Below are positions 1-64,000 of a stretch of 64,000 nt of DNA, one piece after another. The position numbers were made by a program, and so were the translations under genes. Under the pieces are notes generated by a model. The model was not told where the DNA came from, made no database searches, and saw nothing but the letters and a program-made list of their open reading frames with translations. Location of the stretch: positions 928,001 through 992,000 of the forward strand of contig CBDESU010000002.1 of NCBI GenBank assembly GCA_965242695.1, written 5' to 3'. Each line of letters begins with the position of its first letter. Position 1 is the stretch's first letter. The DNA is from Cenarchaeum sp. Its GTDB lineage: Archaea; Thermoproteota; Nitrososphaeria; Nitrososphaerales; Nitrosopumilaceae.

Positions 1-325
1 GCGGCGCCGCGGGCCGGCGCGGGGCGGCCCGCCACTGGCTCTCGCTGCGGGTTGCCCACGGAGCCGAGGCGCCAGGGCCTCGCCACGAGATGATCTGCGG
101 GCTGGGCAGCCCCTTGCACTTTTGCGAGAGCCATGCCGGCCTGCTCGCCTGCTGCCTTGGCTCCGGGGCCGAGCAGGCCGGGCGGGACCGCATTGGCGCC
201 GTCCCGACGCCCCTCGCCGGCGCCGTGGCCCGCCAGGTCCCCTGCACGCATCACGACCGGCGCCAGCGCGGCGGGCAGGGCGCGCCGCCCAAAGGCAGAA
301 ATATGCCGCCCCGACCGGCTTCCCA

Positions 326-580
326 ATGGCCGAGAACACCGTCCTCTACCGCCGCTGGCCCAGCGGCCAGCTCGTCCAGTACGTGTTTGGCGGCCGCTCC
401 GCCTACACCTACCTCATCGATCAGCATGGCCACCGCCGCCTCAAGCGGCACGCCACAGTCACGGACATGGACGATGCGATCCGTCATCTCACATCGGGCA
501 CCCCCGTCGACCCCAAGGACGTCCCTGCCGAGCCCGACCTGATCGAGCGCGCAACCGGCTCCCTGTCCGGCCATGCGTGA
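326..580 (+). CDS. small hypothetical protein (84 aa)
   Basis: ATG at 326 (MAENTVLYRRW...), protein-like composition unlike the overlapping GC-driven frames; no family recognised. Confidence 0.5.
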   Translation: MAENTVLYRRWPSGQLVQYVFGGRSAYTYLIDQHGHRRLKRHATVTDMDDAIRHLTSGTPVDPKDVPAEPDLIERATGSLSGHA

Positions 581-677
581 GGCGGCCCGCCGCCGGGGCG
601 CCTTCGCCCGCGCCTGATCGCACCCTGATTCGCCGCCTCGCGATGCGGTCTTATGTGGCCAAAGCCGGCATTCGACC

Positions 678-1427
678 GTGTACTTTATGTTTGTCGACGA
701 CTCGGGGAGCGCCCGGCCGGACCGCGCCGGCGAGAGCGGGGGCGGCAGCGTGCACATACTGAGCGGCCTGATCGTGCACGAGCGCGACCTGCAGGGCGCT
801 CGGGCTGCAGTCAACGACGCCAAGCGCGCCATACTCGCCGGGCTGGACCCCGAGAGCTGGGAGCTGCATGCGTACCACATGTGGAACAACAGAGGCGACT
901 TTTCGGGGGAGGATCGCCGCCTCGATCTTGCAGGAAAGAGGGGGGCGTTCTCGAGGGCGGTGGAGGGCATCGCGGGGTCGGGGGCCACGCTGGTCAGCGT
1001 CGTGGTCTGGAAGGACCGCCTGCCTGCCGGCCGCGGCAAGCGGCGCACCCGCGCCCTGTCGTGGCGACTTCTTGTGGAGCGGTTCGAGGCGTACCTGGAG
1101 GAAAGGGGCGGCGGGGATCTCGGCATGGTCGTCTCGGACGCGAGCAACCCCACGGTCGAGGCGGAGATCGAAGGGGCGCTCCAAGAGTCGGAGGCGAGGG
1201 CCGTGCGCAGGGGCCGGCACAGCCTGGTCCTCGACTGCGTGATCTTCAAGGACTCGCGCCGCGAGCCGCTCATACAGGCGGCCGACGTGGCCGCGTACAT
1301 ACTCCAGAGGCGCTGCGGCGGGGACGAGTCGTTCGAGGAGTGGTTCGATGCGCTCTGCCAGAGCATGTGGAAGCGCGGGGGCAGCATCCGCGGGTCCGGC
1401 ATCAAGCACTATCCGGCTCCAGGATAG
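678..1427 (+). CDS. DUF3800-family protein
   Basis: N-terminal YFMFVDDSG and C-terminal DS...LIQAADVAAY motifs typical of DUF3800. Confidence 0.8.
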   Translation: MYFMFVDDSGSARPDRAGESGGGSVHILSGLIVHERDLQGARAAVNDAKRAILAGLDPESWELHAYHMWNNRGDFSGEDRRLDLAGKRGAFSRAVEGIAGSGATLVSVVVWKDRLPAGRGKRRTRALSWRLLVERFEAYLEERGGGDLGMVVSDASNPTVEAEIEGALQESEARAVRRGRHSLVLDCVIFKDSRREPLIQAADVAAYILQRRCGGDESFEEWFDALCQSMWKRGGSIRGSGIKHYPAPG

Positions 1428-1983
1428 CGGGACGGCGGCGGCGCCATGGTGCGCAGTGCCGCCCCTCTTCCCGGCCCTCTCGGCTCCGTCCGCCTGCGGC
1501 GCTCCCGGCAGGCAGCCGTTCCACGCGCCGGGCCGCCGCCAAGGGCGGCGCGCTCTGCAGGGGCCCGAGCGCGCCGGCCCTGCAGCGCGGGCGCATGCCT
1601 CCGACACTTGGCGCGCCCCGCCGATTCCAGACCGAGCCCTGCGGCTGCATGCCCCGAGGCCGCCGCGCGCGGCTCCGCCCCCCATGTCGGGGCTGCGGGG
1701 TTCGAAGCCCTGCCTGACGGCACCCGCGCCCTGCCTGCCAAGCCTTCCTGCTCCGCCCCCCCCTGCTCCGCGGCGGCAGGCCGGACGGCCGGCCAGAGCC
1801 GTGCGGGGCGCAGCCGACCGCCAGGCAGGGGCCGCCAGCGGGTAGGGCCTGGGGGCGTGGCAGCCGCCCCGGGCCGGCCCCGCATGCCGCCCCAACCCGC
1901 CCCTGCGACCCCCTCCCCCGCCCCGGATCCCGCCGGCCGGCCCCTCACAACATTAAAAACGGCCCCGGCGCGGCCGCGCGCCG

Positions 1984-2592
1984 TTGGTTGCGGACAAGCA
2001 ACTCGTCGAGACGATCGACAGGATACTGGCCGAGTCCGAGGCGGGCCTGCTCTCCAAGCTTGACGAGGCGCACGCCGCATCGGCCGCCAAGATCGACGAG
2101 TCCGGCCCCATGCTGGAGGAAGAGTACACCCGCATCCTCGACGAGGGCCGCAAGGAGGCCGACAAGGTGTCGCGCCAGATCGTAGGGGGGGCCGACCTCA
2201 AGGCGCGCAACGCGCAGCTAGTCCTGGTCGAGGAGTCCATCTCGGCCGCCTTTGACAGGGCCGTCGAGCGCATACGGTCGGCCGACCGCGCCACCGCCGA
2301 CTACGAGGGCCTCGTAGAGGTGCTCGTGCGCGAGTCGACCGACGCGCTAGGCACGACCGACGTCGTAGTCTCCACCAGCTCCCAGGACGAGCCGGCCGTC
2401 AGGGCGGCCCTGGGCAGGTTCGAGGGCGCCGAGATGTCGGGCGAGGCGATAGAGTGCCTCGGCGGCGTCCGCGTCCGCTCAAGGGACGGCACTATGTCTT
2501 ACGACAACACGCTCGACTCGCGCATCGAGCGCATGAAGCCTTTAATTAGAAAGGAAATCGCGGCGCAGTTCGATACGGCAGGTAGCAGCTAA
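1984..2592 (+). CDS. atpE: A/V-type ATP synthase subunit E
   Basis: Helical N-terminus, C-terminal [20 protein letters not shown]; first gene of the ATPase operon; ATTAAAA box at about 1952. Confidence 0.9.
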
Positions 2593-2593
2593 A

Positions 2594-4372
2594 ATGGTGG
2601 CAAAGGGACGCATTGTATGGGTGAGTGGGCCGGCGGTGAAGGCCGACGGCATGGCCGACGCCAAGATGTACGAGACGGTCTCGGTCGGCGAGGCAAAGCT
2701 GATCGGCGAGGTGATCCGGCTCACCGGCGACGTGGCCTTCATACAGGTGTACGAGTCGACGAGCGGCCTAAAGCCGGGCGAGCCCGTGGTCGGCACAGGC
2801 GATCCGCTCAGCGTCCTGCTCGGCCCGGGAATCATAGGCCAGCTCTACGACGGGATACAGAGGCCGCTGCAGGAGCTCTCCAAGAAGTCGGGGTCGTTCA
2901 TCGGCAGGGGGATCACGACGACCCCCGTCGACATGTCCCGCAAGCACCACTTTGTGCCGTCCGTCTCCGTCGGCGACAAGGTCGCGCCCGGCTCGATAAT
3001 CGGGTCGGTCGAGGAGACCGAGCTGGTCACGCACAAGATAATGCTCCCGCCCGACCACCCCGGCGGCGCCCTCAAGAGCATCGTCGGCGAGGGCGACTAC
3101 GACTTGGAGACCGAGATGGCCGAGCTCGAGGGCGATGCGCCGCCGGTCAAGATGTACCACAGGTGGCCCGTTCGGCACGCGCGCCCGTACGGCCAGCGGT
3201 ACGACCCGACCGTCCCCCTGCTGACCGGCCAGCGCGTAATCGACACGTTCTTCCCCATGGCAAAGGGCGGCACGGGCTCGATCCCCGGAGCGTTCGGCAC
3301 GGGCAAGACCGTCACGCTGCACCAGATCGCAAAGTGGGCCGACGCGCAGGTCGTCGTGTACATTGGGTGCGGCGAGCGCGGCAACGAGATGACCGAGGTG
3401 CTCACCGAGTTTCCCGAGCTAAAGGACCCGCGCACGGGCAAGCCGCTCATGGACCGTACCATACTCGTGGCCAACACGAGCAACATGCCGGTGGCCGCGC
3501 GCGAGGCGAGCATCTACACGGGGGTTACGATGGCCGAGTACTATCGCGACATGGGCATGGACGTCGTCCTCGTCGCCGACTCTACGAGCCGGTGGGCCGA
3601 GGCGCTGCGCGAGATGAGCGGGCGCCTAGAGGAGATGCCCGCCGAGGAGGGGTACCCGTCGTACCTGGCGTCGAGGCTAGCCGAGTTCTACGAGAGGGCC
3701 GGCCGCGTGCGCGCCGCCGGCAGCCCCGACCGCGACGGCTCGGTCACGCTGGTCGGCGCCGTCTCGCCGTCCGGCGGCGACTTTACAGAGCCGGTCACCA
3801 CGCATACGATGCGGTTCATCAAGACGTTCTGGGCGCTCGACGCAAAGCTCGCCTATTCCCGGCACTATCCGTCGATCAACTGGATGAACAGCTACTCGGG
3901 CTACCTGTCTGACATTGCAAAGTGGTGGTCGTCGAACGTCACAAAGGACTGGCTAGAGCTGCGCGGCGAGGCGTACGGCGTGCTGCAGCGCGAGGACACG
4001 CTCAAGGAGATCGTCCGGCTGCTCGGCCCAGAGGCGCTCCCCGACGACCAGAAGCTCATACTGGAGGTCGCCCGCATGATAAAGATCGGCATCCTCCAGC
4101 AGAACTCGTTCGACGAGGTCGACACGTACTGCGGCCCCAAGAAGCAGGTGCGCCTGCTAGAGCTGATGGTGCGCTTCTACAGGGAGGGCCAGCAGGCGCT
4201 CAGGGACGGCGCGTCGCTCGAGGACATTCGCACGATGCCGGCGGTCAACTCGCTCCTAAAGGCGCGCATGGACGTAAAGGACGACGACGAGGCGGGCCTC
4301 GACGCGCTCGCGCAGCAGATGGCCGACGGGTTCAAGTCGGCCGCGGGGCAAAAGGTGGAGGTGCCGCAGTAG
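2594..4372 (+). CDS. atpA: A/V-type ATP synthase subunit A
   Basis: Walker [40 protein letters not shown]; no intein. Confidence 0.98.
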
Positions 4373-5761
4373 ATGGCCGACAAGGGCGGCGTGCAGTACA
4401 GCAAGATCGCCGAGATCAAGGGGCCGCTCGTCGTAGTCGACGACGTCGACAACGCCGCGTTCGACGAGCTGGTCGAGATACAGACCCGCGAGGGCGGAAG
4501 GAGGCTCGGCAAGGTGCTAGAGGTCGGCAACGGCAAGGCGATCGTGCAGGTCTTCGAGGGCACGACCGGCCTGTCCGTGTCTGGCACGAGCGCAAAGTTC
4601 GTCGGCAAGGTCATGGAGATGCCCGTGTCCGAGCAGGTCCTCGGCCGCGTATTCGACGGGCTCGGACGCCCAAAGGACGGCCTGCCCGACCCGATCGCCG
4701 AAAAGTTCCTAGACATCAACGGCGAGCCGATGAACCCCGAGCAGCGCGAGTACCCGCGCGACTTCATCCAGACCGGCGTGTCCGTCATCGACGGCATGCT
4801 CACCCTGGTCCGCGGGCAAAAGCTGCCGATATTCTCGGGGTCTGGCATGTCGCACAACATACTCGCCGCCCAGATCGCGCGCCAGGCCGCCGTCGTCGGC
4901 AGCGGGGAAGAGTTTGCCGTCGTGTTCGCCGCCATCGGCGTGCAGTACAGCGAGTCCGAGTACTTTAGGCGCAGCCTGGAAGAGTCCGGCGCCCTCAAGC
5001 GCAGCGTCCTGTTCCTAAACCTGGCCGACGACCCCGCAATCGAGCGCATCATTACGCCGCGCGTCGCGCTCACGGTCGCCGAGTACCTTGCGTACGACCT
5101 CGGCATGCACGTGCTCGTCATACTCACCGACATGACAAACTACTCCGAGGCGCTGCGCGAGATCAGCGCGGCCCGGGAAGAGGTGCCCGGCCGCAAGGGG
5201 TACCCGGGCTACCTGTACACCGACCTGTCTACGATATACGAGCGCGCCGGCCGCCTGCGCGGGCGCCCGGGCAGCGTCACGCAGATGCCGATCCTCTCGA
5301 TGCCGTCGGACGACATTACCCACCCCATACCGGACCTGACGGGGTACATTACCGAGGGGCAGATCGTGCTCGGGCGCGACCTGTTCCGCCAGGGCGTGTA
5401 CCCGCCGGTCAACATACTGATGAGCCTCAGCCGCATCATGAAGGACGGCATCGGCAAGGGCCGCACGCGCGAGGACCACCAGGAGATATCGAACCAAAAC
5501 TACGACGCGTACTCTCGCGCGCAGGAGGTGCGCGCGCTCGCCGGGATCGTCGGCAAGGCCGGCCTCACGCCCGTCGACCTAAAGTACATGGGGTTCGGCG
5601 ACGACTTTGAGGGGTCGTTCCTCTCGCAGGCCGTCGACGAGAACCGCACCATCGACGAGACGCTCGGCCTGCTGTGGCGCGCCGTCTCGAACCTGCCGCG
5701 CGGCGAGCTGACAAAGGTAAAGGACAAGTACATCGACGAGCACTACAAGGAGAAGAGGTGA
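4373..5761 (+). CDS. atpB: A/V-type ATP synthase subunit B
   Basis: [39 protein letters not shown]. Confidence 0.98.
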
Positions 5762-5767
5762 GGGCGC

Positions 5768-6406
5768 TTGTCGTTCGGCCAGAGCGTTGCGGCAACAAAG
5801 ATCGAGCTGCTAAAGTACAAGCGCTCGACGCAGGTGGCCACGATGGTACAAAAGATACTCGACGACAAGCGCAAGGTCCTGCTAAAGAACATCGAGGAGA
5901 TGATCGACGAGGCCTCGAAGGCGCGCGGCGGCATCTGGGATCCCCTCCAGGACGTCTACTCTTCGGTCAACGAGGCGTACCTCACCCTCGGGACGAGCAC
6001 GGTCGACCTCGTCGCCGAGTCGGCGCCTGCCGTCATGGAGGTCGACATGTCGGTGCGCAGGATCGTCGACGTAAAGATACCGGCCCTCGAGGTGACCGAA
6101 AAGGACACAAAGTCGATGCCGTACGGCTTTGCCGACACGAACGCGTCGATCGACCGCGCCTCAAAGCAGATCAAGGAGCTGCTCCCGCGCATATGCAAGG
6201 CCGCCGAGTACGAGAACTCTATCTTCAGCCTAGCAAAGGCGCTAGAAAAGACGCAAAAGCTGCTCAACGCGCTGGAGAACGTGATCATCCCGCAGTACCA
6301 GGACAAGATACGCTTCATCGTGGCCACGCTAGAGGAGCGCGAGCGCGAGGAGTTTGCAAAGCTGAAAAAGGTCAAGGCGGCCATAGAGAGGCGCAAGGGG
6401 CAATGA
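5768..6406 (+). CDS. atpD: A/V-type ATP synthase subunit D
   Basis: ATKIEL..., NALENVIIP, LEEREREEF motifs; follows atpB. Confidence 0.95.
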   Translation: MSFGQSVAATKIELLKYKRSTQVATMVQKILDDKRKVLLKNIEEMIDEASKARGGIWDPLQDVYSSVNEAYLTLGTSTVDLVAESAPAVMEVDMSVRRIVDVKIPALEVTEKDTKSMPYGFADTNASIDRASKQIKELLPRICKAAEYENSIFSLAKALEKTQKLLNALENVIIPQYQDKIRFIVATLEEREREEFAKLKKVKAAIERRKGQ

Positions 6407-6534
6407 CGCGCGACGAGATTGCGGGGCAGATCGCCGAGGCGAGGGCCTCGCTCGACAAGAGGCGCGACGAGCTGGCCGAGTCGATCCGCAAGGACGTCGC
6501 CAAGTTCCGGCAAAAGGCCATCGACGCGGCCTGA
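6403..6534 (+). CDS. 43-aa helical peptide translationally coupled to atpD
   Basis: ATGA overlap with the atpD stop; MTRDEIAGQIAEARASLDKRRDELAESIRKDVAKFRQKAIDAA. Confidence 0.6.
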   Translation: MTRDEIAGQIAEARASLDKRRDELAESIRKDVAKFRQKAIDAA

Positions 6535-6660
6535 CGAGTGCCTTCCTGCCTGCCCCCGCCCCCGCCGCTGGCGGCGTATGCGCGCCGGGGCCGCCCCCGC
6601 AGCCCGCGCCCTGGTCTTGGCCGCCCCCGCCCCTCCCCGCCCCGCTTGCGGGGATGGGAG

Positions 6661-6920
6661 GGGGCCTTGCCGGGCCTTGCCGGGCCTTGCCGGGCCTTGC
6701 CGGGCCTTGCCGGGCCTTGCCGGGCCTTGCCGGGCCTTGCCGGGCCTTGCCGGGCCTTGCCGGGCCTTGCCGGGCCTTGCCGGGCCTTGCCGGGCCTTGC
6801 CGGGCCTTGCCGGGCCTTGCCGGGCCTTGCCGGGCCTTGCCGGGCCTTGCCGGGCCTTGCCGGGCCTTGCCGGGCCTTGCCGGGCCTTGCCGGGCCTTGC
6901 CGGGCCTTGCCGGGCCTTGC
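6661..6920. repeat. 10-bp tandem repeat (CGGGCCTTGC) x26
   Basis: Directly visible; no spacers. Confidence 0.97.
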
Positions 6921-7150
6921 CCGCAGCCTCGTACTAGCGCCCCCGTCCCCATGCCGCCCCGCCGCCGGCTGGCCGGCGAGGGCAATTGGGGCAAGGCGCC
7001 CGCCCGCCGGCGCCTAGGGCCGCCCCTCTCCCCGTCTTGGCCGCCGGCCGCCCCACTGGGGGTGCGGCAGGCCCCCTCCCCCCTCCCGCGGCCGCGCCGG
7101 CGGCAGCCCCCTCACGACTTAAATAAGGACATTTGGGCCGCCGGCCGTAC

Positions 7151-7462
7151 ATGAAAGCGGTCATGTTTGCCTTGATGGCGGTCTCGGCGGCGTGCTTGGC
7201 GTCCGGGTTTACCGAGCTTGCATACGCCCAAGAGTCTGGCTCTTCGGGAATGAGCGACGGCTCTAAGCTGATCGGCGCCGGCCTCGCGTTCGGCATCGCT
7301 GCCGGCGGCGCCGGCCTCGGACTCGGCTATGTCGGCTCGGCCGGCCTCGCTGTCATCAGCGAAAACCCCGCCCTGCAGTCCAAGGTATTCATCTTCATCG
7401 GCATGGTAGAGTCGATCGCGATCTACGGCATCGTCATGATGTTCATCATACTCGGCCAGTAG
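7151..7462 (+). CDS. atpK: A/V-type ATP synthase proteolipid subunit c/K with N-terminal signal-like extension
   Basis: GAGLAFGIAAGGAGLGLG glycine zipper, ENP loop, catalytic Glu in MVESIAIY; own TATA (CTTAAATA about 7118). Confidence 0.93.
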   Translation: MKAVMFALMAVSAACLASGFTELAYAQESGSSGMSDGSKLIGAGLAFGIAAGGAGLGLGYVGSAGLAVISENPALQSKVFIFIGMVESIAIYGIVMMFIILGQ

Positions 7463-7505
7463 ATCGCCCAAGACACCGTACGCTGCCTTTTTGGTCTCCG
7501 CGGGG

Positions 7506-7641
7506 CCCCTCCCGCGCGCCCTTTCCGCCTCCTTACGGCGCATGAGCATCTGCTCGCACGCGGGGCCTCCTCGCAGCCCCTCCCGCGCGCCCTTTCCGCC
7601 TCCTTACGGCGCATGAGCATCTGCTCGCACGCGGGGCCTCC
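7506..7641. repeat. about 65-bp direct duplication between atpK and pyrI
   Basis: CCCCTCCCGCGCGCCCTTTCCGCCTCCTTACGGCGCATGAGCATCTGCTCGCACGCGGGGCCTCC occurs twice. Confidence 0.85.
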
Positions 7642-7789
7642 GCGGGCCCCTCCCGCCAGGCCCTGGCAGGCGGCATCGCCGGCCCTGCGACAGCGCTGCA
7701 AGACGGGCGCCGGCGGGCGTCCCTGCCCCCCTGACGTGGGCCGCGGGCCGCCGCCAGACGCCGGCGGCCGTCCCTCCGCGCGCGGCCCG

Positions 7790-8266
7790 TCAGCTGTAGT
7801 CGAGCCTGCTCACGTCTAGTATCCGCGTGCAGTAGCGGCACTTGAGGACCAGGCCCTCCCTGTCCATGACATCCATGACCGGCTCTATGTGCTCGCGCTC
7901 GCTGTTCGTGATGCACTCGGGGTTGGTGCAGCGGAATATGCGGTCGATCTTGTTGGGCAGCGAGACGCGGCGCTTCTCGGCAAGCTTGTAGTTGCGTATG
8001 ATGTTGACCGTCGCGCGAGGCGCAATGACGGCGAGCTTGTTCGTGTCGTCGTCCCTGAGGAAGCGCCCCTCTACCTTGATGATGTCCTTCTTTGTGTACT
8101 TGCCGCTCGGCACGTTCAGGGCGATCGTGATCAGGCCGCCGTTGCCGCCGGCGCCCCCGCCCGCAATGCCGAGCGCGCCGAGCACCTGCAGGCCCTTGCC
8201 CTCGTCTATGTGGTCGATGACCGTCCCCTCGCTGATCCTGCGCACGATGAGCTCGGACTCGTCCAT
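7790..8266 (-). CDS. pyrI: aspartate carbamoyltransferase regulatory subunit
   Basis: GTVIDHI, KKDIIKVE, CTNPECIT...CRYC zinc ligands. Confidence 0.96.
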   Translation of the reverse strand: MDESELIVRRISEGTVIDHIDEGKGLQVLGALGIAGGGAGGNGGLITIALNVPSGKYTKKDIIKVEGRFLRDDDTNKLAVIAPRATVNIIRNYKLAEKRRVSLPNKIDRIFRCTNPECITNSEREHIEPVMDVMDREGLVLKCRYCTRILDVSRLDYS

Positions 8267-8363
8267 CGGGGAGGCCCGCCGCGCGCCGGTATATAACAAT
8301 GGGCGCCGGCCGCCGGCCCGCCGCGCGGACTATTTTTAACGGACTGCGCCCGCGGCGGCCCGC

Positions 8364-9302
8364 TTGGTGGACGGGTTCCTTGGCGCCGATATAGTCTCGG
8401 TGCGCGACTTTGACAGGGACAGGCTCGAGGCCGTCTTCGAGGCGACCGACCGCGTGGCGGCGATGCCGCCCGGCGGGCGCAGGGAGCTGGCGCGCGGGCG
8501 CACGCTAGGCCACCTGTTCTACGAGCCGAGCACGCGCACGCGTTTGAGCTTTGAGGCGGCGATGGCCATGATGGGGGGCACGTCGCTCGGCATAGCCGAT
8601 GTCTCGTCGTCGTCGACGCAAAAGGGCGAGAGCCTGGCCGACACGGTGCGGACGATCTCGATGTACACCGACGCGCTCGTCCTGCGCCACCCGCTCGACG
8701 GGTCGAGCCGGTTCGCCGCCGAGGTCTCGGACAAGCCCGTCATAAACGGCGGCAGCGGCACCGAGGAGCACCCGACGCAGGCCATACAGGACCTGTACAC
8801 GATCAGGGCCGAAAAGGGCCGCATAGACGGCCTGTCGATCGGGATCATAGGCGACCTAAAGTACGGCCGGACGGTCTACTCTCTGCTCCAGGCGCTCGGC
8901 AACTACGACGTGAGGGTGAGCCTCGCCTCGCCGCCGGCGCTGCGCATACGCAAGGACTCGACGTACGACATCAGCAAGAGGCTGGACCTGGCCGAGCACG
9001 ACGGCATCGACGCGTTCGTCGACGACATCGACGTCCTGTACGTGACGCGCGTGCAGAAGGAGAGGTTTCCCGACGAGGAAGAGTACCTGCGCGTAAAGGG
9101 CAGCTACGTCGTCGGGCTCGACGTGGTGCAGAGGATGCGCGACGACGCGATCGTAATGCACCCGCTGCCGCGCCTCGATGAGATCGCCGCCGAGGTAGAC
9201 GCGGCGCCGCAGGCAAGGTACTTCAAACAGGCCGAGAACGGCATGTACGCAAGGGCGGCCCTGCTGGGGCTGATACTCGGCGCGGACGGGCTCTTGGGGT
9301 GA
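8364..9302 (+). CDS. pyrB: aspartate carbamoyltransferase catalytic subunit
   Basis: FYEPSTRT, HPTQ, GDLKYGRT, MHPLPR; divergent from pyrI. Confidence 0.97.
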   Translation: MVDGFLGADIVSVRDFDRDRLEAVFEATDRVAAMPPGGRRELARGRTLGHLFYEPSTRTRLSFEAAMAMMGGTSLGIADVSSSSTQKGESLADTVRTISMYTDALVLRHPLDGSSRFAAEVSDKPVINGGSGTEEHPTQAIQDLYTIRAEKGRIDGLSIGIIGDLKYGRTVYSLLQALGNYDVRVSLASPPALRIRKDSTYDISKRLDLAEHDGIDAFVDDIDVLYVTRVQKERFPDEEEYLRVKGSYVVGLDVVQRMRDDAIVMHPLPRLDEIAAEVDAAPQARYFKQAENGMYARAALLGLILGADGLLG

Positions 9303-9456
9303 GGGGGGGTCGGGCGGCGCCCGCCGTGCTGCATTTTGCGGGCATCGCCGGGCGGCCTCGCCCACCTGCGCCCGCCTCGGGCCGGCCACGACATCGCACC
9401 AAAGCCGATTCCGGCATCTGCCAGCTGTTTATACCGCCCAAGTGGGAGCTGCGGCA

Positions 9457-9627
9457 ATGGGCGAAACGTACAGCATGCTAGTGTCCTGCCGCAACTGCAT
9501 GCTCGAGCTGGCCATCCCGATAGACAAGGGCAAGCTGCGGGAGCAAGTCGACTGGGACAAAATGCCGTGCGTCAACTGTGGAACATGCAAGCTGGATCCG
9601 TCGACGATCAGGCCGTGCTCACCCTAG
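9457..9627 (+). CDS. small CxxC...CxxC zinc-ribbon protein
   Basis: CRNC and CVNC pairs; TTTATA about 25 nt upstream. Confidence 0.6.
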   Translation: MGETYSMLVSCRNCMLELAIPIDKGKLREQVDWDKMPCVNCGTCKLDPSTIRPCSP

Positions 9628-9876
9628 CGACCTGTCGCCACCGCGGCGTCTGGTCGCCTCGTACAGTCGCTCCTTAGCCAGCGTCACCCCGGTCACTTCG
9701 CTCCCGTACCGAATATCCACCCGACGGCGATGCCTTCGCCGAGCGCCCGGCTTGGCAATTCGCATGCAACATCGCCGCCTGGCGCTGTAGGGTGCCGCGC
9801 CTAGTCCTAGTGCCACGTGCACGGCCCCATCGGCGCAGCACGTGGAAGCAGAGTGCGCTCCTGCCAGGGGGATGCG

Positions 9877-10614
9877 CTACGGCCGCGGCCGCCCTGCGTC
9901 GGCCCGCTCGGGCGGGGACGGCACGAACGGGACGGGCGGGGGCTCGATGTACCCGCGGGCCAGCAGCGCATCGCGCGTGTCGGGCCGGAGGCAGAGCGGC
10001 TCGCCGCCGCGCAGGTGCAGGACGAGCCCCTCGTTGCAGGCCACCGTCGACGGCACTATCCCGTGGCGGTGCGCCTGCCGGTGCGGTGCGGGGTAGGGCG
10101 GCTCGAGCAGGGACTGCCCGGCGCACTCTGTCGGTAGCGGCTTGCTCACAAGCTTCATGGGGAGCAGGAAGTTTCCAAACGAAACCCTGAGGGTCCTTGC
10201 ATGGGGCTCGAGGGCTATCGTGTACTCGGTAAAGCACTTCGAGCTGGACATGTTGAAGGCAAGGAGCCCCATCTGCCCAATCCTATCCTAGATGTCGGTA
10301 TAGTAGGACATGTAGTAGGGCACATCGAGCATGGTTCCGTTCATGAACCATATTCTTACCTGTGTGTAGTTGTAGTCCGTCTCCCTGACCCAAATTGGGT
10401 AGTTCAGGGGCGTTTTTACCACTAATGTGGAATTGGCCTCGGCGGGATCCACCGTCATGTAAAAATGGGCCCTGCCCTCGGTCTCAAAGTCGGTTGCTAT
10501 GCCCGGCTCTACGTGTATCTTGAACATCAGGCCCTCTGTGCTCGGGTCAGACTCGGCCGTGCCCGGGGCCAGCGCGATGCTGAAGAGAAGTATGGGGAGC
10601 GGGAGGAAGGTCAT
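9877..10614 (-). pseudogene. secreted hypothetical protein interrupted by an in-frame TAG at 10288-10290
   Basis: ORFs 10288..10614 and 9877..10272 are in one frame (..YTDI*DRIGQMG..); signal peptide; C-terminal CNEGL..CLRPDT..LLARG motif recalled from thaumarchaeal exported proteins. Confidence 0.65.
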
Positions 10615-10621
10615 CGGCGGC

Positions 10622-12028
10622 TCAACCTGTCGAGGGATCGGCAACGTTGCCCATGAACAGGATTGCGCCCGTCTCGCCGTCGTGCACGAGGAATATGAAC
10701 GGCCGGTCCGCGACAAAGCTGGGAGGCCTAGACATCAACTGAAGCACGATCCCGGTGGCTGCCGCCGCCTCCGTCCCCACTTCGTCGACGCTGACATGTG
10801 CGGCGTGCGTCGCGCTGCCTACGTACAGGCTGCCTCCGTCCTTGTGGAGTCCTATGCCCTGCAGATCCGCATCATACTCGTCAAAGGCATCCGTCACGCC
10901 CATGGCCTTCATGATCCGCGCGAGATCGTGCCTGTCGTCTACCGTGAACTTGGGGATCGTGACTAGCAGCTTCCGCTCCTCCATGTCGTCCAGCCAGGCC
11001 GCCAAGGCTCCCGCGGATAATCCGCCCGCGATCCTGCCAAGGCTCCCCGCATCGTCGGGGAGCGCCACAAGCATGGACAGCCGGTCGCCCTTGTACGGGA
11101 TGCGCAGCACCTGGTACCCGTCGTAGGCCGCGTGCTCAAAGTCGCCCTTGACGGTCATAAAGTCGGCGCGTCCGGCCGAGCCGTCCTCCCTTGTGAACGG
11201 CCCCTCCTGCGTTGCATGCATCGGGAACGGCAGGGCCCACTCGCCCTTGAAGTATATCGCGTTGGTGATGACCATGGCCGTCATGCTGTTCACGTCTCCC
11301 TCGCTGATCAGGTCCTCGATCAGCCCGCTTGTGCTGTTTGATGCCCACCCGTTGATCCGCCCCGCCGCGGCGGCCGCCTCTGCAAAGTCGACCGTATCGA
11401 CGCCGGCGCCGTACGCGCCTTGCGCCGCCTCCCTGTACGAGTCGTACAGCGAAAATCCGTCGTCGATCCACAGCGCGTTCGCAAGTGCGATCTCGGAAGA
11501 GTCGTTGCGGCCTGCCAGACTGTCTGCCGTGCGCCTCGCCTCGTCCCGCCGTGCGCCCGCATCGGCGTCGATGTGCAGCGCATCGGATAACTGCGATGCG
11601 GTTCTGCCTCCGGCGCCCTCGTACAGGACGGAAAATGCGGTGCGTATGCTCAGCGGCGAGAAGAACGCGTTATCGCCGCGCTCGCCGGCCGCCCTGTAAA
11701 AGTCGAACGCGAACTCGTTTAGGGGCATGGATGGGGAGTCGTTCCCGCCAGGGTTCCAGCCTGCCGTGGCGGGGCCGGGCGGCGCTGGAAGCCGTGACGG
11801 TGTAACTTGGCCGCTTTCGGGTGGATCGGGCGCGGCCGACACTGCCGCGCCCAGTGCGACCAGCCCGACAAAGGCGGCGGCCGCTAGCGGCACTGCCAGC
11901 CTTTTCATGGTGATGCCGCCGCCGGGCCTGCGGGCGGCGCTGTGATCCATGTGGCCGCTGCCGGCAGGAGCGCCGGTGGCGCCTGCGGGGGCCGTTGCCC
12001 TGCTGCTGTGAAGGGCATCGTGACTCAT
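10622..12028 (-). CDS. secreted serpin (serine protease inhibitor); start may be 11908
   Basis: FFSPLS, NAIYFKGEW, hinge EVGTEAAAAT, FVADRPFIF; signal peptide MKRLAVPLAAAAF. Confidence 0.95.
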   Translation of the reverse strand: MSHDALHSSRATAPAGATGAPAGSGHMDHSAARRPGGGITMKRLAVPLAAAAFVGLVALGAAVSAAPDPPESGQVTPSRLPAPPGPATAGWNPGGNDSPSMPLNEFAFDFYRAAGERGDNAFFSPLSIRTAFSVLYEGAGGRTASQLSDALHIDADAGARRDEARRTADSLAGRNDSSEIALANALWIDDGFSLYDSYREAAQGAYGAGVDTVDFAEAAAAAGRINGWASNSTSGLIEDLISEGDVNSMTAMVITNAIYFKGEWALPFPMHATQEGPFTREDGSAGRADFMTVKGDFEHAAYDGYQVLRIPYKGDRLSMLVALPDDAGSLGRIAGGLSAGALAAWLDDMEERKLLVTIPKFTVDDRHDLARIMKAMGVTDAFDEYDADLQGIGLHKDGGSLYVGSATHAAHVSVDEVGTEAAAATGIVLQLMSRPPSFVADRPFIFLVHDGETGAILFMGNVADPSTG

Positions 12029-12232
12029 GTCCGGCTAGGCCGCGCCCGGTATATAACGCCTGCCTGCGCCAAGCTGATTGTGTCCCCGATTGGAGGCCGG
12101 CGGCGGCCGCGATGCCTCTGCACGAATGGGCCATAGACGCATACGGCATCCACGGAGTCGAGATCGTGCCGCCTGACACGACGCGGCCGCCGTGCAGGTC
12201 AGGTTTATCTAGCATATGGCGGTCGCAGGCGC

Positions 12233-13633
12233 ATGCCACGCCCCTCAGCCCCCGCCGCATTCCCTGCCATACTCGCGTGCATCGCGTGTGTCGCCCTTGC
12301 AGCCGCCCCCGGCGCGGGCACGGCCAGCGGGCACGGCATCGGCGCCGAGACCGTCGGGCCGCTCGAGGCCGGCGGCGGCTCGAGGGTGTCCGTCAGCGTC
12401 GAGGCGGCCGAGGACGCCGACAGGCCGGGCGCGGCGCAAATGACCATAACCGTGCTCGACGACCTCACAAGGGCGGCCGCGCCCGGCACGGCCATGGACA
12501 TTGCGCTCTCGCGCGGCGGGCAGGAAATACTGCGCGACCGCTTTGCCGCCGCCGACGGCACGCTGCGCATGGCCCTCTCGCCGCTGCCCGACGGCGCGGC
12601 GGCCGAAATAGAGGGGCCGCGCGATGCGGGCGGAACGGCGTGGGTGTCCGAGCCGGGGCGCCCCGTCGAGGTGCGCGGGCCGCGCCTGGGCGGGCCCGGC
12701 CTGTACACGCTCGACATAAGCTTGATCCAGGACGACGGAAGCGGAGGCGGCTCGGCCAGGGCCGACGTGAGCATACTGGAGGCCGCCGAGTACGAGCTCG
12801 CCGACTCGGCCGGCGCTCCGGTCAGGTTCGGGACAAAGTCCTACTTTGACACGGTATCCTCTCTAGAGTACGACCCTGCCGCGGGGACGGCCCGCCTCGA
12901 GATGCCGTTCGACTGGTCGGGCTCTACGATCTCGCACATACCGGTCGTGCACGTAGAGGTGCACTTTCCGAGGGACTTTGGCGAGTTTACGAGCCCGAGC
13001 TACACTGGCAAGGCCAACGGCGTGCAGCTGTTCAAGTCGTCGGTTACGGTCGACGACTACAGCGTAGAGGGCGAGCGCATAGTCCACTTTGTCCTGCTCG
13101 GCGACCACCTGAGGCACGTCAAGAGCCAGCTTGGGGGCGGCGCCGGGGACGGCGAGCAGGGCGGCACGATGGTGCTAGAGCTGGCGGAGAGCTCGGAGAG
13201 CGGGTTTCCCCTGACGGCGTACACGCCAGGCGAGGAGCTGCGCGTGGACCTTACGTGGGAGCCGCCCGAGGTCGAGCCCGGCGGGCAGACGACCTTTATC
13301 TTTACGATACGCGACGGCGCGACCGGCGAGCCGCTGCGCCGCTCGTCGTACGACTTTGTCGTCGTGCAGGGCGGCGAGGAGATCTACCGGGCGCCCGGGG
13401 ACGCGGCCGTCGGCGGATCCTTCGAGGCGTTCACGTTCTCGGAGGCACAGACCGGCCCGACAATAGTACGCTTTGAGGACATACGCGGCACGGGGCAGTC
13501 GACCGAGTTTGCCCTGGTCGTCGTGCCCGAGTTCTCGGGGGCTGCGCTGCTCGTGCTGGCCGCCGCGGCGGCCGCGGCCGCCGTGGCGGCGCCTGCGCTG
13601 CTGCGGCCGGGCCTGCGCATGCCCCTGCGCTGA
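12233..13633 (+). CDS. PEFG-CTERM sorting-domain surface protein
   Basis: Signal peptide; C-terminal VVPEFSG + hydrophobic helix + basic tail; shares [11 protein letters not shown] block with 42624..44411. Confidence 0.85.
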   Translation: MPRPSAPAAFPAILACIACVALAAAPGAGTASGHGIGAETVGPLEAGGGSRVSVSVEAAEDADRPGAAQMTITVLDDLTRAAAPGTAMDIALSRGGQEILRDRFAAADGTLRMALSPLPDGAAAEIEGPRDAGGTAWVSEPGRPVEVRGPRLGGPGLYTLDISLIQDDGSGGGSARADVSILEAAEYELADSAGAPVRFGTKSYFDTVSSLEYDPAAGTARLEMPFDWSGSTISHIPVVHVEVHFPRDFGEFTSPSYTGKANGVQLFKSSVTVDDYSVEGERIVHFVLLGDHLRHVKSQLGGGAGDGEQGGTMVLELAESSESGFPLTAYTPGEELRVDLTWEPPEVEPGGQTTFIFTIRDGATGEPLRRSSYDFVVVQGGEEIYRAPGDAAVGGSFEAFTFSEAQTGPTIVRFEDIRGTGQSTEFALVVVPEFSGAALLVLAAAAAAAAVAAPALLRPGLRMPLR

Positions 13634-13790
13634 GCCTGACTGCTCCGCTCCGTGCCGGGTGGGGGGGGGGCCTAGCGGTCGCGGCCGGGCCTGCGCATGC
13701 CCCTGCGCAGGGCCGAGGGAGGGGGACGCGTGCGAACACCGACATGGGCGGCAAGAGGGGTTGCGGCCGGGCCTGCGCATGCCCCTGCGC
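13603..13790. repeat. three dispersed copies of about 27 bp CGGCCGGGCCTGCGCATGCCCCTGCGC
   Basis: Copies at about 13604, 13682 and 13764; the first is the 3' end of the PEFG gene. Confidence 0.8.
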
Positions 13791-14189
13791 CGAGCCGCCG
13801 CGCGACTCTGCGCCCCGTCTCCCCGCGCAGCGCCCCAAACGCCGCCGCCCCTGTAGCGTCGTGCCGCCGTTTGTCCCAAGACTGCACGCATTGCCCGAGG
13901 CCCGCCGCGACCCGCCAGCCGCAGCGAACAGGCGCACGCGTGCATGTCCGCCTCGATCTTGCCGTGCAGTGCGCCGTGATCGTGCCCTCAAGCCGCCTGC
14001 GCAGTCTCAGCAAAGTGCCGTGTGCCGTGTATAGGGCCGGCGGACGGAGACTCTAGCGTCAAGGGCACGTTTGAACGTCCATTCGGGACGTTCTGCGCAG
14101 ATGCCTACACTTTACTGGGTCTCGAGGTTCGTATCAGCACGCGGGCTGTTTCCGCTACCGGGGCGGCGGCCCCCGGTTCGCCGCAGTTG

Positions 14190-14906
14190 TCATGCCAGCC
14201 TAGCTCGCCTCGTCGTGCGCAGGTGCGACCTGATCCTCCTTTGGAGAAAACCGGCCCATGTCTGCTGTGGATACTCGTAGGCGGGGACGACGACGAGCTC
14301 TATGCCGGCCGCCTCGTACTCGGCATCGCGGCGTTGCTGAGCGCGGCGGCCCTCGGGCGTGTCGGACCACCAGGTCCCGTCGATCTCGAAGGCGCTCGGC
14401 CTTCGGCAGTTGCCGCACGGGCAGCGGACAAGCAGGCAGGGGGACAGGACGATGCAGCCCGGCGCGGGCACGATGGCAGAGTTTGCCGAAATGATGACGC
14501 GCGTGCGCTGCCGGCCCGTAAGCGGGGACCTGTGGATCAGGCTGGAGATCTGGCCGGCCGGCACTGGCGGCGACTGCATCTGCCCGGCGGCGTTCCGGAC
14601 GACGCGGCGGCGCGCCCGCACCGGCCTGGAGACGGCGGCCTCTAGCAGGCGCGTGCCCTGGCCTGGCGTGAACGACGGCGCCTCCCACGGCTGCGGCAGG
14701 ATGGTGATGAACGGGTGCACGAGGATGTGGCGCGCCGGTATGCCCTCGGCACCGAATATGTCGACGGCCATTTGGACGTTCAAGTCGTCGCCGTCAATGT
14801 CGTCGATGTCGTCGCCCGCGTCCTCGTATGGCGCCGGCTGCGCGCACTCGTCGATCGGCACCTCGATGCATTCCGGTGCCTCCTCCGGCGGCAGCTCGAC
14901 GCTCAC
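14190..14906 (-). CDS. hypothetical protein with C-terminal DUF559/Vsr-like endonuclease motif
   Basis: FEIDGTWW...RRDAEYEAAGIELVVV resembles the E(I/V)DG...RD..L...G signature; acidic N-terminus. Confidence 0.5.
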   Translation of the reverse strand: MSVELPPEEAPECIEVPIDECAQPAPYEDAGDDIDDIDGDDLNVQMAVDIFGAEGIPARHILVHPFITILPQPWEAPSFTPGQGTRLLEAAVSRPVRARRRVVRNAAGQMQSPPVPAGQISSLIHRSPLTGRQRTRVIISANSAIVPAPGCIVLSPCLLVRCPCGNCRRPSAFEIDGTWWSDTPEGRRAQQRRDAEYEAAGIELVVVPAYEYPQQTWAGFLQRRIRSHLRTTRRARLA

Positions 14907-15106
14907 GGGACGCGAGCCTCCGCGGGGGTATCTTTAGCTTGCGCGTCCCTCACCGTCCCGAGATCGCCCCGCATGCGCCAAGAGGGGACGCCGAGGGCGG
15001 CGGCGGCCGGACGAGGGGGGGGGGGCTGATCCCCGGGGCCGCCGCCTTCCGCGCCTTGGCGCCCGCGGCCGCCTCACAGCGCGGCCCCCGACCCGCCCAA
15101 GCCGCC

Positions 15107-15490
15107 TCAGAGGGTGAGCAGCTTTACGGTGTCCATGTCGTCGTTGGTCTTAAAGCTGCGCGTAATCTCCAAGATCCTATGGGCCTCGCCGGCCACGACG
15201 AACAGGTCCATGCACTTGTCCCCCTCGATCTTGTTGTGCAGGTGCGTCCTGATCAGGTCCTCAAACCCCTCGCGCAGCCCCGCCACCACGCTGTCGAACT
15301 CGTCGCGGTGGAGGACGAGCAGGATGGCATGCACGCTGCCCGTCATCTCGGACGCCTGCTTTTGCTCGGCGGCGATGCTGCGTATGCCCGCCCTGATCGT
15401 CTCCGAGCGGCCGTTGAAGCCCATGGTCTTCTGTAGGCGCTCAATCTCGTCGACCATCTGCTTGTTGAGCGAGATTGACACGACGCCCAT
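15107..15490 (-). CDS. NikR-like CopG/ribbon-helix-helix metal-responsive regulator
   Basis: VVSISL, GFNGRSETIR RHH; THLH...C metal-binding ACT-like C-terminus; divergent from a metal ABC operon. Confidence 0.88.
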   Translation of the reverse strand: MGVVSISLNKQMVDEIERLQKTMGFNGRSETIRAGIRSIAAEQKQASEMTGSVHAILLVLHRDEFDSVVAGLREGFEDLIRTHLHNKIEGDKCMDLFVVAGEAHRILEITRSFKTNDDMDTVKLLTL

Positions 15491-15499
15491 GCCGGGCGT

Positions 15500-15561
15500 G
15501 TTAATAGCCCCGTTATATGCCTTGCACTAAAAATTAATAGCGATCCATACATTAATTAATA
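15500..15561. promoter_or_regulatory. AT-rich divergent promoter with repeated ATTAAT palindromes (possible operator)
   Basis: ATTAAT 15533-15538 and ATTAATTAAT 15551-15560 in about 70% GC context. Confidence 0.5.
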
Positions 15562-15581
15562 CCCCTGCGGGCGGCCGCCCG

Positions 15582-16877
15582 TTGACTAGTCGCATGGTGC
15601 TGGTGGCAGGGGTAGCGGTAGCGGTCGCAGCGGCGGCCGTTGTCGCAGTAGTCGCAATGTCGGGCAGCCTTGACACGGGCGTAGAGCCGCAGCAGGACAT
15701 GGCCGGCGGCATCGACGAGGCCCCCGCCGCCCCCGCCCCGGCCCCGGCCGCCGACGAGGCCCCCGCCGCCCCGGCCCCGGCCGCCGAGGAGCGCCTTGAC
15801 GTGCTGGCGTCGTTCTATCCTATGTACGAGTCTGCCAGGGCGGTTGGCGGCGACCGTGCCGACGTGTCCGTGCTGGTTCCCGGCGGCGTCGAGCCGCACG
15901 ACTGGGAGCCGTCGTTTAGCGACATTGAGCGGATGCAGGACGCCGACGTGATCGTGACCAACGGCATAGGGTTCGAGTCGTGGCTAGAGGACCTCGACAC
16001 CACCGATTCCGAGGCGCTGGTAGTTGATGCGAGCGAGGGGATCGAGGGGATCATAAAGTTTGACAGGGACGACCATGACGACGACCACGGCGACGAGGAC
16101 CACGCCAAGGAGGACGACCATGACGACGACCACGCCAAGGAGGACGACCATGACGACGACCACGGCGACGACGACCACGCCAGGGACGAGGACGACCATG
16201 ACGACGACCACGCCAGGGACGAGGACGACCATGACGACGACCACGCCAGGGACGAGGACGACCATGACGACGACCACGGCGACGAGGACCACGCCAAGGA
16301 GGACGACCATGACGACGACCACGCCATGGAAGACGGCCACGACGACCACGGCCACGCCGCGCTCACGCACGATCCGCACGTGTGGCTCAACCCAGTCATG
16401 GTAAAGCAGCAGGTCATGAACATAGCCGACGGCCTGTCGGAGAAGGATCCCCAGAACGCAGACTACTACCGCGCCAACGCTGCCGCGTACGCGGCCGAGC
16501 TGGACGCCCTGGACCGCGATATCCGCGAGGGGCTGGACGGGTGCGCGACCGACTTTATCACGTTCCACGCCGCATTCTCTTACTTTGCCGCCGAGTACGG
16601 GCTGGTTCCGCACCCGGTCGTCGACTCGATCGACCCGCACGGCGCGCCGACCGCCCCGCGGATCAAGGAGCTGGTGGACAAGGCGGAGTCGCTCGGCATG
16701 GACGTCGTGTTCTTCGAGGAGGGCTGGGACGAGAGGACGGCCCGCACGATAGCGGCCGAGCTCGGCGACGCCGAGGTAATGTCGCTGGCGACCCTGGAGC
16801 TGGCCCCGTCGGGCGGCCCGTCGTACACCGAAAAGATGCGCTCAAACTTGGACAGCCTCAGGGCTGCTCTGTGCTGA
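15582..16877 (+). CDS. znuA: Zn/Mn ABC substrate-binding protein with long His/Asp-rich loop
   Basis: EPHDWEP, DPHVW, FHAAFSYF; HDDDH repeats at 16068-16355. Confidence 0.92.
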   Translation: MTSRMVLVAGVAVAVAAAAVVAVVAMSGSLDTGVEPQQDMAGGIDEAPAAPAPAPAADEAPAAPAPAAEERLDVLASFYPMYESARAVGGDRADVSVLVPGGVEPHDWEPSFSDIERMQDADVIVTNGIGFESWLEDLDTTDSEALVVDASEGIEGIIKFDRDDHDDDHGDEDHAKEDDHDDDHAKEDDHDDDHGDDDHARDEDDHDDDHARDEDDHDDDHARDEDDHDDDHGDEDHAKEDDHDDDHAMEDGHDDHGHAALTHDPHVWLNPVMVKQQVMNIADGLSEKDPQNADYYRANAAAYAAELDALDRDIREGLDGCATDFITFHAAFSYFAAEYGLVPHPVVDSIDPHGAPTAPRIKELVDKAESLGMDVVFFEEGWDERTARTIAAELGDAEVMSLATLELAPSGGPSYTEKMRSNLDSLRAALC

Positions 16878-17770
16878 TGAGCACCGTCGTCGACGTGTCC
16901 GGCCTTTCTGCCGGATACGACGGCGCGCCGCTTGCAATAGACGACGTCAGCCTAGCCGTCGAAGAGGGCGACTTTGTGGGGATCATCGGGCCCAACGGCG
17001 CGGGCAAGTCTACGCTGTTCGCATGCATGCTCGGACTGCTGCACGGGTACGACGGGACGATACGGTTCTTCGGCAGGGACATACGCGACTCGCCGTCGTA
17101 CCGCCGCAGAGTGGGGTACGTCGAGCAGCGGCCGGCCTTCGACAGGAACTTTCCGGCGACGGTCAGGGAGGTCGTCAGGATGGGCGCGGCGCGGGGGGCC
17201 TGCTGGCGGCCGTGGGGAAGGGGCGGCAGCGGGGGCCTGCGGAGGGCCTGCTCCTGCCTCTGCAGGCGGCCGTGGGGCCGGGAGGCCGGCGGGGCCGACG
17301 GCGAGGACAAGGTCGACCGCATACTGCAGGACATGTGGATACACGAGCTTGCCGACCGGCGGATCGGCGAGCTGTCCGGCGGCCAGCTGCAGCGAGCGTT
17401 CATCGCAAAGGCCCTTGCGGCCGAGCCGCGCGTCCTGGTGCTCGACGAGCCCGTCACGGGCGTCGACGAGACGAACACCGACCTGTTCTACGGGATACTC
17501 AAGACCCTCAACAGGTCGGGCATGACGATAATCTGGTCGTCGCACGACATGGATGCGGTAGGCAGCCTGGCCACAAGCCTTGCCTGCCTCAACCGGAGGC
17601 TGTTCTTCCACGGCGACCCGAGCAGGTTCTTTTCCGACAAGGAGCTTGTCCGGCAGTACAGGGAGGCGTCGCTGCAGGATCAACTGCAAGACTGCTGCAG
17701 CTGCTGCTCCCCCGCCGCCTCTGCCGCCTCCGACGCCTCCCCGCCCGGCGGGAACGGGGGGCGGGCGTAG
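16877..17770 (+). CDS. znuC: metal ABC ATP-binding protein
   Basis: GPNGAGKST, LSGGQ, VLDEP, SHD; overlaps the znuA stop. Confidence 0.92.
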   Translation: MSTVVDVSGLSAGYDGAPLAIDDVSLAVEEGDFVGIIGPNGAGKSTLFACMLGLLHGYDGTIRFFGRDIRDSPSYRRRVGYVEQRPAFDRNFPATVREVVRMGAARGACWRPWGRGGSGGLRRACSCLCRRPWGREAGGADGEDKVDRILQDMWIHELADRRIGELSGGQLQRAFIAKALAAEPRVLVLDEPVTGVDETNTDLFYGILKTLNRSGMTIIWSSHDMDAVGSLATSLACLNRRLFFHGDPSRFFSDKELVRQYREASLQDQLQDCCSCCSPAASAASDASPPGGNGGRA

Positions 17771-17772
17771 CC

Positions 17773-18633
17773 GTGTCGCTCGAGATATTCGAGTACGCCT
17801 TCATGCAGAGGGCGCTCGCCGCCGGCCTGGCCGTCGCCGCCGCCTGCTCGGTGATCGGGCTGTTCCTTGTCCTGCGCCGCCACTCGCTGTTCGGCGACGC
17901 GATGGCGCACGCCTCGTTCGGCGGCGTCGCCGCCGGCCTGGCCGCCGGAATCTACCCGATATGGGCCGCGTACGCCGTGTCGGTGGCAAGCGCGCTGGCG
18001 ATCACGCGCATAAGGCAGCGCTTCGACCTGTCCGGCGAGGCGGCCGTCGCCGTCCTCCTGTCCTCGGGGATCGCCGTCGGGCTAGTCGTGATCAGCGCGA
18101 CGGGCGGGTTCTCCGTAGACATCTTCAGCTTTTTGTTCGGCAGCATACTGCTCGTCGGCCCCACCGAGCTGGTCACCATGGTGGCGCTCGCATCCGCCGT
18201 GCTGGCCATCCTGGCCGCCCTGTACAGGCAGGTGCTGCATGCGACGTTCAGCGAGGAGCAGGCCAGGGCGGCGGGCGTCCGCGTAGAGGCCGTCGACTAC
18301 CTGATCGTCGCGCTCGCCGGCGTGGTCGTCGTGACGGCTATACAGCTCGTCGGCATACTGCTGATATCGGCCCTGTTCGTCATCCCCAACGTGACGGCCA
18401 TAATGTACGGCAGGGGCTTCAAGCAGACGGCCGCCCTGTCGGTCGCGTTCTCGGCGACCGCCGTCGTCGCCGGAATACTCGTCTCGTACGTGTTCGACAT
18501 CGCCCCGTCGGGAACAATCGTGCTCGTCGCCATCGCCATCATGGGGTGCACGCTGGGGGCCCGGTCGGCGGGGCTGGTGCACGGCCGGCGCGGCTCCATT
18601 CCGCTCCGCGCGCGGCGCGGCCGTTCGGCCTAG
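17773..18633 (+). CDS. znuB: metal ABC permease
   Basis: FMQRAL, GDAMAHASF, FLFGSIL, PSGTIV; multiple TM helices. Confidence 0.92.
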   Translation: MSLEIFEYAFMQRALAAGLAVAAACSVIGLFLVLRRHSLFGDAMAHASFGGVAAGLAAGIYPIWAAYAVSVASALAITRIRQRFDLSGEAAVAVLLSSGIAVGLVVISATGGFSVDIFSFLFGSILLVGPTELVTMVALASAVLAILAALYRQVLHATFSEEQARAAGVRVEAVDYLIVALAGVVVVTAIQLVGILLISALFVIPNVTAIMYGRGFKQTAALSVAFSATAVVAGILVSYVFDIAPSGTIVLVAIAIMGCTLGARSAGLVHGRRGSIPLRARRGRSA

Positions 18634-18982
18634 CGGGCGGCATCGTCGGCATCGGCCGGTTCAGCCCGCCTCCGCTGCGCGCCGCCATGTCGGCGCCAGA
18701 TGCGGGCGCCAAAGCCGGATGTCGTGCCGGGCACGCTGGACTCCGCCCCCTGCACCCTCGCCCGCACCTCGCCCGCACCGCCTAGCATCGCATCGCATTC
18801 CCAAGTCCGGGCCGGGGCCTTGTGGCAATGGACTGGACGCGGCCGGCCGTTTAGATTCGTCGCCTGCCCGCTCGCCGGCGCATCCACAAAACGTGATTTT
18901 TGATTTATGACACCAAAAGCCCTCGCCTTTATAAAAGTCATATATAAGTAAGACCCTCTTTTTCCACCCCCATTGAATACTC

Positions 18983-21900
18983 CTAGTCTGCCTGCGCCTT
19001 GCCACAAGATTCTACGATCTCGTCTGCCTCGCGCCTGTCCCACACGCCGCGCACCACCATGAGCGATGCGGCCACGATCCCGGCCGCCATGAGGGGGCCG
19101 GCCACCTCGGAGTACGCCGGCCCTGCCTCCTCTTCGGCCGCGGCAGGCGCCTCCTGCCCCCCCGCCGCCCCGCCCACCGCCGCCGGCGCGTACCCGACGC
19201 TCAGCCTTCCCAGCTTTGCCGTTCCCTGCTCGACGAACCACACGTTTCCGTCCCCGTCTGCCGTCATGAACTGCACCCACGAGCCGGCCGACGGCACGGG
19301 GACGCTGGCCGTCTCGCCGGTAAGCGGATCGTGCACGCCGAGCTTGTCTACGGTGTGCATTGCAAACCACACGTTTCTGTACCTGTCAAGCACGGCGCTG
19401 TTGGGGAACGCGGCGGGGTCGGGCGCCGGCACGCGCTCGAACCTGCCGAGGAGCGGATCGTACCTGGCGACGGCCCCGCCCTCTTGGTGCTCGGATATCC
19501 ACAGCGAGCCGTCGGGCGCGACGGTCAGCGTCTCGGGCGTCATGAGCGGCCCCCACCCCGGCGCAAGCTCGTCTATCTCGCCGGTCGCCGTGTCCAGGCG
19601 CCCGATGCTGCCGGACCCCTGCTGCGCAAACCACACGGAGCCGCGGCCCGGATCAACCGCGATGCCAAACGGCGCCGATCCGTCGGGCAGCCTGTGCAGG
19701 TCGAACTCGCCCGTGTGCCTGTCGTACCTGGCGACGACGCCCTTGTTGATTATCGCGGCCCACACCCCGCCCTCCCCGTCGGCGTCGATCGAGACGGCCA
19801 GGCTGCGCTCGAGGACGGGCACGATCTGCGGGAACTCGACGGAGCCCGACGAGTTGGACGCGGGATCGACGTACCCGATCCTCCCCTCGCGCACGTCCGT
19901 AAACCACACCCTGCCGTCGGATGGGTCGACGTCCAGGGCTATGCCGGCCTGCCCGTCGAACGGGTAGGCCGTAAACGACTCGTCCCCGGGAGAGAACGCC
20001 CATATGACGGGGGCCGAGGCGTCCGTAATCCAGATCGTACCGGTAGCCGGATCGTACTGGGGGAACAGCGGCGCATCGGCGCCGGCCGGAAAGTCGTACT
20101 CGGCGATGCGCGCATCCACGTCCGCCAGGCGCGGCTTTACGAGCAGGTCCATGGCGACGGCCTCGTTGGCGCTGCCCGAGCGCAGCGCCTCTATCTCCAG
20201 CTGCCACCTGCCGGGGAATCCGAACGAGACGTCGGCCGCGTAGGTCTCGATGCCGCCGCTCTCCTCCCCCTCGGGGCCATCGCCGCTGTTCGCATTTGCA
20301 TCCCCCTCGGCCCGCACGGGAACCTCGATCGGCGATATGCCGCGCAGCGGGTTGGAGACCTTTACCTTTACGCCCTCGACATCGCCGAGCGGCCCGCCGT
20401 CGTGGCCTGCGACGGCGACTCTGACCGTGTTCGCGCCCGGCGCGAACGGCCGCACCTCGACGCCAAACGCCGCCGCGCCCGTGTACTCGACGGCGGCCAG
20501 GCCGGCGTACGCGGGCCCCGCCCCAGCGGCGGACGCCTCGGCCGCCGCCCCCCTGTTTTGGATCTCGCCGTCGGGCAGCGTGGAGTTTGACAGCAGGGCC
20601 ACCGCGCCGATCAGGACCATGCCGACGGCAGCCTCGGCCTTCAGGCCGGGGCCGATCCGGCCCAAGAGGTCGAATCGCCGGCCGCCCCTGAGGGCCACTG
20701 CCGCCGCGGCCGCTACGCGGTGGTGGTGCACCGCAATGCCGACCATTGCCAGGGCAAGGCCCACCTTTGCCATGATGAGCCGGCCGTACGCAGAGCCGGC
20801 GACCTCGCCGATGTCGCCGTCGAGTGTCCACATGAGGAGGGGCCCCGACACGACCACCAGTCCGATCGAGACGGCGGCCACCACGGTAAACCTCGGAATG
20901 GCGGCGAGCATGAGCGCGCCGCCCGCGCCCGCGCCTGCAGCGCCCCTCCCGCGCAGCGCCGGCAGCAGCGCAAACGCCAGGTACGCGACGCCGCCGATCC
21001 AGGCTGCCGCCACAAGGTTGTGCAGGTAGTCGAGCGCGACGGCGGCCGCCTCGCCGCTCGCCATGCCGTGCCCCATCATTGTCGTCGTCGCGATCAGCGC
21101 AAGCGACAGGGCGAGTAGCGGCATCATTCCGAGGACGGACGGGCTGCGGCGGCGCTCGGCCGCAAACCACGCGCCTATCAGGGCGGCCGTAATCCCCATG
21201 CGGACGATCCACGTCGTGCCAAACGACGTCTGCAGGACGCTGCCTGCCGGCGCATCGAGCGCCACCATCTGGACGGCGAGCATGAGCATGTTCGACGCCA
21301 GCACGGCCACGAGGCCTATGCCGACGAGCGTCATGGTCTTGGAGTGGACCGCGGCGGCAAGCCTCCCTTCCTCGCCGCCTCCGCCGTACCCGCCCGCATG
21401 TCTGCGGGCTACCCCCGCCCAGACCAGAAGCGAGGAGATGACGGCGCCCAGGACGACGGTCTGGCCGGCGAGCCCCGGGAACCTCGAGCCGGCCTGCTCG
21501 AAGAAGATTAGGTCGTCTATTCCAAGCTCCCCCGCCGCGCCCGCGGCCGCCGCATCCTCGATTACCGCGTCGCCGACGCCGAACACGAACGCCGACGGCA
21601 CGAGGTGGCCGTCGACCCTGGACAGCACCTTGCTTGCCACCGTGTACGTCCCCTCTTCGAGCGGCTGCGTCGTCACGATCAGGGCCGCGTCGCCGTCCCC
21701 GTAGTATGCCGTGTCCCCGTTGTCGACGCGCGCGCCCTCGCCGTCGAACACCTCTAGCGAGCTGTGCCCGATCTCGACAGACTCAGAGTACCATACGATC
21801 ACCTCGGATGTTCCCACCGGCGCGCTCGAGAACCTTGCCGGCATGGTATCGTCGGTGAACGGGTGGGCCGCGGCGGGGCCGGCGGATGCGGCTGATGCCA

Positions 21901-21985
21901 GCAGGGCCGCTGCGGCTGCGGCGGCCGCCACTGCGAGCAGGGCGCCCCCGCGCGCCCCCACGCGCCCCCCCGAGCCGCGCCCCAT
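18983..21985 (-). CDS. CopC-CopD fusion with C-terminal Vgb/NHL-like beta-propeller
   Basis: Mature N-terminal His (AAAHP), SRVDGH (CopC); GH..HNL..AAWIGG (CopD); repeated W-F-T/V propeller strands; TTTAAT box about 22010. Confidence 0.88.
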   Translation of the reverse strand: MGRGSGGRVGARGGALLAVAAAAAAAALLASAASAGPAAAHPFTDDTMPARFSSAPVGTSEVIVWYSESVEIGHSSLEVFDGEGARVDNGDTAYYGDGDAALIVTTQPLEEGTYTVASKVLSRVDGHLVPSAFVFGVGDAVIEDAAAAGAAGELGIDDLIFFEQAGSRFPGLAGQTVVLGAVISSLLVWAGVARRHAGGYGGGGEEGRLAAAVHSKTMTLVGIGLVAVLASNMLMLAVQMVALDAPAGSVLQTSFGTTWIVRMGITAALIGAWFAAERRRSPSVLGMMPLLALSLALIATTTMMGHGMASGEAAAVALDYLHNLVAAAWIGGVAYLAFALLPALRGRGAAGAGAGGALMLAAIPRFTVVAAVSIGLVVVSGPLLMWTLDGDIGEVAGSAYGRLIMAKVGLALAMVGIAVHHHRVAAAAAVALRGGRRFDLLGRIGPGLKAEAAVGMVLIGAVALLSNSTLPDGEIQNRGAAAEASAAGAGPAYAGLAAVEYTGAAAFGVEVRPFAPGANTVRVAVAGHDGGPLGDVEGVKVKVSNPLRGISPIEVPVRAEGDANANSGDGPEGEESGGIETYAADVSFGFPGRWQLEIEALRSGSANEAVAMDLLVKPRLADVDARIAEYDFPAGADAPLFPQYDPATGTIWITDASAPVIWAFSPGDESFTAYPFDGQAGIALDVDPSDGRVWFTDVREGRIGYVDPASNSSGSVEFPQIVPVLERSLAVSIDADGEGGVWAAIINKGVVARYDRHTGEFDLHRLPDGSAPFGIAVDPGRGSVWFAQQGSGSIGRLDTATGEIDELAPGWGPLMTPETLTVAPDGSLWISEHQEGGAVARYDPLLGRFERVPAPDPAAFPNSAVLDRYRNVWFAMHTVDKLGVHDPLTGETASVPVPSAGSWVQFMTADGDGNVWFVEQGTAKLGRLSVGYAPAAVGGAAGGQEAPAAAEEEAGPAYSEVAGPLMAAGIVAASLMVVRGVWDRREADEIVESCGKAQAD

Positions 21986-22054
21986 GCGGCATCCTGCCGC
22001 CGCGCCAATTAAAGCGCTTGCAACCTTAAAATCGCCGCCCCGCCGCCCCGCGCC

Positions 22055-22738
22055 GTGAAGCGCCCCCTGCCGGCACTTGCCGCCGCGGCCGCCCTGCTCG
22101 CCTTGCCCGCCCTGCTGGCGGGCGGTGCGTCGGCGCACACGACCGTCGCCGTCGGGGAGTACGAGATCGAGGCCGGCTGGGGGACCGAGCCGCCCATCGT
22201 CGGCATACGCAACACGTTCGTCTTCGAGGTGAGCATGCCGGGCGAGCGCGAGGGCGTCAAGACCGGCGTGAGGAACGCGTTCTCGTCCATGGATGCGACG
22301 GCCAGGTTCGGGGGCGCCGAAAAGATGCTCGACGTGAGCGCGGCGCCCGCGCCGGGCCACTACTACTCGAACGTCATCCCGACGCGGACGGGGTCGTACT
22401 CTGTGCAGTTCAGCGGCGAGATCGACGGGACGGCGGTCGACGTCGACGTGGGGGTCGAGGATGTCGAGACGACGGCCGTCCTCGACTTTCCGCCCCGCTC
22501 GGGCGGAGGGGGCGGCGATCCCGGCAGCGACGCGGTCTGGGCCGCGATAAGGCAGCTGCAGGCGGGATCGGGCGGGGACGGGATAGGCGGCGTCGGCGGC
22601 CAGCCGGGGCAGGATCCGGGCGCGCAGCGGCCCGAGCGGGGCGGCGATCCGGCCGCGTACGACTATGCAGTGGTCGCGCTCTCGCTGGCGGCCGCCGGCG
22701 TGGTCCTGTCCGTCGTCTCGATGGTCCGACGGCGGTAG
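22055..22738 (+). CDS. exported protein with N-terminal His and C-terminal TM anchor, divergent from copCD
   Basis: Signal ...ASA-HTT, GWGTEPP motif, terminal TM + RRR. Confidence 0.8.
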   Translation: MKRPLPALAAAAALLALPALLAGGASAHTTVAVGEYEIEAGWGTEPPIVGIRNTFVFEVSMPGEREGVKTGVRNAFSSMDATARFGGAEKMLDVSAAPAPGHYYSNVIPTRTGSYSVQFSGEIDGTAVDVDVGVEDVETTAVLDFPPRSGGGGGDPGSDAVWAAIRQLQAGSGGDGIGGVGGQPGQDPGAQRPERGGDPAAYDYAVVALSLAAAGVVLSVVSMVRRR

Positions 22739-23136
22739 GCAAGAGCCCGCGCCCCGGGCGGCCCGGGGCGGCGTGGCCGGCCAAGAGCCGCGGCCCGTCG
22801 GGCGGGACCGCGCATCCGCGGGGATCCTGGCACGCCGCGAAAAAATGTGAAAGAAACCTGGCCGCGATGCAATGGCGGCACTGCCGCCCCCTCTACGGCC
22901 CCCTTCCCCGGGCATTCGAGGGGAAGGGAGCCTGCCAAAAAGCCCTCGGATTTTTCCGATTTTTGTTTTTAGCGCCACGCGGCCAGCTTGAGGCGGTTTA
23001 CGGCGCAGTCGCCGGATCTGGGACAAAAAGATCGGAGGCTGTAAGCCGAGCAGTCTATCCAGAGTTGGGCCCCCTTTTTTCACATTTAGAAAGAAAAGCA
23101 CGAAAGGCCCCACAGTTCTCGATCAAGACGCCCCAA

Positions 23137-23370
23137 CTATCGATACTTTTTTTTAACCAAGTGTATGCCAATGGCCAGGGGAACAACACCCACCAAGCGC
23201 GACAGGAGGCCTAGATGGTCCAGCACCCCGTGTTCGCCAGCGAATTCTATGCCCAGACCCTGCCCCGTGGCCAAGCTGTACGCTGCAACAAGCGCCATCA
23301 GCACGAAGACCCACAAGAAATAAAACGACAATGCTATAAGGGCACAGCCGAGTAACTTTAAGTAGTTCAT
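23137..23370 (-). CDS. small 2-TM partner protein (family A, putative immunity)
   Basis: Two hydrophobic helices + KKKYR tail; 15 nt downstream of precursor A1; paralog at 25131. Confidence 0.75.
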   Translation of the reverse strand: MNYLKLLGCALIALSFYFLWVFVLMALVAAYSLATGQGLGIEFAGEHGVLDHLGLLSRLVGVVPLAIGIHLVKKKYR

Positions 23371-23385
23371 GAGAAAAAAGCGCCC

Positions 23386-24315
23386 CTACGTCGCCAATAG
23401 AGTCGAAGTCGTAGAGCCCAGCTGGGTTGTCAGGGATTGCGAAGATACTTCATATGTATTCGTTGTCGTAATGAGAGTTAATCTCCCTGGGCCGAATGCG
23501 TTGCACCATACACTTGCAGACTCGATCGGATTTGTAGCTGTAAGGGTACACACCTGGGCTTTGACATGGCCGCCTCTTGGATTTGATGAAGCCAAAACGT
23601 GATGCCTCTTGACGGTTTCGACATGTTCAAATTCTAGACAGGTCGAATCCCTCCTCTCTGTTATACGCTTGTCCATGTCTGCGGGATAGGAAAACGACCC
23701 CGTGATTTGCGCCCTGCCATTTGTATACGATGTTAACACGGAATGTGCCAATCCCGACACAAATGACAAGTCGCGGCAATCGTATTGATGCTGATAATGG
23801 TTGTTGTTTCTTCTTACGTCCATGGACGGAGACGCGTGACTTGCCGAAAACGATGTCGGATGGTTGATGGCCGGCATCATGATCATCTGGTCGTAGCTGG
23901 CGACGGAATTGGCCAGGGTTGAACTTGCGTCGTCGCGAGAATCAACAAAGTCGCCCGGCTCGTATGTGGCATGAAGAAGCACAAGCAGTTGATCCGTAGT
24001 CAGGTTTTGGTACTGTGGTGCCGTGCCTCCGAGATTATGTGACGACTGCACTATGGCTTTGGCTATGCCTAGCCTGGTGATCACGTTTTCTAGTGCCTCT
24101 TGGCGCTCCGAATGGCTTTCGCCGTCAAGCTCTCTTTTATAGTCGTGTATGGCGGACTCCAAGGCCGCCAAGTCACCCGTGTGACTGACTGGCCCGACTG
24201 GCCCGGCCGTTGTCCCGCCCGGCACCTGCGCTGTGGACATCCCGATAGGGACGAACAGCAATACCGTCAACACTGCTGCCATGCATGTGGCTGCTTTTGC
24301 AGCTTTTGCTGTCAT
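23386..24315 (-). CDS. secreted precursor, family A copy 1 (putative toxin)
   Basis: TTATATAA 22 nt upstream of ATG; signal peptide; helical pro-region; 4-Cys, Thr/Ser-rich C-domain; lower GC. Confidence 0.75.
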   Translation of the reverse strand: MTAKAAKAATCMAAVLTVLLFVPIGMSTAQVPGGTTAGPVGPVSHTGDLAALESAIHDYKRELDGESHSERQEALENVITRLGIAKAIVQSSHNLGGTAPQYQNLTTDQLLVLLHATYEPGDFVDSRDDASSTLANSVASYDQMIMMPAINHPTSFSASHASPSMDVRRNNNHYQHQYDCRDLSFVSGLAHSVLTSYTNGRAQITGSFSYPADMDKRITERRDSTCLEFEHVETVKRHHVLASSNPRGGHVKAQVCTLTATNPIESASVWCNAFGPGRLTLITTTNTYEVSSQSLTTQLGSTTSTLLAT

Positions 24316-24337
24316 TGCACGGCCATGCATGCGCTCG

Positions 24338-24374
24338 TTATATAAGGGGGTCTTGAACGATATGGAGTGCCTAG
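24338..24374 (-). promoter_or_regulatory. CTAGGCACTCC-N18-TTATATAA promoter
   Basis: Motif 24364-24374, TATA 24338-24345. Confidence 0.75.
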
Positions 24375-24502
24375 AGGCGTGAGATCGGCCCACGCCTGCA
24401 CATCCCCGCCTGGACGTGCCCTGTGCCATGACCTGGCGGTTTGCCGCCCCCACCTGCCGTTGATGCGGACGAAACGGCCCTTGGGGCATATGGCAGGCAG
24501 CC

Positions 24503-24731
24503 ACGACGGCCGTCCCCGGCTTTCCGCCCACTCGGCAGCTGGCATCAACGATCCCGGTAGCGACGCGGTCTGGGCCGCGATAAGGCCGCTGCAGGCCGGC
24601 TCGGGCGGAACCCGGGCGCGCAGCTGCCCGAGCGGGGCGGCGATCCTGACGCGTACGGCTACGCCGTGGTCGCATCTCGCTGCCGCGGCCGCCGTGGTCC
24701 TGTCCGTCGCCTCAATGGTCCGACGGCGGTA
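24503..24731 (+). pseudogene. degenerate copy of the 3' end of gene 22055..22738
   Basis: Encodes DPGSDAVWAAIR..VLSVASMVRRR; downstream DNA also parallels 22739-23140. Confidence 0.8.
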
Positions 24732-25130
24732 GGCAAGAGCCCGCGCCCCTGGCCGCCCGGGACGGCAGGGCTGGCCAGAAGCCGCGGCCCGCCGAGCGGG
24801 GCCGCGCATCCTGCGGGATCCTGGCACGCCGCGAAAAATGTGAAAGAAACCTGGCCGCGATGCAATGGCGGCACTGCCGCCCCTTCCGCGGCCCCCACTC
24901 CCCCAGCATTCGGGGGACGGGGGCACCCAAAAAGCCACTGCGGATTTCCCGGTTTTCGTTTTCAGCGTTGCTCAACCGACTTGAGGCGGTTTGTGGCGCA
25001 GGCGGACAGCCGGGCCAAAAAGATCGGAATCTGTAAGCCGAGCGCGCATCCAAAGCTGGGACCCTGCCTCTTTTCCACATCCAGAAAAACAGGCAAAGGC
25101 CGCGGACGGACTTCGATCAGAACACCTTCG

Positions 25131-25355
25131 TCACCGGTACTTTTTTTTGACCAAGTATATGCCAATGGCCAAGGGAACAATACCCGCTAGACTCTCTAGG
25201 ACGGCCAGCACACTCAATTCGCCGGCGAATTCTATGCCCAGGCCCTGCCCCGTAAACAAGTTGTACGCCACAACAAGCGCTGACAATACGTACGCCCAGT
25301 AGAAATAAAACGACCAAGCTATAAGCGCATAGCCTAGCAGCTTTAAGCGGTTCAT
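25131..25355 (-). CDS. small 2-TM partner protein (family A copy 2)
   Basis: Paralog of 23137..23370 (shared TGQGLGIEFAGE, PLAIGI, KKKYR). Confidence 0.75.
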   Translation of the reverse strand: MNRLKLLGYALIAWSFYFYWAYVLSALVVAYNLFTGQGLGIEFAGELSVLAVLESLAGIVPLAIGIYLVKKKYR

Positions 25356-25374
25356 GGCGAAAAAAAGAGCGGAG

Positions 25375-26307
25375 CTACCACGTCACTAATACAGTCGAAG
25401 TCGTAGAGCCCAGCTGGGTTGTCAGGGATTGCGAAGATGCTTCATATGTATTCGTTGTCGTAATGAGAGTTAATCTCCCTGGGCCGAATGCGTTGCACCA
25501 TACACTTGCAGACTCGATCGGATTTGTAGCTGTAAGGGTACACACCTGGGCTTTGACATGGCCGCCTCTTGGATTTGATGAAGCCAAAACGTGATGCCTC
25601 TTGACGGTTTCGACATGTTCAAATTCTAGACAGGTCGAATCCCTCCTCTCTGTTATACGCTTGTCCATGTCTGCGGGATAGGAAAACGACCCCGTGATTT
25701 GCGCCCTGCCATTTGTATACGATGTTAACACGGAATGTGCCAATCCCGACACAAATGACAAGTCGCGGCAATCGTATTGATGCTGATAATGGTTGTTGTT
25801 TCTTCTTACGTCCATGGACGGAGACGCGTGACTTGCCGAAAACGATGTCGGATGGTTGATGGCCGGCATCATGATCATCTGGTCGTAGCTGGCGACGGAA
25901 TTGGCCAGGGTTGAACTTGCGTCGTCGCGAGAATCAACAAAGTCGCCCGGCTCGTATGTGGCATGAAGAAGCACAAGCAGTTGATCCGTAGTCAGGTTTT
26001 GGTACTGTGGTGCCATGCCTCCGAGATTATGTGACGACTGCACTATGGCTTTGGCTATGCCTAGCCTGGTGATCACGTTTTCTAGTGCCTCTTGGCGCTC
26101 CGAATGACTTTCGCCGTCAAGCTCTCTTTTATAGTCGTGTATGGCGGACTCCAAGGCCGCCAAGTCACCCGTGTGACTGACTGGCCCGACTGACCCGGCA
26201 GTTGTCCCGCCAGGCACCTGCGCTGTGGACATCCCGATAGGGACGAACAGCAATACCGTCAACACTGCTGCCATGCATGTGGCTGCTTTTGCAGCTTTTG
26301 CTGTCAT
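25375..26307 (-). CDS. secreted precursor, family A copy 2
   Basis: Near-identical to 23386..24315 except three substitutions and the terminal residues (VLVTW vs LLAT). Confidence 0.75.
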   Translation of the reverse strand: MTAKAAKAATCMAAVLTVLLFVPIGMSTAQVPGGTTAGSVGPVSHTGDLAALESAIHDYKRELDGESHSERQEALENVITRLGIAKAIVQSSHNLGGMAPQYQNLTTDQLLVLLHATYEPGDFVDSRDDASSTLANSVASYDQMIMMPAINHPTSFSASHASPSMDVRRNNNHYQHQYDCRDLSFVSGLAHSVLTSYTNGRAQITGSFSYPADMDKRITERRDSTCLEFEHVETVKRHHVLASSNPRGGHVKAQVCTLTATNPIESASVWCNAFGPGRLTLITTTNTYEASSQSLTTQLGSTTSTVLVTW

Positions 26308-26329
26308 TGCACGGCCATGCATGCGCTCG

Positions 26330-26366
26330 TTATATAAGGGGGTCTTGAACGATATGGAGTGCCTAG
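26330..26366 (-). promoter_or_regulatory. CTAGGCACTCC-N18-TTATATAA promoter
   Basis: Motif 26356-26366, TATA 26330-26337. Confidence 0.75.
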
Positions 26367-26539
26367 AGGCGTGAGATCGGCCCCACGCCTGTACGTCCTC
26401 ATCTGGGCGTGCCGCCGCCTCCTGCTGGGCGTGCCCTGTGTCACAACTGGTGCTTTGACGCTTGACGACTGCCGTTGATGCAGACGAAACGGGCTTTGGG
26501 GCGTGTGGTCGGCCGCCACGACGCCTGCCCCTCTGCTCG

Positions 26540-26805
26540 ACACGACGGCTGTTCTCGGCTTTCCGCCCCGATCGGGCGAATGCGGCGATCCCGGCAGCGA
26601 CGCGGTCTGGGCCGCGATGGGGCAGCTGCAGGTCGGCTCGGGCAGGGTCGGGATAGACGTGATCGGCTGCCAGTCGGGGCAGGACCCGAACATGCGGCAA
26701 CGGCAGACCGAGCGGGGCGGCTATCCGGCCGCGTACGACTATGCCATGGTTGCGCCCTCGCTGGCGGCAACAGATGCAGTCTTGGCCGCAGTCCCAATGG
26801 TTTGA
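26540..26805 (+). pseudogene. third, degenerate copy of the 3' end of gene 22055..22738
   Basis: TTAVLGFPPRSG..DPGSDAVWAA..PAAYDYA matches the intact gene. Confidence 0.8.
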
Positions 26806-26919
26806 AAGCGGTAGACAACCTAGCCCCCATCCTTAGATTTATCCGAATCTCATCCGTTGCCGGCGCGCTCAAACATGAGAGTGCATACGGCACATTTCGG
26901 CGTGGTCGCGGCGGTGGTC

Positions 26920-27426
26920 CTAGGGCCAAGCGAGGACAGGGGGCTTGTAGTCGTAGAACTCTCTGTTGATCCTGTCCAGCTCCGAGGCAGTAAGGTGGTC
27001 TTTTTTGTAGTCTATGATCGCCATCATGACCACCTTGTCGCGCTCGTCGTGGAATGCGATCTCCCTGAGCGTGATCCCCTCGGGATCCACTATCCTGTAG
27101 ATCCTAGTCCCGTTTGGATAGTAGTCGCGATAGGTGGTGCTCTCTGGCGACCAGCCCATGCCGCTGCTGCTGGACCCGTTGTCCAGGTCGTTCGGAAACA
27201 GCACGATCATTTTGCCGTCCCAGTCGGCGCTCATTAGCAGCCCATAGTTGTTGTGCGTCATGTATATGCCAGACTCCCTCATCTCCCAGAACAACCTGTG
27301 AACCGCCCTGTCAAGGTCGTGGTGCGACCCTATGCTCACAATGGGCATGCCGTAGACGACTCCCGCCGCAAAGGAGGCCGCGACGGACAGGGTTGCTAGT
27401 CCTGCCCACAAGATCCTTTGGTCCAT
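26920..27426 (-). CDS. N-terminally anchored partner protein (family B, putative immunity)
   Basis: TM then YGMPIVS..DLDR, FPNDLD, FHDERDK; 17 nt after precursor B1; paralogs at 31435 and 41157. Confidence 0.75.
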   Translation of the reverse strand: MDQRILWAGLATLSVAASFAAGVVYGMPIVSIGSHHDLDRAVHRLFWEMRESGIYMTHNNYGLLMSADWDGKMIVLFPNDLDNGSSSSGMGWSPESTTYRDYYPNGTRIYRIVDPEGITLREIAFHDERDKVVMMAIIDYKKDHLTASELDRINREFYDYKPPVLAWP

Positions 27427-27443
27427 CGTTGTACTCCGTGCGT

Positions 27444-28511
27444 TTACGGGGTAAATGAATAGCTTGTAAAAGTGGTATAAACAGTAGACTCAGCCCGTGC
27501 ATTCTGGTTTCTCAAGTGCCCGTAATCGTTCACATACCCGTCGTCGTCATACACGGTCACCATGTTGCTTGTGTGGCCAGGGCCGGTGATCTGCGCCCTT
27601 GCCACCACTCTGTCGTAGTCAACCCCGTAGTTGGTGAGCCTAACAAAGATGGACGGATCTTGTATGTGGTATCGCTTTGAGCGGATCTGTTGGGATTCTA
27701 TCCCGCTGCCTACATTTGGTTCAAAGTCAAAGCAGCTCGGCACCGATGCCTCGCATGGCTCATAGACTAGGTGTATGCTTGCTATGTGGAACCCATAAGT
27801 CATGACGGGCGTCACCCGCCCAAACCTGTCTGTCATGGAGTCAATGCCCCAATCACAGCCGGGCGTAAGCCTACAGTATTCGTCCAGCCTTATTTTGCTC
27901 CAAAACTCTCCGTCCTCGATGTCCACCTCTTCGGGCACCCCGCCCGCATCTATCATGGCATTCACCGGCGCAACCAGCCGCGGCACAAGGCGCAGCTTGT
28001 CCTCGCCCACCAGGTCCGCCAGCCTCTGGTCGATGGACCCGGTGCTGTCGGGCACTTCGTATCTTTCGAACGCCCACCTGTAGAACTTTTCCTGCTGGGG
28101 AGTGTGGTCGGCCGTCCCGCCCAAGACGTTCTTCTTTGCGGCCAGGGCGGCTATCTCGTGGGCGTTGACATACCGCCCGATCTCGGTCTCGGCGTTGTAC
28201 GCTGCTATGTACTCCTTGCCCCTCTGCTGGTTCCACACGCTCCCCCCCGCAAGGTGCTCTACATACGACTTGAAATTCTCGTGCCGGATCGCGTCCTGGG
28301 GGGATGCCGCCCACGTGCGGTTGTCTATGCGATCGATGTTTGTCAGGGGGGACGTGCTGTTGGGGGGCGCAGTGGCCAACGGGGGCGGTACGCGGGCCCC
28401 GCCTTCGCCCGCCGACGTCACGCCGTCTACGGGATGCGCACCCGTGCTGGCCACCGTGACAATCAGCACCGACGCCACCAGGAGCGGCAGCATTGCCGCT
28501 AGTCCATGCAT
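27444..28511 (-). CDS. secreted precursor, family B copy 1
   Basis: TTATATAA 28532-28539; signal peptide; paralog of 30355..31419 in inverted orientation. Confidence 0.78.
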   Translation of the reverse strand: MHGLAAMLPLLVASVLIVTVASTGAHPVDGVTSAGEGGARVPPPLATAPPNSTSPLTNIDRIDNRTWAASPQDAIRHENFKSYVEHLAGGSVWNQQRGKEYIAAYNAETEIGRYVNAHEIAALAAKKNVLGGTADHTPQQEKFYRWAFERYEVPDSTGSIDQRLADLVGEDKLRLVPRLVAPVNAMIDAGGVPEEVDIEDGEFWSKIRLDEYCRLTPGCDWGIDSMTDRFGRVTPVMTYGFHIASIHLVYEPCEASVPSCFDFEPNVGSGIESQQIRSKRYHIQDPSIFVRLTNYGVDYDRVVARAQITGPGHTSNMVTVYDDDGYVNDYGHLRNQNARAESTVYTTFTSYSFTP

Positions 28512-28894
28512 GACAGGCAGATGCCGCCCCGTTATATAACTAGGCGGTCACAGATCTGGCGTGTCTTTCGATGCGGCTAGCGCTGCGAGGCACGCCCTAG
28601 GGGGCTTGAATCGTACTACATCCAGCATGAGGGGTGGGGCGTCCGTCAGCTGGCCGATCCTGCCTAGGGTTGTCTGCACCGGGCCAGTGCTTGGACATGC
28701 TGGTTACGCGTGAGCCGCGGCCGGCGCCGGCCTGTACGACCTGCCGCATTGTGCTATTTTCTGCCCGGATTGGGACCTGTTGACACTCTCATGTGTGCGG
28801 CCTAGTTGCCTGCACGCAAGAGGTGCCTGCACGCTGCCCTGCCTGTAGCCCCGCCACCCTTCACCAAACAGCCCTCGTCATAACCGAGTGCGGG

Positions 28895-29833
28895 CTATGG
28901 AGCCTGCCTAGCATGTGCGCGCGCCCGCCACGCCCGAACGGCGAGCCTGCGCGCGGCAAGCACGGACGCCACGGGCACTCCGGCGTACAGCGCGGCGTTG
29001 ATCAGGATCACGGCCAGGCCGTGCGAGACCATCTCGCCGTCCGAGTCGATCTCTGCGGCTTCCAGGAGGGACAGGGACGCTAGCATCGGCGCAATGCCGG
29101 CCCTGACGGCCTCTTTTAGCGCGGGACTCTGCCTCTCTAGGTCGGCCACGGCGGGCGAGAACGCATAGTACACCGCATTGAACGACTCTATGAACGACGC
29201 GCCGGCCGGCGTTCCCATGACGGCCCCGTCCCTCACCTCCCTGAGGATCTGCACCTGGCCGGCCATCTCGGTGCCGTATGCCGCCGTGGCGATCAGGCAT
29301 CCGCCCCCTCCCTGGCCGCCTCCGGGGACGGCGGCATCCGCCCCGTCGCCGTCATCCGGAATGTCCTGCGCATCTTCTGCTTGTTCCGCCCAGTCGCCCC
29401 CTCCGCCGCCGATCGTCAGGCCGAGGCTGGCCGTCTCTAGGGGTATGGGCTGGAACAGTATGCCCTTGACCCCCATCTGGACGGTGTGGGGCCCGTCGGA
29501 CTCGAACTCGATCGGGATGCTCACCGACCCCGACGACGTGTGCGTGAGCGGGATGGTCTTGACCGGGGCGCCCCCCTCGTCGGCCGACACGGTGATCTCG
29601 TAGTCTATGTGCACCTGTATGCGCTCCGTACTGGGGTTGACAAAGTCGATCTTCATCTTGGCCGGCTCGCCGGCCGAGACCGCATCCGGCTCTAGGGCAA
29701 AGTCGATGTCGAGGGTTCCCTTGTCGGTCGGGACGACCTGCGCGTTTGCCTGCGCGTACGCGGGGACTGCCGCGAGCGGGACCGCAAGGAGCGCGGCCAA
29801 GAGTAGCGCAACCTTCACGGCGTTTTTCTGCAA
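28895..29833 (-). CDS. CFI-box-CTERM surface protein
   Basis: GGGCLIATAAYG..LREVRD..FNAVYYAFSP; signal peptide. Confidence 0.88.
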   Translation of the reverse strand: MQKNAVKVALLLAALLAVPLAAVPAYAQANAQVVPTDKGTLDIDFALEPDAVSAGEPAKMKIDFVNPSTERIQVHIDYEITVSADEGGAPVKTIPLTHTSSGSVSIPIEFESDGPHTVQMGVKGILFQPIPLETASLGLTIGGGGGDWAEQAEDAQDIPDDGDGADAAVPGGGQGGGGCLIATAAYGTEMAGQVQILREVRDGAVMGTPAGASFIESFNAVYYAFSPAVADLERQSPALKEAVRAGIAPMLASLSLLEAAEIDSDGEMVSHGLAVILINAALYAGVPVASVLAARRLAVRAWRARAHARQAP

Positions 29834-30296
29834 CCGCCCGTATTAAACGCTGGCCGGGCCCTAAGAGGGCCCCGCCGGAGCGCGCCGCCCGGCGTGGTTG
29901 GGACGCCCCGGTCAGCCGTCAAGAGGAAGGCTGTCGCGTGCCCGCCGCAGCGCGCCGCCCGTGCGACGCAGGACGGGGCGCGGCCCGATGCGGCCGATCT
30001 GCGGCCGGCGAACCCCGCCGCTCTGCCAATGTGCATTCCGCAGTAGGGATGGGCAGGAAGGCCAGAGGGGGCCCGGCTCGGCAGGAACTTGCTAGGATAC
30101 GTCCGCCATACGGGGCCGACGTGGGCCGTGTCGTGTACCCTGCGTGTCCGCGCACCACCCCCGGGGCCACCTCCGCGTAGCCTCCGATCAACCGGCAGGC
30201 GCCACCCGGATCGTGATCGTGCCGCCAGACGGCACCCATCTCCCACATGCTCAACACGAGGCACGATCTGGCCCGCCTACGGTATTGTCCGTCCCA

Positions 30297-30333
30297 GTAG
30301 GCACGCCGGACCCGCCGCCGCCTCCTTATATAA
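30297..30333 (+). promoter_or_regulatory. GTAGGCACGCC-N18-TTATATAA promoter (9/11 match)
   Basis: Motif 30297-30307, TATA 30326-30333. Confidence 0.65.
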
Positions 30334-30354
30334 TGGGGCATATCCCACCGAACC

Positions 30355-31419
30355 ATGCACGGACTTACGACGACGGTGCCGCTCTTGGTGGCGTCGGTGC
30401 TGGTCGTAGCTGTGGCAGCCGTGGGCGCGCATCCCGTAGACGGCGTGACGTCGGCGGGCGAAGGCGGGGCCCGCGTACCGCCCCCGTCGGCCACTGCGCC
30501 CCCCAACAGCACGTCCCCCCTGGCAAACATAGATCGCATAGACAACCGCACGTGGGCAGCGTCCCCCCAGGACGCGATCCGGCACGAGAATTTCAAGTCG
30601 TATGTAGAGCACCTTGCGGGGGGGAGCGTGTGGAACCAGCAGAGGGGCAAGGAGTACATAGCAGCGTACAACGCCGAGACCGAGATCGGGAGGTATGTCA
30701 ACGCCCACGAGATAGCCGCCCTGGCCGCAAAGAAGAACGTCTTGGGCGGGACGGCCGACCACACTCCCCAGCAGGAAAAGTTCTACAGGTGGGCGTTCGA
30801 AAGATACGAAGTGCCCGACAGCACCGGGTCCATCGACCAGAGGCTGGCGGACCTGGTGGGCGAGGACAAGCTGAGCCTTGTGCCGCGGCTGGCGGCACCG
30901 GTGAATGCCATGATAGATGCGGGCGGGGTGCCCGAAGAGGTGAACGTAGAAGACCTGGACTTTTGGACAAAAACGAGATGGGCCGAGTACTGCAACCTCA
31001 CGCCTGGCTGCGACTGGGATGTCGAGTCCATGACGGACAGGTCTAGCGGCGTGACGCCTGTCACGACTTACGGGCGCCACATAGCCACCATACATCTTAC
31101 GTATGAACCATGCTACGCAACGATACCGACTTGCTGTGACTTTGAGCGGAACATAGGCAGCGGAATAAAATCCCTCGTGTTTCCATCAAGATACCACATA
31201 CAAGACCCGCTTATCCATGTCACGCTTACCAACTATGGCCAGGACTACGACCACGTAGTGGCAACTGCGCAGCTCACCGGCCCGGGCCTTACCAGCAACA
31301 CAGTAGTCGTGTACGACGATGACGGGTACGTAAACGGCGAAGGGTACCTGAGAAACCAGAACGCTCGGTCTGAGTCCCATGTCGAGACCACGTTTAGAAG
31401 CTACTCGTACGCTCCATGA
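30355..31419 (+). CDS. secreted precursor, family B copy 2
   Basis: Pro-region almost identical to B1; C-terminal domain after ..PEEV diverged. Confidence 0.78.
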   Translation: MHGLTTTVPLLVASVLVVAVAAVGAHPVDGVTSAGEGGARVPPPSATAPPNSTSPLANIDRIDNRTWAASPQDAIRHENFKSYVEHLAGGSVWNQQRGKEYIAAYNAETEIGRYVNAHEIAALAAKKNVLGGTADHTPQQEKFYRWAFERYEVPDSTGSIDQRLADLVGEDKLSLVPRLAAPVNAMIDAGGVPEEVNVEDLDFWTKTRWAEYCNLTPGCDWDVESMTDRSSGVTPVTTYGRHIATIHLTYEPCYATIPTCCDFERNIGSGIKSLVFPSRYHIQDPLIHVTLTNYGQDYDHVVATAQLTGPGLTSNTVVVYDDDGYVNGEGYLRNQNARSESHVETTFRSYSYAP

Positions 31420-31434
31420 ACCCGGGTGTGGCCC

Positions 31435-32334
31435 ATGGACAAGAGGATTCTGTGGGCAGGAACAGTTGCTTTGGCATCCTCGGCAGCCTTTGTAGCGGGA
31501 GTCGTCTACGGCATGCCCATTGTGAGCGTAGAATCGCACTACGATTTGGACAGGACGGTTCACAGGCTGTTCTGGGAGATGAGGGAGTCCGACACGTACC
31601 TCACGCACCGCAACTACATGCTGCTAATGAGCGCCGACAGGGGCGGCGAGATGATCGCGCTGTATCCGAACGACCTAGACAACGGGTCTAGCAGTAGCGG
31701 CATGGGCTGGTCGCCAGAGAGCACATCCTATCGTGACTACTATCCAAACGGGACCAGGATCTACAGGGTGGTGGATTCCGAGGGGATCACGCTCAGGGAG
31801 ATCGCATTCCACGACGAGCGCGACAAGGTGGTCATGATGGCGATCATAGACTACAAAAAAGACTACCTTACTGCCTCGGAGCGGGACAGGATCAACAAGG
31901 AGTTCTATCCCGACGATCCGCACGACGAAGATCTGTCGGCGCGCGCCGGCCGCGCCGATGCCGAGGCGGCCCTGCACGGTAGCGCCTACGAGGTTGCCGC
32001 CCTGTCCGCAAAGCGGGATGCCCTGAGCGGGGAGGGCGCCCTCACCCCACAACGGGAAAAGTTCTACCAGTGGGCGTTTGAAAGGTACTCTGTGCCCAAC
32101 AGTACCGAGTCGATCGATCGGCGGCTGGTAGAGATTGTGGGCGATGCCGGCCCGCGCCAAGTGGAGCTGCTGGTGGGACGGGTAAACTCGGACGTCGACG
32201 CCGGCTTTGTTCCCGAGGGGGCGGACACTGCGGACGGGGAATTTTGGAGCAAGGTGAGGCTTTCCGCGCACTGCGACGCGACGCCGGGCTGCGACCTAGA
32301 TGTCGAGGCCATGGTCGACAGATCCCCGCCGTGA
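31435..32334 (+). CDS. family B partner protein fused to an extra copy of the family B pro-domain
   Basis: First about 158 aa match 26920..27426; remainder (TPQREKFYQWAFERY..DGEFWSK..TPGCD) matches the precursor interior. Confidence 0.75.
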   Translation: MDKRILWAGTVALASSAAFVAGVVYGMPIVSVESHYDLDRTVHRLFWEMRESDTYLTHRNYMLLMSADRGGEMIALYPNDLDNGSSSSGMGWSPESTSYRDYYPNGTRIYRVVDSEGITLREIAFHDERDKVVMMAIIDYKKDYLTASERDRINKEFYPDDPHDEDLSARAGRADAEAALHGSAYEVAALSAKRDALSGEGALTPQREKFYQWAFERYSVPNSTESIDRRLVEIVGDAGPRQVELLVGRVNSDVDAGFVPEGADTADGEFWSKVRLSAHCDATPGCDLDVEAMVDRSPP

Positions 32335-32407
32335 CCTGCGGGGCGGGCGGCTCGATCTATGACGACTACGGCGGCGGCCGGCCGGGAGGATATCCGGACG
32401 CCCAGCC

Positions 32408-33292
32408 CTAGCTCCCTGCCACATTCTCTGCGTCCTCTTTCTGCCCCGCCATGCCGCCATCCTCCGCCCGCCCTCCGGCCCAGCCGCAGCCGTCCTGCCC
32501 ACCAAGCCGCTCCATGGCCCGGCCGTACTTTTCAAAATAGCGGTCGGGATCCGCCTCCGTCTCGCCCTGCGGGCCGACCCCATACTCTTCGAGCTTCTGC
32601 ATGACCGTGCCGTATTCTGCGGCCAGCTCGCCCGCGCGCCGGCTGTCGTTGGCCGCGCCCATCTCCAGCGCTATCTCTGCGGACTCGACGAGCAGGGCGT
32701 TTCGGGCGCATTCGTACGCGTTTTCCGGCGTAATAAAGTCGATTGCCATTGCGACGTAGGCATCCCTCTGCTCCCGGCCCATGCTCTGGTATTCGTCGCC
32801 CTGCTTGAGCAGCTCTACGTACGCGCCCCCGCCTGCCACATCGATATCGCAGGCGCAGCCGTCCTCGCCGGACGGGCCGGGCGGCTCTGTGTCCGTACCT
32901 ACTGCTGCGGGACTCACCTTGCCCCGCCACGGGGGATCTTCGACGATGTGGCGGATTGGAACATGGCATGTCTGGCCTGAATACGATGTGCCTAAAACAT
33001 TCCAGCATGACAGCCCCGACACGCCGTTGCATTCTCTAGCACTGACATTCCAAAGTCCCCCCTTGCCCCTGCACCATTCGTCTATGCCAACAGAAACGCA
33101 GTTTTGCGGTTGTTGGAATGGCACCATGTCACAAAACGTGACTAGCCGCTCTGACGTCACATAGTAATGCTCGTTGTTTCCCCATGTCTTGTACAAATAC
33201 ACATGTGCCACAAAAATCGACGCTATGATTGCGACTGTTACCGCGATCCCGACTTTTTTTCTAAAAAGAAAATGGGAGTTAGAAGTTGACAT
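32408..33292 (-). CDS. TM-anchored Cys-rich partner of precursor C1, fused to a GC-richer helical domain
   Basis: Overlaps the C1 stop; TM near the N-terminus; 6 Cys; GC rises below about 32940. Confidence 0.65.
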   Translation of the reverse strand: MSTSNSHFLFRKKVGIAVTVAIIASIFVAHVYLYKTWGNNEHYYVTSERLVTFCDMVPFQQPQNCVSVGIDEWCRGKGGLWNVSARECNGVSGLSCWNVLGTSYSGQTCHVPIRHIVEDPPWRGKVSPAAVGTDTEPPGPSGEDGCACDIDVAGGGAYVELLKQGDEYQSMGREQRDAYVAMAIDFITPENAYECARNALLVESAEIALEMGAANDSRRAGELAAEYGTVMQKLEEYGVGPQGETEADPDRYFEKYGRAMERLGGQDGCGWAGGRAEDGGMAGQKEDAENVAGS

Positions 33293-34151
33293 GCCACCAC
33301 GCAACGTACGCACCCCACCAATATGCTGGCCAGCCATATGCTAGAATTTCTGGATTCGGCTCGGGACTTTGTGTGTTGTGCCTCCAATAACTTCCGGTTT
33401 GGAAGACTACCTCCTGGCTTCTCATTTCACCGCTATCGCAATGGTACGCAGTTGTAGTTTTTGCAAAGTCGTTCCCATAGTTTCCTGATGCGTACAGCGG
33501 AACCTGGTGGTAACCGTTGTTTATCAAGTATCTTTCTGCAGCAAATTCAGTAGCGAACCATCGCTTTGGGATCACCTCGGGAACTGGATGAGGGTGTTGA
33601 AAACCACCATTACATGCTATGGCAGATGACCCTGATCCGTGTCTTACTTCCTGTAGCCCGTCTGCTAATATTTTCTGCACGAAAATTGGCGATACGGTCG
33701 TATATTCGTACAGTACCGGCATGATGTCGTTTACGCGTCCTGTTGATCCGGCACCAATGCCAAACAAGGCGCTGAATTTTCCCCCCTCAAGTTCTTGCAC
33801 CGCCCTCTTGAGCTCAAGATTATCCGCCTCCAGTTCATTTGTTTGGGCCACATGGCCAAATGTTGCGCTTATAATGTCATTGTTATGAACGGCAAACTCT
33901 AACGCTATCTCCATGTCTAGATCCGACACGGAACTGTCCCTCATAGCGTTGACGGTGTCGAATGAAATGCTTTTGTTCTTGTTATATACGACATACTCTT
34001 CCATGACCGCAAAGGAGTGTTCGATGTCGTCAAGCGCGTACGGTACGTGCGCCTCGGAGTGGCTGCCTTGTGCATGCGCGATGCTGATCCCATGAGGGAT
34101 CAGCAACGCAGTCACAATCGCTGCAAGCAACATGTCCGTTTTCTTGTTCAT
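33279..34151 (-). CDS. secreted precursor, family C copy 1 (Trp-rich C-terminus)
   Basis: Signal peptide ..AHA-Q; ends PEPNPEILAYGWPAYWWGAYVAWWH; low GC; paralog at 38654. Confidence 0.8.
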   Translation of the reverse strand: MNKKTDMLLAAIVTALLIPHGISIAHAQGSHSEAHVPYALDDIEHSFAVMEEYVVYNKNKSISFDTVNAMRDSSVSDLDMEIALEFAVHNNDIISATFGHVAQTNELEADNLELKRAVQELEGGKFSALFGIGAGSTGRVNDIMPVLYEYTTVSPIFVQKILADGLQEVRHGSGSSAIACNGGFQHPHPVPEVIPKRWFATEFAAERYLINNGYHQVPLYASGNYGNDFAKTTTAYHCDSGEMRSQEVVFQTGSYWRHNTQSPEPNPEILAYGWPAYWWGAYVAWWHVNF

Positions 34152-34172
34152 TGCAGGCGCCACGCCCCCTCA

Positions 34173-34209
34173 TTATATAAGCAAGCCCTGCCAAATTTGG
34201 AGTGCCTAG
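34173..34209 (-). promoter_or_regulatory. CTAGGCACTCC-N18-TTATATAA promoter
   Basis: Motif 34199-34209, TATA 34173-34180; extra CTAGGCGTCA copies near 34270 and 34312. Confidence 0.75.
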
Positions 34210-34665
34210 CGTAGATTCTGAACCCGTGCACCAGAGTGCCTCCGCACACTCTGTCATGAATGCCAAATTTGACGCCTAGTAATGTGATCGCAGTGAACCG
34301 ATTCTGCCGCCTGACGCCTAGGTCGGGCCAAATCGGGCCGGATGATGCCTATTGGCTCATTTTTTTGGCTCAGTAGGCAGTAGGGGCGCGCTTAGCAAGC
34401 GAAGATCAAGGGCGGTGGCGCGGCGATGCGGACGGTTCCGCTTCGCGCGGAGAGGCCTGGCACGGGCGCCATGCCGCGTTGCAAGCCTGGCGGCAGGGGT
34501 GGATGCGAGGACTCTGATAACCTAGTGCCGGCGGCACTTGATCGTGTGCAGCACGGCACAGCCGGATTCTGGGAGGCGGCCGGCAAGGGCAGGTCCCGAC
34601 GGCGACCGTGGCACGTAGACACAGCTCCCATCTTTTATATTGTAGATACGGCGGCTAGGGAAAAG

Positions 34666-35127
34666 ATGAGAACGACTGCCGTCATACTAACCTTGCTGCT
34701 AGCCGCATCTGCATCGGCCAACGCGATTTTCATCCTCTCTGACTACCTCGGAGATTCCGAGCAGGGTGATTATACATCTGCCCCTGTCTATGATGCCATG
34801 TTCCGCGGCATGCCTATGGGTGTCCAAGACAGACCCGCAGGAGGCGAGACGGTCACGTTTCAGATTCTCAAGGTCATAGATCAACATCCTGCTGTCAAGG
34901 GGTTGGATCTCGACAACCGCGACTTGATCGACGTGGTTTCCGACGACCGCCACCCGCATTGCTTTCTTGACTTTGAGCTGGGCACGACTTACACCGTGTA
35001 TTCCCGGCTTGAGGGCGGGCTTCTCGTGACAGACGCATGCTGGGGAACGCACCCCTACCGCAATATGGGATCAACTACTAGAGATCACTCGATATACCCG
35101 CTACCCTGGGATGCGCCCCTGCCTTGA
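34666..35127 (+). CDS. exported protein with TIMP/NTR-like OB-fold pattern
   Basis: Signal peptide; FRG, TFQILK, C.LDFELGTTYTVY...DAC.GT pattern; TTTTATA upstream. Confidence 0.5.
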   Translation: MRTTAVILTLLLAASASANAIFILSDYLGDSEQGDYTSAPVYDAMFRGMPMGVQDRPAGGETVTFQILKVIDQHPAVKGLDLDNRDLIDVVSDDRHPHCFLDFELGTTYTVYSRLEGGLLVTDACWGTHPYRNMGSTTRDHSIYPLPWDAPLP

Positions 35128-35533
35128 ATGTGGCGATGCACTAGCCGCGCCCCGCCGGTCAGGCATGCCTTGGGGCTGCCACCCATGGCCACGCCGAAGA
35201 ATTTTTGCGATGCGGGGCTGCGCGGCTCGCGGTTGACATGTCACGGTGGCCCGCAGCCGTCGGCCGCCGTCTGGGCTGCCCTTTCAGGCCTTGACGGGGC
35301 GAGCAGGACTCCACTGGCCCTGCGCGACTATGGCCCGCCCCTCGTGCCCCTACCGGCAGCTAGGCGCCCCGCCCCTCCGCGATCTTTCTCGAGCCGGACC
35401 GCACCACGCCGACAGGGTGCATTCTCCACGGCATCTGCCCTTGCTACGAGCATGCCTGCAAGTGCCAACAGCGGGCCCGCACGCCGTCCAATCCCCGCCA
35501 ATGATTTTATTGCCCGCCCAATGGGCGCGGGGC

Positions 35534-36844
35534 GTGCAGTTCAGGCTCAAGATCGTCGCCATGGTGGGCGTCCAGGTCACCATGATCATAGCGAGCTTTG
35601 TCATTATAGTGCACTTTGAGTCTCAAACCGCGATGGCCGGCAACGTGGTCAACGTGGCGGGCAAGAACAGGGCCTTGACGATCACGGTGCAGGCCGAAAT
35701 TCACAAGGCGCTGCTGTACGAGGGCGGCGGCCCGGGCGGCGGCAGCTACGGCGGAGTCGCGGCGGCGCTCGACGACTTGGAGGACAACATACTGTTCCTG
35801 AGGAATGGCGGCTCGAGGGACGGCATCTCGATTGCCCCCCTGGCGGACAGGTTCGGGGCCGACTGGGCCGCACTGCATGACAAGTTCGCGGAATACCGCG
35901 ACACGGTCGCATCCCTCGACCCGTCCGGCGCCGAGCCGGCGGGCCTCGTGATCGGCGGCTTGGACGAGACGAGCGCCGAGCTGGTGGCGCTGTCCGACGC
36001 GCTTACGGGCAAGCTGGGGAGGGACGTCGACGATCTGTCCATGAACCTGGTGAGGCTGCAGACCGCGCTCGGACTTGGCAACGTCGTCCTGCACCTGCTG
36101 ATGATCGCGTTCATCCTTAGGACGTTCAGCCGCCACGCAGATCAGATGGTGAGGGCCGGGAGGCTGGCAGCCGTGGGCGAGCTGGCATCCACCGTGGCCC
36201 ACGACATGAAGAACCCCCTCGGGACGATCGCAAACGCGGCCGCCGCCGTCAGGAAAAACGCGGGCGGGGGCGGAAAGGGATCCACGGCGACGGTGGGGGC
36301 GGCCCTGGACCTGATAGACCGCTCCGTGATGCGCATGTCGCACCAGATCGACGGCGTGCTCAGCCACGCCCGTGCGGTTCCCCTGGCAGTGGAGGCCGCG
36401 TCCGTCCGCGGCATGCTGGAAGGCGCGCTGTACTCGCTTCAGGTGCCCGGCAACGTGTCGGTGTCCCTGCCGGACGGCGATGCCAGCATAGCCTGCGACA
36501 GCGCCAAGATGGAGTTTGTCTTTTCCAACATCCTGCTCAACGCCATCCAGGCGATGGGCGAGGGCGGGGGGAGCATAGGGGTGCGGCTGGAGCCTGGCGG
36601 GGACGGCGGGATCGCCCTGCACTTCGCCAACTCGGGGCCGCCCATACGGGAGGCGGACATAGGCATGGTGTTCGAGCCCCTCTTCACGACGAAGATGCGG
36701 GGGACCGGCCTGGGCCTGACCAGCTGCAGAAATATAGTGGGGCAGCACGGCGGGAGCATGAGCGCCCGCAACGGCCCGGTCACGTTCACGGTGAGGCTCC
36801 CCGGCGGGAAGCGGGACGGCGGCAACGGCGGGGATGGCGAATGA
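35534..36844 (+). CDS. sensor histidine kinase with NarX/PilJ-like sensor domain
   Basis: VNVAGKNR P-box-like motif, 2 TM, AHDMKNPL, NILLNAIQA, FEPLFTTK..GTGLGL. Confidence 0.9.
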   Translation: MQFRLKIVAMVGVQVTMIIASFVIIVHFESQTAMAGNVVNVAGKNRALTITVQAEIHKALLYEGGGPGGGSYGGVAAALDDLEDNILFLRNGGSRDGISIAPLADRFGADWAALHDKFAEYRDTVASLDPSGAEPAGLVIGGLDETSAELVALSDALTGKLGRDVDDLSMNLVRLQTALGLGNVVLHLLMIAFILRTFSRHADQMVRAGRLAAVGELASTVAHDMKNPLGTIANAAAAVRKNAGGGGKGSTATVGAALDLIDRSVMRMSHQIDGVLSHARAVPLAVEAASVRGMLEGALYSLQVPGNVSVSLPDGDASIACDSAKMEFVFSNILLNAIQAMGEGGGSIGVRLEPGGDGGIALHFANSGPPIREADIGMVFEPLFTTKMRGTGLGLTSCRNIVGQHGGSMSARNGPVTFTVRLPGGKRDGGNGGDGE

Positions 36845-37209
36845 CGGACCCCAAGAAGATACTGGTGGTCGACGACGACCAGGACTTTCGGGAGTCCATC
36901 CAGATGATCCTGATCGAGGAGGGACACGAGACGCTGGCGGCCGCGGACGGAGTGGAGGCGGTGCGCCTGTACGAAGAGGCCAAGCCGGATCTCGTGCTGC
37001 TCGACCACCGGATGCCGGGCATAGACGGCCACGAGACCCTTACCCGGATCATCAAGGTCGATCCCGATGCGAGGGTGATCATCACCTCCGCCTACGCCAT
37101 CGACGAGAACGCGCGCCGCGCCGCGGAGGACAAATCCCTCAGGTCGCTGCTAGGCAAGCCCATCGCCCTGGAGGACCTGAGGGACGCGATCGAGCGCCAC
37201 GCCAGATGA
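36841..37209 (+). CDS. single-domain response regulator
   Basis: ILVVDDD, PDLVLLD..MPGIDG, KP; ATGA-coupled to the kinase. Confidence 0.93.
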   Translation: MTDPKKILVVDDDQDFRESIQMILIEEGHETLAAADGVEAVRLYEEAKPDLVLLDHRMPGIDGHETLTRIIKVDPDARVIITSAYAIDENARRAAEDKSLRSLLGKPIALEDLRDAIERHAR

Positions 37210-38061
37210 CGTTCCCCGCAGGGCGTCGAGGCTCCCCGAAACGGCGCGCAGCCCGCCCTTGTAGTGGGACACGGCCTCTGCCAGGAACTTCCCGTACCAC
37301 TCCGACAGCTCCCCGTCCGAGCGCATCGCGTCCAGCACACTGCGCCGCCTGTCGCCTGCGTCCCGCGCGCCCTCTGGCGTGCGACACAGCAGGAACGTGT
37401 AGTACCAGTACGACAGCTGCTCAGCCAGCTCGGACTCGGAGATCGACTCGTACCACCTGTGGTACCTTGCGCCCAGGAACAGCATTATTTCGTGCAGGGG
37501 GGCGCTGTCGCCGCCGCCCTGCCCGTCGAGCAGTATTCCCTTGGCGAGGACCTTTAGGGGGGTGTATGCGCTATCGCCCAGTGCCCCCTTGAGGGTGTCC
37601 ATTCTCCCGAACACGCGAGGGACGATGCCGGCGTACGCCGCCGCCACGCGATCCATCTCGCCGCCCGACGGGGACATTACGTCCATGCAGTACAGCATGC
37701 CGTGGATCGAGAGGCGGTACCTGCTGTGCCCCTCGTCGCCCTCTCTTACTACCAGGCCCGTGTCGAGCATCCCGCCGGTGTGCCTTCTTGCGTCGTGCCT
37801 CCCTGCGAACAGCCGGCGGTATTCTTTTTCCTTGGCCCTGACCTGCGTCATGCCCTTGCTTCGGAGCGTAATCTTGGCCGCTTCCCATGTGGTGCAGGCG
37901 CCGTTTACAAACAGGGCATGCAGTATGTCATGCATACTCTGCTGGTGTATTGTCCTGGGACCCGCATAGCCCCCGTACAGCCGGTGCGCTGCCGGCCGCG
38001 TGCAGTGCTTGTACGACGACAGGTTGCCGTATATGGCGCCAGTGCCTGGTGGATCGGACAC
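37150..38061 (-). CDS. hypothetical protein, possible winged-helix DNA-binding protein
   Basis: ILHAL..NG.CTTWE.AK and GLV...YRLSIHG wing-like pattern. Confidence 0.6.
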   Translation of the reverse strand: MSDPPGTGAIYGNLSSYKHCTRPAAHRLYGGYAGPRTIHQQSMHDILHALFVNGACTTWEAAKITLRSKGMTQVRAKEKEYRRLFAGRHDARRHTGGMLDTGLVVREGDEGHSRYRLSIHGMLYCMDVMSPSGGEMDRVAAAYAGIVPRVFGRMDTLKGALGDSAYTPLKVLAKGILLDGQGGGDSAPLHEIMLFLGARYHRWYESISESELAEQLSYWYYTFLLCRTPEGARDAGDRRRSVLDAMRSDGELSEWYGKFLAEAVSHYKGGLRAVSGSLDALRGTSSGVALDRVPQVLQGDGLA

Positions 38062-38401
38062 GCGTGCCGTGGCCGCCCCCGACTATATCATTGTTGTGCT
38101 AGGGGCGGCGTGCCATTCACGCCCGCCGGTAGGATTGGCCCCGTCACGCCCGCCGCGCAATATCGCGCCTCGCACTCCATGCGTCCTCCGGCCCTGACCT
38201 GGCGGGGGAGACGCCGTCCCCGCCGCCGCACACGCCTCGCACTACGCGCCGCCGCACAGCAGGCAGCGCGCCGCACTGATGCCCTCCGGATGCTGCCCCG
38301 CCGCATCGCTTGTGCGCTCGGCAGGCATCCGACGCGATCTGCGTGCGGCCCGGAATTTGACTCTAGATGCTGGCATGTTGGTGTGGCACCCCCTGTCCTG
38401 T

Positions 38402-38594
38402 CGCCTAGGCCGGCTGGCAGCCTGCCCTCCCGGCGGAACCCGCCTAGCCCTCTCGCTCTACGGGGGCCTCGCCAACGCCCCTGTCCGCCTAGGCCGGCTG
38501 GCAGCCTGCCCTCCCGGCGGAACCCGCCTAGCCCTCTCGCTCTACGGGGGCCTCGCCAACGCCCCTGTCCGCCTAGGCCGGCTGGCAGCCTGCC
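38402..38594. repeat. 84-bp tandem repeat, about 2.3 copies
   Basis: CCTAGGCCGGCTGGCAGCCTGCCC starts at 38404, 38488, 38572. Confidence 0.9.
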
Positions 38595-38596
38595 CC

Positions 38597-38633
38597 CTAG
38601 GCACTCCGTACCCGTGTGCGCCTGGCTATATAA
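38597..38633 (+). promoter_or_regulatory. CTAGGCACTCC-N18-CTATATAA promoter
   Basis: Motif 38597-38607, TATA 38626-38633. Confidence 0.75.
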
Positions 38634-38653
38634 CACGGGGGCCTAGCGCTGCC

Positions 38654-39553
38654 ATGACAGGAAAAACAGGCATGCTGCTTGCAGCAGCTGCGATCGCCTC
38701 GCTGCTCCCCGTGGTTGCCGCCGGCGCCCATGCGCAGGCCGGGCCCGGGGGAGTGGTGCAGGCGCCCTACTCGATCGAGGACATCGCGCACTCCTTTGCC
38801 GTCATGGAGGACCACGTCGTCTATGACAGCGACAAGAACATCGCGTTCGACACCGCCGGAGCCCTACGGGATGCCTCCGTGTCCCAGAAGGACGTGGACA
38901 TCGCGCTAGACTTTGCAGCGCACAGCAACTCCATAGTGAATGCAGCCATGGGCCCCGTTGCACAGGCAAACGAGGCGGAAGGCGGCAATGCGGAGCTTGC
39001 AAGGGCGGTGCAAAGTCTAGAGGAGGGCAGGTTCCGGCTCCTCTTCGCCGATGATGCGGGCCCCGTGACCGTCAATAACGCGCTGCCGGGGCTCGCGCAG
39101 CCGGCGATGCTCTTGTCGCCGCATGAGGCGCCGTGGGTGGACACGCATGCGCCAAGGCGCGGCGGGCAAAACCCCCTTACCGTGTGCGGTGGAGGGGGCA
39201 TGTCCAACCCGCACCCTTGGGGGACGCCAGCCTCGTACCCGCCGGAAACTGAGCGAGCATTTCCCAGCATACGCGACGGGCTGTCCTGGGTGAGGGGGCA
39301 GGGATACCACCAAGTGCCGTTCTATGCGACGCACAATTTACCGTGGGACTATGCACGCGTCGACACTTCGGCGCCTGGTGGTTGCAACTCCGGGCCGTTC
39401 AGGGAGCAAGCGATACTGGTCACAACGAGTCTGCGCTTCTACACACAACACGACGAGCCGAATCCCGAGCTGTTGAGCTATGTATGGCCCCGTCTGTGGT
39501 GGGGCGCATACACGCTCTGGTGGCACGACACCAACGGCGGCACACAATCATAG
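38654..39553 (+). CDS. secreted precursor, family C copy 2
   Basis: PYSIEDIAHSFAVME and EPNPELLSYVWPRLWWGAYTLWWH align with C1. Confidence 0.8.
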   Translation: MTGKTGMLLAAAAIASLLPVVAAGAHAQAGPGGVVQAPYSIEDIAHSFAVMEDHVVYDSDKNIAFDTAGALRDASVSQKDVDIALDFAAHSNSIVNAAMGPVAQANEAEGGNAELARAVQSLEEGRFRLLFADDAGPVTVNNALPGLAQPAMLLSPHEAPWVDTHAPRRGGQNPLTVCGGGGMSNPHPWGTPASYPPETERAFPSIRDGLSWVRGQGYHQVPFYATHNLPWDYARVDTSAPGGCNSGPFREQAILVTTSLRFYTQHDEPNPELLSYVWPRLWWGAYTLWWHDTNGGTQS

Positions 39554-39563
39554 GAGCGGAGCA

Positions 39564-39956
39564 ATGACTATGAATATTTTTTTGCGGATCATACTGGGCG
39601 TGTGCATAGCAATTGCCGTCCTGCTTGTGGTCGGCGTTGTCCTCATGTACACCCTGTTCACCTACTTTCCGGAGGGCCTCGCGCCATACAGAGAGGAGTT
39701 TATGGGCCTTGACGAGGTCAAGGCCCTGTACCGCGCCTATCCCACGGCCGGGCCGGACTATGGATCTAGCTCCCGTCTAATGTACACTGCCATATCCGAA
39801 GACAGAAGCGGAAGGATAGATCTCGAAGTATTGCACAAGCCCCACAGCTTTGAGGTGATCGGGATGCGCCTTGCGTGCTGGGGGAACGGCGACACTCCCA
39901 TCTGGTCCGTGGATGAAGACATCCTGCACCACATAGAGAACAGGCGCTGCTTCTGA
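39564..39956 (+). CDS. TM-anchored partner of C2 (family D, putative immunity)
   Basis: 10 nt after the C2 stop, GGAG upstream; N-terminal TM; LDEVKAL..AYP, 2 Cys. Confidence 0.75.
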   Translation: MTMNIFLRIILGVCIAIAVLLVVGVVLMYTLFTYFPEGLAPYREEFMGLDEVKALYRAYPTAGPDYGSSSRLMYTAISEDRSGRIDLEVLHKPHSFEVIGMRLACWGNGDTPIWSVDEDILHHIENRRCF

Positions 39957-40220
39957 GCGGCGCGCGCCGGGGCGACAGCTTGATGCGCTTGCCGGGCCCG
40001 CCTCGGCCCAAGGCGGCTAATCTCGCCTGCCCACGCACGGCCCGCTCGGTAGCACGGCGCGCATCGGACTGCGTGAATACGAGGTTCTGCCCTACGCTCG
40101 GACGGCATCCGAGCCAAACGGCATATATGCCCCCGCCCGCCCGTGGCGGCATGGCGGAGAGCGCCCCCGGCCGGCATGTCGCTGGAGGCGCGAGGCCCTC
40201 GTAAGGGCAGTGCGATTGCC

Positions 40221-40607
40221 ATGGGCGCTTTTTCGATCGTTGCCGTGGGGGGCGTCATAGCGCTCGTTGTCCTGCTTGTGGCCGCCGTCGCGCTCATGTA
40301 CAGCACGCACTTTTACTTTCCGTGGGGCCACGAGCCGTACGCGGAGGGGTTTATGGATCTTGACGAGGTCAAGGCCCTGCACCGCGCCTATCCCACGGCC
40401 GAGCCGGACGTTGAGTCCGGCGGCTACGTAATGTACACTGCCATATCCGAAGACTGGAGCGGGAGGATAGATCTCGTAATACAGCACAAGCGCCACACCT
40501 TCGACGTGCTCGGGATGCGCCTTACGTGCTGGGGCGACGGCGACACTCCCGTCTGGTCCGTGGAAGAGGACATCCTGCACCACATAGAGAGCAGGCGCTG
40601 CTTCTGA
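40221..40607 (+). CDS. orphan paralog of the family D partner
   Basis: Shares LDEVKAL, MYTAISED.SGRIDL, GMRL.CWG, EDILHHIE.RRCF with 39564..39956. Confidence 0.75.
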   Translation: MGAFSIVAVGGVIALVVLLVAAVALMYSTHFYFPWGHEPYAEGFMDLDEVKALHRAYPTAEPDVESGGYVMYTAISEDWSGRIDLVIQHKRHTFDVLGMRLTCWGDGDTPVWSVEEDILHHIESRRCF

Positions 40608-41156
40608 GCCGCGCACGGGGGGGGGGGGGGGGCAAGGCGAGGGGCACGCGCCGCAGGCCTATCCGGCGGCTCACACGGGCCCGCCTTGAGCCGCGCTCCT
40701 GCTGATCTGCACCGCGCACCGCCGCCGGGTGCCACGGTACCCCAAAAGCTGCGTGCCGCCGCGAGCGGGGTGTGAGATATTGGGATGCCGAAACACCCTG
40801 CTTGCTTCAACTTGTTTATATAACGCAGGAGTCCTGCTCAACGTGATGGCTGCGCCGGCACCCGTCCCGCTAGCGCCGGCCGCGCCTAACGCATCCGCCG
40901 CTTTCGGCTGTCCATGCGGCGGGCGGTGTGACCGTTGCGGACGCGGGATGGGGCGCCGCCGCAGGCGCGCGGCTCCTGCACATCCTGTAGCGGCCACCGC
41001 GGGGATATTCCAACCCTCTTCGGGACCGAGCGGTGCGGCGGTGCACGGCGACACCAGGCATGCGGGCGGCGGCGGGAGCCTGCGCATCCCCGTAGACGAT
41101 CACGGGCCGCCGCCGCCTTTTTGCTCACAGGCCATTAGCACGCCCGGTGATCTCCG

Positions 41157-41717
41157 GTGAATGCGGGCACCAGAAACAGCTGCCTGTGGGCGGCCGCCGC
41201 CGTATCGGCCGCCGCCGCCTCATTCGCCGCCGGCATGCTCTACGGCATACCGATTGTCAGCATAGAGACCCACTACGATCTGGATCGGCTCACGCACAGG
41301 ATGGCTGACGCAATGAGAGAGTCCGGCGTGCACCTGACGTCGGCCAACTACGTCATCCTGGCCAGCGCCGACTTGGGGGCCGGCGCGCTAGTGTTCTTCC
41401 CCAACAACCTTGACGAGGGGATGTCCTGGGGGCATTCGTGGTCGAATGCATCAAAGGCCGTCACCAAGGAGTATTCGAACGGGACCAGGTTCTGGCAGCG
41501 GACGGACCACGACGGCAACGTGCTGAAGGAGTTTACCTTCCACGACGACCGGGACAAGCTGATCATGGTGATCGTCATGGACCACAAGACCGGCTACCTT
41601 AGCGAAGAGGAGCAGAAAAGGATTACGAGGGAGTTTTTCTCGGAAACGCTGTGCGACGTGGACTGTACGCGGCTTTCGGAGCCCAAGATTCCAGAGGGGG
41701 TTCTGTTTCCCCCGTAG
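41157..41717 (+). CDS. divergent orphan family B partner protein
   Basis: YGIPIVSIETHYDLDR, FPNNLD, NGTR, FHDDRDK match 26920 and 31435. Confidence 0.75.
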   Translation: MNAGTRNSCLWAAAAVSAAAASFAAGMLYGIPIVSIETHYDLDRLTHRMADAMRESGVHLTSANYVILASADLGAGALVFFPNNLDEGMSWGHSWSNASKAVTKEYSNGTRFWQRTDHDGNVLKEFTFHDDRDKLIMVIVMDHKTGYLSEEEQKRITREFFSETLCDVDCTRLSEPKIPEGVLFPP

Positions 41718-42623
41718 CCCTTGGACTTGCAGGCGAGCCGCGCGGCCGAGTGTCCGCCCCTGCCTGATCTCTGGCGCCGCCAAAAAGCCTTTGCAAGCTT
41801 GCAGGGCGGGCGCGGCCGTTTTGGCGCCCTGCCCGCTGGAGTCGGACGGCCCGCGCGGACATGAGCGCCGCCCCCGCAGGACGCGCCCCTCCCGCGGCCG
41901 AGCTGCTCTGTCCGGCTGCAGTATTGGGGGGCCGGCAGGCGGAGGCGGCGGGATGCATCGGTCTCTGATGGAGCCCACATCGTACGCTGCCCCGGCGGCC
42001 GACGCGCAGGCGGCTTGGCGAGGGCCGCCGGGCTCGCCGGGGTTGGCATGAGCCGGCGCGGCACGCCGCATCCGCTGCCGCCCTGAATAGGGGCCCCTCT
42101 GGCGCCCGGCGTCTTTCTTTTGCCGGATGCGGGCGATCTGGCCTAGCCTGCCACCGCCGCCCGGACGCCATCTGCCGTCCACGCCGCCGGATGCGCAGCC
42201 GAGATGGCCCGGCGCCCCGTCGAGCCCTCTTTGGAGACGATCTGGAACAGGCGCCCCGTCCAAGGCCGCGTCCGTCTGCATGCTCTGGCGCTCTCGGCCT
42301 GATCAGCTGCGACCGACGGCCCTGTGCGCTTCCGTTGACCCCGCTGGCATCGCGGGGGCCTGCCCCGAGCTGGGGCCGTTCCGCATGCGCGACTTGCCAG
42401 TCACTACTCTTGGCGGCAACTTGCGCGGGCCGGTGCTTGGGGCGGATGCTGGCGGCCGCACGCCGGCACGCGCGGCGGCAGGGGCGGGGATGCGTTGGGG
42501 CCGCGCGGTTCTGCCCGCCCGCCGCTTGCCGGCGCCGCCGCGGCATGCGGTGCGGCCGATGCGGGCCCCCTGCGGCCAGCGCGCGCCGCCCCGCCCTGTT
42601 TAGCTTAAATAGGGCGCACGGGC

Positions 42624-44411
42624 ATGCCGATCGTGGTTGCGAGTGCCGCCGTTCAGGCGCTGCCGCTGGCCGCCCTGGCGGCGGCCGTACTGGCCGCTGC
42701 CGCGCCGGCCCTGGCAGGCGACGCCTACGGCCACGGCCTCGGCGGCGACGTGGCACCCCCTATCGACTTTGGGGGCATGAGCGTGACGGTCAGCACGCAG
42801 CTCGACCCGTCCGACATTACGGTCGGCGAGATAGACACGGCCAACATGGCCGTGCGGTTCTACGACGCCGACACGGACGAGACGCTTGAAAAGGTCACGT
42901 ACAGGATCGAGGTGTGGAGGAGCGGCGAGCTGCTCGCGCGCCACCTCTTCTACGACGACGACGGCAACCTCGACGTCGAGGTGCGGCCGGTCCTTGACTG
43001 CACCGAGCCGGACCTGTGGCGGTGCACCACCTACGGCGGGTCCGAGCACGTCAGCGCGCCGGGCGCGCTGTACGTGTTCGGGGACGGCCGGCCGACGATC
43101 AGGGGCCCGATCTTCGACAAGGGCGGCCTGTACAACATCCGCGTCGACATAGAGGCGGCGACTAGCCCCGAGACGCTCCTCACCGAGCGGCTCACGTACG
43201 ACACGTTCGTTAGCGTAGCGCAGGAGCAGCCCTTTGCGATACCGGCGGCCGAGGCGGCCACGCAGGCCGACGTGCCGGTCGTGATCAAGACGTACTACGA
43301 CGAGGTCGACAACTTTAGGTTCGACCCGTCGGACAGCTCGGTCACGTTCGACATGCCTTTCGACTGGTCGCCCGAGTACATCGAGCTCGTCACGATGGTC
43401 CACGAGGAGCTCCAGTTCCCAAAGTCGTTCGCTCCGTACGCCGAGGGCACGTCGTTCCGCGGGTACGTCGACGGCGTAGAGGTCGACAAGCGGGTGCTCC
43501 TCCTCGACCCGTACTCGTACGAGGACAGGAACATTGCGCACTTTCTGGTCGGCGGCGACGAGCTGAAGCGCATCAACGAGGTGCTCGGCGAGGAGCACGA
43601 GCGCAGCGGGCTGATGACGTTCAGGCTGGTGCCCGACGCGGCGGCGTCAAAAAACACGATCGAGTCGTACATGGTCGACCCCTCGACGGGCGAGAGGGTC
43701 CCCTCGAGCGTCAGCGTCTCGTGGGACGACTGGCAGGGCGCCGGCGACGAGATACCGTTTGAGATCACGTTCTTTGACGGGGACGGCAACCTGCTGCGCG
43801 ATGCGAGGTACGCGTACTACCTGTTCGGGACCGGCGGCGAAAAGATGCTAGAGGCGGGGACGGCCGTGGACGACCCGACCGACTTTGGCATAGAGGCAAT
43901 CGAGGGAATCGACTACCAGACGCTCACGCTTCCCGACCCGGGACAGTACAGGCTCGACGTGGCCATACTGGGGACGGGAACCGACTACGACCAGACGCAC
44001 GCCGGGATAGCGTCCGTCCTGATCGAGGTGGGGCCGGGCGGGCGGGGGCCACCCGATGCCGCAGGTGCCGATGCCGCCGAAGTGTCTGCAGTCCCGGGGT
44101 GGATACGCTCGTCGGCCGGGTACTGGGTAGGCGGCGAGACGACAGACGCCGAGTTTGTCGCGTCCGTAGAGTTCCTGATAAGCGAGGGCATCATCGAGGT
44201 GCCGCCGGCGCCCGGGCGGCAGGGCACCGCCGCTGTCGGCGCAGCGGCGGCGGCGGCGGCCGCCGGCCCGTCCGTGCCGGCGTGGGTCAAGACGACCGTC
44301 GGGTACTGGGTCGACGGCGCGATATCCGACTCCGAGTTCGTCGGCGCGCTGCAGTTTTTGATCGGCGAGGGGATCGTGAGCATCGGGGCGGCGGGGGCAG
44401 GAGGCCCGTGA
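42624..44411 (+). CDS. exported thaumarchaeal surface protein with two C-terminal PxW(I/V)..GYW..D.EF domains
   Basis: Signal ..AYG-HGLGGD; MPFDWS; [12 protein letters not shown] and [12 protein letters not shown] repeats. Confidence 0.85.
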
Positions 44412-44614
44412 GAGACGTCAACGACGCGCTCCCAAGGTCGCCGTCGATGAAGTGGGGCGTCCTGACGAACATGCTCCCGACGCCGCGCCGAGTCCTTGAG
44501 ATGGACAGGATATTCCCCGACGACGGCAGGTGGCACACGGTCCTCGAGGAGCGCGACCAGGTCCACGTGGACGGCCGCCGCGTGTGGAAGAAGGCGCCGC
44601 GGTCCTGGACGTAG
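44408..44614 (+). CDS. small hypothetical protein
   Basis: GTGA overlap with the previous stop; KWGVLTN..DGRWHTV. Confidence 0.6.
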
Positions 44615-44794
44615 CCGCAGCACAGGGCCCGGCGCGGCGGTAGCCTCCCGCCCCTACCCCGCGCCCACGCGCTAGGCGCCCGCAGAGCGCAGCGCGGCGG
44701 CGCGAATTCGGGCGGCCGGAGGCGCGGAGACCAAGCCCGGCCCCGATCCCGCAGAGCGCTAGAGATTATTAGCGGCGCGCGGGCGCGTTGCGCC

Positions 44795-46057
44795 GTGCAG
44801 CCGCGCATCGCACTGGCCGCATCCGCCGCGGCCCTGCTCGCATCTCTGGCCCTCCCCGCCGCGTCCGCCGACATGTGGGTGGACGGGGCCGGCAGGGGCG
44901 GCCACGATCCGGCCGGATTCCTCGGCCAGGACGGCAGGTACGTCGTCGCCGGCGTCGTAAAGAGCTCCGAGGCGCGCCCCACCGCGCCGGTCGTGACGGT
45001 GGCGGTCGAGGGGCACGGCGGCGAGTGGTCCGCCTCGCGCACGTTCGCAATGCCGTCGATCCCTGCCGGAGGCGAGCTGCCGTTCCGCGTCGCACTTCCC
45101 GTCCCCGACGGCGCCTCCGTTGCGGGGCACAAGGCTGCGGTCGACGGGTTCGCCGCCGGGGTCGGCCTGGGCGAGCCGGACGGCGCAGAGGTCGTGTACG
45201 ACCGCACGTTGCGCGTGCACGAGGATGGGAGTGTCACGGGCCGCATACGCAACTCCGGCACTAGCGAGCTGCCCGGCGTCCTCGTCGTGGCCGTCGCACA
45301 CGGACGGTCGCACGAGGTCCTCGACGTCGTCGCAACCGACGGCCCCGTCGGCCCGATACCGCCCGGCGGCCACGCCGACTTTGAGATGCGGCCCGACCCG
45401 TCGGTCGGGCCGGACGTGTGGTACTACAGCTGCTTCGGCGTCGGCGAGCCGGGAATCGTCGTGCTCCAGCCTATGCGCAACGGCGAGCCGTTCCCCATGC
45501 GGTACACGACGGGCGTGCTCCTCTCGTACCCGAGCTTTGACGAGGCCGGCGAGACGCTCTCGATAAAGATCAGCCCCGGCTGGCCGCTGCAGACGTACGT
45601 AAACCTAGAGTTCCCCCGCCACTCGGACGGCGAGGAATTCACCATCCTCCTCGACGGCGGGCCGGCCGATGCGCTGCAGAGCCGCGACGACATGGGCAAC
45701 TGGCACGTCTCGCTCAACATCGAGGAGCAGTACGACGGAATGCTGACGATCTCGGGGTTCGCGCCCGGCACGACGTCGGCCGACCGTCGTGTCGAGGTGC
45801 CGGCGTGGATACGCGACGAGGCCGGCGAGTGGTCGCTCGGGCAGGTCGGCGACGAGCGGTTCCTCGAGAACCTGGCCTACCTGGCAGGCGGAGGGGTGAT
45901 CGACGCCGGCGCGGCCGGGCAGGCGGAGGGGGCCCCCGCCGTGCCGCCCTGGGTCAGGGACAGCGCGGCGTGGTGGTCGCAGGGGCTCGTCTCCGACGCC
46001 GAGTTCGTCGATGCCGTCGAGCACCTCTTGTCCATCGGCGCCATACGCATAGCCTGA
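44795..46057 (+). CDS. exported protein with Ig-like (FxLYD-like) region and two PxW C-terminal domains
   Basis: Signal peptide; VTGRIRNSG; VPAWIR and VPPWVR repeats. Confidence 0.8.
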   Translation: MQPRIALAASAAALLASLALPAASADMWVDGAGRGGHDPAGFLGQDGRYVVAGVVKSSEARPTAPVVTVAVEGHGGEWSASRTFAMPSIPAGGELPFRVALPVPDGASVAGHKAAVDGFAAGVGLGEPDGAEVVYDRTLRVHEDGSVTGRIRNSGTSELPGVLVVAVAHGRSHEVLDVVATDGPVGPIPPGGHADFEMRPDPSVGPDVWYYSCFGVGEPGIVVLQPMRNGEPFPMRYTTGVLLSYPSFDEAGETLSIKISPGWPLQTYVNLEFPRHSDGEEFTILLDGGPADALQSRDDMGNWHVSLNIEEQYDGMLTISGFAPGTTSADRRVEVPAWIRDEAGEWSLGQVGDERFLENLAYLAGGGVIDAGAAGQAEGAPAVPPWVRDSAAWWSQGLVSDAEFVDAVEHLLSIGAIRIA

Positions 46058-46119
46058 CGGCGGGGCGCCGCGGCCCCCCGCCGCCACCATGATATATCCC
46101 GCCCGCCCGCGGCCCGCCC

Positions 46120-46938
46120 GTGTTTCCCCTAAAGGACGAGAACCCGCACTCGTCGGGGTTCAAGCCGTGGGTGACGCGCCTGCTCCTGGTCGCCAACGTG
46201 GCCGTCTTCCTCTACGAGATCGCCTACACGGGGCAGTTCTGGGAGTTCGGCAACGCCCGCGCCGCGCAGCTGTTCTTCGAGTGGGGCGCGGTCCCCAACT
46301 GCATCACCGGCGGCGGCACGATATCGCACCCCGGGTTCGAGATACCCTGCCCGTCCTCACCGCACCTCACGCTCATCACGTCCACGTTCCTGCACGGCGG
46401 CCTGATGCACCTGGGCGGCAACATGCTCTTCCTGTGGATATTCGGCGACAACATAGAGCACAGGTTCGGCCGCCTAAAGTTCCTGGGGATATACCTGGGG
46501 TGGGGCGTGGCCGCCGGCCTGGCCCACATAGCGATCGAGCCGGCGAGCTCGGTGCCCGCCGTCGGCGCGTCCGGGGCCATATCGGGCATACTCGGCGCGT
46601 ACCTGATCATATTCCCGCGCGTCAAGATACGCACGTTCCTCATGCTCGGGTTCTTCTGGCAGATGATACGCATACCGGCAAAGTGGTTCCTGCCGTTCTG
46701 GCTCGTCTTCCAGAACCTCCTGCCGTTTTTCATCGGCGGGTTCGGGTTCGGCGCCGGCGGGGTCGCGTACATGGCCCACATCGGCGGCTTTGCGATAGGG
46801 TTTGCGACCGGCTACCTGTACAAGAAGCTGTACGGCGCGCCCGAGTTCACCTACGGCACGAGGTACGGCTGGCGGGGCGACCGCGACGAGTACGACGGGC
46901 GCGGCTACGACGACGACAGCCGCCGAAGCTGGATATGA
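46120..46938 (+). CDS. rhomboid intramembrane serine protease
   Basis: FLHGG..HLGGNM, GASG, AHIGG. Confidence 0.95.
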   Translation: MFPLKDENPHSSGFKPWVTRLLLVANVAVFLYEIAYTGQFWEFGNARAAQLFFEWGAVPNCITGGGTISHPGFEIPCPSSPHLTLITSTFLHGGLMHLGGNMLFLWIFGDNIEHRFGRLKFLGIYLGWGVAAGLAHIAIEPASSVPAVGASGAISGILGAYLIIFPRVKIRTFLMLGFFWQMIRIPAKWFLPFWLVFQNLLPFFIGGFGFGAGGVAYMAHIGGFAIGFATGYLYKKLYGAPEFTYGTRYGWRGDRDEYDGRGYDDDSRRSWI

Positions 46939-47217
46939 CGGCGCGCGGCGCGGGCAGAGGCGGAGGCGGAGGCCGCGGCCGATCCGCCGCGGCCGCTTGC
47001 GGCGTTGCCGCCGCCGCTCTCTTCTTTCCGCCGCCGGATGCCGTGCAAAGGGGGGTGCCCTGCGCGGATACTCGGATCGCGCGGGCGCCCGTCCGCGCCG
47101 ATCCGCCGGACGCCCCTTGCTTTGGGAGCCCGCCGCCGCTCCGACTCGCGGGCAGCGCCCCGCCCGCGGCCGGATATGCCGCCCCTCCCTCCTTTGCCTT
47201 CGCCCCTGCCGCCTCTT

Positions 47218-47386
47218 GCCGCCCGCCGCGGCAATCCGCATGCGCCCTTTTGGCTCGGGAACGCCGCGTCGCCTCGCGGGCGATGCCGCCCGCCTCCTGC
47301 CGCCCGCCGCGGCAATCCGCATGCGCCCTTTTGGCTCGGGAACGCCGCGTCGCCTCGCGGGCGATGCCGCCCGCCTCCTGCCGCCC
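47218..47386. repeat. 81-bp tandem duplication
   Basis: GGCAATCCGCATGCGCCCTTTTGG at 47230 and 47311. Confidence 0.88.
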
Positions 47387-47485
47387 ACCGCGGCCAATCG
47401 GCCGCCCGGCGCGCATTCCAAGGACATGTTATACCGCGGTGTCGCGTCCGCGCCCCTTAACTAGCGCCGCGCGGCCGGCCCCGGC

Positions 47486-47830
47486 ATGGAAACACAAACC
47501 CAGAACGCAGGCGAGACGACGACCCCGTGGGTCATGCTCGGCAGCGCCAAGGAAGACGCCAACCCGGGCAGCGCCGACGGCATTGCCGCGGCCGTCCGGT
47601 CGATCATAGACGACTGGCACTCGGCGGGCCGCATAATGTGGTCCGGCTCGCTCGGCAACGGGCGGTCGGGCATGGCGGTGTTCGAGGCGACGCGCGGCGA
47701 CGCCGAGGCGCTGTTCCGGCGGTACCGCGACGCATGCGGCGAGTCGCTCGACTGCTTCCTGTACGAGTGGGATGCGATGCCGATACTCTCGCTCCTGTCG
47801 GGCGGGAAGGCGGCCGCGCAGGCCCAATGA
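47486..47830 (+). CDS. hypothetical protein (possibly YCII-like dimeric alpha/beta barrel)
   Basis: WSG....GMAVFEAT pattern; TATA-like CTTAA upstream. Confidence 0.65.
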   Translation: METQTQNAGETTTPWVMLGSAKEDANPGSADGIAAAVRSIIDDWHSAGRIMWSGSLGNGRSGMAVFEATRGDAEALFRRYRDACGESLDCFLYEWDAMPILSLLSGGKAAAQAQ

Positions 47831-48009
47831 ACGCCGAGCTGTGCAGGCGGTGCGGGTGCCCGACAAGGGGCCACCGCGCGTGCCGCGTCTGCCGCCTGGT
47901 CACGGCCACCCGGTGCGGGTGCTGCGGCCATACGGAGGCGGTCCAGACGCACGTGCACCACCGCGCCCGCCCGCGCACCGTTGCCGCCGCGCGCCCGCCC
48001 CCCGCATAG
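47827..48009 (+). CDS. small Cys/His-rich zinc-finger protein
   Basis: CRRC, CRVC, CGCC, HVHH; ATGA-coupled. Confidence 0.6.
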   Translation: MNAELCRRCGCPTRGHRACRVCRLVTATRCGCCGHTEAVQTHVHHRARPRTVAAARPPPA

Positions 48010-48129
48010 GGCCGCATGCGGCCGGCGGGGGAGGGCGCGTTATCCCGCTCGCCCGGCGATGCCGGCCGCAGCCGCGCGCCACTGCGGCCGCGCGGCAGGG
48101 ATAAATTGGGCCGGCCGCCGGCCCCGGCC

Positions 48130-48315
48130 ATGCCACTGGTAAACATCTCGATGTATCCGGGCAGGACGCAGCAGCAAAAGGACGACTTTGCGAGGGCCGT
48201 GACCGACTCGGCGATGAAGATACTCGGCGCAAAGGCCGAGCACGTCATCGTCGTGTTCGAGGAGCACCCGCCGTCGCACTGGTTCGTCGGCGGCAAGCCG
48301 CTCGGATCCGCGTAG
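48130..48315 (+). CDS. 4-oxalocrotonate tautomerase family protein
   Basis: Pro-1 (MPLVNI), GRT.QQK, W.VGG; 61 aa. Confidence 0.92.
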   Translation: MPLVNISMYPGRTQQQKDDFARAVTDSAMKILGAKAEHVIVVFEEHPPSHWFVGGKPLGSA

Positions 48316-48385
48316 GGCGCGATTCAAGCACCGCGCCCCTCCCGGGCCCCGACGGTTTAAAGCCGCCGCCGCGCCCGTTTTTTGC

Positions 48386-49216
48386 GTGGCGCGCATCGCC
48401 GTAGTCCAGATGAGGGCGTCGACTGAAAAGGAGGCCAACCTGAGGCACGTACTGTCGTGCATATCGAGGGCGGCAAGGGGAGGCGCCTCGCTCGTCGCGT
48501 TTCCCGAGTACATGATGTTTTATACCCCGTCGTCGCAGACGCCGGCGCAGCTGGCCGCCCTCTCCGAGCGGCGCGACGGCCCGTTCGTCTCGGCCGTGGC
48601 CGACGCGGCCGCCCTGCACGGGATAGAGGTCGTCGGCACGTTCTACGAGAGGGGCCGCGCCCAGAGCAGGAGGGTGTACGACTCGTCGTTCCACGTGGAC
48701 GCCGGCGGCCGCCTCGTGTCGCTGTACCGCAAGATCCACCTGTACGACGCTCTCGGGTTTCGCGAGTCCGACAAGATGGCGCCAGGCCGGTCGATCGCCG
48801 CGCCCGCCCGGTCGGCCGCGCTCGGCAGCCTCGGGATGATGGTCTGCTACGACCTGCGGTTCCCCGAGATGTCGCGGACGCTAGCGCAGGCAGGCTCGGA
48901 CGCCATAGTCGCCCCGTCGGCCTGGGTCCGGGGCCGCCTCAAGGAGGACCACTGGATCACGATCAACCGAGCGCGCGCCATCGAGAACGGCTGCTACATG
49001 GTATCGCCTGACCAGGTCGGCAACATCTACTGCGGCCGGAGCATCGTCGTCGACCCGTTCGGGGAGGTGCTGCTCGACATGGGCAAGCGCCGCGGAATAG
49101 GGTACGCCGAGGTGGACCTGGCCGTGGTCGAAAAGACGCGCCGCGACCTGCCGCTGCTGAAGAGCAGGCGCACGGACGTCTATCCGAGCTTCAGGCTGGC
49201 GGGGGCGCAGCCCTAG
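48386..49216 (+). CDS. carbon-nitrogen hydrolase (Nit1-like)
   Basis: FPE, YRKIHL, CYDLRFPE catalytic triad, ARAIEN. Confidence 0.93.
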   Translation: MARIAVVQMRASTEKEANLRHVLSCISRAARGGASLVAFPEYMMFYTPSSQTPAQLAALSERRDGPFVSAVADAAALHGIEVVGTFYERGRAQSRRVYDSSFHVDAGGRLVSLYRKIHLYDALGFRESDKMAPGRSIAAPARSAALGSLGMMVCYDLRFPEMSRTLAQAGSDAIVAPSAWVRGRLKEDHWITINRARAIENGCYMVSPDQVGNIYCGRSIVVDPFGEVLLDMGKRRGIGYAEVDLAVVEKTRRDLPLLKSRRTDVYPSFRLAGAQP

Positions 49217-49937
49217 TCGGGCAGCGCGCGTTCGAGCACTGCCTGGTCCACTTTTGGTTCCTCGTGTAGCGGAATATGACCATGGGCCAGGCGCACGCGG
49301 GGCACGGCTGCTTGAGGGCGCGCAGCCTGGCCTTTTGCAGGAGGGGCGAGGATGCGTCGCAGCCGCCGTAGTAGTTTGAGCACCCGATGAAGCGCTTCCT
49401 GGTCGCCTTTGACCGCACGACCATGAGCTGGCCGAGGCCGCACTCGGGGCACGGCACGAGGCCGCCCTTTGGCTCGTTGGTGCCGAGTATGACGAACTTT
49501 TTTGCCGCCGCCGACCACGACAGGAACCCGCCGGCGTCGTAATACTGGAGTATCTCCGCCCTGAGCGACTCGGTGGCCCTCTTGCCGTGACCCGTCGTGT
49601 GGCGCTGTATGGGCTTGGCGGCAGTGGCCGCGCGCCTCCTCGGCCTAGCCCTGCCGGCCGCCGGAGCCGGCTTGCCCGTGGACGCGCGCCGTCGGGGCCT
49701 GGCCTTTGAGGCCGAGGGCGCCGCCTTGCCGGTTGCCGCCGCGCGCCTCCTCGGCCTGGCCTTGCCGGCCGCCGCGCGCCTCTTGCCGGGGCGTCCTGCT
49801 GATGCAGCTGGCCGAGATCCGCCTTGCCGCCCCGTCGCCCTGGCCTTGCCGCCGGTTCGCTTGCCGCCCTCTTTTGCCCTGCCCGCCTTGGCGCCCTTTG
49901 TGGACCTTTTTCCCGCCTTCACTCTGCCGTGCGGCAT
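49191..49937 (-). CDS. topoisomerase-type C4 zinc-finger protein with basic Lys/Arg/Ala-rich N-terminus
   Basis: CPECG..RFIGCSNY..C, CPAC..CSNARC; repeated GKARPRRRAA. Confidence 0.8.
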   Translation of the reverse strand: MPHGRVKAGKRSTKGAKAGRAKEGGKRTGGKARATGRQGGSRPAASAGRPGKRRAAAGKARPRRRAAATGKAAPSASKARPRRRASTGKPAPAAGRARPRRRAATAAKPIQRHTTGHGKRATESLRAEILQYYDAGGFLSWSAAAKKFVILGTNEPKGGLVPCPECGLGQLMVVRSKATRKRFIGCSNYYGGCDASSPLLQKARLRALKQPCPACAWPMVIFRYTRNQKWTRQCSNARCPTRAAPPPA

Positions 49938-50052
49938 GCAGGGTGCTAAAACGATTCCCTAACGCCTCCGACTTTGTCTTTCCCATTCACTGGTTGATTG
50001 GGGACCGCATCGCATGCAACGGCAACGAGACCCGCGCCGCGCGCCGCGCGGC

Positions 50053-50844
50053 TCAGCAAAAATTCTGCACGGCCAGGACGCTTTCGTCGTCCCCTATGGC
50101 CACCCCTACCCCGAGCGAGTTGTGGTACGGGTTGAGTATGTTCTGGCGGTGGCCAGGACTTGTAAGCCACATGTCCATGAGGTCAGCGGCCATCCCGTCC
50201 TCGCCGTCCAGCCAGTTGTACTTGGGCAGCCACCACAGGCTCACCACCGACGAGTACGTATAGCTGCTGGCTATGTTCTCTGCTATGCCGTATGATCCGT
50301 CGCTCCTGTGGCAGGCGTGGCCGGCGGCAAGCCCGCGACCCATCGGGGTGATCCCCTCCGGGTTGTCGTGCGAATAGTATCCCCTTGCCTGCATGTCCAT
50401 CGCATGGGAGTACGCCAGGGCGTCGACTCCGGGATCCCTCGCTACGTAGCCCAGGCCGTAGGCGGCCCTCACTGCGTTGACCCGGTCGTGGATGTGGTCC
50501 TCGACCGCCTCCCTGTCGAACCCCGACGACATCCTGCCTATGTCGTCGGCGCCGCCCGACGCAACGATGGATGCGACAACCACAATGGCGGTGAGCGCGA
50601 CGCCGAGCCCGATAAAATACAGGAACCTCACCAGTATCGAGCGGCCGAGCGACGCAAGCGATGCGCCAATTCTGCGCCTGCGCTTGCGGCCCCGCCTGCG
50701 CCTGCGCCTGCGGCCGCACTCGGGGCACCCTCTGCCAAACCACCCGCGTCCGCCGCATCTTCGGCACCGCACATGCGACCAACGCGGGCTGCCCCTATAA
50801 CCGCATGCCGGAACGGCCGGCACTAGCAGGGTGCGGGGCGGCAT
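50053..50844 (-). CDS. membrane-anchored CAP (SCP) domain protein with N-terminal Zn ribbon; start uncertain
   Basis: HAMDM..YYSH, AENIA, W..SPGHRQNIL, GVG, QNF. Confidence 0.85.
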   Translation of the reverse strand: MPPRTLLVPAVPACGYRGSPRWSHVRCRRCGGRGWFGRGCPECGRRRRRRRGRKRRRRIGASLASLGRSILVRFLYFIGLGVALTAIVVVASIVASGGADDIGRMSSGFDREAVEDHIHDRVNAVRAAYGLGYVARDPGVDALAYSHAMDMQARGYYSHDNPEGITPMGRGLAAGHACHRSDGSYGIAENIASSYTYSSVVSLWWLPKYNWLDGEDGMAADLMDMWLTSPGHRQNILNPYHNSLGVGVAIGDDESVLAVQNFC

Positions 50845-50992
50845 GGCGGGCTGCCGCCCCCGCAGGCGCTTCACGCTGCCTGCGCTTGCCGCCCCCCCGC
50901 AAGCGCATTCCGTCACTGCGGAGCGGCGAGTCCCGGCTGGGCGCCTCATGCCCTAAGTGGTCGTTATTATTACGCCCCCTCGCGGCATCCTT

Positions 50993-52657
50993 GTGGGCTG
51001 CCGCCACTATTACCGGATGACGGTCAGCGGAATGCTGGTCTGCGAAAAGTGCGGAAAGAGCAAGGGCAGACGCCCCCGCCGCGGGCGGTGGGGGACGAGA
51101 CGCAGGCGGAGGAGAAAGGGCGCTAGGATGCGCGGGGGCGCAATAGCCGGCGCCTTGGTTGTGGCAGCTGTCGTCGGGATATTGGTCATGCCAGGCAGCC
51201 TAGAGATCTTTGAGGATCTGATTTCCTCTGGCGATCCGCTCGAGTCGTTGCGCGGCGACCCGCACCCGAGCTCCGAGACCCCTCCCGATTCGGGAGACGA
51301 TGCGCCGCCTCGCGCGCCCGACGGATCGTCCGGCGATCCCCGGAGCGCAATAGACCTCTTGTCGGACACAGTCTGGCCTGCCTCGCCCCTTGACTCCGAC
51401 TGGAACATGTCGTCGTCGCCGGGATCATTCGAGGTGCAGCTAGCAAGGTTCAAGGGGCAAGGTGGTAGGCCAGATGTGCTCAAGCGGGTGCTGATCCTCG
51501 ACTCCCCCACGGAGCTGTCGTTCAGCTTTGGCGATCAGAGCCGCACACACAGCCACTTTCTACTGGACACGTGGTACGAGAATCGAGGGCTGGCAGAGCT
51601 TGACAAGCGCGATACGGCCCAGGGCTTCGGAGGCACGTCACTAGCGGCCAACACGTCCCGCCCCCAGCATTTGGCAGACGGCAAAATTTGGCACACGCGT
51701 GCCGACGTACCGCCCCGGGATTCGGATCTAGTCGAGTCGCTGGTGGAAGCAGCCTACGACAGGTCCGCCTCCCTGGACCGCCTATACAACGTAGCGCTTG
51801 ATGCCATAAACGACCACAGGACGGCGATGGGTCGAGAGCCGGTGCAGCTTAGCGACAACACCGCGGCCCAGATGCACGCGCAGGATGTACTAGAGCAGCT
51901 GGCCATATCGCACTACATGTCCAACGGCGAAAAGCCGTACATGACGTACAGTATGACCGGCGGCGCCGGGTACGTAGCGCAGAACGTGGCGTTCGGCGGC
52001 TACGACCGGCCATGGCAGTGCGGCGGCTACGTCATATGCACAAAGATCGATCCGGCTACCGACATACTCGCGCACCACAACGGGATGATGTTCGACGACG
52101 CCCACGCCGACTGGGGGCACCGCGACAACATACTGGATCCCTACCACACGCACGTGAGCCTGGGGGTGGCCTACACCGACTACACGCTCGTCTTCGTACA
52201 GAACTTTGAGACCCGCCGCATCGAGGGCGTCGGCCCCACTGGTGGCCCCGCCAACCCCGTATCGCTGGACGGCGCGGGGCGGATCACGGTAGCCGGCAGT
52301 ATGGATGCGGGGCTAGGCGTGCACTCCATTGACGTGTACTATGATCCGCTGCCGTCGACTAGGACGTACAGAATGCATGCGAACGACATGTCGTACGGCC
52401 TTGGAGATCCCATAGCGTACGTCTACGAGCCACACCCATACGGGTACATCTCAATGGGCAAAACCATCATCATGGCGGATCGCTGGAATACGTCTGGAGG
52501 CACGGTTCTTATCGAGTTCGACGCGCCCGCAGGCATGTCAAAGAACGGAGCCTATACGTTCTACGTCTGGCTGACGGATGGCATACGCCCCCCATTCACG
52601 GGAACCTCAAAGACCTTCTTGGTGGGCGATCCAGCTGGTTTCAGAACACCGTGGTAG
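50993..52657 (+). CDS. membrane-anchored CAP domain protein with N-terminal Cys/His cluster
   Basis: CRH..CEKCG, poly-Arg, TM; AQMHAQD, QNVA, WGHRDNIL, QNF. Confidence 0.85.
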   Translation: MGCRHYYRMTVSGMLVCEKCGKSKGRRPRRGRWGTRRRRRRKGARMRGGAIAGALVVAAVVGILVMPGSLEIFEDLISSGDPLESLRGDPHPSSETPPDSGDDAPPRAPDGSSGDPRSAIDLLSDTVWPASPLDSDWNMSSSPGSFEVQLARFKGQGGRPDVLKRVLILDSPTELSFSFGDQSRTHSHFLLDTWYENRGLAELDKRDTAQGFGGTSLAANTSRPQHLADGKIWHTRADVPPRDSDLVESLVEAAYDRSASLDRLYNVALDAINDHRTAMGREPVQLSDNTAAQMHAQDVLEQLAISHYMSNGEKPYMTYSMTGGAGYVAQNVAFGGYDRPWQCGGYVICTKIDPATDILAHHNGMMFDDAHADWGHRDNILDPYHTHVSLGVAYTDYTLVFVQNFETRRIEGVGPTGGPANPVSLDGAGRITVAGSMDAGLGVHSIDVYYDPLPSTRTYRMHANDMSYGLGDPIAYVYEPHPYGYISMGKTIIMADRWNTSGGTVLIEFDAPAGMSKNGAYTFYVWLTDGIRPPFTGTSKTFLVGDPAGFRTPW

Positions 52658-52945
52658 GGCTTCGGCTTGTCGTGTAGCGACAGGCTTTGCTACGGGGGTG
52701 TTGAACTGCGGCGGCGTGGCCCGGAAGACGGCGCCGGACTCTTGGCGCCCGCCAGCCCTGCCTCTCCGCCTAGGGCATGGCGACGCTCGGGCATGTCCAG
52801 CCCTGTCCGCCCCCGGCGCTTTTAAGCAGGCATTCTACACCCTGATTCACAAAAGAACTGTGTCATACATTCGAGTCTCTGGTGCCCGCCACGCGCCCTC
52901 GCCGGTATTGTTCACGTCATAAAGATTTGACTTATTTTACCCAAA

Positions 52946-54178
52946 CTATTTGACGCGGTCAGGGTCTGCAAACAGTGGGATGTATTTTTTGGGCGACTTC
53001 GGTACCGGTTGATCGCCGTATTTGCGGATTATATAATTCAACGCTCCTTCTTTACCATGTCGATTTTTTCTTCGCTTTATGTTTCGCCTGTATGCATACG
53101 GACTTCTCAATAGATATTTCCAAAGGTTGAGGCGAGGGTTTAACATAGTGTTAAGGTATCTTAGTGTCTTCCGCCTCTTTTTTGTAATACTTGAAAAATA
53201 TTCATCATAGAACTCGGCAAGCTTGGTTTGGCGCCAATTTGCCTCCTGTAGACTCAAGTATGACGACCCCGGTGGAAGATAAAATATGATTATCATGTTT
53301 TCCATCTTGTCAATGAAATCCTTTAGTTTCTTGGACTTGTGCCATCCTGCGTTGTCAGAGATCACCACGATTGGGCCGAATTCTTCGACCGCTTTTTTCA
53401 AAAGCTTGATGACACCATCAGTGTTGGCTGCGTCGTACATAACGTTGCAATGCCGAGCAACGCCATTTTTGTCGGGCTCGGTGGTCAGTCCCAGTGCGAC
53501 ACACTTGGAACCCTCTCCAATGTAGGGCACCTTGACGGCCTCGCCCGGGGGCGACCAGTAGATCAGCTTGCCGTTCGCGTCTTGGTATACTATCATCTCG
53601 TCCTCGATCACCACTAGATAACCCTCTTTTTTGAGCGCCAAAATCTGGGGTAGGACCACTTTGCGCCAGTAGTAGACCTCGTGCGGTTCGGGCGATCCAA
53701 CGTGTGCCTTCTCTGCCTTCTTTCCGGTCAGGCCTTCCTCGTGCAGTATGCGCAGGGCCTGCCTTTTGGACATTCTTAACTTGCACAGTTTGTACATTTC
53801 AGTGATAAGCTTGCGGGGGGTAATACGACCGCCGTTTTTCTTGATATTTTTGATCGCCTTTTTGACCAGTTTGCGATCATAAACGTGCGGTCGTCCCTGC
53901 CCGCCCTTATCGTACAGCCCGTTGACCCCCTTCAAGGTGAATCTTTTCATGTAATTTCTGACCGAACCTGTGGATACGCTTAGCTCTTCCGCGGTCATTT
54001 TGCAGGCCTTTGTTTTTTTCATTTTTGATTTTTTGATCTTTACGCGAACAGAATTAACAACTAGCATTCTTTTTAGAGCCCTTGGATCTTTCTCCACCTT
54101 GATTGCTCTTTGGAGATTTCCTAACCTCATTGCCCGCCGACGCTCAGCGGGGTCTATTATATCTAGGCCTGCGTCCAA
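52946..54178 (-). mobile_element. IS630-family transposase
   Basis: HTH + GRP, DE, DNAGWH, LPPGSSYLSLQEANW (variant of the PELNPIE region); sharply lower GC. Confidence 0.88.
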
Positions 54179-54548
54179 ATGCCTAGAATGAAAAATTGAG
54201 TATCAGCTTTTTAGTATAAATGATTAAAATCTATGGAATCAATTGATATCAAATCAAGTCCTGGGTGGAGTGTATGCAACCACATCGTCTGCAATCGATC
54301 GTTAATGGTTGATGGTTGGCTTGCTTCACAATTAGTGTCAAAACTTTATGTCCTAAACAATACGTGGTGCGACGGTGACTATTCTAGGCTACATTGGTGG
54401 TTGGCTAGTGGCATTGCGCTTATAATACGGGAATAATCACTCCGGGCATGTATGCAGGAAGCGGGACCGCGGGGATGGTGGATGCCATGATCAGTATGTC
54501 ATCCACGTCTCGATGCTTGGCCTGTACAACAAAAGACGGTGTACACTT

Positions 54549-56039
54549 ATGAGAACAGGCGGGCGCGGGACAGGAACGCGGCGCCCGGCCACGGGCGGGC
54601 GCGGGACAGGAACGCGGCGCCCGGCCACGGGCGGGCGCGGGACAGGAACGCGGCGCCCGGCCACGGGCGGGCGCGGGACAGGAACGCGGCGCCCGGCCAC
54701 GGGCGGGCGCGGGACAGGAACGCGGCGCCCGGCCACGGGCGGGCGCGGGACTACCAAGCGTCAGGTACATTATCTGGTCGAATTCCGGTTTCATGGAGTG
54801 GCCAAGGAGATGATGCGAGATATCACATTCAACGTGCAGAAGTTTTTTAGGGAGCCCCAACAACGCGCATCGCAACATCGAATGGTGCCACATATGACGT
54901 TAGCTGGTCCGCTGACAACGGAAGATGAGGGCAGGCTTGTACGGGAAGTCGTGTCCATATGTGAGAAATATCAAATTATCAAATTTCAGTTATCCGGATT
55001 TGACAAATTTGATGACCGAGTAATTCATGTAAAAGTCAATCCGTCACCTTTGTTAATTTCTTTCCAAAAAGGGATTGTGAGAAGACTAAAAGATTTTTGT
55101 GAAATGAGTGAACATGACGATCCCAATCGCACTTTTAGATTCCACGTCACGCTTTATAAGAATAAGGATGGGATACGAAACTTTCATAAAATTTGGAATT
55201 TTGTTAACACGTTTCGCATTCCAGAATTTGATCTACATCTGGCTCGTGTCACAATATTAAAAAATGGCCGCATTCTTTGCGAGCATGATCTCATACTTGA
55301 AAAGACCCTTGACCGGCGCGAAGCACTGAGTAACACTCTGGATGAAAAAACCGATCGTCGTCTAGCAGAGGTTGTCGTCCCGCCTACTATTGAATACCTC
55401 CAAATCGACGATCGGGAGAAAGTCTACGTGATTAGTGACCTACACTTTGATCACACAAACATAATCCGGTACTGCGAGCGCCCGTTTTCAAATACAGACG
55501 AAATGAACCGCAAGATGGTGGAAAAATGGACCAACACGGTGGAGTACAACGACAAGGTATTTTTCCTCGGTGACATGACATACGGCACGAATAAGCATCG
55601 CAACAGGGTTCATCGGCCAATTGACTTCTGGCTTCAAATGCTCACCGGTAATATCAGGTTTATACGCGGTAACCACGATACGGGAATCATAACCAAAGCA
55701 AAAGTTATTCCAACTCACTACGGTATTATGTACCAAGGGCATAAATTCCTGCTAGCGCACGATCCGTACCGCCCCGACGGGTTTGACGGGTGGCTTATAC
55801 ACGGGGACAAGCACAACAACGATCTAGATCGATACCCCTTTGTCAACCAGAAAAGAAAAACGATAAATGTCTGTGCCGAGCTTATTGACTACGAGCCGAT
55901 ATCCCTAGATTCTCTTGTTGAGATAATCGACACAGGTAGGCCCCATCGTGCCTTGAAGCCTGCCCCTCGGCGCGCAAATCGCGTGTTAGAGGGGACTAGG
56001 GGGGCGGGCGGGCGGAGAAATCGGCCTCGGCGGGGCTAG
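54549..56039 (+). CDS. 2H phosphoesterase fused to calcineurin-like metallophosphoesterase
   Basis: PHMTL and FHVTL; SDLHF.H, GD, GNHD, H.P, HGDKH; low GC. Confidence 0.88.
   Translation: MRTGGRGTGTRRPATGGRGTGTRRPATGGRGTGTRRPATGGRGTGTRRPATGGRGTGTRRPATGGRGTTKRQVHYLVEFRFHGVAKEMMRDITFNVQKFFREPQQRASQHRMVPHMTLAGPLTTEDEGRLVREVVSICEKYQIIKFQLSGFDKFDDRVIHVKVNPSPLLISFQKGIVRRLKDFCEMSEHDDPNRTFRFHVTLYKNKDGIRNFHKIWNFVNTFRIPEFDLHLARVTILKNGRILCEHDLILEKTLDRREALSNTLDEKTDRRLAEVVVPPTIEYLQIDDREKVYVISDLHFDHTNIIRYCERPFSNTDEMNRKMVEKWTNTVEYNDKVFFLGDMTYGTNKHRNRVHRPIDFWLQMLTGNIRFIRGNHDTGIITKAKVIPTHYGIMYQGHKFLLAHDPYRPDGFDGWLIHGDKHNNDLDRYPFVNQKRKTINVCAELIDYEPISLDSLVEIIDTGRPHRALKPAPRRANRVLEGTRGAGGRRNRPRRG
54558..54751 (+). 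repeat. 36-bp in-frame tandem repeat, about 5.4 copies (GGRGTGTRRPAT)
   Basis: Perfect units starting 54558, 54594, 54630, 54666, 54702, 54738. Confidence 0.95.
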
Positions 56040-56207
56040 TGATACTGCACATGCACACGTTGTAGGTGTCCGCAGGTCGCCCTGTTCTGCCCCGTAGCCT
56101 CTTGCGCTCCTGACATGGCGCCCAGTAATGATCTCCCCCCTGTCTAGCCGGGCGGGAATCGCCGCCCGCGGGCGACCACTTTTATACCCAATTTGGGCCG
56201 CGCCGCC

Positions 56208-57362
56208 GTGGAATCGGTCTGCGTCCTGGGCGCCGGCAGCACGAAGTACGGCAAGCTTGAAGACAGCATAGCCGACATCACGGTGCAGGCGTCGGCAGAG
56301 GCGATCAAGAGCGCCGGCGTCGAGCCAAAGGAGATCGGCGCAGGCTACATCTCGAACGTGTTCGGCGTGGCCGACAAGCAGGTCCACCTCGGCCCCGTCG
56401 TCATGAGCAGCCTGGGCATACCCGAGAGGCCGTCCCTGTCGATCGAGTCGGCCTGCGGCAGCGGCTCGGTCTCGTTCCGCGAGGCGTTCGCCAACGTGGC
56501 CGCCGGCTTCTACGATGCCGTCCTGGTCACGGGCACCGAAAAGGTCACCCACACGGGGACAGAGTGGACGACGACCTACTTTTCGTACTGCTCGGACTTT
56601 TTCTACGAGGGCGGCGCCGGCGCGTCGTTCCCGGGCCTGTTCGCGTCCATGGCCCGCGCCTACCTGACCGAGTTCGACGCGACCGAGGAGGACCTCGCCG
56701 AGGTGGCCGTCAAGAACCACGACAACGGCCTGCTCAACCCCAAGGCGCACCTCCGCAAGCGCATAACGGTCGACGACGTGATGGGCTCGGCCGTCGTGGC
56801 CAGCCCGCTAAAGCTCTACGACTGCTGCCCGTTCTCGGACGGGGCAAGCTCGGTCGTCCTGTGCACCGAGAGGTTCGCAAGGGAGCACGGGGGAGACTAC
56901 GTCAAGGTGGTCGGCTCGGGCCGGGGCGGCTCGCCGGCGGCGCTGCAGGGCCGCGACCGGATCACGACCATACCAAGCACCCGCATCGCGGCCGAGGCGG
57001 CGTACAAGATGGCCGGCATGTCGCCCAGGGACATCGACCTTGCCGAGGTGCACGACTGCTTTACCATAGCCGAGGTCGTCGACAGCGAGGACCTCGGCTT
57101 CTTCGAGAAGGGGACGGGCGCAAAGGCCGCCAAGGAGGGAAGGACGGCGCGCGGCGGCGATATTCCGATCAACCCGTCCGGCGGCCTAAAGTCCAAGGGG
57201 CACCCGATAGGCGCGACCGGCGTAGGGCAGGTCGCCGAGGTGTACGACCAGCTTGCAGGCCGCGCCGGCGAGCGGACGGTCAAGGGGGCGAGGACGGCGC
57301 TGACCCACAACTTTGGCGCAACCGGCGCGAGCTGCGCCGTCCACATATTCCAGAGTGTGTAG
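56208..57362 (+). CDS. thiolase (acetyl-CoA acetyltransferase, archaeal SCP2 type)
   Basis: ESACGSG, EVHDCF, GHPIGATG, HNFG; TTTTATA upstream. Confidence 0.95.
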   Translation: MESVCVLGAGSTKYGKLEDSIADITVQASAEAIKSAGVEPKEIGAGYISNVFGVADKQVHLGPVVMSSLGIPERPSLSIESACGSGSVSFREAFANVAAGFYDAVLVTGTEKVTHTGTEWTTTYFSYCSDFFYEGGAGASFPGLFASMARAYLTEFDATEEDLAEVAVKNHDNGLLNPKAHLRKRITVDDVMGSAVVASPLKLYDCCPFSDGASSVVLCTERFAREHGGDYVKVVGSGRGGSPAALQGRDRITTIPSTRIAAEAAYKMAGMSPRDIDLAEVHDCFTIAEVVDSEDLGFFEKGTGAKAAKEGRTARGGDIPINPSGGLKSKGHPIGATGVGQVAEVYDQLAGRAGERTVKGARTALTHNFGATGASCAVHIFQSV

Positions 57363-57364
57363 GC

Positions 57365-57796
57365 ATGGACGGCGGGAATGCAGGGCAGGTGCAGCGGCAA
57401 GAGGGCGCCGGCGGGGGAGACGCCGCGCCCCGGGCGGCAAAGCGGGAGTTCATCCGGCTCGCCGAGCAGGGAAAGGTGCTCGCGCGCAAGTGCGCAAAGT
57501 GCGGCCGCCTCGACCTGGCGACGGCCTACTTTTGCCGCCTGTGCGGAGGCGGCGAGTTCGTCGATGCGGTGCTGGAGGGGCGCGGCCGGGTCGCCACGTA
57601 CACGATAATTACGGTGCCGCCCGAGGGGTTCGAGGGGCACACCCCGTACGCGTGGGTCGTGCTGGACCTTGACGGCTGCGACCTGCGCCTGTCGGGGTTC
57701 ATGGCGGGGATAGGCTCGCCGGCCGACCTGCCCGTCGGCACGCCCGCCAGGGTCGTCGGGCGCGACGAGCGGGGCGTCGTAATCGAGACCGTATAG
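57365..57796 (+). CDS. DUF35 zinc-ribbon/OB-fold thiolase partner
   Basis: CAKCG..CRLCG, GRVATYT, PYAW; follows the thiolase. Confidence 0.9.
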   Translation: MDGGNAGQVQRQEGAGGGDAAPRAAKREFIRLAEQGKVLARKCAKCGRLDLATAYFCRLCGGGEFVDAVLEGRGRVATYTIITVPPEGFEGHTPYAWVVLDLDGCDLRLSGFMAGIGSPADLPVGTPARVVGRDERGVVIETV

Positions 57797-57847
57797 GGGG
57801 TGAGACAGGATGGCCCGCCGCCGCAAGCCATACAGGATCTGGTTGCC

Positions 57848-58009
57848 ATGCCCATAGAGGTCGCCTGCGGCAAGTGCGGCGCAGTCATCGACACCATGAG
57901 GATGCTAAAGTCCGTCAAGGAGGTTGCAAGAAAGCACGGGGGCCGCTGCCCGTCGTGCGGGCAGGCCCTGTCGACGACCGACTTTGTGGTCGAGGCGGAC
58001 GAGCGGTAG
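57848..58009 (+). CDS. small zinc-finger protein
   Basis: CGKCG...CPSCG. Confidence 0.7.
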   Translation: MPIEVACGKCGAVIDTMRMLKSVKEVARKHGGRCPSCGQALSTTDFVVEADER

Positions 58010-58092
58010 AGCCGGCCGAGTCCGGTCTCTTCCCCCTCCCGCCCCGGGCCCCCTCTAAAGTCTTATTTAGTCCGGCTTTCGATCGCCGCCGA

Positions 58093-60171
58093 ATGGCGCT
58101 GCACAGCGGGGTTGTAGAGCATAAAAGGGCGGAAATTCCGGCCACTCCCCGCCGCGTCCGAATGATCTTTTCGGTAATGGCAAGCCCGAGCCGCATCGAC
58201 ATCCTCCGCATACTCAACGCGCGCGGGATGATGTCGTACTCTGACCTCAAGGCGCTCGCGGGGTTCAGGTCGAAGAAGGAGAGCGGCAAGTTCGCGTACC
58301 ACCTGCGCAAGCTGTCCAAGCAGTCGCTCGTCGCGCTCAACAAGACGGAGAAGCGCTACGCGCTGACCAACCTCGGCAAGCTCGTGCTGAGCCTCGCCAA
58401 GCAGATCGAGGAGAGGTCGGTCGTCGAGAGCAGCAAGCTCTACGTGCGGACGTCGATCGACTCGATCGACGAGTTCCAGGCCACGCGCATAACGCAGTCG
58501 CTCTCGCGCGAGGCAGGGATGCCGCCGGACCTGGCCGAAAAGATCACAGAGGCCGTCGAGTCGCGCATATACAACATCCAGCCGACCTACGTGACGGGAT
58601 CGCTCATCCGCGACATGGCCAACGCCGTCCTGCTCGAGCAGGGGCACGAAGAGTACCTCTCAAAGCTCGCCAGGTTCGGGATGCCGGCGCACGACGTGCA
58701 GGAGATGCTGTCAAACGTCGACCGCATCGACCGCGGCTCCGAGGGCGTCCTGTCGATGACTGGAAAGACCGTGCTCGCCGAGCGCCTCTTGTCCAGCGTC
58801 CTGCCAAAGGACGTCGCCGACCAGCACTACTCGGGCGACCTGCACATCGACGGGCCCGGCACGTGGTCGCTCCTGCCCGACACCGTATTCGTCAGCCTGC
58901 GCGAGCTCGTCTCGGACGGCCTCGACCTCGGGGGCAAGTTCCTCGGCACCTCGCGCGTGCCGGCCCCAAAGACCCTCTCCGAGACGCTCACCGCGGTGTC
59001 GATGGCCGTCGCGATGGTCTCGAGGGAGGCCGCGCACGAGGTCGTGCTCGACGGGCTGCAGCACCTGCTAGCCAGGCATGCAAAGGACCCCGGCCTTGAG
59101 GAGGGGCTCGCCTGCGCGCTCGCCTCGTCGTCCGCGTCGTCCGTGCACGGCACGGGGCTGCCGCGCATCTCGCTGCGCGTGGCGCTCGGCAGCGAGACGC
59201 GGGCGGTCGCCGCGATCATGGCCGCCTACGCGCGGTACGCGAGGATCACGCCGCTGCCCAACGTCTGCCTCGTCGTCGACCGGTCGCGCGGCCGGCTGTC
59301 CGACTGCGCCGGCGCGCTAGCCGAGGCCGTCTCGCTAGGGGGGCGCGTCATGCTCGCCAAGGGCGCCTCGTCGAGCGCGGGCCTCTCGCACGAGCTCGCC
59401 AGGGAGTCGCCCCTGTCGATAAACCTCCAGTCCGTCTCGCTGAACCTGCCGCGCCTGGCAATAGAGTCGAACAAGGACGAGACGTACTTTAGGGCCCGCG
59501 TCGCGCTGCTCATGCCGCCGGCCCTGCTGGCCATGTCGCAGCGCAAGAAGGAGATATCCGACCTGACGAGGCGCGGCCTGAACCCGCTGCTTGCCCGCAC
59601 CACGCAGTACATGCAGCGCGGCAAGGTCTCGCTCGTCGTCAACCTGACGGGCCTGCAGGAGGCCGTCGCAGGGTTCCTGGGGTACGGGGACACCGGGGAG
59701 GGGCGCGCCGTCATGCACAGGGTGGTCGAGACGGCCGTCGACACGGCCGCCAAGAAGTCCAAGGAGCTCGGCGAGGACGTGCGCGTGTGCATCGCCGAGA
59801 CGGCGGGGTCGTCGCGCTTTGTAGAGCTGGACGGACAAAAGTACAAGAAGGGCGAGGTCGTCGCCGTCGCCGGGTCCGGATCGTACTCGGACTGCGCCGT
59901 CCTCGACGCCTCGGCGGACTACTTCAAGGACGACATCGAGATATCCGAGTACAACCGCCTGGCGTCCGAGCTCACCGGGGGGCTTATGGTGCGCCTCGAC
60001 ATGGGGGAGCGCCGCTCGCCGGACGAGATAAGGCGGGCAATCGCAAAGTTCTCGCCCCTGCTGCCGTCGTTCATGCCCGCCGTGCGCGTGCCGATCTGCG
60101 GCGCGTGCGGCTACAAGGACGCGGCGATCTCGGAAAAGTGCCCGCAGTGCCGCTCGCCGTACATCATATAG
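58093..60171 (+). CDS. ArsR-type HTH + ATP-cone + degenerate class III RNR (NrdD-like) fusion
   Basis: RIDILRIL..FAYHLRKL HTH; VRTS..EF..I..SL..EAG ATP cone; HYSGDLHI, SLNLPRLA; terminal CGACG..CPQC. Confidence 0.85.
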   Translation: MALHSGVVEHKRAEIPATPRRVRMIFSVMASPSRIDILRILNARGMMSYSDLKALAGFRSKKESGKFAYHLRKLSKQSLVALNKTEKRYALTNLGKLVLSLAKQIEERSVVESSKLYVRTSIDSIDEFQATRITQSLSREAGMPPDLAEKITEAVESRIYNIQPTYVTGSLIRDMANAVLLEQGHEEYLSKLARFGMPAHDVQEMLSNVDRIDRGSEGVLSMTGKTVLAERLLSSVLPKDVADQHYSGDLHIDGPGTWSLLPDTVFVSLRELVSDGLDLGGKFLGTSRVPAPKTLSETLTAVSMAVAMVSREAAHEVVLDGLQHLLARHAKDPGLEEGLACALASSSASSVHGTGLPRISLRVALGSETRAVAAIMAAYARYARITPLPNVCLVVDRSRGRLSDCAGALAEAVSLGGRVMLAKGASSSAGLSHELARESPLSINLQSVSLNLPRLAIESNKDETYFRARVALLMPPALLAMSQRKKEISDLTRRGLNPLLARTTQYMQRGKVSLVVNLTGLQEAVAGFLGYGDTGEGRAVMHRVVETAVDTAAKKSKELGEDVRVCIAETAGSSRFVELDGQKYKKGEVVAVAGSGSYSDCAVLDASADYFKDDIEISEYNRLASELTGGLMVRLDMGERRSPDEIRRAIAKFSPLLPSFMPAVRVPICGACGYKDAAISEKCPQCRSPYII

Positions 60172-60237
60172 TACGACTCTCACCACTCATCCTCTTCCTC
60201 CTGGCCTCCCGAGCTGGCCGTCCGGCCCGAGCTGCAC

Positions 60238-60530
60238 CGCGGCCCGGCCCGGCCCGGCCCGGCCCGCCTCCCCGGCCCGGCCCGGCCCGCCTCCCCGGCC
60301 CGGCCCGGCCCGCCTCCCCGGCCCGGCCCGCCTCCCCGGCCCGGCCCGGCCCGGCCCGGCCCGCCTCCCCGGCCTCTCAGCCGCTCCCCGGCCCGGCCCC
60401 CTCCCCGGGGCGATCGCACCTCCCCGCCCGGCCCCGGCCCGGCCCCCTCCCCGGGGCGATCGCACCTCCCCGCCCGGCCCCGGCCCCCCTTCCCCGGCCC
60501 GGCCCCTGCCCCGCCGCCGGCCCCCTCCCG
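60238..60530. repeat. C-rich low-complexity (CCCGG)n/CTCCCCGG microsatellite
   Basis: Directly visible imperfect 5-mer array. Confidence 0.85.
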
Positions 60531-60644
60531 CCCCTAAGACCCCCCACGGTGGTCAGCTAAGTTTGACCTACCGCCGGCCCCAAAACTGACCTGAGAATTG
60601 AAAACCTTATACGCGGCCGTTTGGCCGGCCCGCTTGCGATCCCC

Positions 60645-63338
60645 ATGGGAAGTTCCACCGTTGAGAGCAGCATCGTCAAAATCAAGAAGCGCAGCGGCTC
60701 GGTCGTCAGCTTTGACGCCTCCAAGATCTCCGGGGCCATCTTCAAGGCCCTGGCCGCCATGTCCAAGCCCGACCGCTCCCTGGCCGACGAGCTGGCCTCT
60801 AGCGTCGTCAGCAAGCTGGCCCTCAAGAACTTCACGGCCTACAACCCCCCCAGCGTCGAGGACATACAGGACATGGTAGAGTCGACGCTCATCGAGAGCG
60901 GCCACAGCGAGATCGCCAAGGCGTACATACTGTACAGGGCCGAGCGCCGCCACGTCCGCGACGAGAAGCTAAAGGTCCTCAACGCAAAGGCCCTCGACCC
61001 CGTCTCGAAGGACTTTGACCTGTCGTGCCTGCAGGTGCTCGCCTCGCGCTACCTGCTCCGCAACGAAAAGAACGAGATCAGGGAGACGCCGTCCGCGCTG
61101 TTCGGGCGCGTCGCGACCCTCGTCGCGCTCGGCGACCTGCTGTACGACCCCGAGCTGTACTCGGCGGCCGGCGGGCACGAGCAGGACGCCGGCGAGGCCA
61201 GGGCGTACCTCTCAAAGCTCGACGGGTTCGACGGCAAGTTCGCAATCGGGCCGCACGTCCTCAACAAGTACCACTTTAGGTCGCTCATAAACCACTACAT
61301 CTACCTGGCCTCGGGCGGCCGCATGAGGGTCGGCTTCAAGGAGCTGCTCACGTCGCTGGCGTCTAAGGGGTTCGAAAAGTACGCCGAGAGGATAGACGAG
61401 TACTATGCGCTGATGACCTCGCAGGTGTTCCTGCCCAACTCGCCGACGATGATGAACGCCGGCGGGAGGCTCGGCCAGCTGTCGGCCTGCTTCGTCCTCG
61501 GGATGCCCGACGACATGGAGGGAATAATGAAGTCGACGTCGGACGCGGCCCTGATATTCAAGAGCGGCGGCGGCGTGGGGATAAACTACTCGGACCTGCG
61601 GCACGAGGGCGACATCGTCGCATCCACGTCCGGCGTCGCGTCCGGCCCCGTCTCTTTCATGAACATCATAAACACCGTGACCGAGGTCGTAAAGCAGGGC
61701 GGCAAGCGCAGGGGCGCGAACATGGGTATAATCGAGGCGTGGCACCCGGACGTCGAGAAATTCATCACGAACAAGACGAGCCCCGGCGTCCTGGAGAACT
61801 TCAACGTCAGCGTCGGCGTGTGGGAGGACTTTTGGGCCGCCCTTGTCGGCTCGCCAGAGGGCAAGTACATGCTCAGGGACGCGCGCACGAGGGCGCCCGT
61901 CCGCGAGGAGAGCGCCCACCAGGTGCTCGACCTTATCGCGCTGTCGGCGTGGAAGAGCGCCGAGCCGGGCCTCATCTTCTTCGATCAGATCAACAAGTAC
62001 AACGTGATGGCAAAGGCGAGGGGGGGGCCGCTACGCTCGACGAACCCCTGCGGCGAGCAGAGCCTGTACCCGTACGAGTCGTGCAATCTGGGCTCGATAA
62101 ACCTGGCAAGGCTGGTGACCCGCACGGCCGACGGCGGGTACGCGTTCGACTGGCAAAAGTACGAAGAGACCATACGCAAGACGACGAGGTACCTGGACAA
62201 CATAATCGACGTCAACCTGTACCCCATACCCGAGATCGACGAGGCATCAAAGGAGTCGCGCCGGATAGGCCTCGGCGTGATGGGCGTCGCCGACCTGCTG
62301 TACAAGCTGCGCATCCCGTACAACTCGAAGGAGAGCTACGACCTCCAGTCGAAGCTCGCCGAGGCCCTCACGTACTTTTCAATGGAGGAGAGCGTCGAGC
62401 TTGCGCGCACGCGCGGCGAGTTCCCGCTGTGCCCGCAGACAGAGTACCCCGAGGGCAAGATTCCCGTGGCCGGCTACTACGAGCGCCCGCGCGAGTCGCA
62501 CACGTACGACTGGGACGCGCTCATCGAAAAGATCAAGAAGCACGGCATACGCAACGTCCTGACGACGACGGTCGCGCCGACCGGGACGCTGTCGATGCTG
62601 GCAGGCTGCTCTAGCGGAATGGAGCCGAACTTTGCCCTGTCGTACGAGAAGCGCGTGACGGTCGGCAAGTTCTTCTACACGAACAAGATCGTAGAGGAGG
62701 CGCTCATGGAGCAGGGCCTGTACACGGACGATCTAGCATCCAAGATCGCCGAGAACTACGGCTCGGTGCGCGGGATAGAGGAGGTGCCGGAGTGGATGCA
62801 GAAGGTGTTCGTGACCGCGATGGACATTCACTGGTCGGACCACCTGCTAGCGCAGGGCGTATGGCAGGAGTGGATCGGCAACGCGATCGCAAAGACGATC
62901 AACATGCCGTACGACGCGTCCGTCACGGACGTAAAGGCCGCCTACCTGCTCGCGCACGAGCTCGGCCTAAAGGGGATCACCGTCTACAGGGACGGCTCGC
63001 GCCACACGCAGGTCCTCAACATGGCGAGCGAGAGCGCCGAGAAAAAGTTCGACGTGGAGCCGAGCGAGCACGTAGTGTCGTACGCGTCCGGCCTGCTCGA
63101 GAACTCGTACGTCAAGGAGCAGGTCTCGGCGGCCCTGAGCGTAAGGCCGTCGGCGCAGGCGGCCGCTGCAGCGGCCGCGGCCGCGGGCGGCGGCGAGACC
63201 ATCGCCGCCGAGCACGTCTCGGTAGACGCAAAGACCGAGGGGCGCAGGCGCTGCCCGTCGTGCAACAGCGACATGGTCTTCGCCGAGGGGTGCAGCATGT
63301 GCATCGACTGCGGCTTTAGCGGCTGCTCGTCGGCGTAG
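60645..63338 (+). CDS. nrdJ: adenosylcobalamin-dependent (class II) ribonucleotide reductase
   Basis: ATP cone, PNSPT, LSACF, TNPCGEQ, CNLGS, APTGT, YRDGSR, C-terminal Cys cluster. Confidence 0.96.
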   Translation: MGSSTVESSIVKIKKRSGSVVSFDASKISGAIFKALAAMSKPDRSLADELASSVVSKLALKNFTAYNPPSVEDIQDMVESTLIESGHSEIAKAYILYRAERRHVRDEKLKVLNAKALDPVSKDFDLSCLQVLASRYLLRNEKNEIRETPSALFGRVATLVALGDLLYDPELYSAAGGHEQDAGEARAYLSKLDGFDGKFAIGPHVLNKYHFRSLINHYIYLASGGRMRVGFKELLTSLASKGFEKYAERIDEYYALMTSQVFLPNSPTMMNAGGRLGQLSACFVLGMPDDMEGIMKSTSDAALIFKSGGGVGINYSDLRHEGDIVASTSGVASGPVSFMNIINTVTEVVKQGGKRRGANMGIIEAWHPDVEKFITNKTSPGVLENFNVSVGVWEDFWAALVGSPEGKYMLRDARTRAPVREESAHQVLDLIALSAWKSAEPGLIFFDQINKYNVMAKARGGPLRSTNPCGEQSLYPYESCNLGSINLARLVTRTADGGYAFDWQKYEETIRKTTRYLDNIIDVNLYPIPEIDEASKESRRIGLGVMGVADLLYKLRIPYNSKESYDLQSKLAEALTYFSMEESVELARTRGEFPLCPQTEYPEGKIPVAGYYERPRESHTYDWDALIEKIKKHGIRNVLTTTVAPTGTLSMLAGCSSGMEPNFALSYEKRVTVGKFFYTNKIVEEALMEQGLYTDDLASKIAENYGSVRGIEEVPEWMQKVFVTAMDIHWSDHLLAQGVWQEWIGNAIAKTINMPYDASVTDVKAAYLLAHELGLKGITVYRDGSRHTQVLNMASESAEKKFDVEPSEHVVSYASGLLENSYVKEQVSAALSVRPSAQAAAAAAAAAGGGETIAAEHVSVDAKTEGRRRCPSCNSDMVFAEGCSMCIDCGFSGCSSA

Positions 63339-63410
63339 CCAAGGGCGGCCGGCGTATGTGGCGGCGGCAGGGCCGCACGACTTTTTTACGGACGGCCGGC
63401 GGCGCGGCGC

Positions 63411-64000
63411 ATGGACAGGCGGACCGTGTCCGTAGCCGCCGCGGCAGCAGCGGCTGCGGCCGCAGCGGCCGCGATTGCGGTCGCGGGCATGCCGGGCGGC
63501 GGGGTGGCAGTGGAGCCGTCGGCGCCGGACGGGACTCCCGGGCCGGGCGGCGATGGCTCGGCGCAGCCGGCCGCCGCCGCGGCGCGGCCCGACCCAAAGC
63601 TCGGCATCATCGTCAACACGCCGCGCGCGGCCGTGACGCTTGCCGACCTGGACGCGGCGCACGCAAAGGCCGCCTCGGCGGGGGCCGGGCGCGGCAACGT
63701 CTACATGTTCTGGGACCGCCTCGAGCCCGAGCGCGACGCGTACGAGTGGGCGCAGTACGACGCCGTAATGGCCCTCCACGAAAAGCACGGCATGAACGTG
63801 ACGCTGTACTTTTCGCTCGTCAACGGCAAGACGCTCGGGCCCTTCCCGCCGTGGATAGGCAACCCGAGCCTGCTGTCGGTGCCGACCGGCCACCTCGTCG
63901 ACGCCGTCGATGCCGTACTTGGCAGGTACCACATCGTCGACTCGGTGGTGATAGCCGGCGATGCCGACGAGCACTTTAGGCACCGCGAGCGCGACATCCC
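63411..64000 (+). CDS. membrane-anchored glycoside-hydrolase-like (clan A TIM barrel) protein, truncated by the window end
   Basis: Open frame from ATG 63411; Ala-rich anchor; FWDRLEPERDAYEWAQYD pattern. Confidence 0.65.
   Translation, partial: MDRRTVSVAAAAAAAAAAAAAIAVAGMPGGGVAVEPSAPDGTPGPGGDGSAQPAAAAARPDPKLGIIVNTPRAAVTLADLDAAHAKAASAGAGRGNVYMFWDRLEPERDAYEWAQYDAVMALHEKHGMNVTLYFSLVNGKTLGPFPPWIGNPSLLSVPTGHLVDAVDAVLGRYHIVDSVVIAGDADEHFRHRERDI

Follow-up and report, generated by a model that had tools for sequence, protein, structure and literature searches.

In archaea, activators act directly upstream of the BRE/TATA region. Ptr2 of Methanocaldococcus jannaschii is an archaeal Lrp-family activator with upstream activator sites, and sites of the Lrp/Ptr2 type are dyad-symmetric, for a dimer. 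In bacteria, the MarR/LysR-type layout consists of divergent, autoregulated winged-helix regulators. Two-component systems of archaea can also include receiver-only response regulators, which are numerous; to our knowledge, almost nothing is known about their targets, nor about gene-specific transcription control in Nitrososphaerota. Bidirectional promoters that use one TATA (BRE-TATA-BRE) have been described in P. furiosus (PMC6640164) and in T. kodakarensis and Haloferax volcanii (bioRxiv 10.1101/2020.01.31.928960). In these papers, the divergent starts around one TATA lie 49-50 bp apart in P. furiosus and divergent TSS pairs sharing one TATA lie 52 bp apart in T. kodakarensis, and such cases are mostly treated as by-products yielding non-functional antisense RNA.

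In this work we looked at six promoters that fall inside 15 kb of a 64,000-nucleotide window of a Cenarchaeum sp. genome. The initial annotation had described an exact 11-mer, CTAGGCACTCC, placed 18 nt upstream of a TATA box at four sites, with two variants at the same spacing and an ATG 20-22 nt past the TATA in all six, and each of these observations was confirmed. The 11-mer is found at A1 (24364-24374, minus strand), A2 (26356-26366, minus), C1 (34199-34209, minus) and C2 (38597-38607, plus), against 0.02 copies expected from shuffles of the window, none of which reached four in 100 trials. The variants are AAAGACACGCC at B1 (28558-28568, minus) and GTAGGCACGCC at B2 (30297-30307, plus). 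At all six sites the spacer between the motif and the 8-mer TATA is exactly 18 nt. The 8-mer is the perfect palindrome TTATATAA at A1 (24338-24345), A2 (26330-26337), B1 (28532-28539), B2 (30326-30333) and C1 (34173-34180), the exception being C2, which has CTATATAA (38626-38633). The start codons at 24315, 26307, 28511, 30355, 34151 and 38654 lie 22, 22, 20, 21, 21 and 20 nt from their TATA, respectively, which, as far as start-codon distances go, fits the leaderless mRNAs that had been suggested. The flanks of the TATA are also conserved, C-rich before and CG/TG/CA after, but one side does not mirror the other. A tandem repeat (84 bp, 2.4 copies; 38397-38595) stops 1 nt short of the C2 motif.

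The signal lies in the exact core and its spacing, since the 11-mer with two mismatches and free spacing is not enriched in the window (19 matches vs 18.4 expected). Throughout the genome (3,887,671 bases) CTAGGCACTCC occurs four times, always in the window. The core AG[AG]CAC[GT]CC has 129 occurrences, and the genome-wide scan for the motif, N18 and TATA that had been proposed as a check returns only the six window sites, with one near-miss of 1 nt shorter spacing at contig position C2:784603. The palindrome TTATATAA itself has 17 genome sites, seven of them in the window. When the genome was scanned with a profile, the six sites obtained 40.5-66 bits and the best of the rest 10; the profile was built including these sites, and its informative part is that nothing else scores.

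All six promoters precede genes of secreted proteins, which form three families. Family A consists of A1 (309 aa; 23386-24315, minus), which has a signal peptide and matches no family of Pfam or NCBIfam, and A2 (310 aa; 25375-26307, minus), 98% identical to it. Family B consists of B1 (355 aa; 27444-28511, minus), which has a signal peptide, and B2 (354 aa; 30355-31419, plus), 82% identical to B1 and followed by a B-like paralogue (31426-32334). The two family C members, C1 (290 aa; 33279-34151, minus) and C2 (299 aa; 38654-39553, plus), both with a signal peptide, share about 45% identity. As the initial annotation had stated, the motif joins families with unrelated mature parts, and we found no similarity between A, B and C past the signal peptide. 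The 5' module is common to them and comprises the motif, the TATA, the context of the start and a signal peptide in which Pro and Ala are conserved. The claim that this is not simple duplication can therefore be kept in part. The N18 spacers of A, B1, B2, C1 and C2 are indeed almost wholly different while the core is retained; yet the sharing of the entire 5' module makes the promoters homologous copies of one cassette, though old ones.

One of the questions raised by such copies is whether the motif is still functional. It could be a relic, the first bases of a regulator gene that were duplicated and then homogenised by gene conversion between neighbours. The clustering of the six sites, the recent A1/A2 duplicate and the four near-identical copies in the related genome G017 are in line with this, as is one distal G017 copy, which still reads MPFGHEKDGNLQKS and resembles the regulator N-terminus MP...YGNLMSYK. 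However, in the window nearly all of the spacer has changed and the core has not. Orthologous promoters in other genomes and genera (protein identities 28-68%) also retain the core, and gene conversion cannot act between genomes. In the promoter of the A orthologue of G004 (68% identical), which was found via protein homology and independently of the motif, TCTAGGCACTCCA, AGACCCCCTTATATAA and GCCGTGCAATGACAGC form three blocks identical to the window, whereas the stretches between them are identical at only 2 of 9 and 7 of 14 positions. The arrangement G[A]GGCAC[T/G]CC-N18-TTATATAA is also found at the B-like genes of G002 and, in G003 (41% GC), at a neighbouring gene. Conservation despite diverged spacers indicates that the motif is under selection, and we regard a relic as very improbable.

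Scanning 151 genomes of the family with the strict pattern GGCACKCC-N18-TTATATAA gave 18 sites in eight genomes and none in a reversed control. These sites head at least eight protein families, with an ATG or GTG 20-27 nt past the TATA and similar signal peptides; the downstream signal-peptide genes include both homologous and unrelated ones. When the pattern was relaxed to allow a pyrimidine at position 5, 46 sites were found in 23 of the 151 genomes (one control match), and the same pattern with a purine at this position matched none of the 151 genomes (two control matches). Matches of both the strict and the relaxed pattern are perfect by construction and give no measure of core conservation.

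Another question is why the spacing is so constant. The complement of the motif reads GG(A/C)GTGCC, so that the opposite strand has a GTG at 21 nt from the TATA. The distances from this mirror GTG to the ATG are 50, 50, 51, 51, 52 and 52 bp at the six sites, measured between start codons and not between mapped TSSs. This resembles the published one-TATA promoters, in which a symmetric TATA lies midway between starts 49-52 bp apart (PMC6640164; bioRxiv 10.1101/2020.01.31.928960). Unlike in those promoters, here both sides are predicted to be leaderless, an 8-11-mer is strictly conserved on the mirror side, the unit is multiplied before secreted-protein genes and conserved across genera, and a symmetric second BRE is not evident. 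At A1 the mirror GTG is at 24367-24369 (plus). At C1 it is at 34202 (plus) and faces a kinase operon, and at C2 it is at 38604 (minus), directed at a 303-aa gene. Seven loci of relatives have ORFs (267-299 aa) that start exactly at the motif complement and are homologous to the window gene at 37150-38061. Position 5 of the motif is always a pyrimidine, so that the opposite strand always reads ATG or GTG, and the CA[C/T] triplet is intact even where the variants have changed positions 1, 2 or 7. From these sequence features, our preferred reading of the motif is that of a mirror-image start in a bidirectional archaeal promoter.

The initial annotation had taken the element for a site of an Lrp-type activator, and more generally it could be the upstream site at which a trans activator, Lrp/Ptr2-like or of another kind, recruits TBP/TFB, with the mirror start a coincidence. 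Like the Lrp/Ptr2 sites, it is located directly upstream of BRE/TATA, at a fixed distance common to several promoters. Eleven AsnC-type domains are encoded elsewhere in the genome, and the motif is retained in G003 and G004, two genomes in which the winged-helix gene described below was not found. In contrast to those sites, the element is short, GC-rich and overlaps the mirror start codon, and it is not a dyad, as 4 of the 8 positions differ between GGCACTCC and its complement GGAGTGCC. No second half-site at constant distance was found at the six window sites, and the half-site idea (ATACC...GGTAT) that is seen in some relatives fails there by inspection. None of the 11 AsnC_trans_reg matches of the genome lies in the window (C2:928001-992000), so that the island is without an Lrp gene, though a distant gene could act in trans. 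The N18 spacing is explained without an activator by a GTG/ATG mirror start 21 nt from a palindromic TATA. An activator site would require that the 21-nt mirror spacing, the ATG/GTG-only variation and the regulator ORFs at seven loci all coincide; the Lrp-type activator is unsupported, and we consider any such activator improbable.

It can also be asked whether the motif is a divergent initiation site only, a +1 purine or start codon context with no bound factor. The C1 and C2 mirror transcripts would then continue into the kinase-receiver operon and the gene of the winged-helix protein, and those of A1, A2, B1 and B2 would be short or antisense RNAs or micro-ORFs. The 50-52 bp geometry agrees with this, as do the pyrimidine at position 5 (46 sites vs 0 with a purine) and the surviving CA[C/T] triplet; a pyrimidine-only position 5 and a free position 6 suit a start codon or +1 purine at least as well as a binding site. 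In G000 and G002 both flanking sites turn their mirror side into the kinase/receiver/winged-helix cassette, and the mirror GTG in G003 opens a 126-aa ORF. Yet the GG and CC flanks are kept at the copies, though they are unnecessary for a start codon or +1 purine. The window mirror ORFs are of 17, 20, 25, 39, 50 and 121 aa, the longest of which is not conserved; those of A1 and A2 are frameshifted after eight codons and the lengths vary, so that there is no conserved peptide. The view of divergent transcripts as mostly non-functional, set out in the P. furiosus report (PMC6640164), would not predict conservation across genera. An initiation site and nothing more seems unlikely to us.

If the site has a further role, a candidate factor is encoded nearby. 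The window holds a cassette (35246-38061) of a sensor histidine kinase (35246-36844, plus; HisKA 1.8e-7, HATPase_c 2.1e-16), a receiver-only response regulator of 122 aa (36841-37209, plus; Response_reg 1.3e-24) and the 303-aa protein (37150-38061, minus). The first two, with HisKA and HATPase_c in one protein and a separate receiver, make up a two-component system. The 303-aa protein has no match in Pfam or NCBIfam even at E <= 1, and Foldseek with its AlphaFold model (pLDDT 86.2) returned nothing at E <= 0.001. With VIA-align, its residues ~15-135 align to winged helices of the MarR/ArsR/PadR/Csa3 type (Z 5.2-6.7, rmsd 1.4-4.5 Å over 68-102 residues), all values being under the Z of 8 below which, as the tool warns, a match can mean merely a common arrangement; wHTH regulators make up most of the best 50 rows. 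We thus describe its N-terminal domain as winged-helix-like and the protein as a candidate regulator. A large additional C-terminal domain is predicted to dock the receiver. The predicted complex has an ipSAE of 0.72 (best control 0.00), a mark that 116 of 157 solved complexes attain, as do 2 of 215 mismatched pairs; these counts apply only roughly, since our own alignments were used. At least 82% of the contacts are common to the runs, and the partner has a pLDDT of at least 80. The promoter of the gene, read by eye, lies at 38083-38114 (minus) and consists of GGCACGCC (38107-38114), N16, TGATATAG (38083-38090), N21 and the GTG at 38061.

In relatives, the conserved winged-helix-like protein of ~290 aa has the mirror GTG or ATG as its start codon, with a Pro codon next, and sequence comparison across genera gives a putatively leaderless TATA-N~18-GGN(A/G)TGCC. 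Kinase and receiver flank the gene, which is convergent to them, in 30 of the 30 loci examined. Motif sites adjoin the cassette in G000, G002, G017, G051 and G080. The 303-aa-type gene is found in 46 of the 151 genomes, including 6 of the 8 with strict and 19 of the 23 with relaxed matches, a co-occurrence to be read knowing that kin are not independent and that many relaxed matches are the gene's own start. The regulator gene of L067, an AT-rich relative, has GGAGTGCC at an operator-like position, between its TATA and its ATG. In G003 (99% complete) and G004 (94% complete), where the motif sites are perfect, neither a protein search nor a 27-row profile recovered a homologue of the 303-aa protein; a true absence of the gene would mean that these genomes retain the motif without it.

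The resulting layout can be compared with the known ones. As in the MarR/LysR-type layout, regulator and target share a short control region and the proposed operator lies on the regulator start, upstream of the target. Unlike it, the machinery here is the archaeal basal one with a single shared TATA, the regulator belongs to no Pfam family and has the extra domain predicted to dock a receiver, and copies of the proposed operator are found at genes no longer beside the regulator. The kinase and stand-alone receiver are as in other archaeal two-component systems; the difference here is the fixed third partner, convergent and predicted to bind the receiver. We found no description of this triad in the parts of the literature searched.

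The mechanism that we propose, at a probability of about 0.5, is a bidirectional cassette that was copied along with secreted genes and in which the site is kept as a candidate operator of the winged-helix protein. Each site would be a copy of a compact leaderless promoter around the palindromic TATA, with the ATG of a secreted gene 20-22 nt away on one side and the GTG within GG[A/C]GTGCC at 21 nt on the other. In the putative ancestral layout, which relatives still have, the mirror start would open the winged-helix-like gene paired with kinase and receiver. The 5' end of the regulator gene, the TATA, the start and the signal peptide may then have been duplicated as one cassette with the diversifying secreted-protein genes, the six window copies losing the regulator ORF while purifying selection held the 8-11 nt initiation site. 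A putative operator for the winged-helix protein is our best guess for the reason, the lack of a dyad being unusual for a dimeric winged-helix operator. Binding at its own start would give autoregulation, and at the copies the protein would sit ~41-48 nt ahead of where the secreted gene starts. A one-factor regulon with this neighbouring protein as candidate factor is plausible, the six genes being the output of the adjacent two-component system through docking of the receiver on the C-terminal domain. The fuller version is tentative, and we hold it to be less probable than not: in these archaea of the ammonia-oxidising type (Nitrososphaerota), a two-component receiver docks on an undescribed winged-helix protein, which would bind GGN(A/G)TGCC at the mirror start of the bidirectional leaderless promoters, repress itself and activate a fast-diversifying set of secreted proteins with a common promoter-plus-signal-peptide cassette, the cassette being multiplied in the large GC-rich genomes of the family, which are probably host-associated.

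This case shows a bidirectional archaeal promoter reused as a portable cassette, and it also carries a caution: what looks like an upstream motif with constant spacing may turn out to be the reverse side of a symmetric promoter. The triad and the GGCATGCC-type start context are present also in small AT-rich relatives (among the 46 genomes), so that recombinant proteins, and possibly cultured strains, could serve to test the proposal. The locus offers a sharply defined short DNA element, a candidate binding protein, a predicted receiver partner and a small set of target genes. The products of these targets are secreted and functionally uncharacterised, and genes of this sort would be expected to be important to an archaeon living in a host. 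If the fuller version of the mechanism is true, it would define the first cis-element and factor pair, and the first two-component output pathway, in Nitrososphaerota.

Six sites in the island share one promoter architecture. The exact 11-mer CTAGGCACTCC is found in the window at 24364(-), 26356(-), 34199(-) and 38597(+), and its variants GTAGGCACGCC and AAAGACACGCC lie at 30297(+) and 28558(-), respectively. In all six sites the motif is separated by 18 nt from a TATA box, which is TTATATAA but CTATATAA at site C2, and the ATG follows the TATA box by 20-22 nt; the motif positions, variants and spacings claimed in the initial annotation were all recovered. Four copies of the exact 11-mer compare with 0.02 expected in the window from shuffles, and the same four are the only copies in the whole 3.89-Mb genome of 67-68% GC. 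When two mismatches were allowed and the spacing was left free, no enrichment was seen (19 matches found, 18.4 expected), so the signal consists of the core (GGCACTCC) together with its spacing. Genome-wide there are 129 matches to the degenerate core AG[AG]CAC[GT]CC; a correctly offset TATA box lies behind the six window sites only, and there is one near-miss to the composite elsewhere, with a spacer 1 nt shorter. TTATATAA itself is found at just 17 sites in the genome, seven of them in the window. A promoter profile made from 16 non-redundant sites, partly those of the window (three near-duplicates of 19, L029, L016 and L027, were omitted), gave the six sites scores of 40.5-66 bits, and no other place in the genome exceeded 10 bits. 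Therefore the motif is not frequent genome-wide without a spacing bias, the case that had been named as counting against the claim.

Two further candidates were not counted as members. In the near-miss, which lies outside the window at contig position C2:784603(-), GGCACGCC is followed by a 17-nt spacer and TTATATCG, and an ATG 20 nt further on opens a 241-aa ORF whose product is not secreted; the flank CCGATCTC is common to this site and the A1/A2 promoters, and the site may be a distant member or a chance match. The seventh TTATATAA, at 40816-40823, has GAAACACC in the place of the motif, reaches a profile score of only -2.2 bits, and precedes a frame that looks non-coding; within 40790-40845 it is followed by CGCAGG, as in some relatives, with a GTG 19 nt downstream. 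TTATATAA also occurs at 53029 (C2:981029), in a low-GC stretch (0.49-0.54) at about 52000-56000, where the surrounding 98 nt are identical in four repeat copies (window 53029, C1:1619008, C1:2013845 and C2:877426); this repeat probably represents an insertion sequence.

The 16S gene scores higher with the archaeal model (1450 bits) than with the bacterial one (1086 bits), and the Atlas clusters of a neighbouring protein belong to Nitrososphaerota. Genome sizes of most relatives in the family are 1.1-2 Mb, and a GC content of 47-67% is reported for sponge-associated members of the Nitrosopumilus-like group (PMC7848895). The organism is probably a member of a Nitrosopumilus-like family with an unusually large, GC-rich genome. 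Metal-handling genes adjoin the island: a 1376-aa protein with CopC, CopD and Vgb_lyase/SGL beta-propeller domains (18983-23113(-)) and, close to it, a ZnuA-type metal-binding protein (15531-16877(+)).

The products of the six genes behind these promoters are 290-355 aa long and carry signal peptides, and no family was found for them in Pfam or NCBIfam. Within families the identity is 98% (A1/A2), 82% (B1/B2) and about 45% (C1/C2); across families, the signal peptide is the only part that could be aligned by BLAST or hhalign, the latter with probabilities of 0.7-4.2%. The three families had been described as unrelated, and this holds for the mature parts but not for the signal peptides. B2 gave no usable match in the Atlas, and the C2 protein has only nine close relatives, 64-98% identical and none of them named. 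The AlphaFold model of family C, built on 12 alignment rows (P0002, 98% identical, was omitted), reached a pLDDT of just 50.7. Five other ORFs of the island showed nothing meaningful in Pfam at E <= 1. Three neighbours that lack the motif also encode proteins with signal peptides: one of 312 aa whose C-terminal tail is hydrophobic (28895-29833(-)), a B-like paralogue directly behind B2 (31426-32334(+)) and one of ~150 aa ahead of the kinase described below.

The architecture is conserved in related genomes. In a first set of loci, retrieved through protein homology alone and not by the motif, the A orthologue of genome G004, at 68% identity, combines the exact 11-mer, the 18-nt spacing and TTATATAA with a different spacer sequence; B-like genes of G002 have GAGGCACGCC-N18-TTATATAA, and a gene in a 41%-GC locus of G003 has GAGGCACTCC-N18-TTATATAA. 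Alignment of the A promoter with that of G004 results in three identical blocks (TCTAGGCACTCCA, AGACCCCCTTATATAA and GCCGTGCAATGACAGC), and the two stretches between them are diverged (2/9 and 7/14 identical). A scan of 151 family genomes with GGCACKCC-N18-TTATATAA found 18 sites in eight genomes of four genera, and none with the reversed control; these matches are perfect by construction, and kin genomes are non-independent samples. The genes behind them belong to at least eight families, start with ATG or GTG 20-27 nt past the TATA box, and have a common signal peptide in which a Pro and an Ala are nearly invariant. The sites cluster, with five in 16 kb in G002 and four in 6 kb in G080. In G017, four near-identical copies of GGCATACC-GCAA(G/A)TCAATATCAATTT-TAATATAA lie at C1:108916, 392487, 663857 and 888727, and the one examined stands ahead of a B-like secreted gene (MTTKNAKTVLFA...).

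TTATATAA is a palindrome. On the opposite strand the 8-mer core reads GG(A/C)GTGCC and contains a GTG 21 nt from the TATA box, a spacing equal to the leaderless one of the gene side. The distance from this mirror GTG to the ATG is 50, 50, 51, 51, 52 and 52 bp at the six sites. Bidirectional archaeal promoters are already known. Where two divergent transcription starts share a TATA box, the reported distance between them is 52 bp in T. kodakarensis (bioRxiv 10.1101/2020.01.31.928960) and 49-50 bp in P. furiosus, with proof in vitro (PMC6640164); our cassettes are alike in the start spacing around one TATA box, with the difference that start codons and not transcription start sites were measured here.

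In related genomes the mirror codon serves as a genuine start codon: in seven loci, ORFs of 267-299 aa begin exactly there, and all are homologous to the 303-aa protein encoded in the window at 37150-38061(-). A relaxed motif-TATA match abuts the 5' end of the 303-aa homologue in 12 of the 30 loci retrieved for it, and across genera TATA-N~18-GGN(A/G)TGCC precedes this gene, GGCAT replacing GGCAC where ATG replaces GTG. The composite is found at 46 sites in 23 of the 151 genomes when position 5 is a pyrimidine (one control match) and at none in the 151 genomes when it is a purine (two control matches). One possible explanation is that the core is an initiation site only, and its pattern of variation is no less compatible with a start codon than with a binding site. 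In the examined distal copy of G017 the mirror side reads MPFGHEKDGNLQKS, which resembles the N-terminus MP...YGNLMSYK of the 303-aa family and appears to be its remnant. The window's own six sites have mirror ORFs of only 17, 20, 25, 39, 50 and 121 aa, and those of A1 and A2 show no conservation between them.

The 303-aa gene is part of a triad with a HisKA/HATPase_c kinase (35246-36844(+)) and a receiver-only response regulator (36841-37209(+)), both recognized by domain matches. Around the triad, from left to right, the leftward C1 gene with its promoter (34.2 kb) comes first; behind it a ~150-aa secreted protein without the motif (34666-35127(+)), the kinase and the receiver run rightward, followed by the leftward 303-aa gene and the rightward C2 promoter (38.6 kb). 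The mirror sides of C1 and C2 both face the regulatory genes between them, and G002 is arranged alike. Read by eye, the 303-aa gene's own promoter, GGCACGCC-N16-TGATATAG-N21-GTG, repeats the cassette plan. A tandem repeat (38397-38595; 2.4 copies of 84 bp at 99% identity) stops a single base short of the C2 motif. It lies within the 0.5-kb interval that separates the C2 cassette from the 303-aa gene and through which any mirror transcript would run.

Homologues of the 303-aa protein were found in 46 of the 151 family genomes, and a receiver and a kinase flank them in all 30 retrieved loci. Its five best relatives outside the genome of the window are in G051, G002, G080, G017 and G125; the first four genomes bear the motif, and in them the gene adjoins motif sites. 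In G001, G003 and G004 no homologue was found with the protein or a 27-row profile, a result of little weight in searches that had no positive control. Beside a family C homologue in G003 (locus L004, C1:947895-951746), positions 1046-1291 encode a fragment resembling the kinase N-terminus (45% over 88 aa), which may represent a decayed cassette.

The AlphaFold model of the 303-aa protein, based on 27 of the 30 loci (alignment A3; near-duplicates L054, L058 and L063 omitted), has a pLDDT of 86.2 and a pTM of 0.84. Its N-terminal domain aligns to winged helices of the MarR/ArsR/PadR/Csa3 type with modest Z scores (5.2-6.7 over 68-102 residues), and Foldseek found no match to the model at E <= 0.001. 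The predicted complex of this putative regulator with the receiver (alignment A8, 22 of 34 receiver matches) gave an ipSAE of 0.72 vs 0.00 for the best control, with at least 82% of contacts in common between runs and a partner pLDDT of at least 80. Among solved complexes this mark is attained by 116 of 157, and among mismatched pairs by 2 of 215; because own alignments were used for the present prediction, these counts apply only roughly. The predicted interface comprises residues 167-182 and 227-231 of the regulator and residues 14-33 of the receiver. As a prediction, the model supports binding of the putative regulator to the receiver.

In the literature searched, covering main texts in part, no description of such a cassette, of the triad or of their linkage was found. 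The conserved, multiplied cassette, whose two faces carry a regulator start and a signal-peptide gene, appears to be new, as do the kinase/receiver/winged-helix triad and the physical linkage of the two.

What acts at the core can be considered from these data. An unrelated activator is unlikely: AsnC-type genes number none in the window and 11 elsewhere in the genome. That the core is a non-functional relic is very improbable in our judgement. A more probable mechanism is a two-way cassette in which the core is kept as the operator of the regulator. Counting against an operator, G003 and G004 keep perfect sites and the regulator was not found there, and the core is not a dyad. An operator of two half-sites, ATACC-N13-GGTAT, can be seen in the regulator promoters of some relatives; it was looked for at the six window sites without success and was discarded. 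Because of these two points and the start-codon-like variation, we give the operator reading a probability of about 0.5 and still keep the initiation site alone as a possible, if doubtful, explanation. If the retained core is the putative operator, the regulator would control its own synthesis at its own start, and its control of the secreted genes would be exerted from a site about 41-48 nt before their starts.
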